In this document: positions 1-64,000 of the stretch, one piece after another
How the letters are laid out: every line of letters begins with the position of its first letter
Numbering within the stretch: the first letter of the stretch is position 1
Assembly: GCF_003334385.1 (NCBI RefSeq)
Contig: NZ_QOWN01000017.1
Direction: 5' to 3' (one strand)
Length of the DNA: 64,000 nucleotides
Source of the DNA: Escherichia coli
GTDB lineage: Bacteria > Pseudomonadota > Gammaproteobacteria > Enterobacterales > Enterobacteriaceae
Made by a program: the position numbers and the translations under genes
Notes under the pieces: generated by a model
Seen by the model: only the letters and a program-made list of their open reading frames with translations
Told to the model about the DNA's origin: nothing
Databases searched by the model: none

Positions 1-47
1 GTTTTCCCGCTGCCGAGAAAACCGGTGATGAGGTTGGTCCTGGTCAC
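1..47 (-). CDS. yeiR: YeiR 5' end (COG0523/CobW-type zinc-binding GTPase); partial, runs off window start
   Basis: Reverse-complement translation from GTG at 47 gives (M)TRTNLITGFLGSGK, a P-loop; GGAG 5 nt upstream; lies downstream of yeiQ as in K-12. Confidence 0.6.
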   Translation of the reverse strand, partial: MTRTNLITGFLGSGK

Positions 48-164
48 AACGGCTCCGCAATACTCTGGTAAGTTAACTGAGCGTTAATCCTGGCTAAAAA
101 AGGCAGAAAAGAGAAGGGGAGAGCGGACGAAGGTGAGCTTCATCCGCTTTAACCGCAGAAATCG

Positions 165-1631
165 TTAAATTTTGAGGGTGTTTAATAGCGCCTGATGTGC
201 GCCGAATTGTACGATTTGTTGCCAGGCTTGTTCGATGGCCTGCACAAAATGCGGGTTATCTGGCAGATCATCACCGAAAACTTCACGCAGGGAAAGCAGG
301 GCGGTTACGCGTTGTTCACTGCTGCTGCCCGCAACAAGTTCGCGAATTTTATCGCTAAGCGGATCGCGAACATCAATGGCATTTCCGGCATCATCAACGC
401 CGCTGACGTAACGCATCCAGCCTGCAACGCCTAATGCCAGCAACGACCAGTCCGTTTCGCGCCCCTGATGTATGCGAATACCTGCCAGCATGCGTTGCGG
501 TAATTTCTGGCTGCCATCCATCGCGATTTGCCAGGTCTTATGTTTCAGCGCCGGATTAGCAAAACGTGCAATTAACTTATCCGCATATTGTGTTAAATCG
601 ACATCTTTAATTTGCAGTGTCGGCGCTTGCTCATCCAGCATTAATGTTCTGGCGGCATGGCGAAATGCGCGATCCTGCATGCAATCACTGATATGGGCGA
701 ATCCTGAGAGGTAACCCAGATAAGCGAGAAAAGAGTGGCTGCCATTAAGCATCCGCAGTTTCATCTCTTCCCATGGCAGGACATCATTCACCATTTGTAC
801 ACCTGCGACTTCCCAGGCAGGACGCCCAGCGACGAAGTTATCTTCCACCACCCACTGGATAAACGGTTCGCAGCTAATCGCGCAGGGATCATTCACCCCC
901 AGATGCTGGCTGATTTCCACCAGTGATTCGTCGGTTGCAGCCGGAACAATGCGGTCGACCATGGTTCCCGGAAAACTGACGTGCTCTTTTATCCACCCGG
1001 CGAGTTCTGGCGAACGTTTTTCTGCCATTCCCAGCACCGCGTTTTTCACCACATGACCATTGTCGGGAATATTGTCGCAGGAGAGCACGGTAAACGGTGT
1101 AAGGCCGCGCTCACGGCGGCGTTTCAGTGCTTCGACGAGAATACCCGGTGCGGAGTGAGGTTCTTCAGGGGTTTGTAGATCGTGAATAATCCGCGGATTA
1201 CTGGTGTCGAGTGCACCGGTGGCCGGGTCAATACAATAGCCTTTTTCGGTAATCGTCAGGGAAACAATTGCCACCTGTGGCTCGCAAAATTTCTCAATAA
1301 TTGCCGCTAAGGAATCCAGTTTTGCATTAAGGCATTCGTGAACGGCACCGACAATTATCACCTGATTGCCGTCCGCACCTTTCTCCAGCACGGTATATAA
1401 ATGGTTCTGTGCGCGGAGCTGGCTCATCAGTTGATCACCGCTGAACAAGCTGATTTCACAGATCCCCCAGTCGCCGCCCTGGGCATTCAGCACACGATCG
1501 GTCAGTAACGCCTGATGAGCGCGGTGAAAGGCTCCAAAGCCAAAATGAACGATACGTGATTGCAACTGCTGGCGATCATAGCGTGGAGCGTGTACATGAT
1601 GCGGGAGCGTAACGGAGGCGATTGTATTCAT
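165..1631 (-). CDS. yeiQ: YeiQ, mannitol-dehydrogenase-family oxidoreductase (488 aa)
   Basis: Track ORF 165..1640; GFGAFHRAH Rossmann motif; start placed at ATG 1631 (MNTIASV...) instead of upstream GTG. Confidence 0.9.
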   Translation of the reverse strand: MNTIASVTLPHHVHAPRYDRQQLQSRIVHFGFGAFHRAHQALLTDRVLNAQGGDWGICEISLFSGDQLMSQLRAQNHLYTVLEKGADGNQVIIVGAVHECLNAKLDSLAAIIEKFCEPQVAIVSLTITEKGYCIDPATGALDTSNPRIIHDLQTPEEPHSAPGILVEALKRRRERGLTPFTVLSCDNIPDNGHVVKNAVLGMAEKRSPELAGWIKEHVSFPGTMVDRIVPAATDESLVEISQHLGVNDPCAISCEPFIQWVVEDNFVAGRPAWEVAGVQMVNDVLPWEEMKLRMLNGSHSFLAYLGYLSGFAHISDCMQDRAFRHAARTLMLDEQAPTLQIKDVDLTQYADKLIARFANPALKHKTWQIAMDGSQKLPQRMLAGIRIHQGRETDWSLLALGVAGWMRYVSGVDDAGNAIDVRDPLSDKIRELVAGSSSEQRVTALLSLREVFGDDLPDNPHFVQAIEQAWQQIVQFGAHQALLNTLKI

Positions 1632-1853
1632 AGGAGTCACGTCTTAGTAACGATTAATTAACAACGACAGTGTAAAGTTATATGACAGCAATTGAAATTG
1701 GTCTGGATTGTTAATGCGATGAAGTGTGAGGGCGATCAATCAACGAGTGAAAATTGAGGGCGTAAGGTGTTCAGGAAGCGCAAAATAGAAGATTGGTATA
1801 ATAAATTAAAAAAGGGACAGCCTGAGCTATCCCTTTTCTGCATGCGGCTGAAG

Positions 1854-2426
1854 TTAGTCAGCACGCCCCATATAACGGCGTTCTTCGATATGGATACGAA
1901 TTTTTTCGCCCGGGCTTAAGTATTCTGGTACCTGAATCACCAGACCAGTGCTCAATGTCGCCGGTTTGTTACGGGCGCTGGCAGATGCCCCTTTGATGCC
2001 TGGTGCGGTTTCAACGATTTCCAGATCAACGGTCTGCGGCAGCTCAAGCGCCAGCAGTTGACCGTCCCAGGTCAGCACCTGCATGTCCGGCATGCCGCCC
2101 TCTGGCATAAACAGCAACTCTTCTTCAATCTGATCTTTGGTGAAGGTATACGGGGTATAGTCTTCTTTATCCATAAAGACATATTCGTTGCCATCGACAT
2201 AGGAGAAGTCAACGTAACGGCGGGTCAGCGTCACGGTGTCAACGATATCATCACCTTTGAAACGCTCTTCTACTTTCAGCCCGGTACGGACATCAGAAAA
2301 ACGCATTTTGTACAGCGTAGCGGCACCGCGGGCAGTGGGCGACTGAATATCAATATCCTTAACCAGCAGCAGTTTGCCGTTGTAATTCAGTACCATACCT
2401 TTTTTAATTTCGTTCGCTCTTGGCAT
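1854..2426 (-). CDS. yeiP: Elongation factor P-like protein YeiP/EfpL (190 aa)
   Basis: Track ORF 1854..2681 is over-extended; conserved protein begins at internal ATG ([10 protein letters not shown]...). Confidence 0.9.
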
Positions 2427-2580
2427 CGAAAAATTCCTGTAGTCGAAAATGTCAAAAATATCGCGACAAAGTACTCGCGACGGGCCTTTCGGGCAAGTGG
2501 TATTCGCACTTTTGCTGGTGCAAAAAAGGTGGTACTGTGCGCGCTCATCAATCCGGTGGTTAACCTTAAGAGAACAACGT

Positions 2581-2835
2581 ATGGAATGCCGTCCGGGTTG
2601 CGGGGCGTGTTGCACTGCCCCTTCAATTTCCAGCCCTATTCCCGGTATGCCAGATGGCAAGCCCGCCAATACGCCCTGCATTCAGCTTGATGAACAGCAA
2701 CGCTGTAAAATTTTCACCTCGCCACTGCGACCGAAAGTCTGTGCAGGCTTACAAGCCAGCGCTGAAATGTGCGGTAACTCGCGTCAGCAGGCCATGACCT
2801 GGCTTATCGATCTGGAAATGCTGACCGCGCCTTAA
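2581..2835 (+). CDS. yeiW: YeiW, UPF0153 cysteine-cluster protein (84 aa)
   Basis: Internal ATG of track ORF 2449..2835 ([11 protein letters not shown]...); 3' end overlaps setB 3' end by 4 nt (convergent). Confidence 0.85.
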
Positions 2836-4013
2836 ACATCTTTAATCCGCAGTAAGCAAAACAGAGTGGCGATAATCATCACCATCGCAAACCAGAACAC
2901 AGCGTGATAATTCCAGATCTCGGCGACGATGCCCGCCACTGATCCTGCGATGATCCAGCCCACGCGCGAAGTGTTGGTATAGAGCGTGGTGGCTGAACCC
3001 GCCTGACCGGGCATCAGATCCTGAAAATAGAGCATCCCGATGCCGCCCAGAATGCCAATAAAAATAGCATTTAGCAGCTGCAAGCCCAACAGAATGACAG
3101 GTGAATGCGCCATCAGCATTCCTGCGTAAAAACAGACGCCACCCACGGCAGCAACGCGCATTAAGAAACGCTTACCCAGACGTTTGGCGAAATATCCGGC
3201 AATCAACATCGTCGGGATTTCCAGCCCGGCGGCGGTCCCCATCATCACACCGGCCAGTTTCTCGGGAAGATGCAGTTCGTTGATAATAAATAGCGGCATG
3301 TTGATGATGTACAGGCTGTTCGAGCCCCACATCAATGTACAAATGACAAACAGCAGCAGCGTATCGCGACGGTTACGGCGCGGCGCTTCGATCGTGCCGG
3401 TCGCCAGCGGAAGCTCTTTTTGCATCGACGGTAAAAACAGCCACACCATCACACCGCAAACAATAAACGCTACCGCTGCGCTCAGATACATTACCGTAAA
3501 GCTGAAACCCATCGCTAAGGCATAAGCCAGCGGTGGGCCAATGACCCATGCCAGTGAAACCTGAGCGCGTAAAAAAGAGCTGAACATCACCGCCTCACGT
3601 CCGGTTTTGTCGGCATGTTCACGGGCAAGGGCAAACATTTGCGGGTTAGCGGTCGAGCCAAAGCTGCTAAGAAAGACGCCAACGAATAGCAAAACAAAGT
3701 AGTTGCGATTCCAGGCAAAAAGGGTGCAGGCCAGCACGCCTAACAGGCAGCAAAAGACAATCAGCGATTTGCGATCGCCGCGCTTATCAGAGCGCCCGGC
3801 GAGAAACTGACTTACCAGAATCCCAATGACAGCGCTGCCGGTAAAGAAGAATCCCACCATCGCCGGACGGGCATGTACTTCATCGGTAAGAAAAATACTG
3901 AGTGTCGGGGTTTGCAGAGCGCCCGCAATACCGGTGAGAAAGGCAACGATTAAAAACGCCGTCGAGGTCAGGTCAAACGATTTCGCGCTGGAGACTGCGG
4001 GGGAGTTATGCAT
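2832..4013 (-). CDS. setB: Sugar efflux transporter SetB (MFS)
   Basis: 393-aa ORF, multi-TM, matches SetB from start [11 protein letters not shown]. Confidence 0.93.
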
Positions 4014-4278
4014 GCTGGTCGATCACTGGAAGAGGAAGACGCGGAGTTTACGCTGCTTGTCAGAAAATAAACAGACAGCGAAATCAAAAGCGCCACGAAT
4101 AGTCAAAATGCCATTTCACTGTTGCTGATTGGCTGCTGACGCTGCTGAAATGAAATTGCTGATAACGGATTTTCCCATCAGCAATTAGGAAAAATGGCAA
4201 AAAATTGTGCAGCACATCAAACTTTTGCTCATAACTTTACGGCTTTCCTTGCGTGCTGAAACAGAAGTATTATGCTTT

Positions 4279-4294
4279 CTTGAAACGTTTCAGC
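4279..4294 (+). promoter_or_regulatory. Cra (FruR) operator in fruBKA promoter, palindrome TGAAACGTTTCA
   Basis: Perfect 12-bp palindrome cttGAAACGTTTCAgc about 90 bp upstream of fruB; a half-site GCTGAAAC lies at 4255..4262. Confidence 0.75.
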
Positions 4295-4345
4295 GCGATC
4301 TTGTCTTTAACCCTAAGCCAGGTTGGCGCTTTTTTTCTCATAGAG

Positions 4346-4366
4346 GCTGAATCGTTTCAATTCAGC
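4346..4366 (+). promoter_or_regulatory. Second Cra operator (GCTGAATCGTTTCAATTCAGC) in fruB leader
   Basis: Near-consensus Cra site GCTGAATCGTTTCA with extended dyad, 15 bp upstream of the fruB ATG. Confidence 0.75.
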
Positions 4367-4380
4367 AAGAGAGGAGAACT

Positions 4381-5511
4381 ATGTTCCAGTTATCCGTACA
4401 GGACATCCATCCGGGCGAAAAGGCCGGAGACAAAGAAGAGGCGATTCGCCAGGTCGCTGCGGCGCTGGTGCAGGCCGGTAATGTAGCAGAAGGCTACGTC
4501 AATGGCATGCTGGCGCGCGAACAGCAAACCTCAACGTTCCTCGGCAATGGTATTGCTATTCCACACGGCACTACCGACACCCGCGATCAGGTGCTGAAAA
4601 CCGGCGTTCAGGTATTTCAGTTCCCGGAAGGCGTCACCTGGGGTGACGGTCAGGTAGCGTACGTGGCAATCGGTATTGCTGCCAGCTCGGATGAACATCT
4701 GGGCCTGCTACGCCAGCTGACCCACGTACTGAGCGATGATTCCGTTGCTGAACAACTGAAGTCAGCAACAACAGCAGAAGAACTTCGCGCATTACTGATG
4801 GGCGAAAAGCAGAGTGAGCAGCTGAAGCTCGACAACGAAATGCTGACACTGGATATCGTCGCCAGCGATCTGCTGACTCTTCAGGCGCTGAACGCTGCGC
4901 GTCTGAAAGAGGCGGGGGCAGTTGACGCCACTTTCGTCACCAAAGCCATCAATGAACAACCGCTGAATCTCGGACAGGGTATCTGGCTGAGCGATAGCGC
5001 CGAAGGCAATCTGCGTAGCGCGATTGCGGTAAGCCGTGCGGCAAATGCTTTTGATGTGGACGGCGAAACGGCAGCCATGCTGGTGAGTGTGGCGATGAAT
5101 GACGATCAGCCCATCGCGGTTCTTAAGCGTCTCGCTGATTTATTGCTCGACAATAAAGCTGACCGCTTGCTGAAAGCGGATGCGGCAACGTTGCTGGCGC
5201 TGCTGACCAGCGATGATGCGCCGACCGACGACGTGTTAAGCGCGGAGTTTGTGGTGCGCAATGAACACGGCCTGCATGCTCGTCCAGGTACCATGCTGGT
5301 CAATACCATTAAACAATTTAACAGTGATATTACCGTGACAAACCTTGATGGTACCGGCAAACCGGCAAACGGACGTAGTCTGATGAAAGTTGTGGCACTT
5401 GGCGTTAAGAAAGGTCATCGCCTACGCTTTACCGCCCAGGGTGCAGATGCTGAACAGGCGCTGAAAGCAATCGGCGACGCTATCGCTGCTGGTCTTGGGG
5501 AGGGCGCATAA
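4381..5511 (+). CDS. fruB: Fructose PTS multiphosphoryl transfer protein FruB (EIIA-Fru / FPr)
   Basis: 376-aa ORF; strong SD GAGAGGAG; HPr-like C-terminal domain (HARPG); stop overlaps fruK start. Confidence 0.95.
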
Positions 5512-6449
5512 TGAGCAGACGTGTTGCTACTATCACCCTTAATCCGGCTTATGACCTTGTTGGTTTCTGCCCGGAAATTGAACGCGGCGAAGTGAACCTG
5601 GTGAAAACCACCGGTCTGCATGCGGCGGGTAAAGGCATCAACGTGGCCAAAGTATTAAAAGACCTGGGAATTGATGTCACCGTTGGCGGCTTCCTGGGTA
5701 AAGACAATCAGGATGGTTTTCAGCAACTGTTCAGCGAGCTGGGCATTGCCAACCGTTTCCAGGTTGTACAGGGGCGCACCCGAATTAACGTTAAGCTGAC
5801 GGAAAAAGACGGCGAAGTGACCGACTTCAACTTCTCGGGTTTTGAAGTCACCCCCGCCGACTGGGAACGCTTTGTGACTGATTCTCTGAGCTGGCTCGGT
5901 CAGTTCGATATGGTCTGTGTCAGCGGAAGCTTACCGTCAGGCGTCAGCCCGGAAGCGTTCACCGACTGGATGACTCGCCTGCGTAGTCAGTGTCCTTGCA
6001 TTATCTTTGATAGTAGCCGTGAAGCGTTAGTAGCAGGTTTGAAAGCGGCACCGTGGCTGGTGAAACCTAACCGCCGCGAGCTGGAAATCTGGGCAGGCCG
6101 TAAACTGCCTGAAATGAAAGATGTGATTGAAGCTGCACATGCGCTACGTGAACAAGGCATCGCGCATGTTGTTATTTCACTGGGTGCCGAAGGCGCGCTT
6201 TGGGTTAATGCCTCCGGCGAATGGATCGCCAAACCACCGTCAGTCGATGTCGTAAGCACCGTTGGCGCAGGGGATTCTATGGTTGGTGGCCTGATTTATG
6301 GCTTGCTGATGCGTGAATCCAGTGAACACACACTGCGTCTGGCGACAGCTGTTGCAGCCCTGGCGGTAAGTCAAAGCAATGTGGGTATTACCGATCGTCC
6401 GCAGTTGGCCGCAATGATGGCGCGCGTCGACTTACAACCTTTTAACTGA
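5511..6449 (+). CDS. fruK: 1-phosphofructokinase (PfkB family)
   Basis: 312-aa ORF; PfkB motifs GAGDSMVGG; operon position. Confidence 0.95.
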   Translation: MSRRVATITLNPAYDLVGFCPEIERGEVNLVKTTGLHAAGKGINVAKVLKDLGIDVTVGGFLGKDNQDGFQQLFSELGIANRFQVVQGRTRINVKLTEKDGEVTDFNFSGFEVTPADWERFVTDSLSWLGQFDMVCVSGSLPSGVSPEAFTDWMTRLRSQCPCIIFDSSREALVAGLKAAPWLVKPNRRELEIWAGRKLPEMKDVIEAAHALREQGIAHVVISLGAEGALWVNASGEWIAKPPSVDVVSTVGAGDSMVGGLIYGLLMRESSEHTLRLATAVAALAVSQSNVGITDRPQLAAMMARVDLQPFN

Positions 6450-6465
6450 CAGCAGGAGAGGCATA

Positions 6466-8157
6466 ATGAAAACGCTGCTGATTATTGACGCTAATCTCGG
6501 TCAGGCACGCGCCTATATGGCGAAGACCCTGCTGGGCGCGGCGGCGCGAAAAGCAAAACTGGAAATCATCGACAATCCGAACGACGCTGAAATGGCGATT
6601 GTTCTCGGTGATTCCATCCCGAACGACAGCGCGCTGAACGGTAAAAATGTCTGGCTGGGCGATATTTCCCGGGCAGTTGCGCACCCTGAGCTGTTCCTGA
6701 GTGAAGCCAAAGGCCATGCGAAACCTTACACTGCGCCGGTCGCTGCGACAGCACCAGTTGCCGCCAGCGGTCCGAAACGCGTAGTTGCGGTGACTGCTTG
6801 CCCGACTGGCGTAGCACACACCTTTATGGCGGCTGAAGCCATTGAAACCGAAGCGAAAAAACGTGGCTGGTGGGTGAAAGTTGAAACCCGTGGTTCTGTT
6901 GGCGCGGGTAATGCAATCACTCCCGAAGAAGTCGCAGCAGCGGATCTGGTGATTGTGGCGGCAGATATCGAAGTGGATCTGGCGAAATTTGCTGGTAAAC
7001 CGATGTATCGTACCTCTACCGGTCTGGCGCTGAAGAAAACCGCGCAGGAACTGGATAAAGCGGTTGCTGAAGCAACGCCGTATGAACCGGCGGGCAAAGC
7101 TCAAACGGCGACCACTGAAAGTAAGAAAGAGAGTGCAGGCGCATACCGTCACTTGCTGACGGGCGTTTCTTACATGCTGCCGATGGTCGTTGCAGGTGGT
7201 CTGTGTATCGCGCTTTCTTTTGCTTTTGGTATCGAAGCGTTTAAAGAGCCGGGTACGTTGGCTGCGGCGCTGATGCAGATTGGTGGTGGTTCAGCCTTTG
7301 CGCTGATGGTGCCGGTACTGGCAGGTTATATTGCCTTTTCCATTGCCGATCGTCCGGGCCTCACTCCGGGTCTGATTGGCGGTATGCTGGCGGTCAGCAC
7401 CGGTTCTGGCTTCATTGGTGGTATTATTGCGGGCTTCCTGGCTGGTTACATTGCGAAGTTAATCAGTACGCAATTGAAACTGCCACAGAGTATGGAGGCG
7501 CTGAAACCGATCCTGATCATTCCGCTAATTTCCAGTCTGGTGGTCGGTCTGGCGATGATCTACCTGATCGGTAAACCAGTTGCTGGCATTCTCGAAGGGC
7601 TGACTCACTGGCTGCAGACCATGGGGACTGCGAATGCGGTTCTGCTGGGGGCGATCCTCGGTGGCATGATGTGTACTGACATGGGCGGTCCGGTAAACAA
7701 AGCAGCGTACGCATTCGGTGTGGGTCTGCTGAGTACTCAAACCTATGGCCCGATGGCGGCGATTATGGCGGCAGGTATGGTGCCACCGCTGGCAATGGGT
7801 CTGGCAACAATGGTGGCGCGTCGCAAATTCGACAAAGCGCAGCAGGAAGGTGGCAAAGCCGCTCTGGTATTGGGACTGTGCTTCATTTCGGAAGGTGCAA
7901 TTCCGTTTGCTGCTCGTGATCCGATGCGTGTGCTGCCGTGCTGTATCGTGGGTGGGGCGCTGACTGGCGCAATCTCAATGGCGATTGGTGCGAAACTGAT
8001 GGCACCGCACGGTGGTCTGTTTGTTCTGCTGATCCCTGGCGCTATTACGCCGGTATTGGGTTACCTGGTAGCAATTATTGCCGGTACGCTGGTGGCGGGT
8101 TTGGCCTATGCCTTCCTGAAACGTCCGGAAGTGGACGCAGTAGCGAAAGCAGCGTAA
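6466..8157 (+). CDS. fruA: PTS fructose-specific EIIB'BC component
   Basis: 563-aa ORF, duplicated IIB domains plus polytopic IIC. Confidence 0.95.
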   Translation: MKTLLIIDANLGQARAYMAKTLLGAAARKAKLEIIDNPNDAEMAIVLGDSIPNDSALNGKNVWLGDISRAVAHPELFLSEAKGHAKPYTAPVAATAPVAASGPKRVVAVTACPTGVAHTFMAAEAIETEAKKRGWWVKVETRGSVGAGNAITPEEVAAADLVIVAADIEVDLAKFAGKPMYRTSTGLALKKTAQELDKAVAEATPYEPAGKAQTATTESKKESAGAYRHLLTGVSYMLPMVVAGGLCIALSFAFGIEAFKEPGTLAAALMQIGGGSAFALMVPVLAGYIAFSIADRPGLTPGLIGGMLAVSTGSGFIGGIIAGFLAGYIAKLISTQLKLPQSMEALKPILIIPLISSLVVGLAMIYLIGKPVAGILEGLTHWLQTMGTANAVLLGAILGGMMCTDMGGPVNKAAYAFGVGLLSTQTYGPMAAIMAAGMVPPLAMGLATMVARRKFDKAQQEGGKAALVLGLCFISEGAIPFAARDPMRVLPCCIVGGALTGAISMAIGAKLMAPHGGLFVLLIPGAITPVLGYLVAIIAGTLVAGLAYAFLKRPEVDAVAKAA

Positions 8158-8314
8158 TAAAAGGTGTGTTACAGGGCAGAAATTTCCTGTCCTGTAACAT
8201 TTGATGAGCGCAAAGAGAATGACCGGTTTGTGAATGTAATTTTATGAATTTAAATGGTTTTATCTTTCAGTAGAAACTTCAAACGTTCATCAAACACTCA
8301 GGTTATTTCCTCAA

Positions 8315-8341
8315 GGGCAGATTATTTTCTGCCCTTTTTTA
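8315..8341 (+). terminator. Rho-independent terminator downstream of fruA
   Basis: GGGCAGA-loop-TCTGCCC followed by TTTTTT; an imperfect 13-bp inverted repeat at 8167..8199 precedes it. Confidence 0.6.
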
Positions 8342-8579
8342 TTGTTCTGTTCTGTGCATCCCGTCACAAATTCCTCGCTTTTGTAATTCAGGCATTTAAT
8401 CGCATTTTGTGAGCCTGCTCAAATCTGCCCATTTTGCCTCTCTGGCGGTAATTTACTTTACGTAAAACATGCATACTATGAGCACATGTTTAAATATGAA
8501 CACATGTTTAAACCGTCTTTGCAGTATCTATATTCTTGTGGATTGACAGGGTTGGTAATTTTTTACCAGAGGACGTGCT

Positions 8580-9521
8580 ATGCGCGAAAAGGATTATGTC
8601 GTAATTATAGGTTCGGCGAATATTGATGTCGCCGGATATTCACATGAATCATTAAATTATGCGGATTCAAATCCAGGTAAAATAAAATTTACGCCTGGTG
8701 GAGTAGGGCGCAATATTGCACAAAACCTGGCGTTGCTGGGTAACAAAGCCTGGCTACTGAGCGCCGTAGGCAGTGATTTTTATGGTCAATCGCTGCTAAC
8801 GCAAACCAATCAATCTGGCGTTTATGTCGATAAATGCCTGATTGTGCCGGGAGAAAATACGTCGAGTTATTTATCATTACTCGATAATACCGGTGAAATG
8901 CTGGTTGCTATAAATGACATGAATATTAGCAACGCTATTACAGCTGAATATCTCGCACAGCACGGTGAATTTATTCAGAGGGCAAAGGTCATTGTCGCGG
9001 ACTGTAATATCAGTGAAGAGGCACTGGCATGGATTCTGGATAATGCCGCCAACGTACCCGTATTTGTCGATCCGGTTTCGGCATGGAAATGTGTCAAAGT
9101 GCGCGACCGTCTAAATCAGATCCACACTCTCAAGCCAAACCGCCTTGAAGCGGAAACCCTGAGTGGGATTGCGCTGTCAGGGCGTGAAGATGTGGCAAAA
9201 GTTGCTGCCTGGTTCCATCAACATGGCCTGAACCGACTGGTATTGAGCATGGGCGGCGACGGCGTTTATTACAGCGATATCAGCGGTGAAAGTGGCTGGT
9301 CTGCGCCGATCAAAACCAATGTTATTAATGTTACCGGAGCGGGCGATGCCATGATGGCGGGACTTGCTTCGTGTTGGGTAGACGGAATGCCGTTTGCCGA
9401 ATCTGTTCGTTTCGCACAGGGATGTTCGTCAATGGCGCTCTCCTGTGAATACACCAATAACCCCGATTTATCGATTGCCAACGTTATATCGTTAGTGGAG
9501 AACGCAGAATGTCTGAATTAA
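8580..9521 (+). CDS. psuK: Pseudouridine kinase (PfkB family)
   Basis: 313-aa ORF; PfkB motifs (GGVGRN, TGAGDAM). Confidence 0.9.
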   Translation: MREKDYVVIIGSANIDVAGYSHESLNYADSNPGKIKFTPGGVGRNIAQNLALLGNKAWLLSAVGSDFYGQSLLTQTNQSGVYVDKCLIVPGENTSSYLSLLDNTGEMLVAINDMNISNAITAEYLAQHGEFIQRAKVIVADCNISEEALAWILDNAANVPVFVDPVSAWKCVKVRDRLNQIHTLKPNRLEAETLSGIALSGREDVAKVAAWFHQHGLNRLVLSMGGDGVYYSDISGESGWSAPIKTNVINVTGAGDAMMAGLASCWVDGMPFAESVRFAQGCSSMALSCEYTNNPDLSIANVISLVENAECLN

Positions 9522-10453
9522 AAATTTCCCCTGAATTATTACAAATTTCCCCGGAAGTGCAGGACGCTTTAAAAAACAAAAAACCGGTTGTGGCGCTGGA
9601 ATCGACCATTATTTCTCACGGGATGCCGTTCCCACAAAATGCCCAGACCGCAATTGAAGTTGAAGAAACTATTCGTAAACAGGGCGCTGTACCTGCCACG
9701 ATCGCCATTATTGGCGGCGTGATGAAAGTGGGGTTAAGCAAAGAAGAAATTGAATTACTGGGTCGTGAAGGGCATAACGTGACCAAAGTTAGTCGTCGCG
9801 ATTTACCTTTTGTTGTTGCCGCCGGAAAAAATGGCGCAACCACTGTGGCTTCAACGATGATTATTGCGGCGCTTGCCGGAATTAAAGTATTTGCCACCGG
9901 GGGAATTGGTGGTGTGCATCGCGGGGCGGAACATACCTTCGATATTTCTGCCGATTTGCAAGAACTGGCAAATACTAATGTCACCGTTGTTTGTGCCGGG
10001 GCGAAATCTATTCTCGATTTAGGATTAACCACTGAGTATTTAGAAACCTTCGGTGTGCCGTTAATTGGCTATCAGACTAAAGCGCTGCCTGCGTTTTTCT
10101 GCCGCACCAGCCCGTTTGACGTCAGCATTCGTCTCGACAGCGCCAGCGAAATTGCCCGTGCAATGGCGGTGAAATGGCAAAGCGGTCTGAACGGTGGCCT
10201 CGTGGTAGCGAACCCGATCCCGGAACAGTTTGCTATGCCGGAACACACTATCAATGCGGCGATCGATCAGGCGGTAGCTGAAGCTGAAGCTGAAGCTCAG
10301 GGAGTCATTGGTAAAGAAAGTACGCCATTCCTGCTGGCGCGCGTTGCTGAACTGACCGGCGGTGACAGCCTGAAATCCAACATCCAGCTGGTGTTCAACA
10401 ACGCCATTCTGGCGAGCGAAATTGCCAAAGAATATCAGCGTCTCGCGGGTTAA
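9509..10453 (+). CDS. psuG: Pseudouridine-5'-phosphate glycosidase
   Basis: 314-aa ORF; overlaps psuK by 13 nt; contains (GCTGAA)3 repeat encoding AEAEAEAQ. Confidence 0.9.
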   Translation: MSELKISPELLQISPEVQDALKNKKPVVALESTIISHGMPFPQNAQTAIEVEETIRKQGAVPATIAIIGGVMKVGLSKEEIELLGREGHNVTKVSRRDLPFVVAAGKNGATTVASTMIIAALAGIKVFATGGIGGVHRGAEHTFDISADLQELANTNVTVVCAGAKSILDLGLTTEYLETFGVPLIGYQTKALPAFFCRTSPFDVSIRLDSASEIARAMAVKWQSGLNGGLVVANPIPEQFAMPEHTINAAIDQAVAEAEAEAQGVIGKESTPFLLARVAELTGGDSLKSNIQLVFNNAILASEIAKEYQRLAG

Positions 10454-10546
10454 TTTCTGACGGGCAGAAAGCCGTCGCCCGTACTCATCAAGCATACCAA
10501 AACCTGGCGCTGACGCCGGGTTTACCGGCATGAAGGGAAAATCATT

Positions 10547-11797
10547 ATGGATATAATGAGAAGTGTTGTGGGGATGGTGGTGTTACTGGCAATAGCATTT
10601 CTGTTGTCAGTGAATAAAAAGAGCATCAGTTTGCGCACGGTTGGAGCCGCACTGCTGCTGCAAATCGCTATTGGTGGCATCATGCTCTACTTCCCACCGG
10701 GAAAATGGGCAGTAGAACAGGCGGCATTAGGCGTTCATAAAGTGATGTCTTACAGTGATGCCGGTAGCGCCTTCATTTTTGGTTCGCTGGTTGGGCCGAA
10801 AATGGATGTCCTGTTTGACGGTGCGGGTTTTATCTTCGCCTTTCGCGTACTTCCGGCGATTATTTTCGTTACTGCGCTCATCAGTCTGCTGTACTACATT
10901 GGCGTGATGGGGCTGCTGATTCGCATCCTTGGCAGCATTTTCCAGAAAGCCCTCAACATCAGCAAAATCGAATCTTTTGTTGCGGTTACTACTATTTTCC
11001 TCGGGCAAAATGAGATCCCGGCGATCGTTAAACCGTTTATCGATCGCATGAATCGCAACGAGTTGTTTACCGCAATTTGTCGCGGGATGGCGTCCATTGC
11101 TGGTTCGATGATGATTGGTTATGCCGGAATGGGCGTACCAATTGACTACCTGTTAGCGGCATCGCTGATGGCGATCCCTGGCGGGATTTTGTTTGCACGT
11201 ATTTTTAGCCCGGCAACCGAGCCTTCGCAGGTCACATTTGAAAATCTGTCGTTCAGCGAAACGCCGCCAAAAAGCTTTATCGAAGCGGCGGCGAGCGGTG
11301 CGATGACCGGGCTAAAAATCGCCGCTGGTGTGGCGACGGTGGTAATGGCGTTTGTCGCAATTATTGCGCTGATCAACGGCATTATCGGCGGAATTGGCGG
11401 CTGGTTTGGTTTCGCCAATGCCTCTCTGGAAAGTATTTTTGGCTATGTGCTGGCACCGCTGGCGTGGATCATGGGTGTGGACTGGAGTGATGCCAATCTT
11501 GCGGGTAGCCTGATTGGGCAGAAACTGGCGATTAACGAATTCGTCGCTTACCTGAGTTTCTCCCCATACCTGCAAACGGGCGGCACGCTGGAAGTGAAAA
11601 CCATTGCGATTATCTCCTTTGCGCTTTGTGGTTTTGCTAACTTTGGTTCTATCGGTGTTGTCGTTGGCGCATTTTCGGCTATTTCGCCAAAACGCGCGCC
11701 GGAAATCGCCCAGCTTGGTTTACGGGCGCTGGCAGCAGCAACGCTTTCCAACCTGATGAGTGCGACTATTGCCGGGTTCTTTATTGGTCTGGCGTAA
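10547..11797 (+). CDS. psuT: Concentrative nucleoside transporter (CNT family), putative pseudouridine transporter
   Basis: 416-aa polytopic ORF; paralogue of nupX in the same window. Confidence 0.9.
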   Translation: MDIMRSVVGMVVLLAIAFLLSVNKKSISLRTVGAALLLQIAIGGIMLYFPPGKWAVEQAALGVHKVMSYSDAGSAFIFGSLVGPKMDVLFDGAGFIFAFRVLPAIIFVTALISLLYYIGVMGLLIRILGSIFQKALNISKIESFVAVTTIFLGQNEIPAIVKPFIDRMNRNELFTAICRGMASIAGSMMIGYAGMGVPIDYLLAASLMAIPGGILFARIFSPATEPSQVTFENLSFSETPPKSFIEAAASGAMTGLKIAAGVATVVMAFVAIIALINGIIGGIGGWFGFANASLESIFGYVLAPLAWIMGVDWSDANLAGSLIGQKLAINEFVAYLSFSPYLQTGGTLEVKTIAIISFALCGFANFGSIGVVVGAFSAISPKRAPEIAQLGLRALAAATLSNLMSATIAGFFIGLA

Positions 11798-11806
11798 TGC
11801 TCGATT

Positions 11807-11846
11807 TGTAGACCGGATAAAACGTATTAAGCGTTGCATCCGGCAA
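11807..11846. repeat. REP-like palindromic element
   Basis: tgtagaccggataaaacg...gcgttgcatccggca dyad between convergent psuT and yeiL. Confidence 0.6.
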
Positions 11847-11867
11847 TCGCGCTATTGAAAATAATTT

Positions 11868-12527
11868 TTACTGCATCATCCCGGAGAATTTATTCTCCGG
11901 GTCCATCTCCAGCGCCAGTCCTGACAACTGCTTTCTGTTTTTAATGAGATACCCTTTCTTGCTTTTAATTAATAAACCGTCGTGAATGAACTGCGCGAGA
12001 ACATATAAAAGATGTCGATAAGAAACGCCTAAATACTCTGCCGCTTGCGTATGCTTTTCGTGATAAAGATCACCTTCCTGCGAGAGTAATATAAATGCTG
12101 CCAGGCGATTCACTAACGGAAATGATTGATTCTGAGTTAAAGAAACAATATTACGATAATTTTTATGACTTAAGGTGACGCAGAGTTTTCGTAAAAATAG
12201 CGTGTCGTTTAATAACAGCGGACGGTAATGTTTCATAGGGAGCGCAAGGCACCAACACTCTTCAATAGCCTGCACCGCACGCGGTTCATGGTCTTTATCG
12301 ATTAACTCAATCTCGCCAATAAAACAGGGGGCGGCAAAGAAATCGATCAGCGACACGCGACCATTAGCTAGCGTGGCGTAAAGCCTGGCGCGGCCTCGCG
12401 TCAGGTAAAACAGCCAGGACGGCTGTTGCCCTTCCTGCACAATGTAGTCACGCGCTAAAAAATGAAACAGCCGCGTATCGGCTGAAACATCCGTTAAAAA
12501 GCAATCCTTAAACGCGGATTCACTCAT
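11868..12527 (-). CDS. yeiL: CRP/FNR-family regulator YeiL (219 aa)
   Basis: Track ORF 11868..12566; start trimmed to ATG (MSESAFKDC...); cNMP-binding fold plus C-terminal HTH. Confidence 0.85.
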
Positions 12528-12695
12528 CAATTGCTGCTTAAGATCATTATTGTGGATTTCTTTCACGATGTTTATCCGCTATGAGATTTCTCATATTTAG
12601 CATACGTACGCTGTTGTTAAGATTCAATCATCGGCCCGGTCGAATTTTCTTTGCTGTAGAAAAAATAACGCAACTGGAAACAGAGGAAATAAACA

Positions 12696-13637
12696 ATGGA
12701 AAAGAGAAAAATTATTCTGGATTGTGAGCCGGGTCATGATGATGCTATTGCTATAATGATGGCGGCGAAACATCCGGCAATAGATTTATTAGGCATCACT
12801 ATTGTAGCGGGTAATCAGACGCTTGATAAAACATTAATTAATGGCCTGAATGTTTGCCAGAAACTGGAGATTAATGTTCCGGTTTATGCGGGGATGCCGC
12901 AGCCCATTATGCGTCAACAAATCGTTGCCGATAATATTCACGGTGAAACCGGACTGGATGGCCCGGTATTCGAGCCGCTGACCCGCCAGGCAGAAAGCAC
13001 TCATGCGGTGAAATATATCATTGATACCCTGATGGCAAGCGATGGCGATATCACTCTGGTGCCGGTTGGTCCGCTTTCAAATATCGCGGTGGCAATGCGT
13101 ATGCAACCCGCGATCCTGCCCAAAATCCGTGAAATTGTGCTAATGGGCGGCGCTTACGGTACAGGCAACTTCACGCCATCTGCCGAGTTCAACATCTTTG
13201 CCGACCCGGAAGCCGCACGCGTAGTGTTCACCTCCGGCGTTCCATTAGTGATGATGGGCCTCGATCTCACCAACCAGACCGTTTGCACCCCGGACGTGAT
13301 TGCTCGGATGGAAAGGGCAGGCGGCCCCGCCGGAGAGCTGTTCAGCGACATCATGAACTTCACTCTCAAAACGCAGTTCGAAAACTACGGCCTTGCTGGC
13401 GGCCCGGTGCACGACGCCACCTGCATCGGTTATCTGATTAACCCTGATGGCATTAAAACCCAGGAGATGTACGTCGAAGTGGACGTCAACAGTGGCCCTT
13501 GCTATGGGCGTACCGTCTGCGACGAGCTGGGCGTTCTTGGCAAGCCCGCCAATACCAAAGTCGGCATCACTATTGATACAGACTGGTTCTGGGGATTAGT
13601 CGAAGAGTGCGTGCGCGGCTACATCAAAACCCATTAA
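12696..13637 (+). CDS. rihB: Pyrimidine-specific ribonucleoside hydrolase RihB
   Basis: 313-aa ORF; IU-nucleoside hydrolase N-terminal DCEPGHDDA motif. Confidence 0.93.
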
Positions 13638-13736
13638 GTGTTGATAACAAGCCGGGCCGGTATCGCAAGATGCAGGCCTGGCTATTTCTGATGGGCAGAA
13701 AGCCGTCGCCCAATATGACATGAAGAGATAATCACT

Positions 13737-14987
13737 ATGGATGTCATGAGAAGTGTTCTGGGAATGGTGGTATTGCTGACGATTGCGTTTTTACTGTCAG
13801 TAAACAAGAAGAAGATCAGCCTGCGTACCGTTGGCGCGGCGTTAGTGTTACAGGTCGTGATTGGCGGCATTATGCTTTGGTTACCGCTAGGGCGTTGGGT
13901 CGCTGAAAAAGTCGCTTTTGGCGTGCATAAAGTGATGGCGTACAGCGACGCGGGTAGCGCATTTATCTTCGGTTCTCTGGTCGGACCGAAAATGGATACC
14001 TTATTTGATGGTGCAGGATTTATCTTTGGTTTCAGGGTGTTACCGGCAATTATCTTCGTCACCGCGCTGGTGAGTATTCTCTACTACATCGGTGTGATGG
14101 GGATTTTAATTCGAATTCTCGGCGGTATCTTCCAGAAAGCATTAAATATCAGCAAGATCGAGTCATTCGTCGCGGTCACCACCATTTTCCTCGGGCAAAA
14201 CGAAATTCCGGCAATCGTCAAACCCTTTATCGATCGTCTGAATCGCAATGAATTATTTACAGCGATTTGTAGTGGCATGGCCTCGATTGCTGGTTCGACA
14301 ATGATTGGTTACGCCGCACTGGGCGTGCCTGTGGAATATCTGCTGGCGGCATCATTAATGGCGATCCCTGGCGGGATCTTGTTTGCCCGCCTGTTAAGCC
14401 CGGCAACGGAATCTTCGCAGGTTTCCTTTAATAACCTCTCTTTCACCGAAACACCGCCAAAAAGCATTATTGAAGCCGCTGCGACAGGGGCAATGACCGG
14501 GCTGAAAATCGCCGCAGGTGTGGCAACAGTGGTGATGGCATTTGTTGCAATAATTGCGTTGATTAACGGTATTATCGGCGGCGTTGGTGGCTGGTTTGGT
14601 TTTGAACATGCCTCGCTGGAGTCCATTTTAGGTTACCTGCTGGCTCCACTGGCGTGGGTGATGGGTGTGGACTGGAGTGATGCGAATCTTGCCGGGAGTT
14701 TGATTGGACAGAAACTGGCAATAAATGAATTTGTCGCTTATCTCAATTTCTCACCCTATCTGCAAACGGCTGGCACTCTCGATGCTAAAACTGTGGCGAT
14801 TATTTCCTTCGCGTTGTGCGGTTTCGCTAACTTTGGTTCTATCGGGGTGGTGGTGGGGGCGTTTTCTGCGGTTGCGCCACACCGTGCGCCGGAAATCGCC
14901 CAGCTTGGTTTACGGGCGCTGGCGGCGGCGACGCTTTCCAACTTGATGAGTGCGACCATTGCCGGGTTCTTTATTGGTTTAGCTTGA
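13737..14987 (+). CDS. nupX: Nucleoside permease NupX (CNT family)
   Basis: 416-aa ORF, paralogous to psuT over its full length. Confidence 0.93.
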   Translation: MDVMRSVLGMVVLLTIAFLLSVNKKKISLRTVGAALVLQVVIGGIMLWLPLGRWVAEKVAFGVHKVMAYSDAGSAFIFGSLVGPKMDTLFDGAGFIFGFRVLPAIIFVTALVSILYYIGVMGILIRILGGIFQKALNISKIESFVAVTTIFLGQNEIPAIVKPFIDRLNRNELFTAICSGMASIAGSTMIGYAALGVPVEYLLAASLMAIPGGILFARLLSPATESSQVSFNNLSFTETPPKSIIEAAATGAMTGLKIAAGVATVVMAFVAIIALINGIIGGVGGWFGFEHASLESILGYLLAPLAWVMGVDWSDANLAGSLIGQKLAINEFVAYLNFSPYLQTAGTLDAKTVAIISFALCGFANFGSIGVVVGAFSAVAPHRAPEIAQLGLRALAAATLSNLMSATIAGFFIGLA

Positions 14988-14991
14988 GTGT

Positions 14992-15088
14992 CATTGCCTG
15001 ATGCGCAAGCTTATCAGGCCTACATTTACTTGCTGAAATTGCCTGATTTGTAGGCCGGATAAGACGCGTTAAGCGTCGCATCCGGCAA
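14992..15088. repeat. BIME (two REP units)
   Basis: gcctgatgcgcaagcttatcaggcctaca and tgtaggccggataagacgcgttaagcgtcgcatccggca between convergent nupX and yeiI. Confidence 0.8.
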
Positions 15089-15093
15089 CATTG

Positions 15094-16182
15094 TTACACC
15101 ATTGGCACTAATGAAAGCGCGTTATCGGCAGACAGGGTAGGGTTGTTTAAGCTGCCGCTGGCGCGCGAAATTGCCGCGCAGGCTACCGCAAAACGGGCGC
15201 TGTCGCGGAAACTGTATCCTTCAAGAAAGCTATATACCAGGCCCGCCATAAAACCATCGTCAGCACCAAAACTGTCTACTGTCGTATGCGCTGGCGCGGT
15301 CAGCAAAAATTGTTCTCCATCCTTTTCGCTGCAATAAACTGACTCATCGGGCAAATAAACAAACAGTTGCTGAACACCTTGCTGATGCAATGCATTCACT
15401 GCGGTATTACGGTCAGCATCGCTGGTGATCGCCTGTCCCCATAAAATTTCCAGCTCCGGTAAAGTGGGTTTCAGGGTGTGAATATGCGCCAGCCAGTGTT
15501 TGATTTTGCCCGCTTTGAATTCTGAAACGGTATCGACAAACACCGGGATTTCATCAGCGAGGGTAAAGACCCATTCCAGCGCCTCGGCTGTCAGGTTGCA
15601 ATCAGCCAGTACCACGCCCGCATGACGAAGTAAATCGCGCGACCCGTTCAGTAGTTGCGGTGTCAACTGTTCCAGCAGATGGGTATCGTTAATCGCCAGC
15701 ACGGTTTGATCGTCTCGATTGGCAATTGCCAGATACGTCGATGTGCTTTGACCATGCAAACGAACGCAGCCGGAGACATTCACGCCGGCACGGCGCGTTT
15801 CTTCCAGGAGCATTTCGCCATAAAAGTCATCGCCAATCACTGAAAGCAAATGGACGTCACGGCCTAACAGCGCCAGATTGTGGGCGATGTTGCGTCCCAC
15901 GCCGCCCGCTGAGCAATGAATTGTACCGGGATGAGAAGCCGATTGCGGGTAACGGATATCCGCCATCCCGCGAATATCCATATTGATTGTCCCCACCACT
16001 ACGCAGTATTCCTGCTCGGTGAGAATGTAACCTTTGCCTTTAATCCGGCCTTTGCGCATTAAATCCATAATATGCGCCGCAACGCGCGAACGGCTGATTT
16101 GCAGCATGTCCGCAATTTCGTTCTGCTGAATCAGCGGGTTACGCCGTAAAATTGCAAGGATCTCCTTTTCCCGGTTATTCAT
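15094..16182 (-). CDS. yeiI: YeiI, N-terminal HTH fused to PfkB-family kinase
   Basis: 362-aa ORF; kinase domain paralogous to psuK. Confidence 0.9.
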   Translation of the reverse strand: MNNREKEILAILRRNPLIQQNEIADMLQISRSRVAAHIMDLMRKGRIKGKGYILTEQEYCVVVGTINMDIRGMADIRYPQSASHPGTIHCSAGGVGRNIAHNLALLGRDVHLLSVIGDDFYGEMLLEETRRAGVNVSGCVRLHGQSTSTYLAIANRDDQTVLAINDTHLLEQLTPQLLNGSRDLLRHAGVVLADCNLTAEALEWVFTLADEIPVFVDTVSEFKAGKIKHWLAHIHTLKPTLPELEILWGQAITSDADRNTAVNALHQQGVQQLFVYLPDESVYCSEKDGEQFLLTAPAHTTVDSFGADDGFMAGLVYSFLEGYSFRDSARFAVACAAISRASGSLNNPTLSADNALSLVPMV

Positions 16183-16184
16183 CT

Positions 16185-17042
16185 TCAGGCTACCGCTTTT
16201 TCAGTTTGTTGCGCTTTCAGCCAGGCGATCTCTTCTGCCCAGATATCCGGGTTGATGGTTTCGAGGATCAGCGGAATGCCGTCGAAACGGTCGTCCTGCA
16301 TGATCCAGCGGAACGCATCATGACCGATATTGCCTTCACCGAGGCTATGATGGCGGTCAACGCGGCTGCCAAAGGTGCTTTTCGCATCGTTAAGGTGCAT
16401 CCCGCGCAGATACTTAAAGCCGACAGTACGGGCAAAATCCGCGAATGTTTTCTCGCATTCGGCTGGAGTACGCAAATCATACCCGGCAGCGAAAGCATGG
16501 CAGGTATCAATGCAGACGCCGACGCGGGATTTATCTTCCACGCCGTCGATAATCGCCGCGAGATGTTCGAATTTAAACCCTAAGTTACTGCCCTGACCGG
16601 CGGTGTTTTCTATCACCGCTGTCACACCTTGAGTTTTATCCAGCGCAATGTTGATGGATTCGGCAATACGCGCAAGGCAATCCTCTTCTGAAATCTGCAT
16701 CAGATGGCTGCCAGGGTGGAAGTTGAGCAAAGAAAGCCCCAGCTGTTCGCAACGCTGCATTTCATCTATAAAGGCATCGCGCGATTTTTCCAGAGCTTCA
16801 GTGACCGGATGTCCGAGGTTAATCAGATAACTGTCGTGGGGAAGAATTTGCGCCGATGTGTAGTGATATTTTTCACAGGCGGCTTTGAATTCATCGATGG
16901 TTTGCGTCGTGAGCGGTGCGGCACGCCACTGACGTTGGTTTTTGGTGAACAAGGCAAACGCGGTTGCGTCGATTTCGGCGGCGCGAATTGCGGCATTTGC
17001 CAGACCGCCAGCAGCACTAACGTGCGCTCCAATGTATTTCAT
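16185..17042 (-). CDS. nfo: Endonuclease IV (AP endonuclease)
   Basis: 285-aa ORF matching Nfo from start [13 protein letters not shown]. Confidence 0.95.
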
Positions 17043-17115
17043 GCGAGGACTCCTGTTAAACCCGCTGGAGGAAAACGGTAATGATAGCGGGTTAACAGGA
17101 GCAAGATGTAGTGGT

Positions 17116-18165
17116 TTATGCGATGACGCTTTGAATCACATAGTTAATCGCACCACCACCAACAATCAGCCAGGCAAACAGTACCAGTGCCATCAGCAGA
17201 GGTTTCGCCCCAGCTTTTTTCAGCGCGCTGACGTGAGTGGTCAGACCCAGCGCCGCCATCGCCATTGCCAGCAGGAAGGTATCCAGCGTTACCAGCATGT
17301 TCACCACGCTCTGCGGTAACAGGTGGAACGAGTTAAAGATGGCAACTACGATGAACAAGATGGCAAACCACGGAATAGTGATTTTGCTTTTCTCGCCGCT
17401 GTTCGCCCCAGACAGCTGTTTAACACGCGCCGCCAGCAGGATGAGGAACGGAGCCAGCATCATCACGCGCAGCATTTTGGAAATAACTGCTGCGTTTTCC
17501 GCATCCGGGCTGATGGCATGACCTGCCGCCACCACCTGCGCCACTTCGTGCACAGTAGAACCAATGTAGATACCGAAAGTTTCCGGACTAAACCATTGAG
17601 ACATCAGCGGATATATCGCCGGGTAGAGGAAAATCGCGACGGTCCCGAAGATAACAACGGTTGCAACAGCCACGGTTACTTTACTGGCTTCCGCTTTCAC
17701 TACCGGCTCAGTCGCCAGTACCGCGGCAGCACCACAGATACTGCTACCGGCACCGATCAACCAGCTGGTGTGCTTATCCAGACCAAACACTTTCTGCCCC
17801 AGGAAGCAAGCCAGCAGGAAGGTACTGGACAGCGTCAACACGTCAATGATGATCCCACTGATACCGACATCGGCAATTTGCGAGAACGTCAGACGGAAGC
17901 CATAAAGAATGATACCCAGACGTAATAAATATTGCTTGGCAAACAGCACACCACCGTCACAGCTTTTCCAGATGTGCGGATAGATGGTGTTGCCTAAAAC
18001 CATCCCCAACAAGATTGCGAGGGTGAGGGCACTAAACCCGGCACCCGCAACCGCGGGAATGGAACCACCCCACAGGGCGACCCCGGTGATAACTGCACTC
18101 AGGGCTAACCCCGGAATAAAATGCCACAGTGTACGATGTTGTTTCTGTAAGGTGATATTCGTCAT
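17116..18165 (-). CDS. yeiH: UPF0324 inner membrane protein YeiH
   Basis: 349-aa polytopic ORF; divergent from yeiE. Confidence 0.9.
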
Positions 18166-18263
18166 AACCCTCTCCTTTAACCGGGCATAAGGTTACGACT
18201 AACTGGTTTAAAAATAAAATTGATTATATATTTATAATTAATCTTTATAAGTGGTAAGCGACT

Positions 18264-19145
18264 ATGCACATCACCCTCCGGCAGTTGGAAGTTTTTGCAG
18301 AAGTATTGAAAAGTGGATCAACCACCCAGGCGTCGGTGATGCTGGCGTTGTCGCAATCAGCAGTGAGCGCAGCCTTGACCGACCTGGAAGGGCAGCTTGG
18401 CGTGCAACTGTTTGATCGCGTGGGGAAAAGACTGGTTGTTAATGAACACGGGCGGCTGCTCTATCCGCGTGCGTTGGCATTGCTTGAACAGGCGGTTGAA
18501 ATCGAACAACTGTTTCGCGAAGACAACGGCGCGATTCGTATCTATGCCAGTAGTACCATCGGTAACTACATTCTGCCTGCAGTTATCGCCCGTTATCGCC
18601 ATGATTATCCGCAGTTGCCGATTGAACTTAGCGTTGGGAATAGCCAGGACGTGATGCAAGCGGTGCTGGATTTCCGCGTTGATATTGGCTTTATTGAAGG
18701 ACCGTGCCACAGCACTGAAATCATTTCTGAACCGTGGCTGGAAGACGAGCTGGTGGTTTTCGCCGCGCCGACTTCGCCGTTGGCCCGTGGTCCGGTCACC
18801 TTAGAACAGCTGGCCGCTGCGCCGTGGATCCTGCGTGAACGCGGTTCCGGCACGCGGGAGATTGTCGATTATCTGTTGCTGTCACATTTACCGAAGTTTG
18901 AGATGGCGATGGAATTAGGTAACTCCGAGGCAATCAAACATGCGGTGCGTCATGGGTTGGGAATTAGTTGCCTGTCGCGACGTGTGATTGAAGATCAATT
19001 GCAGGCAGGCACATTAAGTGAAGTTGCGGTCCCTCTGCCGCGCCTGATGCGTACGTTGTGGCGTATACATCATCGGCAAAAACACCTTTCCAACGCGCTA
19101 CGGCGCTTTCTGGACTATTGCGATCCCGCAAATGTGCCGCGTTAA
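18264..19145 (+). CDS. yeiE: LysR-family transcriptional regulator YeiE
   Basis: 293-aa ORF; N-terminal LysR HTH ([10 protein letters not shown]). Confidence 0.93.
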
Positions 19146-19349
19146 GTTGCTGTACAAGAACATGCTGGTGCTGTGTCGATTTCGTGACGCAGCGCCTTCA
19201 GCATGCATTCGCCAGAAAAGAGATTGGCTGCTTTACTTATAATCCCTGGGCGATCATGAAGGTGTCTTATAACCGTGTATTTCTGCCGGAAGGATTGCCA
19301 ATCGTCTGCTACAATCGCGCCTCATTTTTAAGATGGATAGCATTTTTGT

Positions 19350-20819
19350 ATGGTTTCCGAAACTAAAACCACAGAAGCGCCGGGCTTACGCCGTGAATTA
19401 AAGGCGCGTCACCTGACGATGATTGCCATTGGCGGTTCCATCGGTACAGGTCTTTTTGTTGCCTCTGGCGCAACGATTTCTCAGGCAGGTCCGGGCGGGG
19501 CATTGCTCTCGTATATGCTGATTGGCCTGATGGTTTACTTCCTGATGACCAGTCTCGGTGAACTGGCTGCATATATGCCGGTTTCCGGTTCGTTTGCCAC
19601 TTACGGTCAGAACTATGTTGAAGAAGGCTTTGGCTTCGCGCTGGGCTGGAACTACTGGTACAACTGGGCGGTGACTATCGCCGTTGACCTGGTTGCAGCT
19701 CAGCTGGTCATGAGCTGGTGGTTCCCGGATACACCGGGCTGGATCTGGAGTGCGTTGTTCCTCGGCGTTATCTTCCTGCTGAACTACATCTCAGTTCGTG
19801 GCTTTGGTGAAGCGGAATACTGGTTCTCACTGATCAAAGTCACGACAGTTATTGTCTTTATCATCGTTGGCGTGCTGATGATTATCGGTATCTTCAAAGG
19901 CGCGCAGCCTGCGGGCTGGAGCAACTGGACAATCGGCGAAGCGCCGTTTGCTGGTGGTTTTGCGGCGATGATCGGCGTAGCTATGATTGTCGGCTTCTCT
20001 TTCCAGGGAACCGAGCTGATCGGTATTGCTGCAGGCGAGTCCGAAGATCCGGCGAAAAACATTCCACGCGCGGTACGTCAGGTGTTCTGGCGAATCCTGT
20101 TGTTCTATGTGTTCGCGATCCTGATTATCAGCCTGATTATTCCGTACACCGATCCGAGCCTGCTGCGTAACGATGTTAAAGACATCAGCGTTAGTCCGTT
20201 CACCCTGGTGTTCCAGCACGCGGGTCTGCTCTCTGCGGCGGCGGTGATGAACGCAGTTATTCTGACGGCGGTGCTGTCAGCGGGTAACTCCGGTATGTAT
20301 GCGTCTACTCGTATGCTGTACACCCTGGCGTGTGACGGTAAAGCGCCGCGCATTTTCGCTAAACTGTCGCGTGGTGGCGTGCCGCGTAATGCGCTGTATG
20401 CGACGACGGTGATTGCCGGTCTGTGCTTCCTGACCTCCATGTTTGGCAACCAGACGGTATACCTGTGGCTGCTGAACACCTCCGGGATGACGGGTTTTAT
20501 CGCCTGGCTGGGGATTGCCATTAGCCACTATCGCTTCCGTCGCGGTTACGTATTGCAGGGACACGACATTAACGATCTGCCGTACCGTTCAGGTTTCTTC
20601 CCACTGGGGCCGATCTTCGCATTCATTCTGTGTCTGATTATCACTTTGGGCCAGAACTACGAAGCGTTCCTGAAAGATACTATTGACTGGGGCGGCGTAG
20701 CGGCAACGTATATTGGTATCCCGCTGTTCCTGATTATTTGGTTCGGCTACAAGCTGATTAAAGGAACTCACTTCGTACGCTACAGCGAAATGAAGTTCCC
20801 GCAGAACGATAAGAAATAA
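19350..20819 (+). CDS. lysP: Lysine-specific permease LysP (APC family)
   Basis: 489-aa ORF, 12-TM amino-acid permease. Confidence 0.95.
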   Translation: MVSETKTTEAPGLRRELKARHLTMIAIGGSIGTGLFVASGATISQAGPGGALLSYMLIGLMVYFLMTSLGELAAYMPVSGSFATYGQNYVEEGFGFALGWNYWYNWAVTIAVDLVAAQLVMSWWFPDTPGWIWSALFLGVIFLLNYISVRGFGEAEYWFSLIKVTTVIVFIIVGVLMIIGIFKGAQPAGWSNWTIGEAPFAGGFAAMIGVAMIVGFSFQGTELIGIAAGESEDPAKNIPRAVRQVFWRILLFYVFAILIISLIIPYTDPSLLRNDVKDISVSPFTLVFQHAGLLSAAAVMNAVILTAVLSAGNSGMYASTRMLYTLACDGKAPRIFAKLSRGGVPRNALYATTVIAGLCFLTSMFGNQTVYLWLLNTSGMTGFIAWLGIAISHYRFRRGYVLQGHDINDLPYRSGFFPLGPIFAFILCLIITLGQNYEAFLKDTIDWGGVAATYIGIPLFLIIWFGYKLIKGTHFVRYSEMKFPQNDKK

Positions 20820-20838
20820 GTTTCCTCCCTTCCTTGCT

Positions 20839-20866
20839 AAGCCCTCTCAACCGAGAGGGCTTTTTC
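20839..20866 (+). terminator. lysP Rho-independent terminator
   Basis: AAGCCCTCTC-AACC-GAGAGGGCTT followed by TTTTT. Confidence 0.85.
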
Positions 20867-20916
20867 AATTCCATTTCCCTGACAAATCATGCGGATATAA
20901 AATTTAACATTTGGAT

Positions 20917-20946
20917 TGATAATTGTTATCGTTTGCATTATCGTTA
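20917..20946 (+). promoter_or_regulatory. Fur box in cirA promoter
   Basis: TGATAATTGTTATCGTTTGCATTATCG contains overlapping GATAAT/ATTATC hexamers typical of Fur operators. Confidence 0.8.
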
Positions 20947-21112
20947 CACCGCAATCAAAAAAGGCTGACAAATCAGAGGCTGTTCCGGCTTTCTGGGATG
21001 ATCACCTGCATAAAAAATAAGTCCACCGCGATGCTGCCGTACGCAAGGGGACGTGAAGAAGATGTGAGCGATAACCCATTTTATTTTCGTAGTTACCTCA
21101 TGGAGATATGGA

Positions 21113-23105
21113 ATGTTTAGGTTGAACCCTTTCGTACGGGTCGGGCTGTGTTTGTCCGCTATTTCTTGTGCATGGCCTGTGTTAGCGGTCGATGATGATG
21201 GCGAAACGATGGTTGTCACTGCATCTTCCGTGGAACAAAATCTTAAAGATGCACCTGCCAGTATCAGCGTCATTACCCAGGAAGACCTGCAGCGAAAACC
21301 GGTACAGAATCTGAAGGATGTCCTCAAAGAAGTGCCTGGCGTACAACTGACGAACGAAGGGGATAACCGTAAGGGCGTTAGTATTCGTGGTCTGGACAGC
21401 AGCTATACCCTGATTCTCGTCGACGGTAAACGCGTGAACTCCCGCAATGCCGTCTTCCGCCACAATGATTTCGATCTGAACTGGATCCCGGTCGATTCCA
21501 TCGAACGTATTGAAGTGGTCCGTGGCCCGATGTCGTCGCTGTACGGTTCCGATGCGCTCGGCGGTGTAGTGAATATCATCACCAAAAAAATCGGTCAGAA
21601 ATGGTCGGGTACCGTTACCGTCGATACCACCATTCAGGAACATCGCGATCGCGGTGACACCTATAACGGTCAGTTCTTTACCAGTGGACCATTAATTGAT
21701 GGTGTGCTGGGAATGAAAGCTTACGGCAGCCTGGCAAAACGTGAAAAGGATGACCCGCAAAACTCAACGACCACCGATACCGGAGAAACGCCGCGTATTG
21801 AAGGATTCTCCAGCCGCGACGGCAATGTCGAATTTGCCTGGACACCGAATCAAAATCACGATTTTACTGCCGGATACGGTTTCGACCGTCAGGATCGTGA
21901 TTCCGACTCGCTGGACAAAAACCGCCTGGAACGCCAGAACTACTCCGTCAGCCATAATGGGCGTTGGGATTACGGCACCAGCGAACTGAAATACTACGGT
22001 GAGAAAGTCGAGAACAAAAACCCTGGCAACAGCAGCCCGATAACTTCCGAAAGCAATACGGTCGACGGCAAATACACGTTGCCGCTGACGGCGATTAATC
22101 AGTTTCTCACGGTTGGCGGTGAATGGCGTCACGACAAACTTAGCGATGCGGTGAACCTGACCGGGGGAACCAGCTCCAAAACGTCTGCCAGCCAGTACGC
22201 GCTGTTTGTGGAAGATGAATGGCGGATCTTCGAGCCGCTGGCGCTGACGACCGGCGTGCGTATGGACGATCACGAAACCTACGGTGAACACTGGAGTCCG
22301 CGTGCCTACCTGGTTTTATAACGCCACCGACACCGTAACGGTGAAAGGGGGCTGGGCGACGGCATTTAAAGCACCTTCTCTGTTGCAACTTAGCCCTGAC
22401 TGGACGAGCAATTCCTGCCGTGGCGCATGTAAGATTGTGGGTAGCCCGGATCTGAAACCAGAAACCAGCGAAAGTTGGGAGCTGGGGCTTTACTACATGG
22501 GTGAAGAAGGCTGGCTGGAAGGGGTTGAATCCAGCGTTACCGTTTTCCGTAACGATGTGAAAGATCGTATCAGCATCAGCCGTACGTCTGACGTCAACGC
22601 TGCACCGGGCTACCAAAACTTTGTTGGTTTTGAGACGGGCGCTAACGGACGGCGCATACCGGTATTTAGCTACTACAACGTTAACAAAGCTCGTATTCAG
22701 GGCGTGGAAACCGAACTGAAAATTCCGTTCAACGATGAATGGAAACTGTCGATCAACTACACCTACAACGATGGTCGTGATGTCAGCAACGGCGAAAACA
22801 AACCGCTATCCGATCTGCCGTTCCATACTGCTAACGGTACGCTGGACTGGAAACCGCTGGCGCTGGAAGACTGGTCATTCTATGTTTCTGGGCACTATAC
22901 CGGGCAGAAACGCGCCGACAGCGCGACGGCTAAAACACCGGGCGGTTATACCATCTGGAATACCGGCGCGGCCTGGCAGGTGACTAAAGACGTCAAACTG
23001 CGCGCAGGCGTGCTGAACCTTGGCGACAAGGATCTCAGTCGTGACGACTACAGCTATAACGAAGACGGACGTCGTTACTTTATGGCAGTGGATTATCGCT
23101 TCTGA
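21113..23105 (+). pseudogene. cirA: cirA (catecholate siderophore / colicin I receptor) interrupted by +1 frameshift in a T-run
   Basis: Two track ORFs (21113..22321 and 22284..23105) in different frames together cover full-length CirA; span is 1993 nt (1992 + 1); ctggTTTTataac at 22311..22321 creates in-frame TAA. Confidence 0.8.
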
Positions 23106-23136
23106 TGAGAAGATGCCCGGCGAACCGGGCGGACTT

Positions 23137-24006
<870 letters not shown>

Positions 24007-24230
24007 TCATCATACCGTTTATTCAATGTGCTGTGAGTAACTTTCACTTCCGTATTTGCATAACGATGTTTTAACATCTGCTGATGAAAGGCAGCGGCAA
24101 TTACAATAATTATCGCTGTGAATACTGGATTATGTGCGCCGCCTCACGCACAATAATCAGGCTGTAAATCAGCTTAATAACTTTGCCCCCACGCAGGGCG
24201 GAGGCGTCACACCTGCAGGAGAAATCATAA

Positions 24231-24899
24231 ATGCCATCACTCAGTAAAGAAGCGGCCCTGGTTCATGAAGCGTTAGTTGCGCGAGGACTGGAAACACCGC
24301 TGCGCCCGCCCGTGCATGAAATGGATAACGAAACGCGCAAAAGCCTTATTGCTGGTCATATGACCGAAATCATGCAGCTGCTGAATCTCGACTTGGCTGA
24401 TGACAGTTTGATGGAAACGCCGCATCGCATCGCTAAAATGTATGTCGATGAAATTTTCTCCGGTCTGGATTACGCCAATTTCCCGAAAATCACCCTCATT
24501 GAAAACAAAATGAAGGTCGATGAAATGGTCACCGTGCGCGATATCACTCTGACCAGCACCTGTGAACACCATTTTGTTACCATCGATGGCAAAGCGACGG
24601 TGGCCTATATCCCGAAAGATTCGGTGATCGGTCTGTCAAAAATTAACCGCATTGTGCAGTTCTTTGCCCAGCGTCCGCAGGTGCAGGAACGTCTGACGCA
24701 GCAAATTCTTATTGCGCTACAAACGCTGCTGGGCACCAATAACGTGGCTGTCTCGATCGACGCGGTGCATTACTGCGTGAAGGCGCGTGGCATCCGCGAT
24801 GCAACCAGTGCCACGACAACGACCTCTCTTGGTGGATTGTTCAAATCCAGTCAGAATACGCGCCACGAGTTTCTGCGCGCTGTGCGTCATCACAACTGA
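24231..24899 (+). CDS. folE: GTP cyclohydrolase I
   Basis: 222-aa ORF matching FolE. Confidence 0.95.
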
Positions 24900-24915
24900 T
24901 TAAAAGGCAGGAACC

Positions 24916-26073
24916 ATGGAGCGCAACGTCACGCTCGATTTTGTTCGCGGCGTCGCCATTCTGGGGATCCTGCTATTAAACATCAGCGCCTTTGGGCTAC
25001 CAAAGGCGGCTTATCTCAATCCCGCCTGGTACGGTGCTATTACGCCGCGGGATGCATGGACTTGGGCATTTCTTGATCTCATCGGCCAGGTGAAATTCCT
25101 CACGCTTTTTGCGCTACTGTTTGGTGCGGGCCTGCAAATGTTGCTGCCCCGTGGCAGACGCTGGATCCAGTCGCGGTTAACGCTGTTAGTCTTGTTGGGC
25201 TTTATTCACGGTTTATTGTTCTGGGACGGCGATATTTTGCTGGCTTACGGGCTGGTGGGCTTAATCTGCTGGCGGCTGGTGCGCGATGCGCCATCGGTAA
25301 AAAGCCTGTTTAATACAGGCGTCATGCTTTATCTGGTGGGGCTTGGCGTTTTGCTGTTATTGGGGCTGATTTCCGACAGCCAGACCAGCCGCGCCTGGAC
25401 GCCGGATGCATCGGCTATTTTGTATGAAAAATACTGGAAGCTTCACGGCGGCGTTGAAGCGATCAGTAATCGTGCCGATGGTGTTGGCAACAGTTTACTG
25501 GCACTGGGCGCACAGTATGGCTGGCAACTGGCAGGGATGATGCTCATTGGTGCGGCGCTGATGCGCAGCGGCTGGCTGAAAGGGCAGTTCAGCTTACGTC
25601 ACTATCGTCGTACTGGTTTTGTGCTGGTGGCGATTGGGGTGACCATTAACCTTCCTGCCATCGCCCTGCAATGGCAGCTGGACTGGGCGTATCGCTGGTG
25701 TGCCTTCTTACTTCAAATGCCGCGGGAACTGAGTGCGCCGTTTCAGGCGATTGGCTATGCGTCGCTGTTTTATGGCTTCTGGCCGCAATTGAGCCGCTTT
25801 AAGCTGGTGCTTGCGATCGCCTGCGTCGGACGGATGGCGCTGACCAACTATCTATTGCAAACGCTGATTTGTACCACGCTTTTTTACCACCTCGGTTTGT
25901 TTATGCATTTTGACCGCCTGGAGCTGCTGGCGTTTGTTATTCCGGTATGGCTGGCGAATATCCTCTTCTCTGTTATCTGGCTGCGTTACTTCCGCCAGGG
26001 GCCGGTGGAATGGCTCTGGCGTCAGTTAACTTTGCGTGCTGCCGGACCGGCAATATCTAAAACATCAAGATAA
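24916..26073 (+). CDS. yeiB: Inner membrane protein YeiB (DUF418)
   Basis: 385-aa polytopic ORF, 16 nt after folE. Confidence 0.9.
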   Translation: MERNVTLDFVRGVAILGILLLNISAFGLPKAAYLNPAWYGAITPRDAWTWAFLDLIGQVKFLTLFALLFGAGLQMLLPRGRRWIQSRLTLLVLLGFIHGLLFWDGDILLAYGLVGLICWRLVRDAPSVKSLFNTGVMLYLVGLGVLLLLGLISDSQTSRAWTPDASAILYEKYWKLHGGVEAISNRADGVGNSLLALGAQYGWQLAGMMLIGAALMRSGWLKGQFSLRHYRRTGFVLVAIGVTINLPAIALQWQLDWAYRWCAFLLQMPRELSAPFQAIGYASLFYGFWPQLSRFKLVLAIACVGRMALTNYLLQTLICTTLFYHLGLFMHFDRLELLAFVIPVWLANILFSVIWLRYFRQGPVEWLWRQLTLRAAGPAISKTSR

Positions 26074-26103
26074 CGATCTGGATCACATTCGTTAACAAAA
26101 CGG

Positions 26104-26139
26104 CTGTAACCGTTTCCATTGCTGTGACTCGATTCACGA
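26104..26139 (+). promoter_or_regulatory. galS promoter: gal operator plus CRP site
   Basis: cTGTAACCGTTTCCAt fits the GalR/GalS operator consensus GTGKAANCGNTTNCAC; TGTGActcgatTCACg is a CRP-type site. Confidence 0.65.
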
Positions 26140-26214
26140 AGTCCAGTATTCAGTGCTGACAAAATAGCCGCCAGCAAGCAGTCATTTACTGCAATCTCAT
26201 AACAGGTAGTGAAT

Positions 26215-27255
26215 ATGATCACCATTCGTGATGTAGCGCGTCAGGCTGGCGTCTCTGTGGCAACGGTTTCCCGGGTGCTCAATAACAGCACGCTGGTCAG
26301 TGCCGACACGCGTGAAGCAGTAATGAAAGCCGTGAGTGAGCTGGATTATCGGCCAAACGCCAATGCCCAGGCGCTGGCAACTCAGGTTAGCGACACCATT
26401 GGCGTGGTGGTGATGGACGTTTCTGATGCGTTTTTCGGCGCGCTGGTAAAAGCGGTGGATCTGGTCGCTCAGCAGCATCAGAAATACGTGCTAATCGGCA
26501 ATAGCTATCATGAAGCGGAAAAAGAGCGTCACGCCATTGAGGTGTTAATTCGCCAGCGTTGTAATGCGTTGATTGTTCACTCAAAAGCATTGAGTGACGA
26601 TGAACTGGCGCAATTTATGGATAACATTCCCGGTATGGTGTTAATCAACCGCGTTGTGCCGGGGTACGCCCATCGTTGCGTTTGCCTGGATAATCTCAGC
26701 GGTGCCCGAATGGCGACGCGCATGTTGCTGAATAACGGTCATCAACGTATTGGTTATCTTTCTTCCAGCCACGGCATTGAAGATGACGCCATGCGTAAAG
26801 CAGGCTGGATGAGTGCGTTGAAAGAGCAGGATATTATTCCGCCGGAAAGCTGGATTGGCGCTGGTACGCCGGACATGCCGGGCGGTGAGGCGGCGATGGT
26901 TGAACTGCTGGGGCGCAATCTACAACTTACCGCTGTATTTGCTTATAACGACAATATGGCCGCTGGCGCACTGACAGCATTAAAAGATAATGGCATTGCG
27001 ATTCCGTTACATCTCTCAATCATCGGTTTCGATGATATTCCCATCGCCCGTTACACCGACCCGCAATTAACGACCGTGCGTTATCCCATTGCTTCAATGG
27101 CGAAATTAGCCACCGAACTGGCCTTGCAGGGGGCAGCAGGCAATATTGATCCTCGTGCCAGCCACTGTTTTATGCCGACGTTAGTGCGTCGCCATTCTGT
27201 CGCAACACGCCAGAATGCGGCGGCGATCACTAACTCAACAAATCAGGCGATGTAA
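26215..27255 (+). CDS. galS: GalS, LacI-family mgl/gal isorepressor (346 aa)
   Basis: Start at ATG 26215 ([24 protein letters not shown]), 6 nt inside the track ORF. Confidence 0.93.
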
Positions 27256-27283
27256 CCGCTTTCAATCTGTGAGTGATTTCACA
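27250..27283 (+). promoter_or_regulatory. mglBAC promoter: gal operator plus CRP site
   Basis: aTGTAACCGCTTTCAa operator-like dyad overlapping the galS stop, then TGTGAGTGATTTCACA (perfect CRP half-sites). Confidence 0.7.
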
Positions 27284-27534
27284 GTATCTTAACAATGTGA
27301 TAGCTATGATTGCACCGTTTTAACGTTGTAACCCGTATGTAACAGTGAATAATCACTTTTGCCGAGGTAACAGCGTCATAACAACAATTAAAGCCGTTTT
27401 CTGGAGCGTTACCGGGCATGGAAGAACGAATTTTAAAAAGTGAGCTTCGGCGTTCAGTAACACTTCATTAACTCTACTGCCCCGCCGAGCATTTATCTCA
27501 AGCACTACCCTGCATAAGAAAAACCGGAGATACC

Positions 27535-28533
27535 ATGAATAAGAAGGTGTTAACCCTGTCTGCTGTGATGGCCAGCATGTTATTCGGTGCCGCTGCACAC
27601 GCTGCTGATACTCGCATTGGTGTAACAATCTATAAGTACGACGATAACTTTATGTCTGTAGTGCGCAAGGCTATTGAGCAAGATGCGAAAGCCGCGCCAG
27701 ATGTTCAGCTGCTGATGAATGATTCTCAGAATGACCAGTCCAAGCAGAACGATCAGATCGACGTATTGCTGGCGAAAGGGGTGAAGGCACTGGCAATCAA
27801 CCTGGTTGACCCGGCAGCTGCGGGTACGGTGATTGAGAAAGCGCGTGGGCAAAACGTGCCGGTGGTTTTCTTCAACAAAGAACCGTCTCGTAAGGCGCTG
27901 GATAGCTACGACAAAGCCTACTACGTTGGCACTGACTCCAAAGAGTCCGGCATTATTCAAGGCGATTTGATTGCTAAACACTGGGCGGCGAATCAGGGTT
28001 GGGATCTGAACAAAGACGGTCAGATTCAGTTCGTACTGCTGAAAGGTGAACCGGGCCATCCGGATGCAGAAGCACGTACCACTTACGTGATTAAAGAATT
28101 GAACGATAAAGGCATCAAAACTGAACAGTTACAGTTAGATACCGCAATGTGGGACACCGCTCAGGCGAAAGATAAGATGGACGCCTGGCTGTCTGGCCCG
28201 AACGCCAACAAAATCGAAGTGGTTATCGCCAACAACGATGCGATGGCAATGGGCGCGGTTGAAGCGCTGAAAGCACACAACAAGTCCAGCATTCCGGTGT
28301 TTGGCGTCGATGCGCTGCCAGAAGCGCTGGCGCTGGTGAAATCCGGTGCACTGGCGGGCACCGTACTGAACGATGCTAACAACCAGGCGAAAGCGACCTT
28401 TGATCTGGCGAAAAACCTGGCCGATGGTAAAGGTGCGGCTGATGGCACCAACTGGAAAATCGACAACAAAGTGGTCCGCGTACCTTATGTTGGCGTAGAT
28501 AAAGACAACCTGGCTGAATTCAGCAAGAAATAA
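27535..28533 (+). CDS. mglB: Galactose/methyl-galactoside ABC transporter periplasmic binding protein
   Basis: 332-aa ORF with signal peptide. Confidence 0.95.
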
Positions 28534-28593
28534 GACTGATTGGGCGCAGTCTATTACTGCGCCCTTATTGTATGGCCAACAAGGTAAAATTAT

Positions 28594-30114
28594 ATGGTCA
28601 GCTCAACGACTCCGTCCTCCGGGGAATACTTGTTGGAAATGAGCGGTATCAACAAGTCCTTTCCTGGTGTTAAGGCACTTGATAACGTTAATTTAAAAGT
28701 CCGGCCACATTCTATCCATGCATTAATGGGGGAAAACGGTGCAGGAAAATCGACATTATTAAAATGCCTGTTTGGTATTTATCAAAAAGACTCCGGCACC
28801 ATTTTATTCCAGGGTAAAGAGATCGATTTCCATTCTGCAAAAGAAGCCCTGGAAAATGGTATTTCGATGGTACACCAGGAGTTAAACCTGGTATTACAAC
28901 GTTCGGTGATGGATAACATGTGGCTGGGGCGATATCCCACCAAAGGCATGTTTGTCGATCAGGACAAAATGTACCGCGAAACCAAAGCGATTTTTGACGA
29001 ACTGGATATTGATATCGATCCGCGTGCGCGCGTCGGCACATTATCCGTTTCGCAAATGCAGATGATCGAAATCGCCAAAGCGTTTTCCTATAACGCGAAA
29101 ATTGTGATTATGGATGAACCGACTTCTTCGTTAACCGAAAAAGAGGTCAATCATCTGTTCACTATTATTCGTAAATTAAAAGAGCGCGGCTGCGGTATTG
29201 TTTATATCTCGCATAAAATGGAAGAAATCTTCCAGTTATGTGATGAAGTTACCGTATTGCGCGACGGTCAGTGGATCGCCACCGAACCGCTGGCAGGACT
29301 GACGATGGACAAGATCATCGCCATGATGGTTGGGCGTTCTCTTAACCAGCGTTTCCCTGACAAAGAAAACAAACCGGGCGAAGTCATCCTCGAGGTACGT
29401 AACCTGACGTCTCTGCGCCAGCCGTCGATTCGCGATGTCTCGTTTGATCTGCATAAAGGGGAGATCCTCGGTATTGCCGGTCTGGTGGGGGCGAAACGTA
29501 CCGATATTGTTGAGACGTTATTTGGTATTCGCGAGAAATCGGCTGGCACCATAACGTTGCACGGCAAACAGATCAATAACCATAATGCCAACGAAGCCAT
29601 AAACCATGGATTTGCACTGGTAACTGAGGAGCGCCGCTCAACGGGAATTTATGCCTATCTGGATATTGGTTTTAACTCGTTAATTTCCAATATTCGCAAC
29701 TACAAAAATAAAGTTGGTTTACTGGATAACTCGCGGATGAAAAGCGATACCCAGTGGGTGATTGATTCGATGCGGGTAAAAACGCCGGGTCATCGGACGC
29801 AAATTGGTTCGCTCTCCGGTGGTAATCAGCAAAAGGTGATTATTGGTCGCTGGCTACTAACGCAACCAGAAATATTAATGCTCGATGAACCGACGCGCGG
29901 TATTGATGTCGGGGCGAAGTTTGAAATTTATCAGTTAATTGCCGAACTGGCGAAGAAAGGCAAGGGGATTATTATTATCTCCTCTGAAATGCCTGAGTTG
30001 TTAGGGATAACAGACCGTATTCTGGTCATGAGCAATGGTCTCGTTTCCGGAATTGTCGATACAAAAACAACAACGCAAAACGAAATTCTGCGTCTTGCGT
30101 CTTTGCACCTTTAA
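28594..30114 (+). CDS. mglA: Galactose ABC transporter ATP-binding protein (duplicated ABC domains)
   Basis: 506-aa ORF; two Walker A sites (GENGAGKST; second degenerate). Confidence 0.95.
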
Positions 30115-30129
30115 GATTAGGGGCTTCCC

Positions 30130-31140
30130 ATGAGTGCGTTAAATAAGAAAAGTTTTCTTACTTACCTGAAAGAGGGCGGTATTTACGTCGTTCTTTTAGT
30201 TTTGCTGGCGATTATTATTTTCCAGGACCCAACATTTTTAAGTCTGTTGAACTTAAGTAATATTCTCACCCAGTCATCGGTGCGTATTATTATCGCGCTC
30301 GGTGTGGCAGGGTTAATTGTCACCCAGGGGACCGATCTTTCTGCTGGTCGTCAGGTAGGGCTGGCGGCAGTGGTGGCTGCGACATTATTGCAGTCCATGG
30401 ATAACGCCAACAAAGTGTTCCCGGAAATGGCGACGATGCCGATTGCGCTGGTTATTCTGATTGTCTGTGCCATTGGTGCGGTGATCGGTTTGATCAACGG
30501 TCTGATTATCGCTTATCTCAACGTGACGCCGTTCATTACCACGCTCGGCACGATGATCATCGTCTATGGCATCAACTCGCTCTATTACGACTTTGTCGGG
30601 GCGTCGCCAATTTCTGGTTTTGACAGTGGCTTCTCTACCTTTGCTCAGGGCTTTGTCGCGCTGGGGAGTTTCCGTCTCTCTTACATCACCTTCTACGCGT
30701 TGATTGCGGTGGCGTTCGTCTGGGTGTTGTGGAACAAAACCCGCTTCGGTAAGAACATTTTTGCCATTGGCGGTAACCCGGAAGCGGCAAAAGTATCTGG
30801 TGTCAACGTCGGCCTGAACCTGCTGATGATCTACGCGTTGTCTGGCGTGTTCTATGCCTTTGGCGGGATGTTAGAAGCCGGACGTATCGGCTCTGCCACC
30901 AACAACCTCGGCTTTATGTATGAGCTGGATGCTATCGCGGCGTGCGTGGTAGGCGGTGTATCGTTCAGCGGCGGTGTGGGGACGGTGATTGGCGTGGTGA
31001 CCGGGGTAATTATTTTTACCGTCATCAACTATGGCCTGACGTATATCGGCGTAAACCCATACTGGCAGTACATCATCAAAGGGGCGATTATTATCTTCGC
31101 CGTAGCGCTGGATTCACTGAAATACGCGCGTAAGAAATGA
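30130..31140 (+). CDS. mglC: Galactose ABC transporter permease
   Basis: 336-aa polytopic ORF. Confidence 0.95.
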   Translation: MSALNKKSFLTYLKEGGIYVVLLVLLAIIIFQDPTFLSLLNLSNILTQSSVRIIIALGVAGLIVTQGTDLSAGRQVGLAAVVAATLLQSMDNANKVFPEMATMPIALVILIVCAIGAVIGLINGLIIAYLNVTPFITTLGTMIIVYGINSLYYDFVGASPISGFDSGFSTFAQGFVALGSFRLSYITFYALIAVAFVWVLWNKTRFGKNIFAIGGNPEAAKVSGVNVGLNLLMIYALSGVFYAFGGMLEAGRIGSATNNLGFMYELDAIAACVVGGVSFSGGVGTVIGVVTGVIIFTVINYGLTYIGVNPYWQYIIKGAIIIFAVALDSLKYARKK

Positions 31141-31189
31141 TGTGAATGTGGTCCGCATTCGGTCATAAACGCACATAACATCATGATCT

Positions 31190-31378
31190 GTGTGGTTTTG
31201 TAGGCCGGATAAGGCGTTCACGCCGCATCCGGCAACAGGAGCCAAATGCCGGATGCAACGCTGGCGCGTTTTATCCGGCCTACAATAAGCTCAACATACT
31301 GATTTGTATGGTTTTGTAGGCCGGATAAGGCGTTCAAGCCGCATCCGGCGACAGGAACCAAATGCCGGATGCGTCTCT
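31190..31378. repeat. BIME cluster (multiple REP units)
   Basis: Two near-identical ~90-bp units each containing tgtaggccggataaggcgttca(c/a)gccgcatccggc, between convergent mglC and preA. Confidence 0.9.
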
Positions 31379-31382
31379 GGTT

Positions 31383-32618
31383 TTACAACGTTACCGGGTG
31401 TTCTTTCTCGCCTTTCTTAAACTTCACTTCCCCGAGCTCAATACAACCCACCGGGCAGACGTGACCACAAAGCAGACAACCCACACATTTCTCGGTATTA
31501 CAATGCGGTGTGCGGGTTTTCTCGCTCCATTCCATCGCCTGGTGACCGCCGTCGTAACAGGAAATATAACAGCGTCCACAGCCAACACATTTATCAAGAT
31601 TGATACGGGGATAGACAATATAACTGCGGTCTAAATCTTCCGCCGGGACAATATTGTTATTCGCCAGACCTACCATCTCCTGCAGCGAATCAAATCCCTG
31701 ATCGGCGAGATAATGCGACAACCCGCTTGCCATATCTTCCACTATCCGATACCCGTACTGCATGATGCCGGTGGTCACCTGTAACGTTGCTGCGCCGAGC
31801 AATAAAAACTCAGCCGCATCCTCCCAGGTTTCAATGCCGCCGATACCGCTGATTGGGAAATCGCGCAGTTCTGGATGGGTGCGCATTTGCTGAATGAAGC
31901 GCAGGGCGATCGGTTTTACCGCTTTACCGGAATATCCGGAAATACTCGATTTTCCGTTAACGATCGGCATACCGATTTTCTGATTAAGATCGATATTGGT
32001 GATGGATTTAACGGTGTTAATCGCCGCAATGCCATCTGCGCCGCCGCGCTTCGCCGCCAGCGCCACTTCGCACATATCACCGATATTCGGCGTCATCTTC
32101 GCCAGCATTGGCAGCGTGGAACCCCGTTTCACTGCCCGACAATATTTTTCTACCAGCTCCGGGCTTTGCCCGACATCGCTACCCATCGCATGAGAAGTCA
32201 TTTGCGGACAGGAGAAGTTACACTCGATCATATCCGCGCCAGCTTCTTGCACCAGGCGCGCCAGCTCCTCCCATTGCTGCTCATTTTCCCCCATGATCGA
32301 AGCGATCAATACTTTGTCCGGGTAATCTTCCTTCAGCCGACGCAGGGCGGCCAGATTCTCTTCCAACGGATGTTCAGCAATCTGCTCCATATTTTTGAAG
32401 CCGATAAAACCGGTATCTTCTTTCACCAGATGATCAAAACGCGGCGAGACTTCGTTGGCGATAAAAAAGCCGATCGTTTTAAACACCACACCGCCCCAAC
32501 CTGTGTCGTAGGCTTTGGCACACATCTCATAGCAGTTGCCTACCGGCGAAGAAGAGAGGCAGAACGGGTTGGGAAACTTCACGCCGCAAAAAGTAATCGA
32601 AAGATCTTTCGTTAACAT
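31383..32618 (-). CDS. preA: NAD-dependent dihydropyrimidine dehydrogenase subunit PreA (411 aa)
   Basis: Start trimmed to ATG ([10 protein letters not shown]...); C-terminal 4Fe-4S ferredoxin Cys clusters; overlaps preT stop. Confidence 0.93.
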
Positions 32619-33850
32619 GAGCAAGCTCCCTCTAAATAGTGATGAATCGCCTCGGCGGCTTCTTTCCCGGTTTTCACGGCATAGACCACGGTTTTGTCAC
32701 CCTCAACAATATCGCCAGCAGCAAAGACTTGCGGGTCGCGGGTCTGGTAATTTTGTGTTTTGATGGTGTTACGCTGCGGCTCTAACTCCGCAAAGGCATC
32801 TAGTCTGGCATGCTGACCGACGGCGAGAATAATTTTATCTGCCGCCATCGTCAGTTCGCCCGATAACCGTACATGCTTAAACGTGACTTTATTGCCTTCC
32901 ACGGCTACTGGCGTGAATCCATCGATGATCGAAACGCCCAGCTCCCGGGCGCTGGTAAACTCTTTTTCGCTTGCCGGAAACTCATCTAACTCTTCACGCG
33001 CTACGCAAGTTACCGCCTGACAGCCGAGAACTTTCAGCGTGCTGGCTACGTCCATCGCGACATCACCGCCGCCGATAATTAATGCGCTTTGTGGAATGCT
33101 GATATCGCCTTGCGCCTGTCGTGCACGTTGCAAGAAGTCGACGGCAATCTCAACGTCACTATGCTCAAACAGCGGTAGCCCGGAACCGCTTGATAACCCC
33201 ACGGTGACCAGTACCGCGCGGTTTTCTGCTTTCAGCTGCTCAAGGGTGAGTGTGTTACCGACTTCGTTGTTGCACTTAATGGTCACGCCCATTTTTTCAA
33301 TACGGGCGATCTCTGCATCCAGCACTGATTGCGGTAACCGGAATTGCGGAATACCGTTACGCAACCAGCCACCGGGGTGCGCTTCTTTCTCATAAATCGT
33401 GACGTCATAACCCTGGTTTGTCAGTGTCACACTGGCCTGCAATCCGGCAGGACCTGCGCCAATAATCGCGACTTTGCCGAGCGTTTTAGTACCGGGCTGA
33501 TAAATTTCCATTCCGGTTTGTTGTTCAAAATCAGTAACAAAACGCTGTAAGCGGCCGATATCAATGGGAGCATCAACACCGGCACGGGTACAACCGCTTT
33601 GGCATAATTTCTCCGTCGGGCACACTCTGGCACAAACGGCACCGAGGGCATTATTTTCGCGAATTGTCTCGGCAGCGCCTTTAAAATTACGAAAGTAGAT
33701 TGAGCGAATAAATTTCCCCGGATCGGTCTGTGCCGGGCAAGCCTGACTACAGGGAGCGTCGTGACATAATAAACAGCGAGAGGCTTCTTTAATCGCCAGT
33801 AAAGACGTAAAAGCCGGAGTGAGTTCATCCAGATAATTTTGTTGCGGCAT
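32612..33850 (-). CDS. preT: NAD-dependent dihydropyrimidine dehydrogenase subunit PreT
   Basis: 412-aa ORF; FAD/NAD Rossmann GAGPAG. Confidence 0.93.
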
Positions 33851-34043
33851 GTGATCTTCCTTAATGCTATAGGTAATTAAGGCGAGCGTTTAGTAAATAA
33901 TAATGTACTGATATTAAGGCTAAGCGTGCGGGGGAATTTAAACTGTGAAAAGATTCACAAATAGCTGCGGTTAGGAATGTGATATCCGCAGCTTATCAGG
34001 TGAAGTAATAATTATTCTCAATAATTAACTGGAGAGGGGAATA

Positions 34044-36039
<1,996 letters not shown>

Positions 36040-36168
36040 GGCGTTGCCTCATAATCATGTAATGGGATAACAGTTTACGAACCCGTTGTGGCTTTATATG
36101 TGATCTGAATCTCATTAATTATGCAACGCGTGAAACATACATCAAAAATGCGCGACGCATCGCAAATT

Positions 36169-37295
<1,127 letters not shown>

Positions 37296-37497
37296 TTAAT
37301 TCGTAAAACGTGCTACCGATCACATTAAGAAATCAGCGCTTATTTTTTCGCTCCCCGGCATTACGCAATGCGCAGCGAACTCAGGCATACATCAAGCATA
37401 GAGAGGGATTGCAGTTTGCAGCAATCCCTCTTTGCAGACCTTTAATCCGCTGACCATAGGCGCTAACATAGCGCCTCATTTTTTTGCGGGTGATGAT

Positions 37498-38445
37498 ATG
37501 CGTGTGTTACTGGCACCGATGGAGGGAGTGCTTGACTCTCTGGTGCGTGAATTGCTGACCGAAGTTAACGACTACGATCTGTGCATCACCGAGTTTGTCC
37601 GCGTGGTGGATCAACTGCTGCCGGTAAAAGTCTTTCATCGCATTTGCCCTGAGCTACAAAACGCCAGCCGGACACCATCTGGTACGCTGGTGCGCGTGCA
37701 GTTGTTAGGTCAGTTCCCACAATGGCTGGCAGAGAACGCCGCCCGTGCGGTGGAGTTAGGTTCCTGGGGCGTGGATCTCAATTGCGGCTGCCCGTCGAAA
37801 ACGGTTAACGGTAGCGGCGGCGGGGCGACGTTACTCAAAGATCCTGAACTCATCTACCAGGGTGCAAAAGCGATGCGTGAAGCTGTACCGGCGCATTTGC
37901 CCGTCAGCGTGAAAGTGCGTCTGGGCTGGGACAGCGGTGAGAAGAAATTTGAAATCGCCGATGCGGTTCAACAGGCTGGCGCTACGGAGCTGGTGGTGCA
38001 TGGGCGGACGAAAGAGCAGGGTTACCGCGCGGAGCATATTGACTGGCAGGCGATTGGCGATATTCGCCAGCGGCTGAATATTCCGGTGATTGCCAACGGT
38101 GAAATCTGGGACTGGCAGAGCGCGCAACAATGCATGGCGATCAGCGGTTGCGACGCAGTGATGATTGGTCGCGGGGCGCTCAATATTCCCAACCTGAGCC
38201 GGGTGGTAAAATATAACGAACCGCGAATGCCGTGGCCGGAGGTGGTTGCTTTGCTGCAAAAATATACCCGTCTGGAAAAGCAGGGCGATACCGGGTTATA
38301 TCACGTTGCGCGGATTAAACAGTGGTTGAGTTATTTGCGTAAAGAATACGATGAAGCAACGGAATTATTTCAGCATGTTCGGGTGTTGAATAATTCCCCT
38401 GATATTGCAAGGGCTATTCAGGCAATTGATATCGAGAAACTCTAA
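37498..38445 (+). CDS. dusC: tRNA-dihydrouridine(16) synthase DusC (315 aa)
   Basis: Start trimmed to ATG ([10 protein letters not shown]...); Dus TIM-barrel motifs. Confidence 0.93.
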
Positions 38446-38817
38446 AAAACCATAGTGATGTTTTTTGACAATGTGTTAGCTCTTTATCAATAGGCCGCAC
38501 GGTTGTTTGGTGGCGTCAAAATTGCCGAGGCGTTCCCTGAAGGCCGGGGCAGCCCACATGGATGTGGGCTGAGGGCGCGTTTTACAGGGATGTTACCTCG
38601 CGCCCGACCCGGTAGCCGTAAGGGATAAGTCGAGGGCACCGCGCAGCGGCGATTTTGTTCGCCAGAGCCCGGGGGTGCAGGGGGCGGCGGCGATTGGCCG
38701 CCCCCTGCGCGCTCCTTGCGCCAGTGATTATATGAAGCAATGCACATGACAGGAGCGCAACAGGATGAGAGACTGAAATATTCTCGTTATTTTCGGACCT
38801 GATGACATTAATTAATT

Positions 38818-38901
38818 TTAAAATATCATCTTAAATACGCCAGTCACCACCAGTAGCCCAATCAGGAAAATAATCAATACAGCCCAGAGTATAATTTTCA
38901 T
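38818..38901 (-). CDS. yohP: Small membrane protein YohP (27 aa)
   Basis: Not in ORF track; direct translation gives MKIILWAVLIIFLIGLLVVTGVFKMIF, matching YohP from memory. Confidence 0.8.
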   Translation of the reverse strand: MKIILWAVLIIFLIGLLVVTGVFKMIF

Positions 38902-39124
38902 TGGCGTTCCTTTATTTGTGAGTGCTGAATAAGTATAGGAAAAAACGAAGCCCTTTGCCGTTATCCATAAACGATTAAGATAAATCGGAAGATATCATTC
39001 ACTTAGTGTATATTTTTCTGGATATGTCGTTTTATTGCCACTGATGTATTGCCACGCGAAACTAAAAAATATATCGCAACACACGGTAATCTCCGCGCAC
39101 CTTTTCTTACCTGATTATTCCCCC

Positions 39125-40561
39125 ATGAATCGTGATTCCTTTTATCCAGCCATCGCCTGTTTTCCGCTGTTACTGATGCTGGCCGGGTGTGCGCCTATGC
39201 ATGAAACCCGCCAGGCGTTAAGCCAGCAAACGCCCGCTGCACAAGTTGACACCGCATTACCCACGGCGCTGAAAAATGGTTGGCCAGACAGCCAATGGTG
39301 GCTGGAGTATCACGATAATCAACTCACTTCCTTAATTAACAATGCACTACAGAACGCACCGGATATGCAGGTGGCTGAACAGCGCATTCAGCTAGCTGAA
39401 GCCCAGGCGAAGGCAGTTGCCACTCAGGATGGTCCGCAGATCGACTTTTCGGCGGATATGGAGCGGCAAAAAATGTCGGCAGAAGGCTTAATGGGGCCGT
39501 TTGCTCTGAACGATCCGGCCGCAGGTACGACCGGCCCGTGGTACACCAACGGTACTTTTGGCTTAACGGCGGGCTGGCATCTCGATATCTGGGGAAAGAA
39601 TCGGGCGGAGGTTACTGCCCGCCTGGGTACGGTTAAAGCACGGGCGGCGGAACGCGAGCAAACCCGCCAATTGCTGGCTGGCAGCGTAGCCCGCCTGTAC
39701 TGGGAGTGGCAAACCCAGGCGGCGTTAAACACGGTCTTGCAGCAAATAGAAAAAGAGCAGAACACCATTATCGCGACCGATCGCCAGCTATATCAGAACG
39801 GGATTACTTCTTCAGTTGAAGGTGTGGAAACCGATATTAATGCCAGCAAAACCCGGCAGCAGCTCAACGATGTCGCGGGGAAAATGAAAATTATTGAGGC
39901 ACGGTTAAGCGCACTTACAAATAACCAGACAAAGTCATTGAAGCTTAAACCGGTCGCGTTGCCGAAAGTGGCAAGCCAGCTTCCTGATGAACTGGGGTAC
40001 TCCTTACTGGCCCGGCGGGCAGATTTGCAGGCGGCGCACTGGTACGTTGAGTCATCGCTAAGCACCATTGATGCGGCAAAAGCGGCATTTTATCCTGACA
40101 TCAACCTGATGGCCTTCCTGCAACAGGATGCGTTGCACTTAAGCGATCTGTTCCGTCATTCCGCGCAGCAAATGGGCGTTACGGCAGGCCTGACGCTACC
40201 CATTTTCGATAGTGGTCGTCTTAACGCCAATCTCGATATCGCAAAAGCCGAAAGCAACTTGTCTATCGCCAGCTACAACAAAGCGGTGGTTGAAGCGGTG
40301 AATGACGTGGCGCGGGCAGCCAGTCAGGTTCAGACACTGGCGGAGAAAAACCAGCATCAGGCGCAAATTGAGCGCGATGCCTTGCGTGTGGTAGGTCTTG
40401 CGCAGGCGCGCTTTAACGCGGGCATCATTGCTGGTTCCCGCGTCAGCGAAGCCAGAATCCCCGCGCTGCGTGAGCGGGCCAATGGCCTGTTATTGCAAGG
40501 GCAGTGGCTGGATGCCTCCATTCAACTCACTGGTGCGTTGGGCGGGGGTTACAAACGCTGA
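39125..40561 (+). CDS. mdtQ: Outer-membrane efflux lipoprotein MdtQ (OMF family), intact 478-aa reading frame
   Basis: Start at ATG (MNRDSFYPAIACFPLLLMLAGC, lipobox LAGC); single uninterrupted ORF. Confidence 0.85.
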   Translation: MNRDSFYPAIACFPLLLMLAGCAPMHETRQALSQQTPAAQVDTALPTALKNGWPDSQWWLEYHDNQLTSLINNALQNAPDMQVAEQRIQLAEAQAKAVATQDGPQIDFSADMERQKMSAEGLMGPFALNDPAAGTTGPWYTNGTFGLTAGWHLDIWGKNRAEVTARLGTVKARAAEREQTRQLLAGSVARLYWEWQTQAALNTVLQQIEKEQNTIIATDRQLYQNGITSSVEGVETDINASKTRQQLNDVAGKMKIIEARLSALTNNQTKSLKLKPVALPKVASQLPDELGYSLLARRADLQAAHWYVESSLSTIDAAKAAFYPDINLMAFLQQDALHLSDLFRHSAQQMGVTAGLTLPIFDSGRLNANLDIAKAESNLSIASYNKAVVEAVNDVARAASQVQTLAEKNQHQAQIERDALRVVGLAQARFNAGIIAGSRVSEARIPALRERANGLLLQGQWLDASIQLTGALGGGYKR

Positions 40562-40613
40562 TGATATGCGCCTTCTATACTTAACGTTTATTCAGCGTTA
40601 AGTGGAGAACTCG

Positions 40614-41375
40614 ATGGCACAGGTTGCGATTATTACCGCCTCCGATTCGGGGATCGGCAAAGAGTGCGCGTTATTACTGGCGCAGCAGGGGTTTGATATT
40701 GGTATTACCTGGCACTCAGATGAAGAAGGGGCAAAAGATACCGCGCGTGAGGTAGTTAGCCACGGCGTACGTGCGGAGATCGTGCAGCTGGATCTCGGCA
40801 ATCTACCAGAAGGGGCACTGGCTCTGGAGAAACTCATTCAACGGCTGGGGCGCATTGATGTGCTGGTGAATAATGCGGGTGCAATGACCAAAGCGCCGTT
40901 TCTTGATATGGCTTTTGATGAGTGGCGCAAGATTTTTACCGTTGATGTCGATGGTGCATTCTTATGCTCGCAAATTGCGGCTCGTCAGATGGTGAAACAA
41001 GGGCAGGGCGGTCGCATCATCAACATTACGTCGGTACATGAACATACGCCGCTGCCGGATGCCAGCGCCTACACAGCCGCTAAACATGCGCTCGGTGGGT
41101 TAACCAAAGCGATGGCGCTGGAGCTGGTCAGGCATAAGATTTTGGTGAACGCAGTCGCGCCTGGGGCGATCGCCACGCCAATGAATGGCATGGATGACAG
41201 CGACGTGAAGCCCGACGCGGAGCCTTCGATTCCCTTGCGGCGTTTTGGCGCAACGCATGAGATTGCCAGCCTGGTGGTGTGGCTTTGTTCGGAGGGCGCA
41301 AATTACACCACCGGGCAGTCGTTGATAGTGGATGGCGGCTTTATGTTGGCGAATCCACAGTTCAACCCAGAATAG
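40614..41375 (+). CDS. yohF: Short-chain dehydrogenase/reductase YohF (253 aa)
   Basis: Start at ATG (MAQVAIITASDSGIGK, Rossmann TGxxxGIG). Confidence 0.9.
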   Translation: MAQVAIITASDSGIGKECALLLAQQGFDIGITWHSDEEGAKDTAREVVSHGVRAEIVQLDLGNLPEGALALEKLIQRLGRIDVLVNNAGAMTKAPFLDMAFDEWRKIFTVDVDGAFLCSQIAARQMVKQGQGGRIINITSVHEHTPLPDASAYTAAKHALGGLTKAMALELVRHKILVNAVAPGAIATPMNGMDDSDVKPDAEPSIPLRRFGATHEIASLVVWLCSEGANYTTGQSLIVDGGFMLANPQFNPE

Positions 41376-41427
41376 CGCAGTGAGGTGCGTGGATATTTCA
41401 TTGGGTAATATTTTGGTCGGCATGAAA

Positions 41428-41497
41428 AGACGCACAAGCGTCGTATCAGGCATGGTACTCCGGATGTCGGATGCGGCGCGAACGCCTTATCCAGGGC
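41428..41497. repeat. REP-like element
   Basis: cggatgtcggatgcggcgcgaacgccttatcc between yohF and yohD. Confidence 0.6.
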
Positions 41498-41504
41498 AAT
41501 GGTT

Positions 41505-42083
41505 TTACGCCTGATGATCCGGCTTTTTCTTCCCGCGTCGTTTCAGCCACCAGCGCACGCCCACCACCAGAACCACGACCAGAATCAACCAGACCCAGTG
41601 CTTCAAATGCTGGTCGAGATTGTGCAACCACGGCGCAATCACCTGACCACCAGCGTAACCAATAGTGGTAAAAATCAACGCCCAGGCAAATGCGCCGAGA
41701 ATATTCAGCGGCAGAAAGATTTTCGGCGGCAGCTGGCTGGCACCAATCAGCGTCGGGCCAATCACCCGAAAGCCATACATAAAGCGCGTACCAATGACAA
41801 ACAGATACGGATGGCGTTGGATAAGTTTCTGCGCCCGCTCAATTTTATCCTGATGTTTCGAGAAACGGCGTAACAGCTTGCCGCCAAACCGCCGCCCGCA
41901 CAGATAGAGCACCTGGTCGCCAATCATGCCGCCAAGCGCCACAGAAAGTACCACCAGCGGGAACTTTAATAGCCCCTGATGCGCCGCAACGCCTCCCAGC
42001 AAAGTCACGGTTTCACCTTCCGCCAGGCTACCGATCACCAGCGCGGCATAACCATATTGTGAGATAAGTGTATTGAGATCCAT
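41505..42083 (-). CDS. yohD: DedA-family inner membrane protein YohD (192 aa)
   Basis: Start trimmed to ATG (MDLNTLISQYGYAALV...). Confidence 0.9.
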   Translation of the reverse strand: MDLNTLISQYGYAALVIGSLAEGETVTLLGGVAAHQGLLKFPLVVLSVALGGMIGDQVLYLCGRRFGGKLLRRFSKHQDKIERAQKLIQRHPYLFVIGTRFMYGFRVIGPTLIGASQLPPKIFLPLNILGAFAWALIFTTIGYAGGQVIAPWLHNLDQHLKHWVWLILVVVLVVGVRWWLKRRGKKKPDHQA

Positions 42084-42252
42084 AGGCCAGTCTGTCTCCC
42101 TTTGGTTGCCAGTAAGCATACACCCTGTGAATCATTCACGCTGAAAAAGGACGTTCATCAGACAGTGAAAATTACATGGGCGAACAAAAAATAATCACAA
42201 GCTGACTTATACTTGAACTGTCAGGTTCATGAACTCACAACAAGGGGGCGGT

Positions 42253-42840
42253 ATGAGCCATGTCTGGGGACTGTTTTCCCATCCCGATCGTGAAATGCAG
42301 GTGATTAATCGCGAAAACGAAACGATTTCTCACCATTACACCCACCACGTTTTGCTGATGGCGGCGATTCCGGTGATTTGCGCCTTCATTGGCACTACAC
42401 AGATTGGCTGGAATTTTGGCGATGGCACTATCCTGAAGTTATCCTGGTTTACCGGACTGGCGCTGGCTGTCTTGTTTTACGGCGTTATGCTGGCTGGGGT
42501 CGCGGTGATGGGGCGGGTCATCTGGTGGATGGCGCGTAATTATCCGCAGCGTCCGTCACTTGCGCACTGCATGGTCTTCGCGGGCTACGTTGCAACTCCG
42601 CTGTTTTTAAGCGGTCTGGTGGCGCTTTATCCACTGGTCTGGTTGTGTGCGCTGGTCGGCACGGTGGCGCTGTTTTACACCGGCTACCTGCTTTACCTTG
42701 GTATTCCGAGCTTCCTGAATATCAACAAAGAGGAAGGCCTTAGCTTCTCTAGTTCGACGCTGGCGATTGGCGTGCTGGTACTGGAAGTGCTGCTCGCCCT
42801 AACCGTTATACTATGGGGCTACGGTTATCGTTTGTTCTAG
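42253..42840 (+). CDS. yohC: Yip1-family inner membrane protein YohC (195 aa)
   Basis: Start trimmed to ATG (MSHVWGLFSHP...). Confidence 0.9.
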   Translation: MSHVWGLFSHPDREMQVINRENETISHHYTHHVLLMAAIPVICAFIGTTQIGWNFGDGTILKLSWFTGLALAVLFYGVMLAGVAVMGRVIWWMARNYPQRPSLAHCMVFAGYVATPLFLSGLVALYPLVWLCALVGTVALFYTGYLLYLGIPSFLNINKEEGLSFSSSTLAIGVLVLEVLLALTVILWGYGYRLF

Positions 42841-43013
42841 AAAGTTCTTTGACGTTGCATTGCTGGCGTAAATGTCAGCAATGCAGCATTTCCTCACGAT
42901 TCTCCTTTGACGATCGCACTTTTTGCTCGTTATGATGGCGTCGCTAGCCTCAGTAAATCCTTACTCCGGCGGTGCGCAACCCGTGCGCGTGAACCACTAT
43001 CTGAATGCTCATC

Positions 43014-43946
43014 ATGCCGAAATTTCGAGTTTCTTTATTTAGCCTGGCCCTGATGCTGGCTGTGCCTTTTGCACCGCAGGCCGTTGCGAAAACGGCAGCC
43101 GCTACCACCGCTTCACAACCGGAAATTGCCTCCGGTAGCGCGATGATTGTTGATCTGAATACCAACAAAGTGATCTATTCGAACCACCCGGATCTGGTGC
43201 GTCCGATTGCGTCTATCAGCAAATTAATGACCGCGATGGTTGTGCTGGATGCACGACTGCCGCTGGATGAAAAACTAAAAGTGGATATCAGCCAGACGCC
43301 GGAGATGAAAGGGGTCTATTCGCGCGTACGACTGAATAGCGAAATCAGCCGTAAAGATATGCTGTTGCTGGCGCTGATGTCTTCAGAAAACCGCGCGGCG
43401 GCAAGCCTTGCGCACCATTATCCCGGTGGTTACAAAGCCTTTATTAAGGCAATGAATGCGAAAGCGAAATCGCTCGGAATGAACAACACGCGCTTTGTTG
43501 AACCTACCGGATTGTCGGTGCATAACGTTTCAACTGCCCGTGACTTAACCAAACTGCTCATTGCCAGCAAACAATATCCGTTGATCGGGCAGTTAAGTAC
43601 TACCCGGGAAGATATGGCAACCTTCTCTAATCCGACGTATACGCTGCCGTTCCGCAATACTAATCATCTGGTGTATCGCGATAACTGGAATATTCAGTTA
43701 ACCAAAACCGGCTTTACCAATGCGGCGGGCCATTGTCTGGTGATGCGTACGGTTATCAATAATAAACCGGTGGCGCTGGTAGTGATGGACGCGTTTGGCA
43801 AATATACCCATTTTGCCGATGCCAGCCGCCTGCGTACCTGGATTGAAACCGGTAAAGTGATGCCTGTGCCGGCAGCAGCGTTGAGCTATAAAAAACAAAA
43901 AGCCGCCCAAATGGCGGCGGCGGGGCAGACGGCACAGAACGATTAA
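43014..43946 (+). CDS. pbpG: D-alanyl-D-alanine endopeptidase PBP7
   Basis: Start at ATG ([10 protein letters not shown]...), signal peptide, SxxK motif (SISK). Confidence 0.93.
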
Positions 43947-43953
43947 GTGAATT

Positions 43954-43986
43954 CGGATGGCGATACTCTGCCATCCGTAATTTTTA
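43954..43986. terminator. Hairpin terminator shared by convergent pbpG and dld
   Basis: CGGATGG-10 nt loop-CCATCCG followed by TAATTTTT; the dld stop lies within the T-run. Confidence 0.65.
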
Positions 43987-45699
43987 CTCCACTTCCTGCC
44001 AGTTTTTCCGTTTACTGGTTTTACCGATCCCCGGATTCATGCTGTTGGTCGGATCGTTCTCGCGATAGAACTTCTGCAACGTCTCCGGTGCTTTATACAA
44101 ATGACCGACGTTATGCTCGGCAGGGTACTGCGCGCCGCGCTGCTGTAGCAGTTCCAGCATCTGTTCTTTTAACGCATGCACATCCACGCCTTTTTTCACT
44201 ATGTAATCCTGATGGAAGACATAGCACATAAAATGGCCGTAATAGAGCTTGTGCACCAGCTGGCTGTCGATCTCCGGCGGTAAATGCTCATACCACTCGG
44301 TGTCGTTACGCCGCAGAGCGATATCCAACGCCAGAATGTCTTCGACTTCATCGGAATGCACCGCCTGATAACGAATTGCTGCGCCCGCAGCGGCGAAACG
44401 GTGTAAAAACGCTTTGCTGCCTTCCTCCGGCGTACAGACAAAGAAATCGCCTTCGGCCTGTTTGAAATAATCCACCAGCCACGATTTGGCTTCGCCCACG
44501 CCATCGCCCGCCATTTTTAACAGCAGATGATGCTCGTATTTATCGCGCCAGTTTTTCATGCGCGGCGGTAAATGGCTGGGGAACAGGTGACCGAATTTTT
44601 GCATCGCACGGTCAGTAAAATGCGGACGGAAGAATTTCACTTTCTCCAGCATCGCATCGGTGCGTCCCTTGAGATTAAAGAAGAACGGCATCTTGTCGGT
44701 GCCTAACTTATCAATCATCAGGAAGGTGTCTTTGCCGTATTTTTCCGCAATATCGTAGATATTCCGGTGCATATATTCCCCGGCAACCGGCAGATTTTCG
44801 AAGTTAGCCAGAATATGACGGCGGATTTCGGTCAGCACTTCCGGCTGGTTGGTGCCGATATAAAACACCTGCTGATTTTTTTCCGCTTCGAAGGTATCAA
44901 GACGTACTGCAAAGACCGCCAGCTTCCCGGCGCAACCAGAAGATTCAAATAACCGATCAGGATCGGCGTTATAACGTGCGGGCGTGTCGGCTTCAATATC
45001 ACGAACGCGGTGGACATAGTCATAATCGTGGGCGTGACGACCATCGTGACGCACATCGTCATCTTTGATGCGATCATCATCCAGCTTGCTAAGGATCTGC
45101 TCCGGCGTTTCGCCCAGATCAATCCCCAGATGGTTCACCAGCGTCAGTTTGCCGTCTTCATTTATACGCGCGAATAACGACATTTCGGTATACGCCGGGC
45201 CACGTTGCACCAGCGAGCCGCCGGAGTTGTTACAAATACCGCCGATGACCGATGCGCCTATACACGATGATCCAATCACTGAGTGCGGTTCGCGTCCCAG
45301 CGGTTTGAGGGCTTTTTCCAGCGAATAGAGCGTGGTGCCCGGATAGGCCAGCACCTGTTCGCCCTTGCCAAGAACGTGCAGCTTGTCGAGACGCAGGGTG
45401 CTGATGATAACGACATCGCGATCATAATCGTTACCGTTTGGCGTCGATCCTTCGGTCAGGCCTGTATTGGCGGCCTGCATCAGAATAATTTTGTCGGCGG
45501 TGACGCAGGCTTTCAGCACCCGCCACAATTCTAGTAGTGAGCCAGGGAAAACGACAGCCAGCGCGTCGCCCTGACCAGAACGGAAGCCCTTGCGATAGCG
45601 GGCCGTTTTTGCGGGATCGGTGAGCAGGTGTGAAGAACCCACCAGACGAGCAAGTTCATTCAAAAAGGCTTTATTATCAGTTGTTGTCATGGAAGACAT
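43984..45699 (-). CDS. dld: FAD-dependent D-lactate dehydrogenase (571 aa)
   Basis: Start trimmed to ATG (MSSMTTTDNKAFLNEL...). Confidence 0.93.
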   Translation of the reverse strand: MSSMTTTDNKAFLNELARLVGSSHLLTDPAKTARYRKGFRSGQGDALAVVFPGSLLELWRVLKACVTADKIILMQAANTGLTEGSTPNGNDYDRDVVIISTLRLDKLHVLGKGEQVLAYPGTTLYSLEKALKPLGREPHSVIGSSCIGASVIGGICNNSGGSLVQRGPAYTEMSLFARINEDGKLTLVNHLGIDLGETPEQILSKLDDDRIKDDDVRHDGRHAHDYDYVHRVRDIEADTPARYNADPDRLFESSGCAGKLAVFAVRLDTFEAEKNQQVFYIGTNQPEVLTEIRRHILANFENLPVAGEYMHRNIYDIAEKYGKDTFLMIDKLGTDKMPFFFNLKGRTDAMLEKVKFFRPHFTDRAMQKFGHLFPSHLPPRMKNWRDKYEHHLLLKMAGDGVGEAKSWLVDYFKQAEGDFFVCTPEEGSKAFLHRFAAAGAAIRYQAVHSDEVEDILALDIALRRNDTEWYEHLPPEIDSQLVHKLYYGHFMCYVFHQDYIVKKGVDVHALKEQMLELLQQRGAQYPAEHNVGHLYKAPETLQKFYRENDPTNSMNPGIGKTSKRKNWQEVE

Positions 45700-45894
45700 T
45701 TTCCACTCCTTGTGGTGGCGAAAAAATATCACAAACTAGAATAGCGCCTTGTATAACAATTCAGCGAGTGAATATTTTGAAAATTCAGACAATAAACTGA
45801 GCATTCTTTTTCTCTCTCCATCATGCTTATGGCAAACTACGGTTTTTGCACCATTTTCGCTGCCACGTCGGGCAACAAAGGAAGAAAAATCCAT

Positions 45895-48192
45895 ATGAAA
45901 TGGCTATGTTCAGTAGGAATCGCGGTGAGTCTGGCCCTGCAGCCAGCACTGGCGGATGATTTATTCGGCAACCATCCATTAACGCCCGAAGCGCGGGATG
46001 CGTTCGTCACCGAACTGCTTAAGAAAATGACAGTTGATGAGAAAATTGGTCAGCTGCGCTTAATCAGCGTCGGCCCGGATAACCCGAAAGAGGCGATCCG
46101 CGAGATGATCAAAGACGGTCAGGTTGGGGCGATTTTCAACACCGTAACCCGTCAGGATATCCGCGCCATGCAGGATCAGGTGATGGAATTAAGCCGCCTG
46201 AAAATTCCTCTTTTCTTTGCTTACGACGTGCTGCACGGTCAGCGCACGGTGTTCCCGATTAGCCTCGGTCTGGCCTCGTCTTTTAACCTCGATGCAGTGA
46301 AAACGGTCGGACGTGTCTCTGCTTATGAAGCGGCAGATGATGGCCTGAATATGACCTGGGCACCGATGGTCGATGTCTCGCGCGATCCGCGCTGGGGACG
46401 TGCTTCCGAAGGTTTTGGCGAAGATACGTATCTCACCTCAACAATGGGTAAAACCATGGTGGAAGCGATGCAGGGTAAAAGCCCGGCAGATCGCTACTCG
46501 GTGATGACCAGCGTCAAACACTTTGCCGCATACGGCGCGGTAGAAGGCGGTAAAGAGTACAACACCGTCGATATGAGTCCGCAGCGCCTGTTTAATGATT
46601 ATATGCCGCCGTACAAAGCGGGGCTGGACGCAGGCAGCGGCGCGGTGATGGTGGCGCTGAACTCGCTGAACGGCACGCCAGCCACCTCCGATTCCTGGCT
46701 GCTGAAAGATGTTCTGCGCGACCAGTGGGGCTTTAAAGGCATCACCGTTTCCGATCACGGTGCAATCAAAGAGCTGATTAAACATGGCACGGCGGCAGAC
46801 CCGGAAGATGCGGTGCGCGTGGCGCTGAAATCCGGAATCAACATGAGCATGAGCGACGAGTACTACTCGAAGTATCTGCCTGGGTTGATTAAATCCGGCA
46901 AAGTGACGATGGCAGAGCTGGACGATGCTGCCCGCCATGTACTGAACGTTAAATATGATATGGGGTTGTTTAACGACCCATACAGCCATTTGGGGCCGAA
47001 AGAGTCTGACCCGGTGGATACCAATGCCGAAAGCCGCCTGCACCGTAAAGAAGCGCGTGAAGTGGCGCGCGAAAGCTTGGTGTTGCTGAAAAACCGTCTC
47101 GAAACGTTACCGCTGAAAAAATCGGCCACCATTGCGGTGGTTGGGCCACTGGCGGACAGTAAACGTGACGTGATGGGCAGCTGGTCCGCAGCCGGTGTTG
47201 CCGATCAATCCGTGACCGTACTGACCGGGATTAAAAATGCCGTCGGTGAAAACGGTAAAGTGCTGTATGCCAAAGGGGCGAACGTTACCAGTGACAAAGG
47301 CATTATCGATTTCCTGAATCAGTATGAAGAAGCGGTCAAAGTCGATCCGCGTTCGCCGCAAGAGATGATTGATGAAGCGGTGCAGACGGCGAAACAATCT
47401 GATGTGGTGGTGGCTGTAGTCGGTGAAGCACAGGGGATGGCGCACGAAGCCTCCAGCCGGACCGATATCACTATTCCGCAAAGCCAACGTGACTTGATTG
47501 CGGCGCTGAAAGCCACCGGTAAACCGCTGGTGCTGGTGCTGATGAACGGGCGTCCGCTGGCGCTGGTGAAAGAAGATCAGCAGGCTGATGCGATTCTGGA
47601 AACCTGGTTTGCGGGGACTGAAGGCGGTAATGCAATTGCCGATGTATTGTTTGGCGATTACAACCCGTCCGGCAAGCTGCCAATGTCCTTCCCGCGTTCT
47701 GTCGGGCAGATCCCGGTGTACTACAGCCATCTGAATACCGGTCGCCCGTATAATGCCGACAAGCCGAACAAATACACTTCGCGTTATTTTGATGAAGCTA
47801 ACGGGGCGTTGTATCCGTTCGGCTATGGGCTGAGCTACACCACTTTCACCGTCTCTGATGTGAAACTTTCTGCGCCGACCATGAAGCGTGACGGCAAAGT
47901 GACTGCCAGCGTGCAGGTGACGAACACCGGTAAGCGCGAGGGTGCCACGGTAGTGCAGATGTACTTGCAGGATGTGACGGCTTCCATGAGTCGCCCTGTG
48001 AAACAGCTGAAAGGCTTTGAGAAAATCACCCTGAAACCGGGCGAAACTCAGACTGTCAGCTTCCCGATCGATATTGAGGCGCTGAAGTTCTGGAATCAAC
48101 AGATGAAATATGACGCCGAGCCTGGCAAGTTCAATGTCTTTATCGGCACTGATTCCGCACGCGTTAAGAAAGGCGAGTTTGAGTTGCTGTAA
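45895..48192 (+). CDS. bglX: Periplasmic beta-glucosidase BglX (GH3; 765 aa)
   Basis: Start at ATG (MKWLCSVGIAVSLALQPALA signal peptide). Confidence 0.93.
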   Translation: MKWLCSVGIAVSLALQPALADDLFGNHPLTPEARDAFVTELLKKMTVDEKIGQLRLISVGPDNPKEAIREMIKDGQVGAIFNTVTRQDIRAMQDQVMELSRLKIPLFFAYDVLHGQRTVFPISLGLASSFNLDAVKTVGRVSAYEAADDGLNMTWAPMVDVSRDPRWGRASEGFGEDTYLTSTMGKTMVEAMQGKSPADRYSVMTSVKHFAAYGAVEGGKEYNTVDMSPQRLFNDYMPPYKAGLDAGSGAVMVALNSLNGTPATSDSWLLKDVLRDQWGFKGITVSDHGAIKELIKHGTAADPEDAVRVALKSGINMSMSDEYYSKYLPGLIKSGKVTMAELDDAARHVLNVKYDMGLFNDPYSHLGPKESDPVDTNAESRLHRKEAREVARESLVLLKNRLETLPLKKSATIAVVGPLADSKRDVMGSWSAAGVADQSVTVLTGIKNAVGENGKVLYAKGANVTSDKGIIDFLNQYEEAVKVDPRSPQEMIDEAVQTAKQSDVVVAVVGEAQGMAHEASSRTDITIPQSQRDLIAALKATGKPLVLVLMNGRPLALVKEDQQADAILETWFAGTEGGNAIADVLFGDYNPSGKLPMSFPRSVGQIPVYYSHLNTGRPYNADKPNKYTSRYFDEANGALYPFGYGLSYTTFTVSDVKLSAPTMKRDGKVTASVQVTNTGKREGATVVQMYLQDVTASMSRPVKQLKGFEKITLKPGETQTVSFPIDIEALKFWNQQMKYDAEPGKFNVFIGTDSARVKKGEFELL

Positions 48193-48224
48193 TGCTTTAG
48201 TAAGGGCGCGACGTTTGCGCCCTT

Positions 48225-48260
48225 TGTAGGCCGGATAAGGCGCTCGCGCCGCATCCGGCA
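48225..48260. repeat. REP element
   Basis: tgtaggccggataaggcgctcgcgccgcatccggca, preceded by GGGCGC/GCGCCC hairpin at 48204..48222. Confidence 0.8.
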
Positions 48261-48402
48261 GGAAACGCCGGACCGAATATGCCTCTTAAGTATTTATCTG
48301 ATTCTGCAACTGAATCCTTCCGCTCAAGCTAACCCCGCCATTATCAACTATGCTTTTCTCTTAATTCGCTGAAAACAACAGTAAAAGAATGAGGAAAGCA
48401 TC

Positions 48403-49320
48403 ATGCCACTCTTAAAGCTCTGGGCAGGTTCACTGGTTATGTTGGCAGCCGTGAGCCTGCCGCTACAGGCGGCTTCCCCCGTTAAAGTCGGTTCAAAAAT
48501 CGATACCGAAGGTGCGCTACTCGGCAATATCATTTTGCAGGTGCTGGAAAGCCACGGCGTACCGACGGTGAATAAAGTGCAACTCGGAACGACTCCTGTG
48601 GTGCGCGGGGCGATTACTTCCGGTGAACTGGATATCTATCCGGAATATACCGGCAATGGCGCTTTCTTCTTTAAAGATGAAAACGATGCAGCGTGGAAAA
48701 ACGCGCAGCAAGGTTACGAGAAAGTCAAAAAGCTCGATTCGGAGCACAACAAGTTAATCTGGCTGACGCCCGCGCCTGCAAATAACACCTGGACTATCGC
48801 CGTGCGTCAGGATGTGGCAGAGAAAAATAAACTCACTTCGCTTGCCGACCTGAGTCGTTATCTGCAAGAGGGCGGCACCTTCAAACTGGCAGCCTCGGCA
48901 GAGTTTATCGAACGCGCCGATGCGTTACCCGCGTTTGAAAAAGCCTATGGCTTTAAGCTCGGTCAGGATCAGTTGCTGTCACTGGCTGGTGGCGACACGG
49001 CGGTGACGATCAAAGCCGCTGCCCAGCAAACCTCTGGCGTTAATGCTGCAATGGCTTACGGCACTGACGGCCCGGTAGCGGCGCTGGGGCTGCAAACCTT
49101 AAGCGATCCGCAAGGTGTGCAACCTATCTACGCGCCTGCACCAGTGGTGCGTGAGTCGGTGTTGAGGGAGTATCCGCAAATGGCACAGTGGCTACAGCCA
49201 GTCTTCGCCAGCCTCGATGCAAAAACATTGCAGCAACTGAATGCCAGCATTGCTGTGGAAGGACTGGATGCCAAAAAAGTGGCTGCCGACTACCTGAAAC
49301 AAAAAGGGTGGACGAAGTAA
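48403..49320 (+). CDS. osmF: Glycine betaine ABC transporter periplasmic binding protein OsmF (YehZ)
   Basis: 305-aa ORF with signal peptide; first gene of a 4-gene ABC operon. Confidence 0.93.
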   Translation: MPLLKLWAGSLVMLAAVSLPLQAASPVKVGSKIDTEGALLGNIILQVLESHGVPTVNKVQLGTTPVVRGAITSGELDIYPEYTGNGAFFFKDENDAAWKNAQQGYEKVKKLDSEHNKLIWLTPAPANNTWTIAVRQDVAEKNKLTSLADLSRYLQEGGTFKLAASAEFIERADALPAFEKAYGFKLGQDQLLSLAGGDTAVTIKAAAQQTSGVNAAMAYGTDGPVAALGLQTLSDPQGVQPIYAPAPVVRESVLREYPQMAQWLQPVFASLDAKTLQQLNASIAVEGLDAKKVAADYLKQKGWTK

Positions 49321-49326
49321 TTTCCC

Positions 49327-50484
49327 GTGACTTATTTCCGTATTAATCCTGTTCTGGCGCTGCTGCTGTTGCTGACGGCAATCGCAGCGGCGCTGCCGTT
49401 TATCAGTTACGCGCCTAATCGTTTAGTTTCGGGTGAGGGGCGTCATCTCTGGCAGCTGTGGCCGCAAACGATCTGGATGCTGGTGGGCGTTGGTTGCGCC
49501 TGGCTGACGGCCTGTTTTATTCCCGGTAAAAAAGGCAGCATTTGTGCACTCATTCTGGCGCAATTCGTCTTCGTATTGCTGGTGTGGGGAGCTGGAAAGG
49601 CGGCGACCCAACTGGCGCAAAATGGCAGTGCGCTGGCGCGTACCAGCCTCGGCAGTGGTTTCTGGCTGGCTGCGGCGCTGGCATTGCTGGCCTGTAGCGA
49701 TGCCATCCGCCGAATCTCCACGCATCCGCTGTGGCGCTGGTTGTTGCATATGCAGATTGCCATTATTCCGCTGTGGTTGCTGTACTCCGGCACGCTTAAC
49801 GATCTCTCACTAATGAAAGAATACGCCAACCGTCAGGATGTGTTTGACGACGCGCTGGCACAACATCTGACGTTGCTGTTTGGTGCGGTGCTGCCTGCGT
49901 TAGTGATTGGTGTGCCGTTGGGCATCTGGTGCTACTTTTCCACTGCTCGGCAGGGGGCAATTTTTTCTCTGCTCAATGTGATTCAGACCGTGCCTTCGGT
50001 GGCGCTCTTTGGCCTGTTGATTGCGCCGCTTGCCGCGCTGGTTACGGCCTTTCCGTGGCTGGGGACGCTCGGCATAGCAGGAACCGGAATGACACCCGCA
50101 CTGATTGCGCTGGTGCTCTATGCCTTGCTGCCGCTGGTGCGCGGCGTGGTAGTCGGTTTGAACCAGATCCCGCGCGATGTGCTGGAAAGCGCCAGAGCGA
50201 TGGGGATGAGCGGGGCGCAGCGTTTCCTGCATGTTCAGTTACCGCTGGCGTTACCGGTATTTCTGCGCAGCCTGCGGGTGGTGATGGTGCAAACTGTAGG
50301 TATGGCGGTGATTGCGGCGTTAATCGGTGCAGGCGGTTTTGGTGCGCTGGTTTTCCAGGGGCTGCTAAGCAGCGCCATTGATTTAGTGTTGCTGGGGGTG
50401 ATCCCGGTAATTGTTCTGGCGGTGCTTACCGACGCGCTGTTCGATTTGCTTATCGCACTGCTGAAGGTGAAACGTAATGATTGA
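49327..50484 (+). CDS. yehY: Glycine betaine ABC transporter permease YehY
   Basis: 385-aa polytopic ORF. Confidence 0.9.
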
Positions 50485-51403
50485 ATTTAGCCATGTCAGC
50501 AAACTGTTCGGCGCACAAAAAGCCGTTAACGATCTCAATCTCAATTTTCAGGAAGGGAGTTTTTCGGTGCTGATTGGCACATCTGGCTCCGGCAAATCCA
50601 CCACCCTGAAAATGATTAACCGCCTGGTGGAGCATGACAGCGGAGAGATCCGCTTTGCCGGAGAAGAAATTCGCTCGCTGCCAGTACTGGAGTTGCGCCG
50701 CCGGATGGGCTATGCCATTCAATCTATTGGCCTGTTCCCCCACTGGAGCGTGGCGCAAAACATCGCTACCGTGCCGCAATTACAAAAATGGTCGCGGGCG
50801 CGGATTGACGATCGTATCGACGAATTAATGGCGCTACTGGGGCTGGAGTCAAATTTGCGTGAGCGTTATCCGCATCAGCTTTCCGGTGGTCAGCAGCAAC
50901 GTGTGGGAGTGGCGCGTGCACTGGCTGCCGATCCGCAAGTCTTACTAATGGATGAACCTTTTGGCGCACTGGACCCGGTAACGCGCGGCGCGTTGCAACA
51001 AGAGATGACGCGCATTCACCGTTTGCTGGGGCGTACCATTGTGCTGGTCACTCATGATATTGATGAGGCGCTACGGCTGGCAGAACATCTGGTATTGATG
51101 GATCACGGTGAAGTAGTGCAGCAGGGCAATCCGCTGACGATGCTGACTCGTCCGGCGAATGATTTTGTCCGCCAGTTTTTTGGACGTAGTGAACTGGGTG
51201 TGCGCCTGCTTTCGTTACGTAGTGTGGCGGATTACGTGCGTCGCGAAGAACGAGCAGATGGTGAGGCACTGGCAGAAGAGATGACGCTACGCGATGCGCT
51301 CTCTCTGTTTGTTGCGCGGGGATGCGAGGTGCTGCCGGTGGTGAACATGCAGGGCCAGCCTTGCGGCACGCTGCATTTTCAGGATCTGCTGGTGGAGGCG
51401 TAA
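50477..51403 (+). CDS. yehX: Glycine betaine ABC transporter ATPase YehX
   Basis: 308-aa ORF; Walker [10 protein letters not shown], signature LSGGQQQR. Confidence 0.93.
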
Positions 51404-51407
51404 GCGT

Positions 51408-52139
51408 ATGAAGATGTTGCGCGATCCGCTGTTCTGGCTCATTGCTCTGTTTGTGGCGCTGATTTTCTGGCTGCCTTACAGCCAGCCGCTGTTTGCTGCC
51501 TTGTTCCCACAACTGCCACGACCCGTTTATCAGCAAGAAAGTTTTGCAGCTCTGGCACTGGCTCATTTCTGGCTGGTGGGAATTTCGAGTTTGTTTGCGG
51601 TGATCATTGGCACTGGTGCCGGAATTGCTGTCACTCGCCCGTGGGGCGCGGAATTTCGCCCACTGGTGGAAACTATTGCCGCCGTTGGACAGACTTTTCC
51701 GCCCGTCGCAGTGCTGGCGATCGCCGTTCCGGTGATCGGCTTTGGTCTGCAACCAGCGATTATCGCCTTGATCCTTTACGGTGTGCTGCCCGTCCTGCAG
51801 GCGACACTTGCCGGGCTGGGAGCGATTGATGCCAGCGTGACAGAAGTTGCGAAAGGTATGGGAATGAGTCGTGGTCAGCGACTGCGTAAGGTCGAGCTAC
51901 CGCTGGCGGCTCCGGTGATTCTGGCGGGCGTGCGAACTTCGGTGATTATCAACATTGGTACGGCGACGATCGCCTCAACGGTAGGGGCCAGCACGCTGGG
52001 TACGCCCATCATCATCGGGCTTAGCGGATTTAATACCGCGTATGTGATCCAGGGGGCGTTACTGGTGGCACTGGCGGCGATCATCGCAGACCGCCTGTTT
52101 GAAAGGCTGGTGCAGGCGCTTAGCCAGCACGCAAAATAA
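51408..52139 (+). CDS. yehW: Glycine betaine ABC transporter permease YehW
   Basis: 243-aa polytopic ORF. Confidence 0.9.
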
Positions 52140-52227
52140 AGGTATAACCTGCGAGCATGACGCCACCAATTCCGCCTAACGCCATAAACAGGAACAGGGC
52201 GATGACCCCAATTTTAGCTATGCGCAT
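52120..52227 (-). CDS. yohO: Small membrane protein YohO (35 aa)
   Basis: Not in ORF track; translation gives [35 protein letters not shown]; 3' end overlaps yehW by 20 nt (convergent). Confidence 0.75.
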
Positions 52228-52286
52228 AATGCACTCCTTATGTTAACGAAAGGATTGTACAGTAAAGCGCATTTGTTAACGAATCA

Positions 52287-52979
52287 TTAAATGCCGAGTG
52301 GGAAAATATCATGGCCTTGTTCTTGCCAACTGGTGAGTTGCTGCTGTTGGGCGGAGGTTCGATTTTCACCGCACCACACCAGCAATGTACGGCCTTCGAA
52401 TAGTTCAGGGCGTAGTTGATTGAGCGAGTGGGCGAGGACATCAATGCGCCATCCTTGTTGACTGGCAATCCAGCCCTCCAGCCACAGACGGGTGGTATCC
52501 TGAATATTCCAGCCAACCACCAGCGCATCTTTACCCTGTTTTTTACGTGCCGAAGCCAGACAAATGGCGATGTAGTTGATCAGTACGCCGTCGAGGATCG
52601 CCAGCAGCGCCTGGAGAGTCGGTTGTTGGCACTGAAGCCGTCGGCGCAGAGGAATAAACAGATGTGTGGTGAGTGTCTGGGCGGGGTAATCCTGACCGCG
52701 CTCTTTGATCCACGTTCGCAGGCTATGTAGATTGCCGCTTTGCAGGTAAGTCAGTAATGTTTCTTGCTGATCGCGCCAGCCGTTCTGCACATCAACATTT
52801 TCATTACTGAGCAGCATTTTAACTTTGCTGACCTGCACGCCGTTGTCGATCCAGCGTTTGATCTCGCGGATCCGGTCAATATCGGCATCGTTGAACAGCC
52901 GATGACCGCCGTCTGTCCGTTGCGGTTTCAGCAATCCGTAACGCCTCTGCCACGCGCGTAACGTGACAGGGATTAAGGG
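52287..52979 (-). pseudogene. mlrA: mlrA (yehV) MerR-family curli regulator, 5'-truncated by prophage insertion
   Basis: Translation matches MlrA from ...PVTLRAWQRRYGLLKPQRTDGG to the C-terminus; the first ~17 codons are replaced by unrelated sequence with an in-frame stop at 53004..53006 and no start codon. Confidence 0.8.
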
Positions 52980-53008
52980 TAAACTAATTGATTTTGCAAG
53001 TTTTTATT

Positions 53009-54295
53009 TTACCCAGCTTTCTTATGGGGCATACATGGGACACTTTCAGATAGTCTTTTGTTAAGGAGTTCTATCTGTTCGTGATTGTTGTCTTTCATCC
53101 ATGCTCCGTAAACATTGAATACCATTTGTGCGTTTGTGTGGCCCATCTGGCTTGCGATAAAACTAGGATTAGCTCCAGCGGCAAGTGACCAGCATGCATA
53201 AGTATGCCTGGATTGGTACGATTTTCTGTGTCTCAGACCTGCGCGTTTTAAGATACTTGTCCATGACTCCCTGATGGAGTCAACCTTATAGTGCGGTCCG
53301 GAAAACTGCCGCTGTTTTATTACCTGAGGACTAAAAACAAAAGTGCATTTATGCACAGTACTTCTCCCATATTCCCTCTGCTTTACCTCTACAGAATGTT
53401 GCTTTCCAAGCATGGTCATTTCCGCCTGACTTTTAAGAGCATCAATAGCTGGTTGAACCAGATGAATTGTCCTTCCGGTGCCAGCATCGGTTTTTGGTGG
53501 AGTGAATTCGCCAAGTTTTGTATAATTCCTACGGATGGTTATAGTCCTTGCTTTAAGATCTATATCTTCCCATGCCAGCGATACCAGCTCCCCGTGACGA
53601 ATACCCGTGTATACAGCGAGAATCCACAGGTTTTTTGTTTGTTGATGACGGCAAGCCTCAATAAAACGAATAAATTCGTCACGGGTGAGAGGATCTGGTT
53701 TTACCTTGGACTTTTTTAAGGGGGCCAGACCGTTAAATGGGTTTCCTGAGGTATAACCATTATCTGTTGCAAATTGAAACATTCCAGCTATGGTTGTCAT
53801 ATAGTAGTTTACTGTGACCACTGAGCGCCCTTTTATGGAAGAAATCTTTCCATTAGAAAGCTTTTGGTAACCGGTCAACAAATCTCTCCTTGCGAAAAGT
53901 AAATCCTCTTTTGTTATGGATGAAACCAGTTTTTTCTCACCCAACATAGGCAACATGTTTTTAATTACTGACTGGTAACGATTAAGTGCATTCGCACAAA
54001 TCTCAATTTTCTTAAGGTCCAACCATTTTTCCGAAAGTGCCTTAACGGTTATCTCTCTTTTTCCCAGACCAAAGTGTTTCAGGTTAGGGGAATTAGGGAA
54101 CTGTGTAGCGTAGTCGAAACTCCCCATTCTGATTGCAAAACAAACGGAAGTGCGAAGTTCACCTGCGATCTTCCGGTTTTTGGCGGTGTCAGGAACACCG
54201 AGGTTTTCTCTGACACGTTTGCCATTATAGTGAAACCATATACGGAGTGATCCTCCATGGTTTTCAACGCCTGTCGGGTATGATACGTTACTCAT
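53009..54295 (-). CDS. int: Phage integrase (tyrosine recombinase)
   Basis: 428-aa ORF; GGGAGG SD; C-terminal catalytic region with conserved R...HxxR...Y pattern (RHTYACW, final Y in NVYGAWM). Confidence 0.85.
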   Translation of the reverse strand: MSNVSYPTGVENHGGSLRIWFHYNGKRVRENLGVPDTAKNRKIAGELRTSVCFAIRMGSFDYATQFPNSPNLKHFGLGKREITVKALSEKWLDLKKIEICANALNRYQSVIKNMLPMLGEKKLVSSITKEDLLFARRDLLTGYQKLSNGKISSIKGRSVVTVNYYMTTIAGMFQFATDNGYTSGNPFNGLAPLKKSKVKPDPLTRDEFIRFIEACRHQQTKNLWILAVYTGIRHGELVSLAWEDIDLKARTITIRRNYTKLGEFTPPKTDAGTGRTIHLVQPAIDALKSQAEMTMLGKQHSVEVKQREYGRSTVHKCTFVFSPQVIKQRQFSGPHYKVDSIRESWTSILKRAGLRHRKSYQSRHTYACWSLAAGANPSFIASQMGHTNAQMVFNVYGAWMKDNNHEQIELLNKRLSESVPCMPHKKAG

Positions 54296-54328
54296 TAAAC
54301 CTCCCAGACGTCCAGGAGCATTAACAGG

Positions 54329-54583
54329 TTAACCGGAACTTGCATTTTTGGCACCTGGTTGTTTCTGGTTTTCGATCCATCGCATAATTTCTTCGATGTT
54401 GTACAGGCATTCACTGTAATGCCCAGGATCACCTTCTACAGCGTAATGGCGGTATTCTTTTCCCTGCATCCATGACTTTCTTCTGGCCCGCTCGATGGTG
54501 CCGGGCTTTAGCCCTGTTGATGCAATAAGGACTCTCTCCGTACACCATTTGCTGGGGGTTATCTGATAGATGATTGTCTGCAT
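54329..54583 (-). CDS. Putative excisionase / small DNA-binding protein
   Basis: 84-aa basic ORF immediately upstream of int, same strand; resembles excisionase-like phage proteins (from memory). Confidence 0.5.
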   Translation of the reverse strand: MQTIIYQITPSKWCTERVLIASTGLKPGTIERARRKSWMQGKEYRHYAVEGDPGHYSECLYNIEEIMRWIENQKQPGAKNASSG

Positions 54584-54739
54584 GCCAGCCTCATAAAACT
54601 TTCATCCACGGCAGTGGCACCACATTTCAAACATTCGCTTCACAACTTCACGACAGTAGAAGCCATCAACATCTCGCGTCAGGTCATAGTGATTGCCGTA
54701 ACGCTGGTGGACCCATCGTTCAAATGCTTTATTCATTCT

Positions 54740-54982
54740 TTACTTCCTTTTTATGGCTCGTAATTTTTTCAGGTGCTTTTCCTGCTCAGTGTCCGCGAGA
54801 ATTTTGCGGTACTCCTGGTGGTCAATATGTTCGAACAGGCAGTTTAACTCACCAATGCGTACCCGCCCGGATCGTCCGTCCACCCGTCGAAAGAACACTG
54901 AGTGCTCAGTGATGCGAGTAATCACCACGGGGTATCCGGCTCTGTCCGTGTATATCTGACCGCGTTGAATCAAAGCGAACAT
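54740..54982 (-). CDS. Hypothetical phage protein (80 aa)
   Basis: Track ORF 54740..55018; ATG at 54982 preceded by GGGGA. Confidence 0.45.
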   Translation of the reverse strand: MFALIQRGQIYTDRAGYPVVITRITEHSVFFRRVDGRSGRVRIGELNCLFEHIDHQEYRKILADTEQEKHLKKLRAIKRK

Positions 54983-55066
54983 GTGGTTATCCCCATCGAC
55001 AAATCGAGAACACAACAAACGCTGCTGCGAATACCACCCCCAGAGTTACGATTGCATCAGGCCAGC

Positions 55067-56011
55067 TCATTGATTCACCTCCTGCCTGTCGTCCGGCATT
55101 CGCTCACTACAGCTTATCCAACCATCCGGAGTTACCGGAACTTGTGGAATGGCTGTCTGCTCTCGAACGTCATTAGGCGCTATAGGTTCTGCTGCCAACT
55201 GACTGGCATATTTGTTAATGGTAACGATAAGCTCTTGCTCAGCCTCATCCAGACAATCACCGATACCTCGCCTGTCACCGTCAAAATCATCGAAATCGGC
55301 ACGAATCCTGGCAACCTTCAGGATTGCGGACAACACCTCACTAGGAATTGCCGGATAGTTGGTTGACGTTTCCGCGATTTCCCGAAAATTATTGGTTGAC
55401 GAATTCTTGTTTTCCCGAAAGTTTCCGGACTGAAGCATGGCGGCGCGGCAGGCGTTCCATATTTCGGCAGCAATATCGCGCTCGCTATCGGTTAATTTGT
55501 ACGTTGAAACATAGCCAGAGAGCATTTCTACGTTTTCCGGAGTTGCTTCTTCAGGCACTACCGGTGCTGGCTCACGTATTACAGGCTCGCCCATGCGTGA
55601 TTCTCCCTGCGCCTCTTTCACCATGTGGTCATTGATTTGCTCCAGTCGCCGAACGTGCTCATCAGCTTCAAGCGCTCGCCGTTTCCAGATGGACAGGTCT
55701 TCACGAGCGCCCTGATATGCGTCACCGTATTCGCCGTTAAATACTGGCGCTGGCGGGGCGATGCGTCCAAGCAACTTATTTACCTCTTTCGCCATCGCGT
55801 CATATTTATCTAAATAGCGATTAGCTTCTAAGCAGACTCGGTGCATCTGATCTGAGTTAACTCGTTTAACTGGATCTGCTTCCAATGATGCCAGTGCAAT
55901 TCGTGCCAGTTCTTCCGCTTCTTCTGCTGGCAGTACAACGTTGCTACCCGGTCCGTATGTTTCGCGCCACTGCTTGATTGTCAGCAGTCGCCCTTTGGTA
56001 ATAGTGATCAT
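55067..56011 (-). CDS. Hypothetical phage protein (314 aa), shares RIALASLEA(D/E)PV motif with the 56428..56877 product
   Basis: Strong SD AAGAGGA; paralogous N-terminal motif; C-terminal GWISCSERMPDD resembles DUF551-type phage proteins (from memory). Confidence 0.6.
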   Translation of the reverse strand: MITITKGRLLTIKQWRETYGPGSNVVLPAEEAEELARIALASLEADPVKRVNSDQMHRVCLEANRYLDKYDAMAKEVNKLLGRIAPPAPVFNGEYGDAYQGAREDLSIWKRRALEADEHVRRLEQINDHMVKEAQGESRMGEPVIREPAPVVPEEATPENVEMLSGYVSTYKLTDSERDIAAEIWNACRAAMLQSGNFRENKNSSTNNFREIAETSTNYPAIPSEVLSAILKVARIRADFDDFDGDRRGIGDCLDEAEQELIVTINKYASQLAAEPIAPNDVREQTAIPQVPVTPDGWISCSERMPDDRQEVNQ

Positions 56012-56014
56012 GGG

Positions 56015-56203
56015 TTATCCTCTTAGCGCCACAACGCGCACTTCTGGGTCAAAGGATGATGAATTTTCATCTGTAATATCAGCAACATGACCTACAAAGT
56101 CGTTATACTCACACTCTGATTGTTCATAGCCCTGCCAGACCACGACAGCCTCAGGAGGCATTTTTCTGAGCTTGCTGATTAATTGCCTCACCGTCAGTGA
56201 CAT
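56015..56203 (-). CDS. Hypothetical small phage protein (62 aa)
   Basis: Perfect SD AAGGAG in an AAGGAGAGTGATATG junction; acidic C-terminus. Confidence 0.55.
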   Translation of the reverse strand: MSLTVRQLISKLRKMPPEAVVVWQGYEQSECEYNDFVGHVADITDENSSSFDPEVRVVALRG

Positions 56204-56204
56204 A

Positions 56205-56351
56205 TCACTCTCCTTTACCCGCTGCTTTCGCCTGCTCTTTAGCGAGTCGCTCCGCTTCTCTGAAATCCCAATCTACTCGATGTGCTATATCAATTGCAGA
56301 ACGCACGGTCCGTTCAATTAGCGTATCCAGGTTATCAATTGTCATTGCCAT
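56205..56351 (-). CDS. Possible small phage protein (48 aa)
   Basis: ORF below track threshold; helical charged sequence; stop TGA lies in the coupling junction to the next gene; no clear SD. Confidence 0.3.
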   Translation of the reverse strand: MAMTIDNLDTLIERTVRSAIDIAHRVDWDFREAERLAKEQAKAAGKGE

Positions 56352-56427
56352 ATCTGGATTGCGAGATAAAATCTCCGCCCTCTGAATCTGCTAGTTGTTG
56401 CAGGTTTCAAGTAATGAGTTAGCCATA

Positions 56428-56877
56428 TCACTCTCCTTTGATGCCAATGTTTACAGCCTGGCAAGCCTCTTTGAGTACCCAGTCAACAGCGTCTTTCCAT
56501 GCTCCGGTTTCGACTGGCGGATTTTCACGCTTAACCTGTTCATAGAAACGCACTGCTTTAATCAATCCTTCTGATGTCAGTGGCACAGGCGGGGCAGTGA
56601 ATAACGCCTGAATTTCATAGTTCGGTCTGTCGTTGCAATCCTCTTTTGTCGGTACATATTTCCAGTCACCAACCCACGAATCCCCCTGAGAGTCCGTAAC
56701 ACCTTTTTTCACGTAGCGATATCGCCACGCGACTGGCTCTGCTTCCAACGATGCCAGTGCGATACGAAACACATTGGCAAGCAGGCTGCTTGAAGATTGG
56801 TTATCGTGCGCCGGGTCGCTCAGGAAACCAGTGATGAATGATTTAATTTCCGCGTTTTCTCTGGTAATAGTGGTCAT
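56428..56877 (-). CDS. Hypothetical phage protein (149 aa), paralogous motif with 55067..56011
   Basis: SD GAGGA; start overlaps upstream stop (ATGA). Confidence 0.6.
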   Translation of the reverse strand: MTTITRENAEIKSFITGFLSDPAHDNQSSSSLLANVFRIALASLEAEPVAWRYRYVKKGVTDSQGDSWVGDWKYVPTKEDCNDRPNYEIQALFTAPPVPLTSEGLIKAVRFYEQVKRENPPVETGAWKDAVDWVLKEACQAVNIGIKGE

Positions 56878-57083
56878 TTATTAATCCTCAAAACTTTATG
56901 CCCGGGCGCAAAAGCACGTGTTTTGTCTTTGCTTATTCGCCAGCCATCCTTGCGCGCCTCTTTTGCACAGCCAGCCCATGACGTACCGATATACTCACCG
57001 AAGTCTGGCGTTTGATATTTACCATTTGTACACTGGCAACAATCACAGTAGAGATGCATGGTGTAACTTGCGGAAATAGCCAT
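56874..57083 (-). CDS. Small Cys-rich phage protein (69 aa; CDCCQC...C, possible zinc ribbon)
   Basis: Start at internal ATG of track ORF 56874..57191 with perfect SD (AAGGAGCCTGATATG); upstream gene stop sits in the SD spacer. Confidence 0.55.
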   Translation of the reverse strand: MAISASYTMHLYCDCCQCTNGKYQTPDFGEYIGTSWAGCAKEARKDGWRISKDKTRAFAPGHKVLRINK

Positions 57084-57084
57084 A

Positions 57085-57276
57085 TCAGGCTCCTTTAGTG
57101 CGTAAGTGGTTTTTCCAGCGGTTTTGCGCCGCGCTGCGCTTATCTTTGATTCCCTCTCTGGCAATTCCAGAATATAAGTACAACACCACACGGCGATTGC
57201 TAACTCTCAACCACTGGCTGGGATAGCAACGTCTGTATACACGGGAGATAAGCATCTTTGCTTTACGGTTTTTCAT
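57085..57276 (-). CDS. Small basic phage protein (63 aa), tandem paralogue A
   Basis: N-terminus MKNRKAKMLISR...WLRVSNRRV conserved with the adjacent upstream ORF at protein level; ATGA-coupled. Confidence 0.5.
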   Translation of the reverse strand: MKNRKAKMLISRVYRRCYPSQWLRVSNRRVVLYLYSGIAREGIKDKRSAAQNRWKNHLRTKGA

Positions 57277-57455
57277 CTTACTGCGTACCCTTTCTTCCGC
57301 CTGTTCTGTGACGCGCTAGGCTTTTTGCAACAACTGTGCCCCATCACCCCGCAACACCCCGTCAACCTCACTCGTCTGTTACTAATCCTCAACCATCGCC
57401 AGACCCCAACACCGTTTCTGCGAGCTAACAGAATTTTTGCCTTACGGTTTTTCAT
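57273..57455 (-). CDS. Small basic phage protein (60 aa), tandem paralogue B
   Basis: MKNRKAKILLAR...WLRISNRRV; SD AGGAGA; start overlaps upstream stop (ATGA). Confidence 0.5.
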   Translation of the reverse strand: MKNRKAKILLARRNGVGVWRWLRISNRRVRLTGCCGVMGHSCCKKPSASQNRRKKGYAVR

Positions 57456-57628
57456 CGTTTTGTTCTCCTGCGTTTCTTTGCTGCTCGTCGTGCCGCTGCA
57501 ATACCGGTATGGCGGCGCTTTGGTGCCGGGATGATGTTGTCAGCCATCAGGACATGTGGCTTTGCAATTAGCGCAGAAGCCCAAAAACGAGTCGGGTACG
57601 GTAACAAGCCGATACATGCCACACGCAT
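57452..57628 (-). CDS. Small basic phage protein (58 aa)
   Basis: Below track threshold; SD AGGAGG 6 nt before ATG; start overlaps the Ea22-like stop (TAATG) and stop overlaps next start (ATGA). Confidence 0.5.
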   Translation of the reverse strand: MRVACIGLLPYPTRFWASALIAKPHVLMADNIIPAPKRRHTGIAAARRAAKKRRRTKR

Positions 57629-58443
57629 TACTCACCTCCTTTGATGCGAATGCCTGCGGCGCGGATTGCAGCGATGACTTCAGAAACTTTGTATGCCATT
57701 ACCGTTTGGTAATCATCGTGAAAATCTGTTCGATGAAGCATGCTGCTACGTTCCGGGAGCGATATTTCCCGAGCATCCAGTTCCTTAACGCGTTCCTCCA
57801 GTTCGTAGACCCTGCATTGTTCTCTATCATCAATCAGATATAACCCAAGACATTCGCTTTCTACCCAACCGCCAAAATCATGATCGTAACGCTCACATGA
57901 AAACTCACCGTCACCGTCCTTTGTTGGAATGGTGTAACTATCTAATGTGCCACCATATGTCGGCACATTTCCCAATGTTGGATGCTCAATCCACATGAAA
58001 AATGCACGTCCGGTTATTGGGCAAATATCTGGCCGCCATTGGTTACGAACAGCCTTGGTTTCGGATAATTCTTCAGCGTGTTGTTTTACTTCCTCAAGCT
58101 CAACTCTCAGCTTCCCTACCGTTAGCGCAATATCCTCGTTCTCCTGATCGCGGCTTTTGATGTATTGCAGGTTTCTTTCCCGTTCATCCAGCAGTGCCAG
58201 CACGGTAGCCGGGTTAGCCTCTGCTATGAATTCAGCGTTTGCATAAGCCTGAGCATCTGTTTCAACCAGGCAGTTAACGTGACATTCTGCAATTACGCCA
58301 CCGGGTTCTCCTTTCCATTTTTGACAAACAAAAACTCCTGTTAAATTGCCGTGTTGGTTAACAGATGTATGCCCTACGATGTAGCTTCCTTTAGTTGCTT
58401 TCTCTGCCTTTTCACGCAGTGCCTGATAGTCAATCTTGCTCAC
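57628..58443 (-). CDS. Ea22-like phage protein (271 aa)
   Basis: GTG start with SD AAGGAGG; contains LLDERERNLQYIKSRDQENEDIALTVGKLRVELEE and C-terminal GIRIKGGE, which I recall as characteristic of lambda Ea22. Confidence 0.65.
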   Translation of the reverse strand: MSKIDYQALREKAEKATKGSYIVGHTSVNQHGNLTGVFVCQKWKGEPGGVIAECHVNCLVETDAQAYANAEFIAEANPATVLALLDERERNLQYIKSRDQENEDIALTVGKLRVELEEVKQHAEELSETKAVRNQWRPDICPITGRAFFMWIEHPTLGNVPTYGGTLDSYTIPTKDGDGEFSCERYDHDFGGWVESECLGLYLIDDREQCRVYELEERVKELDAREISLPERSSMLHRTDFHDDYQTVMAYKVSEVIAAIRAAGIRIKGGE

Positions 58444-58744
58444 TGGCAGCCTCCTTTGCCGGGATTTCTAACTTTTGAGTGGTTGTATCAAATTCAAACA
58501 ACTTAACCACGTCATCAAACAGGACATAATCACCATCAGGATTTTCAGTCATATCTGCGCCACAATCCTGACCGCACGAGTCGCAACCATCCATATCAAG
58601 CTCGTATCGCTTCAGGTTTGCGATATTTGATAAATTCAGCGCCAGTACAGCCAGGTCATAAACCTCTTCGGCAGTGACATCGCTGTTCAGTCCCATTTCA
58701 TGGCGATATATGATTTTTTCTACTCGTTGTTTTGTGATCGTCAT
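58430..58744 (-). CDS. Hypothetical phage protein (about 104 aa)
   Basis: Track ORF 58430..58768; ATG at 58744 (MTITKQR...); alternative start at 58696 possible; acidic, Cys-containing. Confidence 0.45.
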   Translation of the reverse strand: MTITKQRVEKIIYRHEMGLNSDVTAEEVYDLAVLALNLSNIANLKRYELDMDGCDSCGQDCGADMTENPDGDYVLFDDVVKLFEFDTTTQKLEIPAKEAASEQD

Positions 58745-59015
58745 TTTTCTCTTCACTCCGATATACAAGGATTACTACACCCCCTCTGCTGATTGCGCGA
58801 GCTGGATCCCCTGGTTCCATGCCGTCAATTCCGAAGGCTTCGGAAAACGCATTCATTGCCTTCTGGCGTTCATCCTGCTTACGGCGTTTATTCCATTTTT
58901 TCAGGAACAACAGCGACAGCCACCGTCCGCTGCAGAACACGATGTAAAAATAACCAAGGAGCGCCAGGCCGACATTCAGGGCCGTTTCTATGGTTAGTTG
59001 TGAGTCAGTTGCCAT
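58698..59015 (-). CDS. Small membrane protein (105 aa; one N-terminal TM helix, then basic stretch)
   Basis: Hydrophobic segment LNVGLALLGYFYIVFCSGRWLSLLFL followed by KKWNKRRKQDERQK; 3' end overlaps next gene so true stop/start uncertain. Confidence 0.4.
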   Translation of the reverse strand: MATDSQLTIETALNVGLALLGYFYIVFCSGRWLSLLFLKKWNKRRKQDERQKAMNAFSEAFGIDGMEPGDPARAISRGGVVILVYRSEEKNDDHKTTSRKNHISP

Positions 59016-59253
59016 TTCTTACCTGTTTAAGTAACTGGTTGAACATAACACTTAGGGGATTGCTGTATCCAAACGGCAGATTGTTTACGCAGTACAGAAT
59101 CATTTTGTTTTTTTCTCCAGTTCGTACTATTAACCCATTCCACAATAACCGTGATAATTCATTACTGATAGAAGTTGCGCTTCTTCCAAGTGCGAGGGAT
59201 ATATCTTCTCTACTGCAATCTGGATTTTCCTGGATATACTCGATAACGGTCAT
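59005..59253 (-). CDS. Putative winged-helix DNA-binding protein (82 aa)
   Basis: Track ORF 59005..59295; ATG at 59253 (MTVIEYIQENPDCSREDISLALGRSATSISNELSRLLWNGLIVRTG...) resembles a wHTH. Confidence 0.45.
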   Translation of the reverse strand: MTVIEYIQENPDCSREDISLALGRSATSISNELSRLLWNGLIVRTGEKNKMILYCVNNLPFGYSNPLSVMFNQLLKQVRNGN

Positions 59254-59263
59254 GTGGTCCCTT

Positions 59264-59845
59264 TTACTTAATATCTGTTTCGGATTGCATGCCATGAGTA
59301 TTCATTTCGTTAATAATTTCATCCAGAAGGATTTCAAGCCCTTCTCGACCCATATCTGAAAGAATGAAACCTTTATCAGGGGAAGTAGTGAGCATTTTCT
59401 GATAAAGAAACAGCGCTCTTCCCATTCCTTCAGTTTCGCCGTATTTTTGAATTAAATTCCATTCAATATACTGTTGTAAGGCAAATCGAATGGGGCCGGG
59501 ATATATCGTCATAAACCCATACATCCCGTTATATACCACGGCGTGTTCAGTTGTTCCGTGTTCATTCAGGATATCAATTGTGCCGTTCTTGTCTTCTTCT
59601 TCGTTGATGAATGTCGTCACATACAACCATCGCCACTGAGCAACCTTCATCTCAACCGGAAGTTTACCCAGTAATCCTGCTTCGTCGGCTTGCGCCAGAC
59701 ACTGAAGGATACGTAAACCTCGCACATTAGGAGTATCGAATTCTCCGGCATCCAGACGACGTATGGCGTCGTGATAATCAATCGTCATACTGCCAGTTCG
59801 TATACCATTGGCTGTTGCTTCAGCCTGGAATTCATCGTATTGCAT
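59264..59845 (-). CDS. Hypothetical phage protein (193 aa)
   Basis: SD GAGGA; no recognisable motifs. Confidence 0.55.
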   Translation of the reverse strand: MQYDEFQAEATANGIRTGSMTIDYHDAIRRLDAGEFDTPNVRGLRILQCLAQADEAGLLGKLPVEMKVAQWRWLYVTTFINEEEDKNGTIDILNEHGTTEHAVVYNGMYGFMTIYPGPIRFALQQYIEWNLIQKYGETEGMGRALFLYQKMLTTSPDKGFILSDMGREGLEILLDEIINEMNTHGMQSETDIK

Positions 59846-59850
59846 GATAT

Positions 59851-60039
59851 TTATTCCTCATCTTCATCTTCATCTGCTGGTGCAATAACGTCATATCCTG
59901 CCTTTTCTGCAATAAACAGGAATGTTGAAAGAGTTCCTACAAGTTCATCGTCATGAACATGGCGAATGAATATTACTTTCCCGTTTTTGATGGTCAGCAA
60001 TATTCTGGTTTGTTCGTGTTCTGCTGTTTTCTGATGCAT
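59851..60039 (-). CDS. Small phage protein with acidic tail (62 aa; ...APADEDEDEE)
   Basis: SD GGGAGA; stop 6 nt before next start. Confidence 0.5.
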   Translation of the reverse strand: MHQKTAEHEQTRILLTIKNGKVIFIRHVHDDELVGTLSTFLFIAEKAGYDVIAPADEDEDEE

Positions 60040-60233
60040 TATTATCTCCCGTATGCTTTACGCAGAAATAAGCAGGCAATATGCATGTAATTTTCACCGT
60101 ATTGTGCAATAAGGCAGGCGGTCTTGTGTGATGCCATATTCTTTATAAAAGTCACAATAAAGCCTCCTGTGGATTAAGGTTGTAACAATCCCCGGCGATA
60201 AAACCGCAATAAACGTTCAGGGCATATTTGTTG

Positions 60234-60599
60234 TTATTGCGCTAATTCTTTTTCGGCAGCAGCTTTTGTATACTCACATGCAAAACTCAGAATTTCGCTG
60301 CCGAGTGTTTTCGTTTCGTGATTACTGGACATATGTAATACCTGTGTTGCATGCAATAAATGATAAACATTTACCGCAAATGAATCAGGCTCCAGACAAA
60401 TGCCTTCGTAATTATCTTGCTGTGAGGTTGTTTCTGTCATTGCTCCTGAAGTGCATGCGAGCCTGTTTTTGACAATTCTCTTTTCTCTAATCACTATATC
60501 GGCAACATCTATTGCCTTTACAACCTCCGGGAGAAGTTCCGGGTTTGTATAATCAAAGTCATCAACATGGAGAACAGTTATGTTTTCGAACTTTTTCAT
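60234..60599 (-). CDS. Hypothetical phage protein (121 aa); C-terminal half paralogous to the N-terminal domain of the 60728..61276 product
   Basis: SD GAGGAAG; alignment LEPDSFAVNVYHLL...KTLGSEILSFACEYTKAAA versus LELDSFALNIANLL...KELGIEVMEFIHEYALSAA. Confidence 0.55.
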   Translation of the reverse strand: MKKFENITVLHVDDFDYTNPELLPEVVKAIDVADIVIREKRIVKNRLACTSGAMTETTSQQDNYEGICLEPDSFAVNVYHLLHATQVLHMSSNHETKTLGSEILSFACEYTKAAAEKELAQ

Positions 60600-60727
60600 G
60601 GCTTCCTCAGCTGACTTATATGTTCTGCTATATAGCGAGTCTCAGAAGTGTTTTCATATTGAGACTGTTTCCACAATGATTGATAAAAATGTTCGCATGT
60701 ACCTTGAAGGGCGAAGCGGCGATTATG

Positions 60728-61276
60728 TCACCATTGGTATTGGTTCTTCCGCAGAAGAGCTTCGCGAGATAAGGGGCAAACTTGTTGAGATGCGTCATGG
60801 TGTTGCTGCTCCTCACTTTTTGGTTGCTCCGGAGGAGTAACCTCACCAGTTAACAGGCACATCGGATCGCAGCCAAGAATATTTGCCAGTGGGATAAGCA
60901 TACTGATAGTTGGTTCATACTCTCCGCTCTCCCACTGGATGATAATTTCTTCATCGAGATCGAGCAGCCTGGCGAGTTCGGCGGTTGTTAAGCCGCAGGC
61001 TTCGCGTTGGGTGCGAAGGTTAACCAGCCAGCTTTCAGGGAAGGATTGTTTTTGCTGTGCAGGAGAAGCAGCAGATAGAGCATATTCATGGATAAATTCC
61101 ATTACCTCAATGCCCAGTTCCTTTGAGCGAGCACAATCCAGAAGATGGAATGTGCGTACAGCACTTAGCAAATTTGCAATATTTAATGCAAAGGAATCAA
61201 GTTCTAAGCCCTTAAGCGTAACACAGCCGCAGTTGATAAAATTAGTTGTTTCTGGAGTTGCTTTTAGTGTCTTCAT
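60728..61276 (-). CDS. Two-domain protein: N-terminal unknown domain plus C-terminal XRE-type HTH (182 aa)
   Basis: ATG at 61276 (track ORF extends to 61306); HTH segment GLTTAELARLLDLDEEIIIQWESGEYEPT; first gene downstream of a sigma70-like promoter next to cI. Confidence 0.55.
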   Translation of the reverse strand: MKTLKATPETTNFINCGCVTLKGLELDSFALNIANLLSAVRTFHLLDCARSKELGIEVMEFIHEYALSAASPAQQKQSFPESWLVNLRTQREACGLTTAELARLLDLDEEIIIQWESGEYEPTISMLIPLANILGCDPMCLLTGEVTPPEQPKSEEQQHHDASQQVCPLSREALLRKNQYQW

Positions 61277-61329
61277 ATATCCGCCAACAATTTTAAATTG
61301 AATCAAATCAAGTTATAATTGATGGTGCG

Positions 61330-61358
61330 ATATTATGTTTTGGGAAACAGGCTGTCAA
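61330..61358 (-). promoter_or_regulatory. Sigma70-type promoter (pL-like) reading leftward, away from cI
   Basis: On minus strand: TTGACA (61358..61353), 17-bp spacer, TAATAT (61335..61330); about 45 nt upstream of the 61276 start. Confidence 0.6.
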
Positions 61359-61388
61359 GAAAAAATTGATATCGTATATTTCAGGCAG

Positions 61389-61410
61389 AAAAAAAACGGG
61401 CAAAGCCCGT
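61389..61410 (-). terminator. Rho-independent terminator just downstream of cI
   Basis: Minus strand: ACGGGC-TTT-GCCCGT followed by T8 (plus-strand A8 at 61389..61396). Confidence 0.75.
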
Positions 61411-61422
61411 TAAAATCAAAGA

Positions 61423-62112
61423 CTAACCAAATCTGTTTATGTTGAATGGTACTGATGAGATCACTTTAGACTGGATATAAAGCAGAGCTAACCCCTCTTT
61501 TTCGATGCTCCATGGTTGATAATTGGGGTTATCAGATAACACCATGATTTTGCTTCCAATTTTTTGAAGCCTTTTCACGTAGCATTCTCCATCAAAACAA
61601 AATGCATAAATACCATCGCCATCAAAATAAGTTACTGTCTTATCAAGAAAAAGAAGGTCGCCAGGTGAGATTGTGGGAGCCATACTGTCTCCTCTGGCGT
61701 TACCTATTTCTATATTTTTGAATGCCCGATTTCCAACAAGACGTCGGGCATATTCAGGATCAAGTTCTATTGAGCGCACTACATCTATCAAGTCACCACG
61801 GACATGAGTTCCATCACCGCAACTAAACTCAACATCAAGGACATTAAATACGACGCTATCTGTTCTTGTCTGGTGTTTCTCTTGCGAGGAAAAGGTTGGT
61901 GAGGAGTCTTCACCTAAGAACCAGGATTGTGGATAACCGCTAATCTCTGATAAATGCGCGAGCTTATCACTCCGTGGAAATGTTTTTCCTGTTGTCCAGT
62001 ACTGCACTGATTGCGCACTCACACCTAACTTGCGGGCCAGTTGAGCCTGAGTCCATCCTTTTGCTTTCAGCATCGCGGCTATTCGATTTTCCGTGTTTTT
62101 GACGTTCTTCAT
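61423..62112 (-). CDS. cI: CI-type prophage repressor (N-terminal HTH plus C-terminal S24 LexA-like autopeptidase), 229 aa
   Basis: ATG at 62112 (MKNVKNTENRIAAMLKAKGWTQAQLARKLGVSAQSVQYW); S24 motifs GDSMAPT (Ser) and YVKRL (Lys); divergent from Cro-like gene. Confidence 0.85.
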   Translation of the reverse strand: MKNVKNTENRIAAMLKAKGWTQAQLARKLGVSAQSVQYWTTGKTFPRSDKLAHLSEISGYPQSWFLGEDSSPTFSSQEKHQTRTDSVVFNVLDVEFSCGDGTHVRGDLIDVVRSIELDPEYARRLVGNRAFKNIEIGNARGDSMAPTISPGDLLFLDKTVTYFDGDGIYAFCFDGECYVKRLQKIGSKIMVLSDNPNYQPWSIEKEGLALLYIQSKVISSVPFNINRFG

Positions 62113-62245
62113 GACCAAATCCTGTGGGTTTCTTTACAAGGATAAATCTTTACTTGATTTTAGTGTATTCGATCCTTTTGTAACTTGCATGTTAATTTAA
62201 ACTTGATGTATTCTTGATTTATAAAGTTAATATTGGTGTTTTGTT

Positions 62246-62536
62246 ATGGAAGGAAATGATTACGACAAACTTCGTGCATTAATTGCGCAAAATGCCATAG
62301 CGCGAAATCTTGGTGTGACGCCGCAAGCGGTGAATCAGTGGTTTTCAAAAAGCACAATTCCTGCTCGTTTCGTTTTACGAGTATGTGAAGTAGTTGCATG
62401 GAAGGTTACGCCTCATGGCTTAAGGCCAGATCTTTATCCTCACCCTGAAGATGGAATTCCTAACTTGTTACGCAAAAGCCTAAATCCAAGTTCACCACAC
62501 AGAGCGGATGGAATACACGCAGGAGATAAACAATGA
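62246..62536 (+). CDS. cro: Cro-like HTH regulator (YdaS/DUF1019-like), 96 aa
   Basis: HTH NLGVTPQAVNQW; HGLRPDLYP motif; divergent to cI across a 133-bp AT-rich intergenic region. Confidence 0.7.
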   Translation: MEGNDYDKLRALIAQNAIARNLGVTPQAVNQWFSKSTIPARFVLRVCEVVAWKVTPHGLRPDLYPHPEDGIPNLLRKSLNPSSPHRADGIHAGDKQ

Positions 62537-63240
62537 ACACCGCAATTTTTAACGGCAAAGCATCCATGACCAGCGTTGAGATCGCAGAGCTGGTGGGAAG
62601 CCGACCAGATAGTGTTAAGAGAACTATTGAAACACTGGCTAAAAAGGGAATCATCCAATTTCCACAGACTGTGGAAATTGAGAATAAACAATCACTTGGG
62701 CCTCGCCGATTTTCTAGCGCGTATGTATTCGAAGGTGAACGAGGTAAGCGCGACAGCATCATTGTCGTCGCACAGCTCTGTCCTGAATTCACAGCTCGCC
62801 TGGTAGATCGCTGGCGCGAACTGGAAGAACAGATCCGTAAGCCAATGAGCGAAATCGAAATGGTTGCCGCGATGGCTCTTGAAGCCGTTCGCCAACAGAA
62901 ACGGATCACTCAGGTGGAAGAAAAAGTCAGCCACGTTGCTGAAACAGTCGAGCAAATTAAAAAGGGCACTATTCGTGAGGGCTATGCCGGATATCGCCAA
63001 CTGAAAGCAAAAACCGGTTTGTCAGATGATAAATGCCGCAATCTGGTGAACGCCTATCAAATTCCTACAGACACACATGAGTTCATGACGCCGGACGGAT
63101 TGTTGTCACGTCGCGCAATTGTTGCTGTGGAACCGTTTATGGCTGCTTTTTATCGGGTTATGGAGGAAGCAGAACCGCGAGGGACTCGCTGGTATCACCC
63201 GAAAATGGGGTTATTTCAGGTTATTGGTTGGCAGCGATGA
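62533..63240 (+). CDS. Putative phage regulatory / antirepressor-like protein (235 aa)
   Basis: Start overlaps cro stop (ATGA); N-terminus MTSVEIAELVGSRPDSVKRTIETLAKKG resembles Rha/Bro-N-type DNA-binding N-domains. Confidence 0.5.
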   Translation: MNTAIFNGKASMTSVEIAELVGSRPDSVKRTIETLAKKGIIQFPQTVEIENKQSLGPRRFSSAYVFEGERGKRDSIIVVAQLCPEFTARLVDRWRELEEQIRKPMSEIEMVAAMALEAVRQQKRITQVEEKVSHVAETVEQIKKGTIREGYAGYRQLKAKTGLSDDKCRNLVNAYQIPTDTHEFMTPDGLLSRRAIVAVEPFMAAFYRVMEEAEPRGTRWYHPKMGLFQVIGWQR

Positions 63241-63648
63241 AAAAAAGCCGGGAGTAACCCGGCTCACTCAACATCAATAACGGGGAGCTGTTTCGCATAA
63301 AACGGCTCCGAAACATCCAAGAACAGTTCTAAAGATATCAGCAGCTATATGATCATTTCAAGACCAAATATTGATTCTGCAATTCCGGGACGTTACACTG
63401 CTCAGGCACCTTATAAAGCGGGTGCCGGGGGTCGCAGCCCGGAATTGTCAACGGCGATATATGACGCGCCAGCGTCTTTTTTATCGTCCGCGCTCACGCA
63501 CGCCAGAATTATGGTGGGCTGGGCAGGGGAGCCGAAAGGCTCGCCGGTCTCCGTTGACGCCGGTACTGCGAACCCTGTTCAGTCTGCCACCAGTGAGTTT
63601 CGCAGCTCCGGTGGTGGAAGTTTTCCACAGTCAACGGAGGCTGCCATC

Positions 63649-64000
63649 ATGGCTACGATCCCAACCCTCACTCAACCTGAAATTGCCATCGTTGATGGTC
63701 AGGCTGTTACTTCATCCCTGGCTGTTGCCAACTTCTTCTCCAAACGTCATGACGATGTACTGAAAAAGATCCGCACGCTTGAATGCTCTGCATCATTCAC
63801 TTCCCGCAATTTTTCGGTGAGTGATTACACCGATTGCACAGGCCGCAAACTACCTTGCTATCAAATAACCCGCGACGGCTTTGCGTTTCTTGCTATGGGT
63901 TTCACGGGTAAACGTGCTGCCCAGTTCAAAGAGGCATACATCAATGCCTTTAACCAGATGGAGAAACAGCTTTCAAATCCCTCTGTACTGAGCGACGTTG
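63649..64000 (+). CDS. Rha-family phage regulatory protein, 5' portion (partial, runs off window)
   Basis: SD AACGGAGG; MATIPTLTQPEIAIVDGQAVTSSLAVANFFSKRHDDVLKKIRTL...RDGFAFLAMGFTGKRAAQFKEAYI matches the Rha-family pattern. Confidence 0.7.
   Translation, partial: MATIPTLTQPEIAIVDGQAVTSSLAVANFFSKRHDDVLKKIRTLECSASFTSRNFSVSDYTDCTGRKLPCYQITRDGFAFLAMGFTGKRAAQFKEAYINAFNQMEKQLSNPSVLSDV

What the first reader, a model, noticed from the sequence alone, without database searches (positions are those of the whole stretch)
39125..40561. mdtQ is an intact 478-aa outer-membrane efflux lipoprotein gene here
In K-12 MG1655, mdtQ (yohG) is annotated as a probable pseudogene, as far as I recall. In this window the frame is continuous from a lipoprotein signal peptide (LAGC lipobox) to the stop. 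Together with the cirA frameshift and the mlrA prophage, this indicates a non-K-12 background.
Basis: partly seen in the sequence, partly recalled or inferred. Interest (0 to 1): 0.3.

Follow-up and report, generated by a model that had tools for sequence, protein, structure and literature searches.

The report
Intact mdtQ outer-membrane channel gene
This is the normal, intact form of the E. coli gene mdtQ (an outer-membrane efflux-channel lipoprotein); only the laboratory strain K-12 carries a one-base deletion that breaks it, so the finding is correct but ordinary and already known.

Summary
Window 39125-40561 (+) is one uninterrupted ATG-to-TGA frame of 478 codons, with an LAGC lipobox at residues 19-22. 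It matches the NCBIfam MdtQ equivalog end to end (1024 bits, cut-off 650) and has two Pfam OEP repeats.

K-12 MG1655 mdtQ (b2139, annotated pseudogene, 1436 bp) differs at two positions. One is a 1-bp deletion in the A-run at window 39272-39276 (A5 here, A4 in K-12). It shifts the frame after Lys50 and stops after 69 aa. The other is a synonymous SNP at 40549.

Among 5,426 complete E. coli genomes, about 3,810 carry the exact A5 context. 355 carry the K-12 A4 context, and all 60 best-ranked of those are K-12 or laboratory derivatives. Alleles from four divergent lineages are intact, and nine of the ten pairwise dN/dS values are 0.04-0.10.

The gene is identical to that of natural isolate C9 (WP_001078139.1). 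The "non-K-12" reading is right, but the background is a very close K-12 relative: 99.95% identity over 53 kb, 18 SNPs and 4 indels.

A 2025 review already states that mdtQ is core-genome conserved despite its pseudogene annotation. Its pump partner and physiological substrates remain unknown.

The parts
39125..40561 (+). mdtQ (yohG) coding sequence, intact, 478 aa plus TGA stop
   Evidence: ORF. (NF008524 MdtQ equivalog, 1024.4 bits against cut-off 650, aligned 1-478/478). (identical to RefSeq mdtQ of strain C9, WP_001078139.1).
39125..39190 (+). Lipoprotein signal peptide, residues 1-22. Lipobox LAGC is at 39179-39190, the lipidated Cys22 codon TGT at 39188-39190, and Ala at +2.
   Evidence: Read directly from the sequence. 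Regex lipobox match at residue 19. Processing and sorting to the outer membrane are inferred from the general Lgt/LspA/Lnt/Lol rules.
39272..39276 (+). A5 homopolymer (codons Lys50-Asn51, AAA AAT), the site of the K-12 lesion. K-12 has A4, giving a frameshift and a stop after 69 aa.
   Evidence: pairwise alignment to MG1655. (allele counts). (A5 in five non-K-12 lineages).
39329..39922 (+). OEP repeat 1 (Pfam PF02321), residues 69-266
   Evidence: i-Evalue 2.2e-17.
40001..40543 (+). OEP repeat 2 (Pfam PF02321), residues 293-473
   Evidence: i-Evalue 9.8e-13.
40549..40549 (+). The only other difference from K-12 within the gene: synonymous Gly475 GGT here, GGG in K-12
   Evidence: T is also found in NRG857C, O157 TW14588, JJ2434 and C9.
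40614..41375 (+). yohF (SDR oxidoreductase), same strand, 52 nt downstream. No terminator-like site lies in the gap, so co-transcription is possible but not shown.
38818..38901 (-). yohP (27-aa small membrane protein), divergent upstream neighbour
   Evidence: Coordinates transferred from the identical C9 annotation.

Best explanation
The window carries the ancestral, functional allele of mdtQ (formerly yohG). This is a chromosomal core gene of E. coli that encodes an outer-membrane factor of the NodT/OprM-type lipoprotein family. Inferred mechanism: the precursor is exported by Sec. Cys22 is lipidated and the signal peptide is cut before it. With Ala at +2, the Lol system sends the protein to the outer membrane. 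There three protomers, each contributing two OEP repeats, form a TolC-like beta-barrel pore with a long alpha-helical periplasmic tunnel. The tunnel docks onto a periplasmic adaptor and an inner-membrane pump encoded elsewhere in the genome, giving a minor TolC-independent exit route for some cationic toxic compounds. The K-12 pseudogene state is a derived, lineage-specific 1-bp deletion in the A5 run. This strain, a very close but distinct relative of K-12, never had it. Shown here: intactness, family membership, the lipobox, the exact K-12 lesion, the allele distribution and purifying selection. Inferred: lipidation, trimeric channel formation, the pump partner and the substrates.
Against: No adaptor or pump gene lies next to mdtQ. 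The neighbours are yohP, dusC, yohF and yohD, so the partner is unknown. No recognisable Shine-Dalgarno sequence precedes the ATG. Promoter-like sites are not above the shuffled expectation. Expression is therefore unproven and may be low. K-12 and some Salmonella Typhi and Paratyphi A isolates tolerate loss of the gene (PMC9241588). The reported drug phenotypes are small. I could not read the original paper (Sulavik et al. 2001), so I could not check whether its parent strain already carried the K-12 frameshift.
Confidence: 0.9

Rival explanations
1. The gene is intact and conserved but is effectively cryptic or dispensable. It would be expressed poorly or only under unknown conditions, and would contribute nothing measurable to efflux because TolC serves all the pumps.
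For: There is no Shine-Dalgarno sequence and no promoter signal above chance. No cognate pump lies nearby. K-12 and some Salmonella Typhi isolates lost the gene without obvious cost. The review states that the function is not elucidated and the promoter is unconfirmed.
Against: dN/dS of 0.04-0.10 against four divergent lineages, together with retention of a 478-codon frame in essentially all non-K-12 genomes sampled, argues for continued selection.
Confidence: 0.12
2. MdtQ is a channel, but its real job is not drug efflux. It might export an endogenous metabolite, siderophore or peptide, possibly linked to the co-oriented yohF oxidoreductase. It might also matter mainly as a surface receptor for a phage or colicin, which would explain sporadic loss.
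For: The mdtQ-yohF pair is conserved with a 52-nt gap and no terminator-like site in all loci examined. TolC-family proteins are known phage and colicin receptors. Independent truncations occur in Salmonella Typhi and Paratyphi A.
Against: There is no direct evidence. yohF has no known link to export. The only published phenotypes are drug susceptibilities.
Confidence: 0.1
3. The intact frame is an artefact: either a sequencing or assembly error in a homopolymer, or a K-12 derivative in which the frameshift reverted.
For: The lesion site is a homopolymer, a typical place for indel errors. The surrounding 53 kb is 99.95% K-12-like.
Against: A5 is the majority allele, found in 3,810 genomes and in every divergent lineage checked. 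The window differs from MG1655 by 18 SNPs and 3 other indels. It is 100% identical over 25 kb to natural isolates C9, WP7-S17-ESBL-04 and cM8a.
Confidence: 0.01

Closest known systems
MdtQ (YohG) of E. coli: RefSeq WP_001078139.1, NCBIfam NF008524, UniProt P33369 (K-12, reconstructed) and Q8X659 (O157:H7)
   Same: It is this gene. The DNA is identical to mdtQ of strain C9. It differs by 3 aa from the O157 allele. The synteny dusC-yohP-mdtQ-yohF-yohD is the same.
   Different: It differs from the K-12 reference only by having A5 instead of A4 at 39272-39276 and T instead of G at 40549.
MdtP (YjcP), outer-membrane subunit of the MdtNOP system, the E. coli paralogue
   Same: It belongs to the same NodT-type lipoprotein family and aligns over residues 17-477. 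The same modest drug-susceptibility phenotype is reported for null mutants.
   Different: The score of 356 bits is below the MdtP cut-off of 597, so it is a paralogue and not a member. mdtP sits in an operon with its adaptor and pump, whereas mdtQ stands alone.
VceC of Vibrio cholerae (PDB 1YC9)
   Same: It is the best solved homologue, E=1.1e-39 over residues 51-477. From my own knowledge, not tested here: VceC serves the VceAB pump, an EmrAB-like MFS system, which hints at an MFS-type partner for MdtQ.
   Different: It comes from a different genus and shows only moderate sequence conservation in the printed alignment (identity not computed). vceC is encoded together with its pump.
OprM, CusC, CmeC, MtrE and OprN (RND-type outer-membrane factor lipoproteins) and TolC
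   Same: They share the two-repeat OEP architecture, and all except TolC share the N-terminal lipid anchor. A predicted TolC-like fold is reported in the literature.
   Different: These are distant relatives, with E-values of 1e-24 to 1e-16. The TolC family model scores 54 bits, well below its cut-off of 225. TolC has no lipobox.

Membership tests
MdtQ equivalog (NCBIfam NF008524) | Whole-protein score above the curated cut-off, with end-to-end alignment | tested here: met
   1024.4 bits against cut-off 650, aligned 1-478 of 478.
MdtQ equivalog (NCBIfam NF008524) | Orthologous chromosomal position (dusC-yohP-mdtQ-yohF-yohD) | tested here: met
   Collinear with MG1655 and with C9, NRG857C, O157 TW14588, JJ2434 and S1-ESP-02-A.
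NodT-type efflux outer-membrane lipoprotein (TIGR01845) | Family model score above cut-off | tested here: met
   274 bits against cut-off 210.05, residues 16-475.
NodT-type efflux outer-membrane lipoprotein (TIGR01845) | N-terminal signal peptide ending in a lipobox with an invariant Cys | tested here: met
   L19-A20-G21-C22 follows a hydrophobic stretch, with Ala at +2. Lipidation itself was not tested.
NodT-type efflux outer-membrane lipoprotein (TIGR01845) | Two tandem OEP repeats (PF02321) | tested here: met
   Residues 69-266 (2.2e-17) and 293-473 (9.8e-13).
NodT-type efflux outer-membrane lipoprotein (TIGR01845) | Trimeric beta-barrel plus alpha-helical tunnel fold | not tested
NodT-type efflux outer-membrane lipoprotein (TIGR01845) | Works with a periplasmic adaptor and an inner-membrane transporter | tested here: inconclusive
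   No adaptor or pump gene lies within the neighbouring genes. Orphan outer-membrane factors such as TolC are also encoded away from their pumps, so absence in cis does not exclude the function.
MdtP family (NF007390) | Score above cut-off | tested here: not met
   356.2 bits against cut-off 597. It is a paralogue only.
TolC family (TIGR01844) | Score above cut-off | tested here: not met
   54.2 bits against cut-off 225.15.
K-12-type mdtQ pseudogene allele | A4 run causing a frameshift after Lys50 | tested here: not met
   The window has A5.

The most novel reading that the evidence does not exclude
Because this strain is nearly isogenic with K-12 across the region, at 99.95% identity, yet keeps mdtQ intact, it could serve as a natural control. 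It might reveal that MdtQ is a working TolC-independent exit channel. The partner might be an MFS or EmrAB-like pump or the MdtNO pump, as its closest solved homologue VceC suggests. Decades of K-12-based efflux genetics would have missed such a pathway because K-12 lacks the protein.
Probability: 0.15. Interest if true: 0.4.

Novelty: already known. Interest (0 to 1): 0.05.

Why it matters
It matters little beyond bookkeeping. It serves as a strain marker: this is not K-12, although it is very close to it. It is also a reminder that K-12 is the exception for mdtQ, so K-12 experiments cannot inform on MdtQ function. The gene's partner pump and physiological substrates remain open questions, but nothing in this window bears on them in a new way.

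Tried and rejected
- **Promoter and terminator scan, 38400-41500.** Two promoter-like sites were found against 2.5 expected, and seven terminator-like sites against 4.0 expected. None lies in the mdtQ-yohF gap, so the scan says nothing about transcription.
- **Rfam, 37000-42500.** No RNA family reached its gathering score.
- **Repeat search upstream of mdtQ.** Only one weak 19-nt direct repeat appeared, inside the published TRIP1c region.
- **Sulavik et al. 2001.** This is the source of the mdtQ null phenotype, and it is not held in the library. I could not check which parent strain was used.
- **Strain identification.** No complete genome matches the whole window. The prophage end reaches at most 82% coverage. 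The left 24 kb reaches at best 99.9% identity, and most of the top-listed matches are 7 bp shorter than the query.
- **Searches deliberately not run.** Family and fold are not in doubt, and the gene is already named in RefSeq.
- **Rejected readings.** Sequencing artefact or K-12 revertant (see rivals). Horizontal acquisition is also rejected, because GC is 55.0% and GC3 is 59.5%, the same as the neighbours.

Full report
**1. The observation**

Window 39125-40561 (+) is a single open frame of 1437 nt, running from ATG to TGA and encoding 478 aa. The mechanical ORF list extends it upstream to a TTG at 39035, which would give 508 aa. However, the NCBIfam MdtQ model aligns residues 1-478 to model positions 1-478 from the ATG. 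RefSeq uses the same start in the identical gene of strain C9.

The N-terminus, MNRDSFYPAIACFPLLLMLAGC, carries a lipobox L19-A20-G21-C22 at nt 39179-39190, followed by Ala at +2.

**2. What it is**

- It scores 274 bits on TIGR01845, the NodT-type efflux outer-membrane subunit (cut-off 210).
- It is below cut-off for MdtP (356 against 597), for CusC-type proteins and for TolC (54 against 225).
- Pfam finds two OEP repeats, at residues 69-266 and 293-473.
- Fifteen distinct solved outer-membrane factors match at E-values from 1e-39 to 2e-16, most over nearly the whole mature protein. The best is Vibrio cholerae VceC (1YC9), followed by OprM, CmeC, SilC, CusC, OprN, MtrE and OprJ.
- GC (55.0%) and GC3 (59.5%) match the neighbouring genes dusC, yohF and yohD, so this is a native gene.

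**3. The K-12 lesion**

NC_000913.3 annotates mdtQ (b2139) as a pseudogene at 2227323-2228758, 1436 bp. Global alignment with the window gene gives exactly two differences (confirmed).

- One A is missing from the A-run that occupies window 39272-39276. The window reads CTG AAA AAT GG and K-12 reads CTG AAA ATG G.
- There is a T/G difference at 40549, which is synonymous (Gly475, GGT against GGG).

In K-12 the frame shifts after Lys50 and terminates after 69 aa. The rest of the protein continues intact in another frame but without a signal peptide.

**4. Which allele is the exception**

The locus is present in 5,422 of 5,426 complete E. coli genomes, always on the chromosome.

- A 71-nt query centred on the run, in the window's form, matches at 99% or better in 3,810 genomes. 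At this query length that means no gap and no mismatch in the aligned part.
- The 70-nt K-12 form matches at 99% or better in 355 genomes. All 60 best-ranked are MG1655, W3110-type, DH1, DH5alpha, C600, J53, NCM3722, AG100 and similar laboratory strains.
- The remaining roughly 1,240 genomes have nearby SNPs, so these counts do not classify them. The one such lineage I examined (S1-ESP-02-A) has A5. So do NRG857C, O157 TW14588, JJ2434 and C9.
- One A4 genome labelled as a pig-farm isolate (T177A) is 100% identical to MG1655 over 2,250 nt, and RefSeq marks its gene "frameshifted". It is most simply a K-12 derivative.

A5 is therefore ancestral, and A4 is a derived lesion of the K-12 lineage.

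**5. Selection**

Four alleles at 97.5-98.8% identity to the query region (16-38 nucleotide differences within the gene) are all intact 1437-bp genes. Against the window, dN/dS is 0.037-0.095. Among all ten pairs it is 0.037-0.28. The frame is being maintained by purifying selection.

**6. Background of the window**

Window 1-52976 aligns in reverse orientation to MG1655 2267875-2214909 at 99.949% identity, with 18 mismatches and 4 indels. The indels are:

- a 6-bp insertion at 10292-10297;
- an extra T at 22317 that breaks cirA;
- the mdtQ A;
- 1 bp at the alignment edge, 52971.

Collinearity stops 44 nt into mlrA. A prophage follows, with an integrase ORF at 53009-54295. Window 27001-52000 is 100% identical to the natural isolates C9, WP7-S17-ESBL-04 and cM8a, and almost identical to E. 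coli C and WG5.

It is an unusually close relative, and no complete genome in the collection matches the whole window.

**7. Surroundings**

- *Upstream.* dusC ends at 38445. Next comes the published TRIP1c repeat, about 38489-38761 (PMC10888264), which explains the spurious antisense ORF at 38487-38747. Then comes yohP at 38818-38901 (-).
- *Downstream.* yohF starts 52 nt after the mdtQ stop on the same strand, with no terminator-like site in between. Co-transcription is possible but unproven.
- *Pump partner.* No adaptor or pump gene is nearby.
- *Expression signals.* The promoter scan is at chance level, there is no evident Shine-Dalgarno sequence, and no Rfam family is present.

**8. Mechanism**

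Shown here: the sequence features of a lipoprotein outer-membrane factor.

Inferred from established knowledge of this family:
- Sec export, Lgt/LspA/Lnt lipidation at Cys22 and Lol sorting to the outer membrane (Ala at +2);
- trimerisation into a beta-barrel and alpha-tunnel channel;
- docking to an adaptor-pump pair encoded elsewhere.

The nearest solved homologue, VceC, serves an EmrAB-like MFS pump (my own knowledge). The paralogue MdtP sits with MdtN and MdtO. An MFS-like or MdtNO-like partner is therefore a reasonable guess, but untested.

**9. What is already known**

A 2025 review (PMC11762307) makes the following points.
- MdtQ (formerly YohG) is one of three TolC homologues in E. coli.
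- It is encoded on its own.
- Its function is not elucidated.

Independent truncations in Salmonella Typhi and Paratyphi A are also described (PMC9241588). The exact protein is already in RefSeq as WP_001078139.1.

**10. Verdict**

The feature is the ordinary wild-type state of a known gene. Novelty: already known. Interest: low.

Noticed in passing
window 21113-23105 (+), lesion at 22317: cirA is split into ORFs of 402 aa and 273 aa by one extra T in a T-run (window ctggttttataac, K-12 ctggtttataac). This creates TAA at 22319-22321. Most of the top-listed genomes for window 1-24000 give matches 7 bp shorter than the query, which equals this +T plus the 6-bp insertion, so both may be rare or private to this strain. 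This was not checked base by base. A homopolymer sequencing error is not excluded.
   Followed up: partly
window 52976-64000; integrase ORF 53009-54295 (-): Collinearity with K-12 ends 44 nt inside mlrA (yehV), and a lambdoid-type prophage follows (integrase, Rha-family regulator, ead/Ea22-like genes). The prophage is mosaic. No complete E. coli genome covers more than 82% of window 51000-64000. The remaining mlrA ORF (52287-52934, 215 aa) lacks its N-terminal end.
   Followed up: partly
window 10292-10297: There is a 6-bp in-frame insertion (GAAGCT) relative to MG1655, in the psuG/psuK region. It is consistent with the 7-bp shorter matches among the best hits in the collection.
   Followed up: no
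window about 38489-38761: The GC-rich repeat cluster between dusC and yohP corresponds to the published TRIP1c repeat, a reported hotspot for chromosomal rearrangements (PMC10888264). It produces a spurious 86-aa antisense ORF at 38487-38747.
   Followed up: partly
L008 (NZ_CM125447.1, strain T177A): A genome deposited as a pig-farm isolate is 100% identical to K-12 MG1655 over the 2,250-nt mdtQ locus, including the K-12-specific frameshift. It is probably a K-12 laboratory or recipient strain and not a wild isolate.
   Followed up: partly
window 10529-11788 and 13719-14978: The two nucleoside-transporter paralogues (psuT and nupX) cross-match at about 79% identity. This is an ordinary paralogue pair, also present in K-12.
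   Followed up: no

Follow-up and report, generated by a model that had tools for sequence, protein, structure and literature searches.

In the window analysed here, the whole 64,000-nucleotide stretch of Escherichia coli DNA, yohO and yohP almost certainly form two distinct single-gene units, each transcribed on its own; both are annotated in E. coli K-12, and each encodes a small inner-membrane protein with a single transmembrane (TM) helix. Both genes were already known, being annotated in E. coli, and YohP has been studied in depth; the finding is correct but ordinary. What is said below on the identity, annotation and conservation of the two genes, on their coding-type pattern of substitution and on their conserved promoter and ribosome-binding elements comes from the present analysis; expression, membrane location and the YohP phenotype are taken from published papers. 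In a six-frame list of open reading frames (ORFs) with a 20-aa cut-off and, for the overlap, also in the RefSeq arrangement, the features concerned are as follows.

52120..52227, minus strand: yohO coding sequence (CDS), ATG start, 35 aa; single-pass small membrane protein, UPF0387
38818..38901, minus strand: yohP CDS, ATG start, 27 aa, MKIILWAVLIIFLIGLLVVTGVFKMIF; single-pass small membrane protein
51408..52139, plus strand: yehW CDS, 243 aa; permease of the OsmF-YehYXW glycine betaine ABC transporter, a neighbour and not part of yohO
52120..52139, tail-to-tail: 20-nt overlap of the yohO and yehW CDSs

A first-pass annotation of this DNA had called yohO and yohP as real genes, had described the 20-nt convergence of the yohO and yehW 3' ends, and had proposed a comparison with K-12 small-protein annotations in which non-matching peptides would count as refutation. 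Over 1..52976 the window follows E. coli K-12 MG1655 collinearly, in reverse orientation and at 99.95% identity, and the peptides were identical to those of K-12 b4542 ('UPF0387 family protein YohO') at 35/35 residues and b4679 ('putative membrane protein YohP') at 27/27, so the proposed test does not refute the calls; the RefSeq arrangement likewise agrees with the overlap. Both peptides matched NCBIfam equivalog profiles along their whole lengths: YohO scored 80.1 bits against NF010225 (cut-off 57; residues 1-35 on profile positions 1-35 of 35), and YohP 67.3 bits against NF011345 (cut-off 58; positions 1-27 of 27). RefSeq places both genes at matching syntenic coordinates in further complete E. 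coli genomes, the yohO region was found in 5424/5426 complete genomes, and the exact YohO and YohP sequences, so named, each occur on at least 1000 contigs in a public protein collection. A Pfam-A profile search with YohO returned only a non-significant match to B12D. Since YohO homologues that are 60-91% identical (P0030, P0019 and P0004) carry PF27791 (UPF0387_membrane) in precomputed tables, this family is probably missing from the copy of Pfam-A that was scanned.

The syntenic positions are those expected, with yohO downstream of mlrA and convergent with yehW, and yohP between dusC and mdtQ, an organisation also described elsewhere (PMC12719787). The gene for YohO is no different from its K-12 counterpart (b4542; NF010225; PF27791), having the same 35-aa peptide, the same mlrA-yehW position and the same 20-nt overlap. 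The difference from K-12 lies upstream, where a prophage has deprived mlrA of its first 15 codons and promoter; the yohO -10 element and ribosome-binding site are intact. YohP similarly matches K-12 YohP (b4679; NF011345; Salmonella STnc1330) in its 27-aa peptide and dusC-mdtQ position, and its locus differs in that the adjoining mdtQ (39125..40561, plus strand) has an uninterrupted reading frame, like that of BL21, whereas it is a pseudogene in K-12 MG1655 despite the 99.95% identity elsewhere.

The prophage is lambdoid and extends from about 52977 to 64000, with an integrase at 53009..54295 (minus strand). It is inserted in the 5' end of mlrA, leaving a remnant at 52287..52976, and the match to K-12 ends at 52976. 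Phage-derived sequence stands in place of the first 15 MlrA codons (MALYTIGEVALLCDI), and in lysogens the gene is still annotated by RefSeq, as a 233-aa 'MlrA'. Coverage of 80% or more of the prophage stretch was reached by none of the complete E. coli genomes in the collection.

Whether such short ORFs stand out from chance depends on evidence other than their length. Mechanical ORFs of 27-59 aa number 492 in the window, 175 of them with an ATG start, and an ORF of this size is by itself not beyond chance. yohO and yohP rise above chance because they are identical to annotated proteins, combine ATG with a Shine-Dalgarno core and are conserved across species. A filter requiring ATG plus a 5-nt Shine-Dalgarno core at 4-15 nt upstream reduced the 492 ORFs to six: the two chromosomal ones, which are yohO and yohP, and four of 27-58 aa in the prophage.

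54602..54736, minus strand: prophage ORF, 44 aa, ATG and Shine-Dalgarno; RefSeq-annotated in relatives; phrog_3871 over its full length
57452..57628, minus strand: prophage ORF, 58 aa, ATG and Shine-Dalgarno; phrog_13831 over 58/58 positions
54987..55070, minus strand: prophage ORF, ATG and Shine-Dalgarno; no PHROG match
59490..59639, plus strand: prophage ORF, ATG and Shine-Dalgarno; no PHROG match

Both phrog_3871 and phrog_13831 are PHROG families of unknown function. In this size class of 27-59 aa, YohP also stands alone in the window in reaching a grand average of hydropathy (GRAVY) of 1.8 or more, its own value being 2.47. The claim of the first-pass annotation that a 60-aa cut-off hides real genes was borne out by yohO and yohP, both annotated and both shorter than 60 aa, and its relevance to the sub-60-aa prophage ORFs was upheld by the at least two that match phage protein families over their full length. 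Because the K-12 annotation lists no CDS shorter than 60 aa other than yohO and yohP across the syntenic 53 kb, none was missed on the chromosomal side. The 60-aa cut-off thus hid every annotated small protein of the window, namely YohO and YohP as well as two or more conserved proteins of the prophage. Lowering the cut-off alone would add 492 ORFs of 27-59 aa, nearly all of them noise, so a list made in this way needs a filter to be useful; as a calibration point, the simple ATG plus Shine-Dalgarno filter retrieves those proteins together with two unsupported prophage ORFs.

The abundance of short ORFs, 492 in 64 kb, would be the argument for regarding yohO and yohP as untranslated chance frames in or near intergenic DNA, but this has practically no chance of being correct. 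It conflicts with exact identity to curated K-12 proteins, with the NCBIfam equivalog matches of both, and with the preservation of yohO length, frame and start across more than 100 species, with variation biased to third positions, among the matches listed. Protein detection has moreover been published for YohO and YohP, and conservation and detection together have already refuted the chance-frame reading.

Conservation of yohO as a protein-coding gene was examined in two ways. A profile-free search of 1.84 billion representative proteins yielded only 17 YohO clusters, all with a common 11-residue core. A species scan, in which this core was back-translated and compared with one genome per species, recovered at least 120 loci; the resulting cross-species counts describe a sample of species and are no census. 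Two loci, L083 (a Spirochaete transporter) and L089, were excluded as chance matches, and two others, L062 and L117, for want of an in-register start codon or because they were clipped by the locus end. Among the matches listed, 116 of 120 loci carry an ORF of 34-37 aa with an in-register start and the motif beginning at residue 18. This ORF spans about 30 Enterobacterales genera among those matches, including Escherichia, Salmonella, Citrobacter, Enterobacter, Klebsiella, Raoultella, Kosakonia and Buttiauxella, as well as Cedecea, Atlantibacter, Erwinia, Pantoea, Dickeya, Brenneria, Lonsdalea and Sodalis.

With the codons fixed by the search pattern left out, column entropy among the matches listed was 1.11 bits at the first codon position, 0.58 at the second and 1.47 at the third, and mean pN/pS was 0.36-0.52, with pS near saturation. 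None of the alternative frames was open throughout, the best being open in 66/114 of the listed matches. Taken together, the entropy, pN/pS and frame pattern are those of a protein-coding gene maintained by purifying selection.

The region preceding yohO contains two elements that recur across species.

52234..52239, minus strand: yohO Shine-Dalgarno AAGGAG, 6 nt before the ATG, read from the sequence
52254..52259, minus strand: yohO -10-like hexamer TACAAT, starting at -32 from the ATG; putative own promoter

Among the matches listed, the Shine-Dalgarno core is present in 99/116 yohO loci, and 104 of the 112 distinct upstream regions have, within -42..-29 and most often at -32, a hexamer matching TATAAT in at least 5 of 6 positions, compared with 0-3 of 112 in control windows. 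Because this -10 box is conserved and the gene upstream is mlrA in only 66/95 loci among the matches listed, yohO probably has its own conserved promoter. As the evidence suggests, the gene would consist of its own -10 box 32 nt 5' of the ATG, an AAGGAG ribosome-binding site and 35 codons. A consensus scan found no full sigma-70 promoter on the minus strand upstream of yohO or yohP, so the promoters proposed for both genes are placed by -10 conservation only. Co-transcription with mlrA was considered as the only source of yohO expression and is unlikely, the -10 box being kept whatever gene lies upstream.

The 59-nt spacer between mlrA and yohO also contains two copies of the direct repeat TTCGTTAACA (52283..52274 and 52250..52241, minus strand), 33 nt apart and flanking the -10 box. 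The repeats contain the palindrome GTTAAC and are partly conserved in Citrobacter and Salmonella, and may be due to chance.

At its other end, yohO meets yehW in most of the species sampled. In an ORF-based test, the convergent ORF was a YehW homologue in 87 loci among the matches listed, and the CDSs overlapped by 14-26 nt in 86 of these 87 (20 nt, n=45; 26 nt, n=27; 23 nt, n=7; 14 nt, n=6; 17 nt, n=1), the one exception among them being Sodalis, with a 10-nt gap. Identification of the downstream neighbour by tblastn gave YehW in 88/113 informative loci among the matches listed, and the convergent arrangement was also seen in three independent look-ups. The other 25 of the 113 listed informative loci have no adjacent yehW; 17 face bglX and eight, from Erwinia and Pantoea, face other genes. 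In the 17 listed loci that face bglX, osmF-yehYXW is absent from the site and yohO is retained, and the promoter and ribosome-binding architecture is kept in the loci without adjacent yehW among the matches listed. One such arrangement comes from Escherichia sp. MOD1-EC7003 (locus L105), where mlrA and yohO (1604..1711) are followed by bglX, the whole of osmF-yehYXW is missing at the site, and YohO has the same peptide sequence as in E. coli. Because yohO is kept where yehW is not adjacent, comparative gene order indicates that the overlap is widely inherited and that yohO is independent of adjacent transporter genes.

We infer that the overlap might nevertheless carry regulatory meaning. The pair yohO-yehW is among 165 convergent excludons found in at least 50% of MG1655 RNA-seq samples (PMC12288877), and a terminator scan found no intrinsic terminator between the yohO stop and yehW. 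The one 'terminator' call in the vicinity (52210..52195) lies within the yohO coding sequence and is at chance level (1 found, 0.6 expected). The 3' end of yohO and its transcript run antisense into the end of yehW, and the resulting overlap of convergent transcription may put the two genes under negative coupling.

Taken to its limit, this would make yohO chiefly an antisense (excludon) regulator of osmF-yehYXW, with the overlap as the selected feature and the peptide secondary. The 14-26 nt overlap kept in 86/87 YehW-convergent loci among the matches listed, the excludon listing of the pair in MG1655 (PMC12288877) and the lack of an intrinsic terminator from the yohO stop to yehW agree with it, but purifying selection acts on the peptide, whose Gly-rich core is invariant, yohO is retained in 25/113 loci without adjacent yehW among the matches listed, including an Escherichia lineage, and the overlap could be mere inherited synteny; a primarily antisense role is accordingly judged quite unlikely. 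A less exclusive proposal is that the conserved overlap and own promoter reflect selected coupling, in which yohO transcription or the YohO peptide would tune stress-induced OsmF-YehYXW. We hold this only tentatively and think it improbable; if true, it would give YohO its first function.

The same neighbourhood could be read as evidence that YohO is a small accessory subunit of OsmF-YehYXW, comparable to KdpF in KdpABC or AcrZ with AcrB. Such a role would suit both the glycine-zipper-like helix face of YohO, which is apt for packing, and the adjacency to yehW in 88/113 loci whatever gene lies upstream (MlrA in 66/95), again among the matches listed. It is decidedly unlikely, since yohO lies on the strand opposite the operon with a promoter of its own, is kept in 25/113 loci where the operon is not adjacent among the matches listed, and is linked to the transporter in no paper found by a literature search. 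YohO as an obligate partner of YehYXW was rejected, as yohO persists without the adjacent operon.

The preferred reading of yohO is a one-gene unit encoding a membrane peptide. YohO has a GRAVY of 1.58 and, in its best 19-residue Kyte-Doolittle window, a score of 2.41, with one hydrophobic stretch long enough to span a bilayer. It has been detected by top-down mass spectrometry at less than 50% sequence coverage (PMC12529367) and seen in Ribo-seq, where it is described as membrane-bound (bioRxiv 10.1101/2020.05.05.079178); no paper assigning it a function was found in the searchable literature. Residues G18, G19, G22 and G27 are invariant, and the spacing G18-x3-G22-x3-A26 is that of a helix face. 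The protein has a basic N-terminus (R2, K5), then a helix whose invariant Gly-rich face comprises G18 G19 I G G22 V M L A26 G27 Y, and, close to its C-terminus, R33. The invariant glycines and their spacing suggest a helix-packing role, and YohO may therefore act in the inner membrane by packing its helix against that of a second YohO molecule or of a partner protein.

YohO and YohP share with AcrZ, MgtS, MgrB, CydX and KdpF a length below 50 aa, one TM helix and stress-linked expression (class per PMC12719787). Members of that class act by binding larger membrane proteins; YohO is not known to have a partner, and, in contrast to the defined partners of the class, the published effect of YohP is on the bilayer and membrane potential. 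For YohO, the comparative data (own promoter, invariant Gly-rich helix face and dispensable overlap) narrow the hypotheses without solving its function. What is modestly new is comparative only: the yohO promoter is apparently its own and conserved, and the yehW overlap is conserved yet dispensable.

The yohP unit is organised in a comparable manner, with its own conserved elements directly upstream.

38907..38912, minus strand: yohP Shine-Dalgarno AAGGAA, 5 nt before the ATG; invariant in a four-species alignment (A2)
38932..38938, minus strand: yohP -10 element CTATACT, within the invariant TTTCCTATACT

Three further yohP orthologues were found within the collected loci, in two Citrobacter species and Intestinirhabdus alba; each encodes 27 aa, is 85-89% identical and occupies the same relative place in its species. 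In the alignment of these with Escherichia, TTTCCTATACT, AAGGAA and the CDS are kept, and the sequence farther upstream and that right after the stop codon diverge. The best 19-residue Kyte-Doolittle window of YohP scores 2.96, and its hydrophobic stretch is long enough to span a bilayer. With C at -13, CTATACT is what we take to be a sigma-S-type extended -10. The gene comprises this -10, a short leader, the AAGGAA site and 27 codons, nearly all of them for one hydrophobic helix. Such a -10 fits the rpoS dependence of Salmonella YohP (first catalogued as the sRNA STnc1330), which is plentiful in stationary phase and can scarcely be detected when rpoS is mutated (PMC5437024).

Stationary phase, minimal medium and oxygen limitation all induce E. 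coli YohP, and papers conflict on its induction by SDS/EDTA and H2O2 (per PMC12719787). The protein is located in the inner membrane (PMC12719787), having been recognised post-translationally by SRP and inserted via SecYEG or YidC, with mRNA targeting used instead under stress (PMC12719787, PMC12648545). It dimerises via a glycine motif and, at high levels, brings about nucleoid condensation (PMC12719787). Its production lowers membrane fluidity and potential, elicits the stringent response and decreases metabolic enzymes, and its loss reduces stress survival, the depolarisation being described as non-lethal (PMC12719787). In the published account, YohP is produced in stationary phase and when nutrients are limiting, and it partly lowers membrane potential, which sets off ppGpp accumulation and what the authors term 'metabolic silencing'.

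These properties raise the question of whether the yohP locus is a type I toxin-antitoxin-like module, or chiefly a small RNA (STnc1330). YohP resembles small hydrophobic toxins and lowers membrane potential (PMC12719787), its Salmonella orthologue was first listed as a non-coding sRNA (PMC5437024), and a promoter-like site on the plus strand (38802..38829; ATGACA-16-TATCAT, 10/12 matches), directed towards mdtQ, would read antisense through yohP. But the Salmonella RNA was shown to be coding and its protein abundant (PMC5437024), the depolarisation is non-lethal and loss of yohP lowers stress survival (PMC12719787), and no Rfam family was found at the yohP locus. The antisense site is at chance level (1 found, 1.1 expected) with its -35 in non-conserved sequence, and no antitoxin small RNA adjacent to or overlapping yohP was found by Rfam or by way of this lone site. 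Type I toxins such as TisB share with YohP a short hydrophobic helix with basic flanks and the lowering of membrane potential; YohP differs in having no detectable antitoxin RNA and an effect reported to be non-lethal and protective, and no toxicity is reported for YohO. Either a toxin-antitoxin or an sRNA identity for yohP is considered very improbable, in favour of an independently transcribed gene for a small membrane protein.

Between dusC and yohP, immediately beyond the yohP stop, there is an unannotated GC-rich repeat of about 150 nt (38585..38735), which could serve as a transcript end or stabiliser. It includes a hairpin at 38677..38708 formed by a perfect 12-bp inverted repeat, GCAGGGGGCGGC/GCCGCCCCCTGC, and occurs at a median of three places per E. 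coli genome. Elsewhere in the window, four Rfam matches were obtained at the gathering threshold.

31203..31280, plus strand: naRNA4, 88.3 bits
42929..43009, plus strand: Peptidase-S11 RNA motif, upstream of pbpG, 72.8 bits
63406..63482, plus strand: isrK, in the prophage, 58.7 bits
63507..63594, plus strand: C4 antisense RNA, in the prophage, 78.8 bits

What the first reader, a model, noticed from the sequence alone, without database searches (positions are those of the whole stretch)
52930..54300. Lambdoid prophage integrated inside mlrA (yehV), removing the regulator's N-terminal MerR HTH
The mlrA reading frame is K-12-like from ...PVTLRAWQRRYGL onward, but upstream of about 52968..52980 the sequence is unrelated: frame continues ...KLAKSISLPLI with an in-frame stop at 53004..53006 and no start codon. 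A tyrosine integrase ends 38 bp from the junction. mlrA/yehV is the known attachment site of Stx1-converting and related prophages in O157:H7-type E. coli, where insertion impairs curli and biofilm expression. The prophage right arm, and therefore any cargo, lies outside the window.
Basis: partly seen in the sequence, partly recalled or inferred. Interest (0 to 1): 0.75.

Follow-up and report, generated by a model that had tools for sequence, protein, structure and literature searches.

The report
Prophage inserted in curli regulator mlrA

Summary
mlrA (minus strand) is intact from codon 17 to its stop (52287..52970). That stretch has 0 differences in 684 nt from a K-12-like mlrA. Similarity ends at a 20-bp core, CACGCGCGTAACGTGACAGG (52951..52970), identical to the annotated attachment site of phage VT1-Sakai (Sp15).

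From 52971 to the window end, GC falls from 53.6% to 45.6% and the genes are lambdoid early genes: Int (53009..54295, 97.9% identical to VT1-Sakai Int), Xis, Ea22-like genes, CI, Cro and Rha/Ant. The published left-junction PCR primers give the diagnostic 824-bp product in silico.

The insertion moves the promoter, the start codon and the first 16 codons to the far prophage end. Those codons encode helix 1 of the MerR helix-turn-helix; the recognition helix stays. The phage arm supplies no start codon.

About 520 of 5,426 complete E. coli genomes carry the same int-mlrA junction, mostly O157:H7/O55:H7. The literature already documents curli and biofilm loss, restoration on excision, and run-off expression of the distal fragment.

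Two caveats apply. The host backbone is E. coli C-like, not O157-type. The attR end and any cargo lie outside the window, and the two related prophages inspected carry no annotated stx.

This is a known phenomenon of low novelty.

The parts
52287..52970 (-). Distal (3') part of mlrA/yehV: codons 17-243 plus the stop codon. It lacks the promoter, RBS, start codon and helix alpha-1 of the MerR HTH.
   Evidence: The translation is identical to intact MlrA from P17 onward, with 0/684 nt differences. Pfam finds MlrA_C, MlrA_helical and MerR_1 model positions 16-68 only.
52951..52970 (.). attL common core CACGCGCGTAACGTGACAGG. It encodes MlrA P17-W23 on the minus strand, and the crossover lies within it.
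   Evidence: It is shared by the window attL, the K-12-like attB and the EC2 attR. It is identical to the misc_recomb 'attachment site of Enterobacteria phage VT1-Sakai' and to the first 20 nt of the BP-4795 record. There is a single copy in the window.
52971..53008 (.). Phage-derived arm between the core and the int stop codon. It begins GATTAAGGG..., which mimics the host ATTAAT with one extra G. It contains the in-frame TAA at 53004..53006 and no canonical start codon.
   Evidence: It is near-identical to the BP-4795 and VT1-Sakai attP-side sequence.
53009..54295 (-). Tyrosine integrase of lambda Int architecture, 428 aa, transcribed towards the mlrA remnant.
   Evidence: Pfam finds Arm-DNA-bind_2 at 7-70 and Phage_integrase at 203-396. 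PHROG phrog_1 integrase scores 9e-83. It is 97.9% identical to VT1-Sakai Int, 97.7% to BP-4795 Int and 99.3% to JLK-2012 Int. By inspection, motifs TGIRHGE at 230, SRHTY at 362, GHTN at 385 and NVYGAW at 394 are present.
54329..54583 (-). Excisionase (Xis), 84 aa.
   Evidence: PHROG phrog_539 excisionase scores 1.6e-37. The identical gene is annotated xisR in EC2 and SCU-105.
54740..61306 (-). Lambdoid early-left (b/exo-side) accessory region. It holds a DUF4222 protein, DUF551/Ea22-like proteins, small hypothetical ORFs, and an HTH protein that matches the PHROG family labelled 'CII-like regulator' (60728..61306).
   Evidence: ORF list, PHROG hits and annotation of homologous stretches in EC2 and SCU-105.
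61423..62118 (-). CI-like repressor: an XRE HTH plus a LexA/S24 autocleavage domain.
   Evidence: PHROG phrog_4 transcriptional repressor scores 4.7e-54 and phrog_6201 CI-like repressor scores 1.1e-29.
62246..62536 (+). Cro-like regulator, divergent from cI.
   Evidence: PHROG phrog_35 transcriptional repressor scores 3.3e-19. The divergent arrangement is seen in the ORF list.
62533..63240 (+). Rha/Ant-family phage regulatory protein.
   Evidence: PHROG phrog_63 anti-repressor Ant scores 3e-46. The homologue in SCU-105 is annotated as a Rha family regulator.
52971..64000 (.). Left 11 kb of the prophage, cut by the window end. GC is 45.6% against 53.6% in the flanking chromosome.
   Evidence: The region is mosaic: the best complete genome covers only 79% of it.

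Best explanation
A temperate lambdoid phage integrated into mlrA by site-specific recombination. Its lambda-Int-type tyrosine integrase recombined the phage attP with a 20-bp identical sequence in the chromosome, CACGCGCGTAACGTGACAGG, which encodes MlrA residues 17-23 at the start of the MerR recognition helix.

The window contains attL, followed by int, xis and the early and immunity region. The insertion carries the mlrA promoter, ribosome-binding site, start codon and codons 1-16 (HTH helix alpha-1) to attR, roughly 50 kb away in related strains. The phage arm supplies no replacement start codon.

The cell therefore cannot make DNA-binding MlrA. By inference from published work, it loses MlrA- and RpoS-dependent activation of csgD, and so curli and biofilm expression are reduced.

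The remnant is undecayed, and int and xis are full-length. If the rest of the prophage is competent, excision would precisely restore mlrA. Transcription running out of int can continue into the remnant, because no terminator-like site was found between them on that strand.

Shown here: the junction, the core, the integrase family, the split of the HTH and the population frequency. Inferred: the phenotype, the ability to excise, and the cargo.
For: The junction and reading frame were read directly. The three-way alignment of attL, attB and attR defines the 20-bp core. That core matches the annotated VT1-Sakai attachment site and the BP-4795 genome end.

Int has an arm-binding domain plus a catalytic domain. 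It is 97.7-99.3% identical to the integrases of the VT1-Sakai, BP-4795, YYZ-2008 and JLK-2012 group; the VT1-Sakai record annotates its insertion in yehV.

The Shaikh and Tarr primers F and B match perfectly at 53461..53480 and 52657..52679. That gives the 824-bp band reported as diagnostic for an occupied mlrA (PMC3874044).

GC drops from 53.6% to 45.6% at the junction. PHROG hits identify int, xis, CI, Cro and Ant.

In all, 526 of 5,426 genomes have int and mlrA in one place. Among genomes carrying this int at 90% nucleotide identity or more, the sampled rows almost always show mlrA annotated next to it.

MerR_1 matches only from model position 16. Homologues with solved structures (CarH, GlnR, MerR) align from MlrA residue 1-6, so residues 1-16 are part of the fold.

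The literature states that a prophage in mlrA disrupts the DNA-binding motif and reduces curli and biofilm. It also reports that excision restores native mlrA and that the distal fragment is transcribed by run-off on induction (PMC5931665, PMC3874044, PMC8065619).
Against: attR and the rest of the prophage are not in the window. Completeness, inducibility and cargo therefore cannot be judged for this particular element.

No exact source genome was found, and the best match covers 79% of the prophage part. The EC2 relative has an IS1 insertion and a frameshifted capsid gene, so some members of the group are defective.

The phenotype was not measured. Published work shows that curli expression also depends on rpoS and other loci (PMC3874044).
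Confidence: 0.93

Rival explanations
1. The element is a degenerate, non-excisable prophage remnant, with deleted or IS-disrupted late genes or a missing attR. On this reading mlrA is permanently inactivated, not reversibly interrupted.
For: The EC2 relative, which shares the identical int-mlrA junction, carries an IS1 insertion, a frameshifted major capsid gene and other pseudogenes. The papers read here note that many O157 prophages were regarded as degenerate (PMC5931665).
Against: int, xis, cI and cro are full-length ORFs in the window. The mlrA remnant shows no decay, with 0/684 nt differences. Sp15 carries a 97.9% identical Int and does excise and replicate (PMC5931665, citing Asadulghani et al.). 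SCU-105 has an apparently complete 50-kb prophage with a matching mlrA 5' remnant.
Confidence: 0.3
2. The truncated gene still makes a working MlrA. NCBI's PGAP annotation of identical loci calls a 233-aa 'HTH-type transcriptional regulator MlrA' that starts at an ATT codon (window 52988..52986) and is not flagged as a pseudogene.
For: PGAP annotates such a CDS in EC2 and SCU-105, and mlrA is listed among the features under the match in every occupied genome sampled. Transcription from int could read through, since no terminator-like site lies between int and the remnant on the minus strand. The recognition helix, wing, helical domain and C-terminal domain are retained. Recombinant distal fragments restored some Congo-red affinity (PMC5931665, citing Uhlich 2016).
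Against: ATT is a very poor initiator, and no canonical start precedes codon 29. Helix alpha-1 of the HTH is replaced by the unrelated residues ISLPLI. The native promoter is absent. Experiments show that occupied strains are curli and biofilm deficient, and that distal fragments did not restore biofilm or raise csgD expression (PMC5931665, PMC3874044).
Confidence: 0.04
3. The junction is an assembly chimera that joins a prophage end to mlrA.
For: None specific. Prophage repeats do cause misassemblies in draft genomes.
Against: The identical junction is present in more than 500 independently finished genomes and in the VT1-Sakai and BP-4795 phage records. It falls exactly on the known att core.
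Confidence: 0.01

Closest known systems
Sp15 / VT1-Sakai (E. coli O157:H7 Sakai) and CP-933V (EDL933): Stx1-converting prophages integrated in yehV (mlrA)
   Same: The 20-bp att core and the insertion point in mlrA are the same. Int is 97.9% identical. The int-xis orientation towards the distal mlrA fragment is the same, and so is the diagnostic left-junction amplicon.
   Different: The host backbone here is E. coli C-like, not O157:H7. The early region is a different mosaic: nucleotide matches to Stx phages cover 60% or less of the 11 kb. Presence of stx1 is unknown because the late region lies outside the window.
Phage BP-4795 (Stx1, O84:H4) and Escherichia phage JLK-2012 (O55:H7 DEC5E)
   Same: The BP-4795 record begins with the same core and a near-identical 38-bp arm. 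Int is 97.7% identical to BP-4795 and 99.3% to JLK-2012.
   Different: The accessory and immunity genes differ. Neither phage covers the window's prophage part as a whole.
Prophages with no annotated stx in mlrA of non-STEC strains (EC2, urinary tract; SCU-105, healthy-carrier rectal swab)
   Same: EC2 is 100% identical over 52700..54400 and 99.9% identical over 55% of the 11-kb arm. SCU-105 covers 79% at 98.1% identity. Both have the mlrA 5' remnant at the far end, next to btsS.
   Different: The immunity and replication modules differ from the window. Their late regions therefore cannot be taken as a description of this prophage.
yecE-targeting 'intR' integrases of Stx1a/Stx2a phages (O145, O111 and related strains)
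   Same: They have the same integrase architecture and about 82% amino-acid identity (79% nucleotide).
   Different: They lie next to yecE (a DUF72 gene), not mlrA. This indicates a different attachment specificity.

Membership tests
mlrA/yehV-integrating lambdoid prophages (Sp15/VT1-Sakai, CP-933V, BP-4795 group) | Integrase closely related to the integrases of this group | tested here: met
   Identity over the full 428 aa is 97.9% to VT1-Sakai Int, 97.7% to BP-4795 and YYZ-2008 Int, and 99.3% to JLK-2012 Int.
mlrA/yehV-integrating lambdoid prophages (Sp15/VT1-Sakai, CP-933V, BP-4795 group) | The 20-bp common core CACGCGCGTAACGTGACAGG at the host-phage junction | tested here: met
   There is an exact match at 52951..52970. 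It is identical to the annotated VT1-Sakai attachment site and to the start of the BP-4795 record.
mlrA/yehV-integrating lambdoid prophages (Sp15/VT1-Sakai, CP-933V, BP-4795 group) | Insertion in the proximal coding region of mlrA, splitting the DNA-binding motif | tested here: met
   The remnant starts at MlrA residue 17. MerR_1 matches only from model position 16.
mlrA/yehV-integrating lambdoid prophages (Sp15/VT1-Sakai, CP-933V, BP-4795 group) | Diagnostic left-junction PCR product (primers F and B, 824 bp) | tested here: met
   Both primers match with 0 mismatches, and the in-silico product spans 52657..53480, which is 824 bp. The primers and band size come from PMC3874044.
mlrA/yehV-integrating lambdoid prophages (Sp15/VT1-Sakai, CP-933V, BP-4795 group) | A second core copy (attR) followed by the mlrA 5' end at the other prophage end | not testable with these tools
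   It lies outside the window: there is no second core and no site for primer A. It is present in the relatives EC2 and SCU-105.
Stx-converting phage | stxAB genes between the Q antiterminator and the lysis genes | not testable with these tools
   The late region is outside the window. The two related prophages inspected (EC2, SCU-105) have no stx annotated.
Lambda-Int-type tyrosine recombinase | N-terminal arm-DNA-binding domain plus a C-terminal catalytic domain with the conserved Arg, His and Tyr motifs | tested here: met
   Pfam finds Arm-DNA-bind_2 (2e-23) and Phage_integrase (1.1e-17). Motifs TGIRHGE, SRHTY, GHTN and NVYGAW were located by inspection. Catalytic roles are assigned by analogy and were not tested.
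Lambdoid prophage | The gene order int-xis, early-left accessory genes, then cI divergent from cro | tested here: met
   ORF order and PHROG assignments. Replication, Q, lysis and structural modules could not be seen.
Functional MerR-family regulator MlrA | Complete N-terminal winged HTH (alpha-1 and alpha-2) with its own start codon and promoter | tested here: not met
   Residues 1-16 are absent. No ATG, GTG or TTG lies between the in-frame stop and codon 29. MerR_1 model positions 1-15 are unmatched.
Curli/biofilm-deficient phenotype of mlrA-occupied strains | Reduced csgD and curli expression, rescued by intact mlrA or by prophage excision | not testable with these tools
   This is known only from the literature (PMC3874044, PMC5931665).

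The most novel reading that the evidence does not exclude
The undecayed distal mlrA fragment is kept because it is used. On this reading, read-through from int or pL during SOS induction expresses an N-terminally truncated MlrA (from about residue 17 or 29 to 243). That protein cannot bind DNA but retains the helical and C-terminal domains. In this non-O157 host it would act as a phage-controlled decoy in the DgcM/PdeR/MlrA c-di-GMP switch. Alternatively, the unseen late region of this unique mosaic prophage may carry unusual cargo.
Probability: 0.1. Interest if true: 0.4.

Novelty: already known. Interest (0 to 1): 0.12.

Why it matters
This is a textbook case of a prophage acting as a reversible switch on a host regulator. 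While the phage is integrated, the strain should be impaired in MlrA-dependent csgD activation, and hence in curli, cellulose and biofilm; excision rebuilds the gene.

For this window its value is mainly in annotation. It explains the truncated mlrA, places the prophage boundary at 52970/52971, and shows that the element belongs to the Sp15/BP-4795 integrase group, but in an E. coli C-like backbone instead of an O157:H7 one.

One practical point follows. NCBI's PGAP annotates the truncated gene in occupied genomes as an ordinary MlrA CDS with an ATT start, so gene presence/absence screens will miss this inactivation.

Tried and rejected
- **Source genome.** I looked for the exact source genome in order to read attR and the cargo. 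No complete E. coli genome or phage record covers more than 79% of the 11-kb prophage arm, so attR was defined in the relative EC2 instead.
- **Second att copy.** I searched the window for a second core copy and for the mlrA 5' end (primer A). Neither is present.
- **Reconstitution of mlrA by the phage arm.** Some phages rebuild their target gene, so I checked this. It is rejected here: the arm mimics only ATTAA with a 1-nt shift, has an in-frame TAA, and has no canonical start codon.
- **PGAP's ATT-start MlrA.** I considered whether the 233-aa CDS is a real product. It is rejected as an annotation convenience.
- **Promoters and terminators at the junction.** The scan found no minus-strand promoter-like or terminator-like site between int and mlrA'. 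This is only weak, negative support for read-through.
- **Primary literature.** The Shaikh and Tarr 2003 paper is not held in the library. Its primers and findings are cited through PMC3874044 and PMC5931665.
- **Searches not run.** I did not run deep protein-homology or structure searches, because identities of 97% or more to characterised phages made them unnecessary.
Full report
**Observation**

mlrA lies on the minus strand. Translating 52287..53021 in the mlrA frame gives ESWVK*KLAKSISLPLIPVTLRAWQRRYGLLKPQ... and runs on to the native C-terminus ...HDIFPLGI*.

Intact MlrA from a K-12-like genome (locus L002) is 243 aa and begins MALYTIGEVALLCDINPVTLRAWQ. The window keeps residues 17-243 with 100% protein identity and 0/684 nucleotide differences.

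Upstream of P17 the sequence is unrelated to mlrA. There is an in-frame TAA at 53004..53006. The 11 codons between that stop and P17 contain no ATG, GTG or TTG. The first canonical in-frame start is TTG at 52934, which is codon 29.

A 428-aa ORF occupies 53009..54295 on the minus strand. The last base of its stop codon is 38 bp from the first phage-specific base, 52971.

**Attachment site**

I aligned the window junction (attL), an unoccupied mlrA (attB, L002), and the far end of the prophage in strain EC2 (attR, L004). EC2 is 100% identical to the window across 52700..54400. The three sequences share the common core CACGCGCGTAACGTGACAGG, which lies at 52951..52970 in the window.

The core occurs once in the window, with none expected by chance. 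It is the same 20 bp that the VT1-Sakai (Sp15) GenBank record annotates as 'attachment site of Enterobacteria phage VT1-Sakai' within 'yehV. The BP-4795 genome record starts with this core and a near-identical 38-bp arm.

On the mlrA strand the core encodes P17-W23. Just beyond the core the phage arm reads GATTAAGGG, where the host reads ATTAATATC. This is a short imperfect extension of homology with one extra G. It shifts the frame, so the arm does not rebuild the N-terminus.

**The inserted element**

GC content falls from 53.6% (40000..52970) to 45.6% (52971..64000).

- **Integrase.** It has a lambda-Int-type Arm-DNA-bind_2 domain and a Phage_integrase catalytic domain. It is 97.9% identical to VT1-Sakai Int, 97.7% to BP-4795 and YYZ-2008 Int, and 99.3% to JLK-2012 Int.
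- **Neighbouring genes.** Next come an excisionase (54329..54583), DUF4222 and Ea22-like accessory genes, a CI-type repressor with an S24 autocleavage domain (61423..62118), a divergent Cro-like gene (62246..62536), and a Rha/Ant regulator (62533..63240).
- **Module type.** This is the left arm and immunity region of a lambdoid prophage, and the window ends inside it.
- **Mosaicism.** The arm is mosaic. No complete E. coli genome covers more than 79% of it (SCU-105, 98.1% identity). EC2 matches 55% at 99.9%, and no phage record covers more than 60%.

**In-silico PCR**

The left-junction primers used to score mlrA occupancy are F, CACCGGAAGGACAATTCATC, and B, AACAGATGTGTGGTGAGTGTCTG (listed in PMC3874044, from Shaikh and Tarr). 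They match perfectly at 53461..53480 on the minus strand and 52657..52679 on the plus strand. The product is 824 bp, the size reported as diagnostic for a prophage in the proximal part of mlrA (PMC3874044). Primer A, which lies in the displaced mlrA 5' end, has no site in the window.

**What is lost from MlrA**

Pfam still finds MlrA_C, MlrA_helical and MerR_1 in the remnant, but MerR_1 matches only from model position 16 to 68 of 69. MerR-family proteins with solved structures (CarH, GlnR, MerR, CadR) align to MlrA starting at residues 1-6, so residues 1-16 belong to the DNA-binding fold.

From general knowledge of MerR-family structures, residues of about 4-15 form helix alpha-1, and the stretch PVTLRAWQRRYG forms the recognition helix alpha-2. 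The insertion therefore splits the helix-turn-helix rather than removing all of it. It also removes the start codon, the RBS and the promoter.

**How common it is**

A 1.7-kb query across the junction finds mlrA in 5,413 of 5,426 complete genomes. The whole int-mlrA junction is present in 526 of them, about 9.7%.

A query consisting mainly of int finds 534 genomes. Of these, 456 have 95% nucleotide identity or more. An evenly spaced sample of the ranking shows mostly O157:H7 and O55:H7 strains at 97.7%, nearly always with mlrA annotated alongside. A smaller group of 31 genomes at 99% or more comes from human, wastewater and other non-O157 isolates, and the window belongs with these.

Sixty-six genomes have a 79%-identical integrase that sits next to yecE (a DUF72 gene) instead. 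This is a related integrase with a different target.

**Host and cargo**

The 25 kb of chromosome to the left of the junction is 100% identical to strains such as E. coli C, WG5, C9 and several human and bovine isolates. It is not an O157:H7 backbone.

attR and the late genes lie outside the window, so cargo cannot be determined. In the two relatives inspected, the prophage ends with a DinI-like gene, a 22-codon mlrA 5' pseudogene, and then btsS.

- **SCU-105** has Q, three tRNA genes, a DUF6645 gene and lysis genes, but no stx.
- **EC2** has no stx. It carries an IS1 insertion, a frameshifted capsid gene, an ompC-like porin gene and a Lom-family gene.

Because the immunity and replication modules of these relatives differ from the window, they illustrate the possibilities but do not describe this element.

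**Mechanism and consequences**

The following are shown here:
- site-specific integration by an Sp15-type tyrosine integrase at the 20-bp core;
- separation of the mlrA promoter and 16 N-terminal codons from the rest of the gene;
- no replacement start codon.

The following are taken from the literature:
- MlrA enhances RpoS-dependent csgD expression.
- Spontaneous or induced excision regenerates native mlrA.
- The distal fragment is strongly transcribed after SOS induction (about 62-fold at 30 °C by qRT-PCR). Recombinant fragments restored some Congo-red affinity but did not restore biofilm formation, and the SOS-induced fragment did not raise csgD expression (PMC5931665; also PMC3874044 and PMC8065619).

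Two features of the window are consistent with run-off transcription. int is transcribed towards the remnant, and no terminator-like site lies between them on that strand; that is weak evidence.

**Rival explanations**

- **Defective remnant that cannot excise.** This remains possible for this particular element, at about 0.3 as a sub-case, because the late region is unseen and EC2's relative is damaged. Against it, int, xis, cI and cro are full-length, and the mlrA remnant is undecayed.
- **Functional MlrA from the ATT start.** PGAP annotates an ATT start at 52988..52986 in identical loci. This is very unlikely, given the missing helix alpha-1, the missing promoter and the published phenotypes.
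- **Assembly artefact.** This is excluded by the recurrence of the junction in hundreds of finished genomes.

**Verdict**

The only instance-specific points are the non-O157 host backbone, the unique mosaic of early genes, and the unknown cargo. Interest is low.

Noticed in passing
window 63406..63482 (+) and 63507..63594 (+): Rfam gathering-level matches to isrK Hfq-binding RNA (58.7 bits) and C4 antisense RNA (78.8 bits) lie side by side inside the prophage. They sit just downstream of the Rha/Ant gene. This looks like an RNA-based antirepressor/immunity control module.
   Followed up: no
window 52986..52988 (-); loci L001 2588..3289 and L008 1311..2012: In the occupied genomes inspected (EC2, SCU-105), NCBI PGAP annotates the truncated mlrA as an ordinary 233-aa 'HTH-type transcriptional regulator MlrA' CDS. 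It starts at an ATT codon inside the phage arm and is not flagged as a pseudogene. Only the 22-codon 5' piece at attR is flagged. Gene-content screens would therefore miss this inactivation.
   Followed up: partly
hit H184, NZ_CP074756.1 4955387..4956735 (strain F2_407_2_2): The same integrase (97.5% nt identity) lies next to a FimD/PapC usher gene instead of mlrA. The match begins at query base 8 (window 52947), just before the 20-bp core. This may be a secondary integration site or a rearrangement between prophages.
   Followed up: no
hits H187-H193; phage records LC5678xx: A sister integrase (about 82% aa and 79% nt identity) is consistently next to yecE (a DUF72 gene). The pair could be used to map the determinants of att-site specificity.
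   Followed up: no
window 57085..57276 (-) and 57273..57455 (-): Two adjacent, overlapping small ORFs of 63 and 60 aa both begin MKNRKAK and are arginine-rich. They look like a tandem duplication of a small basic protein in the early-left region.
   Followed up: no
window 31203..31280 (+) and 42929..43009 (+): There are Rfam matches to naRNA4 (a REP-derived nucleoid-associated RNA, 88.3 bits) and to the Peptidase-S11 cis-regulatory RNA (72.8 bits) in the chromosomal part of the window. Both are ordinary E. coli features.
   Followed up: no
window 52139..52230 (-) and 48403..52139 (+): The chromosomal flank is the standard bglX, yehZYXW (glycine betaine ABC transporter), yohO, mlrA arrangement. 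It is 100% identical to E. coli C-like strains, and nothing unusual was seen.
   Followed up: partly

Follow-up and report, generated by a model that had tools for sequence, protein, structure and literature searches.

An mlrA-integrated lambdoid prophage of Escherichia coli whose early-left operon appears to combine two known cassettes and has no recognizable recombination module

The 64,000-nt stretch of E. coli DNA analyzed here (the window) contains, integrated in mlrA (yehV), one arm (the left) of a lambdoid prophage, and we place this prophage, with a probability of roughly 80%, in a known class: lambda-like phages that carry neither a Rec module nor a RecBCD inhibitor, with an early-left operon built as a mosaic of two cassettes and with use of host RecBCD and Chi. 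This state is ordinary and has already been described. About half of 275 lambdoid phages were found to be without a recombinase, and Chi is over-represented between ori and cos in them (PMC3784561); in another survey, 68 of 314 lambdoid phages (22%) had no Rec module, and 62 of these 68 carried at least 8 Chi in the active orientation and at most 6 in the inactive one (PMC12315714).

The window shows 11 kb of the prophage. Its early-left region runs from int/xis (53009-54583) to a CI-like repressor (61423-62118), with about 19 further, tightly packed minus-strand open reading frames (ORFs) in between. The lambdoid gene order can be followed in the window from int through cI, cro, and Rha, and the rest of it (replication genes, Q, lysis, and structural genes) was read in the near-identical relatives PhiR49_2 and SCU-105. 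The int-xis end contains the following genes.

53009..54295, minus strand: tyrosine integrase, 428 aa (phrog_1 integrase, E 9e-83)
54329..54583, minus strand: excisionase, 84 aa (phrog_539 excisionase, E 1.6e-37)
54602..54736, minus strand: 44-aa protein (phrog_3871, E 1.6e-30)
54740..55018, minus strand: DUF4222 protein (phrog_285, E 1.7e-33, alignment beginning at residue 13)

The integrase equivalents in E. coli EC2 and SCU-105 adjoin mlrA and bear the RefSeq name tyrosine-type recombinase. One ORF of the set matched Pfam DUF4222, and the equivalent EC2 gene is DUF4222 in RefSeq; this protein probably starts at the internal ATG at 54982, which gives 80 aa. The genes up to the Ead/Ea22-like gene make up the int-proximal block.

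55067..56011, minus strand: 314-aa acidic modular protein (phrog_14306, 2.4e-53; phrog_60, phrog_660, phrog_3323)
56015..56203, minus strand: 62-aa protein (phrog_6161, E 7e-21)
56205..56351, minus strand: 48-aa protein (phrog_10585, E 3e-23)
56428..56877, minus strand: 149-aa protein with an Ea22-type N-terminal segment (phrog_660, E 4e-56; phrog_60)
56874..57083, minus strand: Cys-rich 69-aa protein with 5 Cys and a pI of 9.1 (phrog_926, E 1.2e-35, residues 37-105 of a longer ORF)
57085-57276 and 57273-57455, minus strand: tandem, very basic paralogs of 63 aa (pI 11.6) and 60 aa (pI 11.9) with a mutual identity of 46.6% (both phrog_1380, 1e-32 and 6e-29)
57452..57628, minus strand: 58-aa basic protein, pI 12.0 (phrog_13831, E 1.3e-41)
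57628..58443, minus strand: Ead/Ea22-like protein, 271 aa (phrog_250, 2e-70; phrog_368)

The initial annotation had recognized a single Ea22-like gene in the region, which proved to be an undercount. The 271-aa gene is named ead/Ea22-like in the RefSeq annotation of its EC2 equivalent, and Pfam Ead_Ea22 (PF13935) was matched by one ORF of the set (E 1.8e-33); in addition, Ea22-type N-terminal matches (phrog_60, phrog_660, or phrog_3323) are common to the 314-aa and 149-aa proteins and to the 112-aa protein of the next block. In the 149-aa protein, this segment contains the motif RIALASLEAEPV, as read from the translation. The 314-aa protein combines, from N to C terminus, an Ea22-type segment, a middle domain, and a part that seems to be only the start of DUF551. 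The DUF551 match of one ORF of the set (Pfam, E 4.1e-4) presumably belongs to this protein.

The repressor-proximal block opens with the gene of the 112-aa protein, where homology to PhiR49_2 sets in.

58430..58768, minus strand: acidic 112-aa protein, pI 4.4, about 104 aa if the ATG at 58744 is its start (phrog_3126, E 2.5e-63, alignment beginning at residue 9)
58698..59015, minus strand: DUF4752 protein, 105 aa, with a single hydrophobic segment (phrog_667, E 3e-40)
59005..59295, minus strand: MarR-like winged-helix protein, 96 aa (phrog_1687 MarR-family regulator, E 1.3e-24)
59264..59845, minus strand: 193-aa acidic protein of phrog_1515, homolog of phiP27 L06
59851..60039, minus strand: 62-aa protein in the phiP27 L07 position, with an acidic tail (phrog_340, E 3e-22)
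60234..60599, minus strand: 121-aa protein, homolog of phiP27 L08 (phrog_5451, E 1.7e-83)
60580..60840, plus strand: 86-aa ORF (phrog_6104, E 4e-49, 80/80 profile positions)
60728..61306, minus strand: 192-aa XRE/HTH_3 regulator, homolog of phiP27 L10 (phrog_4836 "CII-like regulator", E 5e-77)

Pfam DUF4752 was matched by one ORF of the set (8.6e-37), and the SCU-105 equivalent of the 105-aa protein is DUF4752 in RefSeq; MarR_2 and HTH_24 matches also occurred within the set, and the equivalent of the 96-aa protein in Stx1_14040 is annotated as MarR family. The plus-strand 86-aa ORF, which the initial annotation had overlooked, is convergent with the operon and shares 113 nt with the end of the 192-aa ORF. 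The HTH of the 192-aa regulator is DicA-like and, in the PDB, P22 C2-like; the N-terminal half of this protein shares 42.6% identity with the 121-aa protein over a 47-aa segment. The PhiR49_2 record carries the notes "L08," for the equivalent of the 121-aa protein, and "L10."

Beyond this block lie the repressor gene and the control signals.

61358-61330, minus strand: PL-like promoter, TTGACA-17-TAATAT, 10/12 (consensus match)
61411-61395, minus strand: terminator following the repressor gene, with a 7-bp stem and then a T run (consensus match)
61423..62118, minus strand: CI-like repressor of the LexA/S24 type, with HTH and Peptidase_S24 (phrog_4, E 4.7e-54; Peptidase_S24 6e-17 in the set)

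Consensus-level TCAAG-N6-TTGAT palindromes flank the PL-like promoter (61308-61323 and 61355-61370), and CTTGAT half-sites also occur in the cI-cro intergenic region. The first gene after this promoter is that of the 192-aa HTH_3 protein, a position held by N in lambda. No lambda-type cII or N was recognizable in the visible part of the immunity region; what this part contains instead is a gene of the Rha/Roi type together with an isrK/C4 antisense-RNA element.

Profile searches with PHROGs, Pfam-A, NCBIfam, and PADLOC (E ≤0.01 for PHROGs and NCBIfam; Pfam judged by the families listed) of every ORF in 53009-62118 gave no match to Exo/YqaJ, RecE, Bet/RecT/Erf/Sak, or Gam/Abc2, nor to the SSB, Kil, CIII, or N families, while the repressor, the Ea22 protein, int, and xis were recognized in the same run. 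The earlier statement that the region holds no Exo, Bet, Gam, RecT, RecE, Erf, Kil, or CIII homolog is thus upheld over all ORFs, and no canonical recombination gene emerged from the profiles; a small RecBCD inhibitor (50–140 aa) could, however, escape recognition by sequence or size. The small proteins, which the initial annotation had called novel in one of its two options, belong to catalogued families: all ORFs of at least 44 aa fall in existing PHROG families (E 1e-19 to 1e-90), whose record in deposited phage genomes goes back to phiP27, and the sole ORF without a PHROG match encodes 37 aa (60042-60155). Pfam families among the ORFs include DUF4222, DUF551, DUF4752, and Ead_Ea22.

The 193-aa protein is the sole recombinase-sized member without an assignment, and the candidates for a hidden function are this protein and the small acidic 62-, 112-, and 121-aa proteins. 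It is conceivable, although unlikely, that the repressor-proximal block encodes such a function, be it a new annealing protein, a RecBCD inhibitor or modulator, or an accessory factor of host recombination. The 193-aa gene lies mid-operon, the usual place of Rec modules; its family is found in 36 phage records and conserved across Enterobacterales prophages without an assigned function, an annotated Rec module is missing in all 9 of the 9 carriers whose early-left operon was read, and several of its neighbors resemble Gam, Abc2, and gp5.9 in their small size and acidity. Against this stand the lack of any profile match and the confident AF2 model of the 193-aa protein (the one unknown protein modelled), which showed no SSAP, nuclease, or Gam fold and had no match among solved structures. 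The narrower idea that the 193-aa family (phrog_1515, L06), perhaps together with its acidic neighbors, is an accessory factor tuning or exploiting host RecBCD/RecA is quite improbable; if it were true, the family would stand in functionally for the Rec module, at that module's place in the operon, in Rec-less, Chi-rich lambdoids.

The reading we prefer, a Rec-less phage of a known class, draws in part on the comparison with relatives. Over 52000-58457, the window shares 99.9% identity with the prophage at mlrA in E. coli EC2, and 52951-55085 and 58094-58444 are about 94% identical to the Stx1 phage BP-4795, whose record position 1 aligns with window position 52951. The stretch 58412-63965 matches PhiR49_2, with 99.6% identity over 58450-61420. 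The homologies to EC2 and BP-4795 end at 58457 and 58444, respectively, and that to PhiR49_2 begins at 58412, placing the mosaic joint at the start codon of the 271-aa Ea22-like gene; the best single relative covers at most 81% of 52000-64000, so the right arm beyond the window may differ from those of the relatives. The second block also has relatives in phiP27 (L06-L10) and among Stx1a/Stx2a phages. On sequence evidence, the early-left operon reads as two known accessory cassettes joined in a mosaic. In BP-4795, the int-proximal block runs into a DksA-like zinc-finger gene and then exo, bet, gam, kil, cIII, ssb, and N, but here it runs into the other block; we therefore conclude that the Rec module has been swapped rather than diverged beyond recognition. 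The initial annotation had left both options standing: replacement is supported, with a different block following the Ea22 start codon, and divergence is not, there being no profile match and, for the 193-aa protein, no fold match.

No Rec module is annotated in the complete records of the second-block carriers PhiR49_2, Stx1_14040, phiP27, Stx2_95, and KPP5665-2, in the early-left regions of ASU11, CharmingMan, and phi467, or in the SCU-105 prophage up to the portal gene. That the element is instead a decaying cryptic prophage, which lost a former Red-type module by deletion so that the absence says nothing of phage strategy, is very unlikely. The 314-aa protein does seem to stop inside its DUF551 domain, related prophages contain IS elements and pseudogenes, and the remainder of the prophage beyond the visible 11 kb lies outside the window. 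However, the ORFs in 53009-62118 are intact, closely packed, and co-oriented, most with plausible ribosome-binding sites; the same Rec-less gene order recurs in genomes deposited as complete phages, and ASU11 is recorded as obtained through mitomycin C induction. Moreover, the Red position holds a different 3-kb coding block rather than a scar, and 103 of 5,426 complete E. coli genomes contain this repressor-proximal block with a coverage of ≥80%.

Chi counts bear on how a Rec-less phage of this kind would recombine. The visible 11 kb contain 2 top-strand and 0 bottom-strand sites, and the enrichment described below is that of relatives, not of this prophage.

54703-54710, plus strand: Chi site in the 44-aa gene, also present in Rec-positive BP-4795 at 1753
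62589..62596, plus strand: Chi site (GCTGGTGG) in the Rha/Roi-like gene, with the PhiR49_2 equivalent at 8099

The second of these is the first site of a right-arm Chi cluster seen in relatives; their Chi sites are concentrated in the interval from the immunity region to the terminase genes. Complete phages with the second block carry top/bottom counts of 11/3 (PhiR49_2), 8/2 (Stx1_14040), 12/5 (phiP27), 15/3 (Stx2_95), and 14/1 (KPP5665-2), where block shuffles of the first four gave about 1 expected top-strand site and a maximum of 4–6; in PhiR49_2, Chi ties for the commonest octamer. The 57.9 kb of BP-4795, which is Rec-positive and shares the int type, contain 2/1. The complete phages with the second block thus show the Chi enrichment expected under dependence on uninhibited host RecBCD. 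By analogy with phage LLS, which grows better with RecBCD (PMC12315714), these Chi statistics suggest that the lineage depends on RecBCD.

We propose that the first, int-proximal cassette is an "exo-xis-type" set (Ea22-like, DUF4222, DUF551, and small proteins) that also occurs in Rec-positive Stx1 phages, and that the second, repressor-proximal cassette (DUF4752, the MarR-like winged-helix protein, the 193-aa orphan, L07/L08-like proteins, and the XRE regulator) fills the site of exo-bet-gam-kil-cIII-ssb-N in lambda, BP-4795, and Sp15. Such phages would leave host recombination in charge: host RecBCD would act on the phage DNA, Chi in the active orientation, probably concentrated in the stretch from the replication genes to cos, would switch RecBCD to RecA loading, and host recombination would yield the concatemers that packaging requires. 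This phage would be able to dispense with Kil and CIII.

Among known systems, the lambda exo-xis region likewise has small early genes, including an Ead/Ea22 protein, between xis and the recombination position; here, in contrast, the Ea22-type N-terminal segment occurs on several proteins with differing C-terminal parts, and none of orf60a, orf61, orf63, orf73, and ea8.5 was identified. The exo-xis genes of lambda and Phi24B modulate the lysis-lysogeny decision, and Ea22 has been described as pro-lysogenic (PMC7093339, PMC10834534). The Stx1 phages BP-4795 and VT1-Sakai/Sp15 (yehV/mlrA) share with this prophage the integration locus, the int-xis-44aa-DUF4222 segment at about 94% identity, and the Ea22-like gene in its 5′ portion. 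Where BP-4795 has the DksA-like gene, DUF1382, DUF1317, and the module from exo to N, as well as ninB and ninG, the window has none of these, and a synteny comparison with Stx and yehV prophages finds a different block at the module position; exo, bet, and gam, reported in Sp15 (PMC8046923), are also absent from the window.

The Stx2e phage phiP27 has homologs of the 193-aa (L06), 121-aa (L08), and HTH (L10) proteins, ordered alike beside a CI-like repressor, with the L07 position held here by the 62-aa protein. Its L06 region is 64.5% identical to the 193-aa protein (tblastn), and DNA identity reaches 79–97% in segments (79.3%, 97.1%). It differs in its int-proximal genes, L03-L05 in place of the Ea22/DUF4222 block, and at 60687-60844: the 5′ part of the plus-strand ORF is conserved with L09, but these window positions are unrelated to the longer phiP27 sequence there. 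Its structural module is of the contractile-tail type, whereas those of PhiR49_2 and Stx1_14040 are lambda-like. Further relatives in the second block are PhiR49_2, ASU11, and Stx1a/Stx2a phages (LC5678xx).

The closest parallel in organization is with lambdoids that have no Rec module and high Chi (the LLS functional type group, Zheng et al. 2025, PMC12315714; Rec−/Inh− lambdoids, Bobay et al. 2013, PMC3784561), which share the lambdoid layout and an early-left operon without an SSAP, exonuclease, SSB, or anti-RecBCD gene. In Chi content, it is the relatives with the same block, carrying 8–15 sites in the active and 1–5 in the other orientation, that resemble the LLS group, 11 kb being what is seen of the present prophage. 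LLS and ST64B differ in having yfdR/yfdQ/yfdP in the early-left region, a cassette that sits in the EC2 prophage.

The prophage whose left arm occupies the right end of the window is inserted in mlrA (yehV), and the window ends within it, with 11 kb of prophage sequence visible. Its left end was placed at 52951 by alignment to position 1 of the record of Stx1 phage BP-4795, because the 21-bp att core of phage Stx1_14040 is absent from the window. The mlrA frame (52287 to approximately 52988, minus strand) has its usual 5′ end, and hence the N-terminus, replaced and runs on into the end of the prophage; in lysogens having the same insertion, a 233-aa MlrA is nonetheless annotated by RefSeq. The G+C content is approximately 0.55 in the host flank versus 0.41–0.50 in the prophage. 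Between 53009 and 62118, every credible gene except one lies on the minus strand, in tight packing:

53009–62118, minus strand: int, xis, approximately 19 further ORFs, and a CI-like HTH/Peptidase_S24 repressor
60580–60840, plus strand: 86-aa ORF, phrog_6104 over the full profile (E 4e-49)

Searches against PHROGs, NCBIfam, PADLOC, and Pfam-A (the last with every ORF) matched the integrase, excisionase, and repressor, together with Cro/YdaS-like, Rha/Ant-like, Ead/Ea22, DUF4222, DUF551, DUF4752, MarR-like winged-helix, and XRE-type HTH families; the per-ORF assignment of Pfam matches leans on the RefSeq names of identical genes. None of the four collections gave a match to the Exo/YqaJ, RecE, Bet/RecT, Erf, Sak, SSB, Gam, Abc2, Kil, CIII, or N families, and the lack of recognizable recombination and host-shutoff genes noted in the initial annotation is therefore real at the profile level. 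The accompanying description of the genes as novel small proteins did not hold, because every ORF of at least 44 aa belongs to an existing PHROG family (E 1e-19 to 1e-90); the 37-aa ORF at 60042–60155 is the sole ORF with no PHROG match. When PADLOC was run on all ORFs, it returned generic HTH/wHTH matches alone and no defence system. Searches of PDB sequences gave nothing for the 193-, 271-, and 314-aa proteins and HTH domains only for the 192-aa protein, and a literature search on DUF4752 found nothing. A permissive Rfam search of 52000–64000 yielded nothing credible inside the early-left region; a Bp1_781 RNA candidate across its right border (61388–61473) reached 18.8 bits where the threshold is 80 and was rejected as not credible.

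Two blocks, each already present in databases, are joined here in a mosaic. Block A (52000–58457) shares 99.9% identity with the mlrA prophage of E. coli EC2, and its int-xis-44aa-DUF4222 portion, with the 5′ end of the Ea22-like gene, shares approximately 94% identity with BP-4795. The homology to BP-4795 ends at 58444, the Ea22 start codon, upstream of which BP-4795 instead carries a DksA-like zinc-finger gene, a ZapA-annotated gene, DUF1382, DUF1317, exo, bet, gam, kil, cIII, ssb, and N; Sp15, the Stx1 prophage at yehV in O157 Sakai, is likewise reported to have exo, bet, and gam (PMC8046923). Block B (58412–63965) shares 99.6% identity with Escherichia phage PhiR49_2 over 58450–61420, 98.5% with the SCU-105 prophage, and, in parts, 87–92% with several Stx1a and Stx2a phages. 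With Stx2e phage phiP27, the identity is 79–97% in segments, and the 193-, 121-, and 192-aa proteins of the window are homologous to phiP27 ORFs L06, L08, and L10, respectively. Of 5426 complete E. coli genomes, 103 carry Block B at ≥80% coverage and 899 carry it in part.

Because the homology to BP-4795 stops at the Ea22 start and Block B follows, the Red/kil/cIII/N segment has been exchanged, rather than having diverged in place beyond recognition, as had been proposed; of the other proposal, that the module was replaced, the replacement stands by synteny, but the replacing proteins are not novel. In the EC2 prophage (locus L005, 24441–27467), the int-to-Ea22 block, 99.9% identical, is joined to a yfdR/yfdQ/yfdP cassette, the one typical of phages LLS and ST64B. 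Taken together, the joints in EC2, BP-4795, and the window show one int-proximal block with three cassettes: YfdPQR, Red, and phiP27-type. At most 81% of 52000–64000 is matched by any single database record, and so the particular mosaic is, judged by these sequence comparisons, new as a combination. Simple loss of the genes as a cryptic prophage decayed is unlikely: the ORFs remain intact, the site is filled by a coding cassette and not a scar, and genomes deposited as complete phages share this architecture, with one element, ASU11, recorded as mitomycin C-induced.

Published work predicts that lambdoid phages without a recombinase and a RecBCD inhibitor gather Chi sites in the lambda-active orientation, chiefly from the origin to cos, whereas phages with a Rec module (recombination genes such as exo and bet) and an inhibitor avoid them (PMC3784561, PMC12315714). 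As an independent test, we counted Chi (GCTGGTGG) by strand in complete phages with Block B or its 193-aa gene, using BP-4795, which shares the integrase type and is close in G+C content, as the matched control.

Chi sites by strand in complete phages with Block B or its 193-aa gene and in the control
PhiR49_2: Rec module none; top 11, bottom 3
Stx1_14040: Rec module none; top 8, bottom 2
phiP27: Rec module none; top 12, bottom 5
Stx2_95: Rec module none; top 15, bottom 3
Klebsiella phage KPP5665-2: Rec module none; top 14, bottom 1
BP-4795 (57.9 kb): Rec module present; top 2, bottom 1

The partial Rec-less prophages SCU-105 and EC2 have 11 and 12 top-strand sites and 4 and 3 bottom-strand sites, respectively. 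The right arm holds most Chi sites of the E. coli phages, in a stretch that begins immediately right of the immunity region and reaches as far as the terminase genes, and Chi is the joint commonest octamer in PhiR49_2. Host-like composition was rejected as the source of these sites, because composition-preserving block shuffles of PhiR49_2, Stx1_14040, phiP27, and Stx2_95 contained approximately one top-strand Chi (maximum 4–6) and the Rec-positive BP-4795, similar in G+C content, has two. The relatives fit the reported Rec-less pattern, in which 62 of 68 phages have ≥8 Chi sites in the active and ≤6 in the inactive orientation (PMC12315714). The prophage part of the window has two top-strand sites (54703 and 62589) and no bottom-strand site, and since the site at 54703 is also found in BP-4795, the window by itself cannot show enrichment. 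In summary, the region has no Rec module, a different cassette has taken its place, and the phages carrying that cassette are Chi-rich with an orientation bias.

From lambda genetics and published work (PMC3784561, PMC12315714), host RecBCD would enter the phage DNA ends after replication or terminase cutting, Chi would switch it to RecA loading, and the concatemers for cos packaging would then come from host recombination. Under such a mechanism, the phage would have no need of Gam, and having one would work against it. In lambda, Kil and CIII have accessory roles. The likeliest role for the Ea22-type and small proteins is that of exo-xis-type accessory genes, which would modulate the choice between lysis and lysogeny (PMC7093339, PMC10834534).

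Alternatively, an unrecognizable recombination or RecBCD-modulating factor might be hidden among the small acidic proteins or in the 193-aa family. Ea22-type proteins aside, the 193-aa protein alone is big enough for an annealing protein or nuclease, and the Rec module is absent from 9/9 elements with its gene whose early-left operon was read, the complete ones being Chi-rich. However, these nine elements are not lineages independent of one another, alternative cassettes should be mutually exclusive anyway, and the Chi pattern speaks against an inhibitor; we therefore consider such a factor improbable. The 193-aa family, phrog_1515, comprises approximately 100 clusters at 50% identity, mostly stand-alone proteins of approximately 200 aa, spread across Enterobacterales prophages and including 36 phage records. 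None of 45 members has a Pfam domain, and a profile of these 45 found nothing in PDB by sequence. Structure modelling covered this one among the unknown proteins: the AlphaFold2 model was confident (pLDDT 84.5, pTM 0.82), its fold matched nothing in PDB or BFVD, and a search of AFDB50 returned only its own family. These results lend no support to the 193-aa protein being a diverged Bet, Erf, Sak, Exo, or Gam, and we assign it no function. Loci of the family are 59264–59845 (minus strand) in the window and those with the handles L003, L004, and L008–L013.

Next to the repressor gene, two elements were placed by consensus match only:

61411–61395, minus strand: terminator after the repressor gene
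61358–61330, minus strand: PL-like promoter flanked by TCAAG-N6-TTGAT palindromes

The palindrome half-site recurs, also as a consensus match, in the cI-cro intergenic region (intervals looked at, 61307–61422 and 62119–62245). The leading gene of the leftward operon encodes the 192-aa XRE-type regulator, not N, and no N-like antiterminator, cII, or cIII is recognizable in the visible part. The operon runs approximately 8 kb to int without a recognizable N. To the right of the repressor are a Cro/YdaS-like gene, a Rha/Roi-like gene and, directly downstream of the latter, the only Rfam matches above the gathering score in 52000–64000:

63406–63482, plus strand: isrK Hfq-binding RNA (58.7 bits, gathering 50)
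63507–63594, plus strand: C4 antisense RNA (78.8 bits, gathering 45)

This arrangement points to a non-lambda immunity circuit, and the isrK/C4 pair appears to be a P1/P7-type c4/antirepressor-style immunity element of the early-right arm.

Further observations concern individual ORFs. The 121-aa protein (60234–60599, minus strand) shares 42.6% identity over 47 aa (E 1.6e-8) with the N-terminal half of the 192-aa regulator (60728–61306, minus strand), and the two could be a regulator and its partner or anti-regulator. The plus-strand ORF at 60580–60840 is convergent with the early-left operon, overlaps the final 113 nt of the 192-aa ORF, and is conserved with phiP27 L09 in its 5′ third. The segment 60687–60844 bears no relation to the longer sequence that phiP27 carries there, and the tail of the 192-aa ORF may thus be read-through into it. 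The minus-strand ORFs 55067–56011, 56428–56877, and 58430–58768 share a similar opening of approximately 50 aa (MxTITK..., then ...RIALASLEA-PV) that matches PHROGs 60, 660, or 3323, with C-terminal parts otherwise unrelated, a pattern suggestive of domain shuffling behind a shared Ea22-type N-terminus. The first of these, a 314-aa modular protein, appears to end approximately 20 residues into a DUF551 domain; for the identical EC2 gene, RefSeq uses a downstream start (259 aa), and the longer N-terminus matches Ea22-type PHROGs 660 and 3323.

For annotation, missing Red genes should not be taken as prophage decay or hidden novelty, and a prophage at the yehV/mlrA Stx-phage site can have either early-left cassette. 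Within the Rec-less class, none of the early-left genes lacking a known function is shared by every member (PMC12315714). The phenomenon itself is already known and common: a recombinase was found in just 141 of 275 lambdoid phages and prophages, and every phage with an inhibitor also had a recombinase (Bobay et al. 2013, PMC3784561), and growth of the Rec-less phage LLS is improved by the presence of RecBCD (Zheng et al. 2025, PMC12315714). The prophage carries little weight as a discovery and is a textbook-consistent case of the published dichotomy, in which lambdoids either supersede host recombination, with a Rec module, a RecBCD inhibitor, and no Chi, or exploit it, with no Rec module and many Chi.

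What the first reader, a model, noticed from the sequence alone, without database searches (positions are those of the whole stretch)
56015..58443. Tightly translationally coupled array of small prophage genes with a repeated AAGGAG-NN-TGA-T-ATG junction and a tandem paralogue pair
Downstream of the Ea22-like gene, successive minus-strand ORFs are linked by overlapping stop/start signals: TAATG at 57628, ATGA at 57455, ATGA at 57276, AAGGAGCCTGATATG at 57083, ATGA at 56877, AAGGAGAGTGATATG at 56426 and at 56203. Two adjacent 60- and 63-aa basic proteins share MKNRKAK(I/M)L...WLR(I/V)SNRRV despite diverged DNA, implying selection on the peptide. A 58-aa basic ORF and a 48-aa ORF below the track cut-off fit the same coupling pattern. 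An 11-codon ORF (56391..56426) carries a perfect junction but terminates immediately, looking like a deletion scar or upstream micro-ORF.
Basis: seen in the sequence. Interest (0 to 1): 0.5.

Follow-up and report, generated by a model that had tools for sequence, protein, structure and literature searches.

The report
Coupled accessory-gene cassettes in a lambdoid prophage
This is an ordinary stretch of small, tightly packed accessory genes in the early-left operon of an E. coli lambda-like prophage; the puzzling 11-codon ORF is the front end of a normal 73-codon gene broken by a single stop mutation.

Summary
Every coordinate in the finding checks out.

The region is the variable ea22-to-xis part of the early-left "exo-xis" operon of a lambdoid prophage inserted next to mlrA. 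Each ORF belongs to a widespread PHROG family of unknown function. ORF lengths are conserved in relatives and dN/dS is 0.05-0.5, so these are real genes.

- **The 11-codon and 48-aa ORFs** are one 73-codon gene carrying a TGG→TAG mutation. It is intact in all relatives examined. It is neither a deletion scar nor a micro-ORF.
- **The 60/63-aa pair** is not a recent duplication. They are two old subtypes of one family (phrog_1380), which forms arrays of one to three copies. The C-terminal tail depends on position in the array.

The repeated 16-nt junction is a module boundary shared by unrelated gene families, in many-to-many combinations. This fits the known "short conserved boundary sequence" model of phage mosaicism, although the shared block is shorter than efficient homologous recombination needs.

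The same four-gene block is already annotated in phage phiV10. Protein functions remain unknown. Interest is low.

The parts
58430..58744 (-). Upstream neighbour gene (104 aa from its ATG). Its last 14 nt overlap the GTG start of the Ea22-like gene.
   Evidence: phrog_3126, E 1.9e-63. The overlap is seen.
57628..58443 (-). Ea22-like gene, 271 aa, GTG start. It ends ...IRIKGGE*, so its last codons carry the Shine-Dalgarno sequence for the next gene.
   Evidence: phrog_250, E 2.3e-70. The gene at the same position in the near-identical cassettes of E. coli EC2 and SCU-104 (98% and 97% amino-acid identity) is named 'ead/Ea22-like family protein' by RefSeq. dN/dS 0.50.
57452..57628 (-). 58-aa basic protein gene (pI 12.0). 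Its start shares one base with the Ea22-like stop (TAATG).
   Evidence: phrog_13831, E 1.3e-41. 24 of 25 unique orthologues are 58 codons long, dN/dS 0.22. RefSeq WP_001261532.1.
57273..57455 (-). phrog_1380 copy 1 (60 aa, subtype F). This is the internal array position: tail ...QNRRKKGYAVR* with an ATGA overlap into copy 2.
   Evidence: phrog_1380, E 6e-29. Array grammar. Not annotated by PGAP in EC2 or SCU-104, but annotated as PhiV10p50 in phage phiV10.
57085..57276 (-). phrog_1380 copy 2 (63 aa, subtype A). This is the terminal array position: tail ...QNRWKNHLRTKGA* followed by the 16-nt junction.
   Evidence: phrog_1380, E 9.7e-33. 194 viral-contig relatives. Family dN/dS 0.48. Grammar.
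57081..57095 (-). Junction 1, AAGGAGCCTGATATG. It holds the SD inside the K-G-A codons, the TGA stop, one T, then the ATG of the next gene.
56874..57083 (-). 69-aa Cys-rich protein gene. The conserved family motif is LYCDCxxC...GW.I...(C).APGH, so it may bind a metal.
56428..56877 (-). 149-aa modular protein gene with an ATGA overlap at its start. It has an MTTIT...ALASLEAEPV N-terminal module and an Ea22-like C-terminal tail ...VNIGIKGE*.
   Evidence: phrog_660, E 4e-56. Residues 114-148 also match the C-terminal part of phrog_250. dN/dS 0.42.
56424..56438 (-). Junction 2, AAGGAGAGTGATATG
56205..56426 (-). One 73-codon gene (phrog_10585) inactivated by a nonsense mutation.
   Evidence: The two pieces are in the same frame, 75 nt apart. 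The 48-aa piece matches profile positions 26-66 of 66. Intact 73-aa genes sit at the same junction in EC332, SF-088, the A3176 plasmid and ETEC1721. dN/dS 0.05.
56391..56393 (-). Premature TAG. It is TGG (Trp12) in all four aligned relatives, so this is a single G-to-A change.
   Evidence: Alignment A1, column 68. This segment, TAG included, is 100% identical in the five near-identical E. coli prophages listed (six records score >=99%). It also recurs in viral contigs L009-L011.
56201..56215 (-). Junction 3, AAGGAGAGTGATATG. Together with junction 2 it forms a 16-nt direct repeat flanking the 73-codon cassette.
56015..56203 (-). 62-aa acidic protein gene (pI 4.7)
   Evidence: phrog_6161, E 7.2e-21. 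Present in 66 complete E. coli genomes. In O26 RM8426 it follows an Ea22-like C-terminus directly, through AAAGGAGAGTGAGATG.
55067..56011 (-). 314-aa modular protein gene. Its start lies 3 nt after the previous stop (TAAcccATG).
   Evidence: phrog_14306, E 2.4e-53, and phrog_60. RefSeq names the equivalent gene a DUF551 domain-containing protein. The first ~50 residues recur at ~92% identity in front of different bodies.

Best explanation
This is the variable, ea22-to-xis part of the early-left (pL-side) accessory operon, the 'exo-xis' or ea region, of a lambdoid prophage integrated beside mlrA/yehV.

Shown:
- It holds about ten small genes, all on the int/xis strand.
- Each belongs to a widespread phage protein family of unknown function and is kept under purifying selection.
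- The genes are packed so that each stop codon overlaps the next start or lies 1-3 nt from it. The Shine-Dalgarno sequence of each gene lies inside the last codons of the gene before it.

Inferred: ribosomes finishing one gene re-initiate on the next, so one long early transcript expresses every cassette whatever its neighbours are.

Three junctions use the same 16 nt, AAAGGAGnnTGAtATG, which makes the upstream protein end K-G-E/A. Across relatives this 16-mer marks the boundary where unrelated gene families are joined in many different combinations.

Inferred: it acts as a portable stop, ribosome-binding-site and start adapter. Together with the conserved ends of the phrog_1380 genes, it supplies short homology at which cassettes are reshuffled.

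The 60- and 63-aa genes are two old subtypes of phrog_1380. This family forms arrays of 1-3 copies in which the last ~16 codons depend on position. An internal copy ends ...GYAVR* with an ATGA overlap. The last copy ends ...TKGE/A* followed by the 16-mer.

The 11-codon and 48-aa ORFs are one 73-codon gene broken by a recent TGG-to-TAG mutation in this prophage lineage.
For: Context:
- Integrase lies at 53009-54295 and excisionase at 54329-54583. A CI-like repressor lies at 61423-62118 and a Cro-like gene at 62246-62536.
- The near-identical cassette in E. coli EC2 sits between early-left genes and xisR/int/mlrA. In SCU-104 it directly follows gam-bet-exo...TraR/DksA-Ea22.

The ORFs are real genes:
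- All of them hit PHROGs, with E-values from 1e-21 to 1e-70.
- ORF lengths are preserved and dN/dS is 0.05-0.50 across 7-59 unique orthologues per gene.

Coupling signals:
- Gaps are -47 to +5 nt over 13 genes. Within the finding (eleven starts, 58443 to 56011, counting both phrog_1380 copies) SD duplex energies are -4.5 to -12.9 kcal/mol.
- The consensus scan found no terminator-like site on the minus strand between 55000 and 58500. The nearest are weak matches at 54911 and 58933.

The junction as a module boundary:
- The relaxed motif occurs 110 times on the coding strand and 0 times on the other strand in 633 kb of related loci.
- It joins 12 left families to 11 right families in 25 combinations.
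- Homology breaks between junction contexts peak at the junction (58 pairs) and at the neighbouring gene borders. None fall more than about 50 nt inside the flanking genes.
- The 73-codon gene is flanked by the 16-mer on both sides while its neighbours differ.
- The 62-aa gene follows an Ea22 C-terminus through the same junction in O26 RM8426.

Array grammar:
- 49 unique arrays hold 1 copy (29), 2 copies (19) or 3 copies (1).
- Every internal copy carries the AVR tail, and the last copy of every multi-copy array carries the KGx tail.
- Subtypes B and F occur with either tail, according to position.
- The ends are conserved at synonymous sites: pS is 0.19 at the head and 0.13 at the tail, against 0.60 in the body.

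Nonsense mutation.
Against: - No expression data exist for this prophage, so coupling is inferred from sequence only.
- Between contexts unrelated on both sides, the exact shared block is short: median 13 nt, most often 18 nt. This is below the minimal efficient pairing segment reported for Red-beta (23-27 bp) and for RecA (31-34 bp) (PMC3945230). Recombination at the 16-mer alone would therefore be inefficient.
- The exact 16-mer also sits between two ORFs in many unrelated environmental phage contigs. Convergent selection for a good stop/SD/start arrangement can therefore produce it.
- The comparison set was collected around phrog_1380 and is redundant. The counts are not an unbiased census.
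- The functions of all the proteins are unknown. There were no Pfam, NCBIfam, PADLOC or PDB matches.
Confidence: 0.8

Rival explanations
1. The repeated junction is convergent. Each gene pair independently evolved a strong Shine-Dalgarno sequence, a TGA stop and a closely spaced ATG, because that arrangement is optimal for re-initiation. Mosaic joints would then arise by random illegitimate recombination, with selection keeping only those at gene borders (the Hendrix model). On this reading the 16-mer plays no part in recombination.
For: - The exact 16-mer lies between two ORFs of at least 35 codons in 106 of 126 occurrences in viral contigs. Many of these are singletons with unrelated flanking proteins from environmental samples.
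- The shared exact block is only ~13-18 nt, below the reported minimal pairing segments (PMC3945230).
- The same operon also uses other coupling solutions: TAATG, ATGA and TAAcccATG.
Against: - Within the enteric lambdoid set, the same codons (AAA GGA GAG), the same stop (TGA in 34 of 35 terminal phrog_1380 copies) and the same single-T spacer recur across several apparently unrelated upstream families. SD function alone would allow many alternatives.
- The ~50 nt before the junction in phrog_1380 are nearly invariant at synonymous sites across subtypes whose bodies have pS 0.60. That points to shared descent of the DNA rather than convergence.
- The many-to-many combination matrix is what exchange at a common linker predicts.
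Confidence: 0.3
2. One reading: the 11-codon ORF is a deletion scar or an upstream regulatory micro-ORF, and the 48-aa ORF is an independent coupled gene.
For: - The 11-codon ORF has a perfect junction and Shine-Dalgarno sequence.
- PGAP annotates the 48-aa ORF as a hypothetical protein in EC2.
- Other phages have 4- and 7-codon stubs after the same junction.
Against: - The alignment with four relatives has no gaps from the junction through the whole gene and differs at the stop only by TGG versus TAG.
- The two ORFs are in frame.
- The 48-aa piece covers only profile positions 26-66 of phrog_10585.
- Six of the seven unique sequences of this gene are full length: 73 codons in five and 75 in one.
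- No Shine-Dalgarno sequence lies 5-12 nt upstream of the ATG at 56351.
Confidence: 0.02
3. The 60/63-aa pair is a recent in-situ tandem duplication that is now diverging.
For: The two genes are adjacent, share a family, and have nearly identical first 21 nt.
Against: - Synonymous sites are saturated between the two copies (pS 0.78), with 51% amino-acid identity.
- Both subtypes occur alone or paired with other subtypes in other phages: F alone, A alone, and E>A, C>A, B>A, G>A, E>B>A.
- The same F>A pair is already present in phage phiV10.
Confidence: 0.05
4. The small ORFs are chance ORFs and the region is non-coding or regulatory.
For: - The ORFs are short (58-73 aa) and have no Pfam or NCBIfam match.
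- One of them is skipped by PGAP.
Against: - They give strong PHROG matches.
- ORF lengths are conserved across diverged relatives, and dN/dS is below 1 in 99-100% of pairs.
- Differences between the two paralogues fall mostly at third codon positions: 22, 15 and 36 at positions 1, 2 and 3.
- No Rfam family matches the region.
Confidence: 0.02

Closest known systems
[quoted passage not shown]
   Same: - Same position and strand, in the early-left operon between ea22 and xis/int.
- It begins with an Ea22-like gene and consists of a variable number of small ORFs of unknown function, with full or partial duplications (PMC8614690).
- VT2-Sakai carries homologues of the phrog_1380 and phrog_926 genes downstream of its ea22. 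These correspond to its orf8/orf7 region.
   Different: - Lambda annotates ea8.5 and orf55 in this segment. No gene by those names is annotated in the near-identical E. coli cassettes, but no direct comparison with lambda was run.
- The conserved orf60a-orf63-orf61-orf73 block is not annotated upstream of the Ea22-like gene in the near-identical EC2 prophage.
- Lambda orf60a and orf63 are different genes from the 60- and 63-aa ORFs here. In VT2-Sakai both sets are present, on opposite sides of ea22.
Phage phiV10 genes PhiV10p49-p52 (NC_007804)
   Same: - The same four genes occur in the same order: the 58-aa gene, phrog_1380 subtype F, phrog_1380 subtype A, and the 69-aa gene.
- Nucleotide identity is ~96%.
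- The GenBank note already records that p51 resembles p50, so the paralogue pair has been noticed before.
   Different: - phiV10 is an epsilon15-like podovirus (Uetakevirus).
- There the block lies downstream of the replication genes rather than next to xis/int.
- Its p51 is called as a 90-aa ORF from an upstream start.
'Short conserved boundary sequences' model of lambdoid mosaicism (Clark et al. 2001 on HK620; Susskind & Botstein 1978, as cited in PMC3029335)
   Same: A short sequence is conserved at module borders, with different modules on either side in different genomes. Homology breaks coincide with it.
   Different: - I could not read the original paper, so I do not know whether this particular 16-mer was among its examples.
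- Here the boundary sequence is also the stop/SD/start signal and encodes a K-G-E protein tail.
- At 13-18 nt of exact identity it is shorter than the reported minimal pairing segments.
Classical translational coupling by overlapping stop/start codons (for example ATGA/TGATG overlaps in bacterial and phage operons; from general knowledge)
   Same: There are stop/start overlaps of 1 or 4 nt, or gaps of 1-3 nt, and the Shine-Dalgarno sequence lies inside the upstream coding sequence.
   Different: Nothing differs mechanistically. Coupling itself has not been measured here.

Membership tests
Lambdoid early-left 'exo-xis / ea' accessory region | Lies between the immunity/recombination genes and xis-int, on the same strand as int and xis | tested here: met
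   int at 53009-54295 and xis at 54329-54583, both on the minus strand. CI-like repressor at 61423-62118. The near-identical cassette in SCU-104 follows gam-bet-exo.
Lambdoid early-left 'exo-xis / ea' accessory region | Contains an Ea22-like gene followed by a variable set of small ORFs | tested here: met
   phrog_250, E 2.3e-70. RefSeq names the gene at this position in near-identical cassettes (97-98% amino-acid identity) ead/Ea22-like. The variability of the downstream set was mapped in 86 loci. By sequence the protein does not match any PDB chain; the solved lambda Ea22 domain (PMC10834534) should be in that set.
Lambdoid early-left 'exo-xis / ea' accessory region | Transcribed early from pL and dispensable for lytic growth | not testable with these tools
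   There is only a promoter-like site at 61358-61330, and no terminator-like site on the minus strand between 55000 and 58500.
Translationally coupled operon | Stop and start codons overlap or lie within a few nt, with the SD inside the upstream gene | tested here: met
   Gaps of -14, -1, -4, -4, +1, -4, +1, +1 and +3 nt. SD duplex energies are -4.5 to -12.9 kcal/mol.
Translationally coupled operon | Downstream translation depends on translation of the upstream gene | not testable with these tools
   This needs reporter fusions or ribosome profiling.
Short conserved boundary (linker) sequence at mosaic joints | The same short sequence occurs at joints whose flanking modules differ between genomes | tested here: met
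   12 left by 11 right families in 25 combinations. 36 distinct pairs of C-terminal and N-terminal peptides.
Short conserved boundary (linker) sequence at mosaic joints | Homology breakpoints coincide with the sequence | tested here: met
   The breakpoint profile peaks at +5 to +20 nt, with 53-58 pairs. Between about 50 nt from the junction and the next gene border on each side the count is 0-1.
Short conserved boundary (linker) sequence at mosaic joints | Recombination actually takes place within the sequence | not testable with these tools
   The shared exact block is 13-18 nt, below the Red-beta minimal pairing segment of 23-27 bp (PMC3945230).
phrog_1380 (small basic phage protein, function unknown) | Full-length match to the family profile | tested here: met
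   The 60-aa ORF scores E 6e-29 and the 63-aa ORF E 9.7e-33. Both cover profile positions 1 to 60 or 61 of 62.
phrog_10585 (73-aa protein) | Intact full-length ORF | tested here: not met
   An in-frame TAG at codon 12. Only profile positions 26-66 are covered by the 48-aa remnant.
Recent tandem gene duplication | Adjacent copies with low synonymous divergence that are each other's closest relatives | tested here: not met
   pS is 0.78 (saturated). The subtypes are found apart and with other partners.
Upstream regulatory micro-ORF / leader peptide | The short ORF is conserved as a short ORF in relatives | tested here: not met
   In relatives the same start opens a gene of 73 codons, or 75 in one case.
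Deletion scar | Sequence is missing compared with relatives | tested here: not met
   The alignment has no gaps across the gene.
Anti-phage defence system | Match to a known defence protein model | tested here: not met
   No PADLOC hit for any of the 10 proteins at E<=0.01.

The most novel reading that the evidence does not exclude
The conserved 16-nt stop/SD/start adapter, together with the DNA-level conserved ~21-nt head and ~50-nt tail of phrog_1380 genes, may be more than a by-product of translation. It could be a standardised linker system. Such linkers would let lambdoid, epsilon15-like and plasmid-borne phages swap, insert, delete and multiply small accessory cassettes by short-homology recombination, while always restoring a working translational junction. 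This would be a homology-based counterpart of integron cassette arrays. The phrog_1380 arrays of 1-3 copies, with tails set by position, would be its clearest product.
Probability: 0.3. Interest if true: 0.45.

Novelty: new member of a known kind. Interest (0 to 1): 0.2.

Why it matters
The direct value is modest.
- **Annotation fixes.** A 73-codon gene is split by a nonsense mutation yet called as a 48-aa protein. A real 60-aa gene is missed by the RefSeq pipeline in near-identical genomes.
- **Wide distribution.** Parts of this cassette set occur in more than half of complete E. coli genomes (2884 of 5426), yet every protein in it is still of unknown function.
- **Mosaic joints.** The junction and the array grammar give a concrete, testable example for an old question. 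Are mosaic joints in temperate phages made at short conserved boundary sequences, or by random joining followed by selection?

Tried and rejected
**Database searches with no result**
- Pfam on six of the proteins gave no hit.
- NCBIfam gave only one noise-level match.
- PADLOC gave no hit.
- PDB sequence searches with the phrog_1380 profile, the Ea22-like protein and the 69-aa protein gave no hit.
- Rfam has no family in the region.

**Structure prediction**

**Homologue search**
- The homologue search for the 63-aa protein returned only 'hypothetical protein' entries from Escherichia, Salmonella, Citrobacter and Phytobacter.

**Calls that failed or were wasted**
- The first collection scan for the 16-mer failed for lack of a slot and was repeated.
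- One literature search, on ead/eaA/P22, was too unspecific to be useful.
- Clark et al. 2001 is not held in the library.

**Readings considered and rejected**
- Deletion scar.
- Micro-ORF.
- Recent duplication.
- Chance ORFs.
- Defence system.


Full report
**1. The observation**

Reading the minus strand of 55500-59500 and listing ORFs, then extracting each junction by script, confirmed every coordinate in the finding.
- The Ea22-like gene (58443..57628, GTG start) ends in TAA. The last A of that stop is the first base of the ATG at 57628.
- ATGA overlaps join the genes at 57455, 57276 and 56877.
- AAGGAGCCTGATATG leads into the ATG at 57083.
- AAGGAGAGTGATATG leads into the ATGs at 56426 and 56203.

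AAGGAGNNTGATATG has three matches in the 64-kb window, even allowing one mismatch. All three lie in this region on the minus strand. Dinucleotide shuffles predict 0.07 matches, and none of 100 shuffles reached three.

The 58-, 60- and 63-aa products are strongly basic, with pI 12.0, 11.9 and 11.6.

The tight packing is wider than the finding states. Thirteen consecutive genes between 60039 and 55067 are separated by -47 to +5 nt. Every start inside the finding has a Shine-Dalgarno-like sequence within the preceding gene, with duplex energies of -4.5 to -12.9 kcal/mol.

**2. What the region is**

The window carries the following on the minus strand:

| Feature | Coordinates |
|---|---|
| Host yehW/X/Y-side genes | to the left of the integrase |
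| Integrase | 53009-54295 |
| Excisionase | 54329-54583 |
| The gene array | 55067-60039 |
| CI-like repressor | 61423-62118 |

A divergent Cro-like gene lies at 62246-62536.

Megablast against complete E. coli genomes found the whole 2.4-kb cassette at 99.3% identity or better in six genomes. Parts of it occur in 2884 of 5426 genomes.
- In strain EC2 the cassette lies between early-left genes and xisR, int and mlrA.
- In SCU-104 it directly follows gam, bet, exo and a TraR/DksA (orf73-type) gene.

This is therefore the part of the lambdoid early-left operon known as the exo-xis region. [quoted passage not shown] **3. The ORFs are real genes**

Each ORF matches a PHROG family of unknown function:

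| Gene | PHROG family |
|---|---|
| Ea22-like | phrog_250 |
| 58-aa | phrog_13831 |
| 60-aa and 63-aa | phrog_1380 |
| 69-aa | phrog_926 |
| 149-aa | phrog_660 |
| 48-aa | phrog_10585 |
| 62-aa | phrog_6161 |
| 314-aa | phrog_14306 / phrog_60 |

I fetched 80 viral-contig loci around relatives of the 63-aa protein, mapped all the cassette proteins on them, and computed Nei-Gojobori dN/dS on the unique orthologues.

| Gene | Median dN/dS |
|---|---|
| 58-aa | 0.22 |
| phrog_1380 | 0.48 |
| 69-aa | 0.14 |
| 149-aa | 0.42 |
| 73-codon gene | 0.05 |
| Ea22-like | 0.50 |

ORF lengths are preserved: 24 of 25 unique sequences for the 58-aa gene, 18 of 21 for the 69-aa gene, and 5 of 7 at 73 codons for the 73-codon gene. 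The one exception is described next.

**4. The 11-codon ORF and the 48-aa ORF**

The 48-aa ORF matched only positions 26-66 of the 66-position phrog_10585 profile. Its ATG at 56351 is exactly 75 nt, or 25 codons, downstream of the ATG at 56426, in the same frame.

This segment occurs in 52 E. coli genomes. In four relatives I fetched (EC332, SF-088, an A3176 plasmid and ETEC1721), RefSeq annotates an intact 73-aa gene starting at the same junction.

The DNA alignment has no gaps inside the gene. At codon 12 it shows TGG in all four relatives and TAG in the window.

The two ORFs are therefore the halves of one gene carrying a W12-to-amber nonsense mutation. This is not a deletion scar or a micro-ORF.

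The same TAG is present in the near-identical E. coli prophages and in viral contigs L009-L011. It is thus a real, inherited and apparently recent mutation. There is no Shine-Dalgarno sequence at a suitable distance before the ATG at 56351. Whether the 48-aa remnant is made by re-initiation cannot be decided here.

**5. The paralogue pair**

The 60- and 63-aa proteins share 28 of 55 aligned residues. Their DNA is 56% identical. pN is 0.35 and pS is 0.78 (saturated), and differences by codon position are 22, 15 and 36.

The pair is not a local duplication, however. Clustering the family gave seven subtypes. A census of 49 unique arrays gave 29 single copies, 19 doubles and one triple, in many subtype combinations.

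The arrays follow a strict grammar:
- Every non-terminal copy ends ...QNRRKKGYAVR*, with an ATGA overlap into the next copy.
- The last copy of every multi-copy array, and most single copies, ends ...QNRWKNHLRTKG(E/D/A)*, followed by TGAtATG.
- Subtypes B and F occur with either tail, depending on position.

The tail therefore travels with the downstream junction, not with the gene body.

Between the A and B/F subtypes, synonymous divergence differs sharply along the gene (codon tables):

| Part of the gene | pS |
|---|---|
| Body | 0.60 |
| First seven codons | 0.19 |
| Last 16 codons | 0.13 |

The gene ends are therefore conserved as DNA.

The same F-then-A pair, flanked by the 58-aa and 69-aa genes, is annotated in phage phiV10 as PhiV10p49-p52. 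A note there records that p51 resembles p50. PGAP nevertheless omits the 60-aa copy in EC2 and SCU-104.

**6. The repeated junction**

- **Strand bias.** In the 86 loci plus the window segment (633 kb), the relaxed motif A[AG]GGA[GA]nnTGAT[AG]TG occurs 110 times on the coding strand and never on the other strand.
- **Partners.** It links upstream proteins of several families. These are Ea22-type ...IRIKGE, phrog_1380 ...HLRTKGE, the 149-aa type ...NIGIKGE, the 73-aa type ...AAGKGE, and ...MLQGKGx and ...LRSNKGE types. It links them to at least ten different downstream genes, in 36 peptide-level combinations.
- **Combinations at DNA level.** Clustering the flanks by DNA gave 12 left families, 11 right families and 25 combinations.
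- **Breakpoints.** Homology breaks between pairs of junction contexts peak at the junction itself, with 53-58 pairs at +5 to +20 nt. Smaller peaks fall about 45 nt upstream (the phrog_1380 tail switch) and at the neighbouring gene borders near -185 and +230 nt. Between about 50 nt from the junction and those borders the count is 0-1.
- **Cassette flanked by a repeat.** The 73-codon gene carries the 16-mer on both sides while its neighbours differ between genomes.
- **Another partner for the 62-aa gene.** In E. coli O26 RM8426 it follows an Ea22-type C-terminus through AAAGGAGAGTGAGATG.

This is the pattern proposed as 'short conserved boundary sequences' for lambdoid mosaicism. It is attributed to Clark et al. 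2001 and Susskind & Botstein 1978 in PMC3029335.

Three cautions apply.
In 106 of 126 occurrences the 16-mer lies between two ORFs, including many singletons with unrelated flanks from environmental samples. The arrangement can therefore arise by convergence.
- Between contexts unrelated on both sides, the exact shared block has a median of 13 nt and is most often 18 nt. That is below the minimal efficient pairing segments quoted for Red-beta (23-27 bp) and RecA (31-34 bp) (PMC3945230).
- My locus set was gathered around one gene family and is redundant.

**7. How it most likely works**

Shown:
- The genes are conserved, they are packed stop-to-start, and each Shine-Dalgarno sequence lies in the last codons of the preceding gene.
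- The consensus scan found no terminator-like site on the coding strand between 55000 and 58500; the nearest are weak matches at 54911 and 58933. A promoter-like site at 61358-61330 lies just downstream of the repressor gene's terminator-like hairpin.

Inferred:
- One early-left transcript is translated by termination and re-initiation from gene to gene.
- Each cassette carries at its 3' end the ribosome-binding site for whatever follows, so any order of cassettes remains expressed.
- The uniform junction, and the longer conserved ends of phrog_1380 genes, provide short homology at which cassettes are exchanged, lost or multiplied.
- By analogy with lambda and Phi24B exo-xis genes, which shift the balance between lysis and lysogeny (PMC8614690, PMC10789677), the products probably modulate early development or host physiology. 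No protein here has an assignable function.

**8. Function searches that gave nothing**

- Pfam, NCBIfam and PADLOC gave no usable hit.
- PDB sequence searches gave no hit.

**9. Verdict**

The thing observed is a normal, already catalogued kind of prophage region.

The useful corrections are the nonsense-mutated 73-codon gene and the nature of the paralogue pair. The modest addition is the junction and tail grammar, which gives a clean example for the boundary-sequence model of mosaicism. Interest is low.

Noticed in passing
window 63406-63594 (+): Rfam gathering-level matches to isrK Hfq-binding RNA (63406-63482, 58.7 bits) and C4 antisense RNA (63507-63594, 78.8 bits). This is a P1/P7-type antisense immunity module, sitting just right of the cI/cro region of this prophage.
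   Followed up: no
window 57273-57455 (-); L001 6989-7171; L002 3989-4171: RefSeq/PGAP leaves the 60-aa phrog_1380 copy unannotated in the near-identical E. coli EC2 and SCU-104 prophages. Family membership, array grammar and the phiV10 annotation all support it as a gene.
   Followed up: yes
L111, L132, L157 (viral contigs): Other phages have 4- and 7-codon stubs (MSTG*, MSRNTGL*) directly after the same perfect 16-nt junction behind an Ea22-type C-terminus. They may be further cases of truncated cassettes like the one in the window.
   Followed up: no
window 56874-57083 (-); alignment A3: The 69-aa protein family (phrog_926) is broad, with 134 clusters at 50% identity. It has a conserved Cys/His pattern, LYCDCxxC...C.APGH or CPxC, that suggests a small metal-binding protein. 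The window copy has Ala where most members have the fourth Cys. One representative (P0067, 134 aa) contains the domain twice.
   Followed up: partly
window 55067-56011, 56428-56877, 58430-58744 (-): Three otherwise different proteins start with M-x-T-I-T-(K/R). The first two also carry the (R)IALASLEA(E/D)PV motif about 35-45 residues in. The first ~50 residues of the 314-aa protein recur at ~92% identity in front of different bodies in many loci. Mosaic breaks therefore also occur inside genes, at domain borders.
   Followed up: partly
one search hit table; L005 (92.8-kb plasmid of E. coli A3176): Parts of the cassette occur at 646 places on plasmids of roughly 90-100 kb. The L005 plasmid stretch carries the same Ea22-like, 58-aa, phrog_1380 and 73-aa cassette genes in the same layout. 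The cassettes also occur in the epsilon15-like phage phiV10. They are therefore shared across different phage types.
   Followed up: no
window 52950-54300; L001 10149-12157: The prophage integrase abuts mlrA (yehV). From general knowledge, this attachment site is also used by Stx1 prophages of E. coli O157:H7.
   Followed up: no
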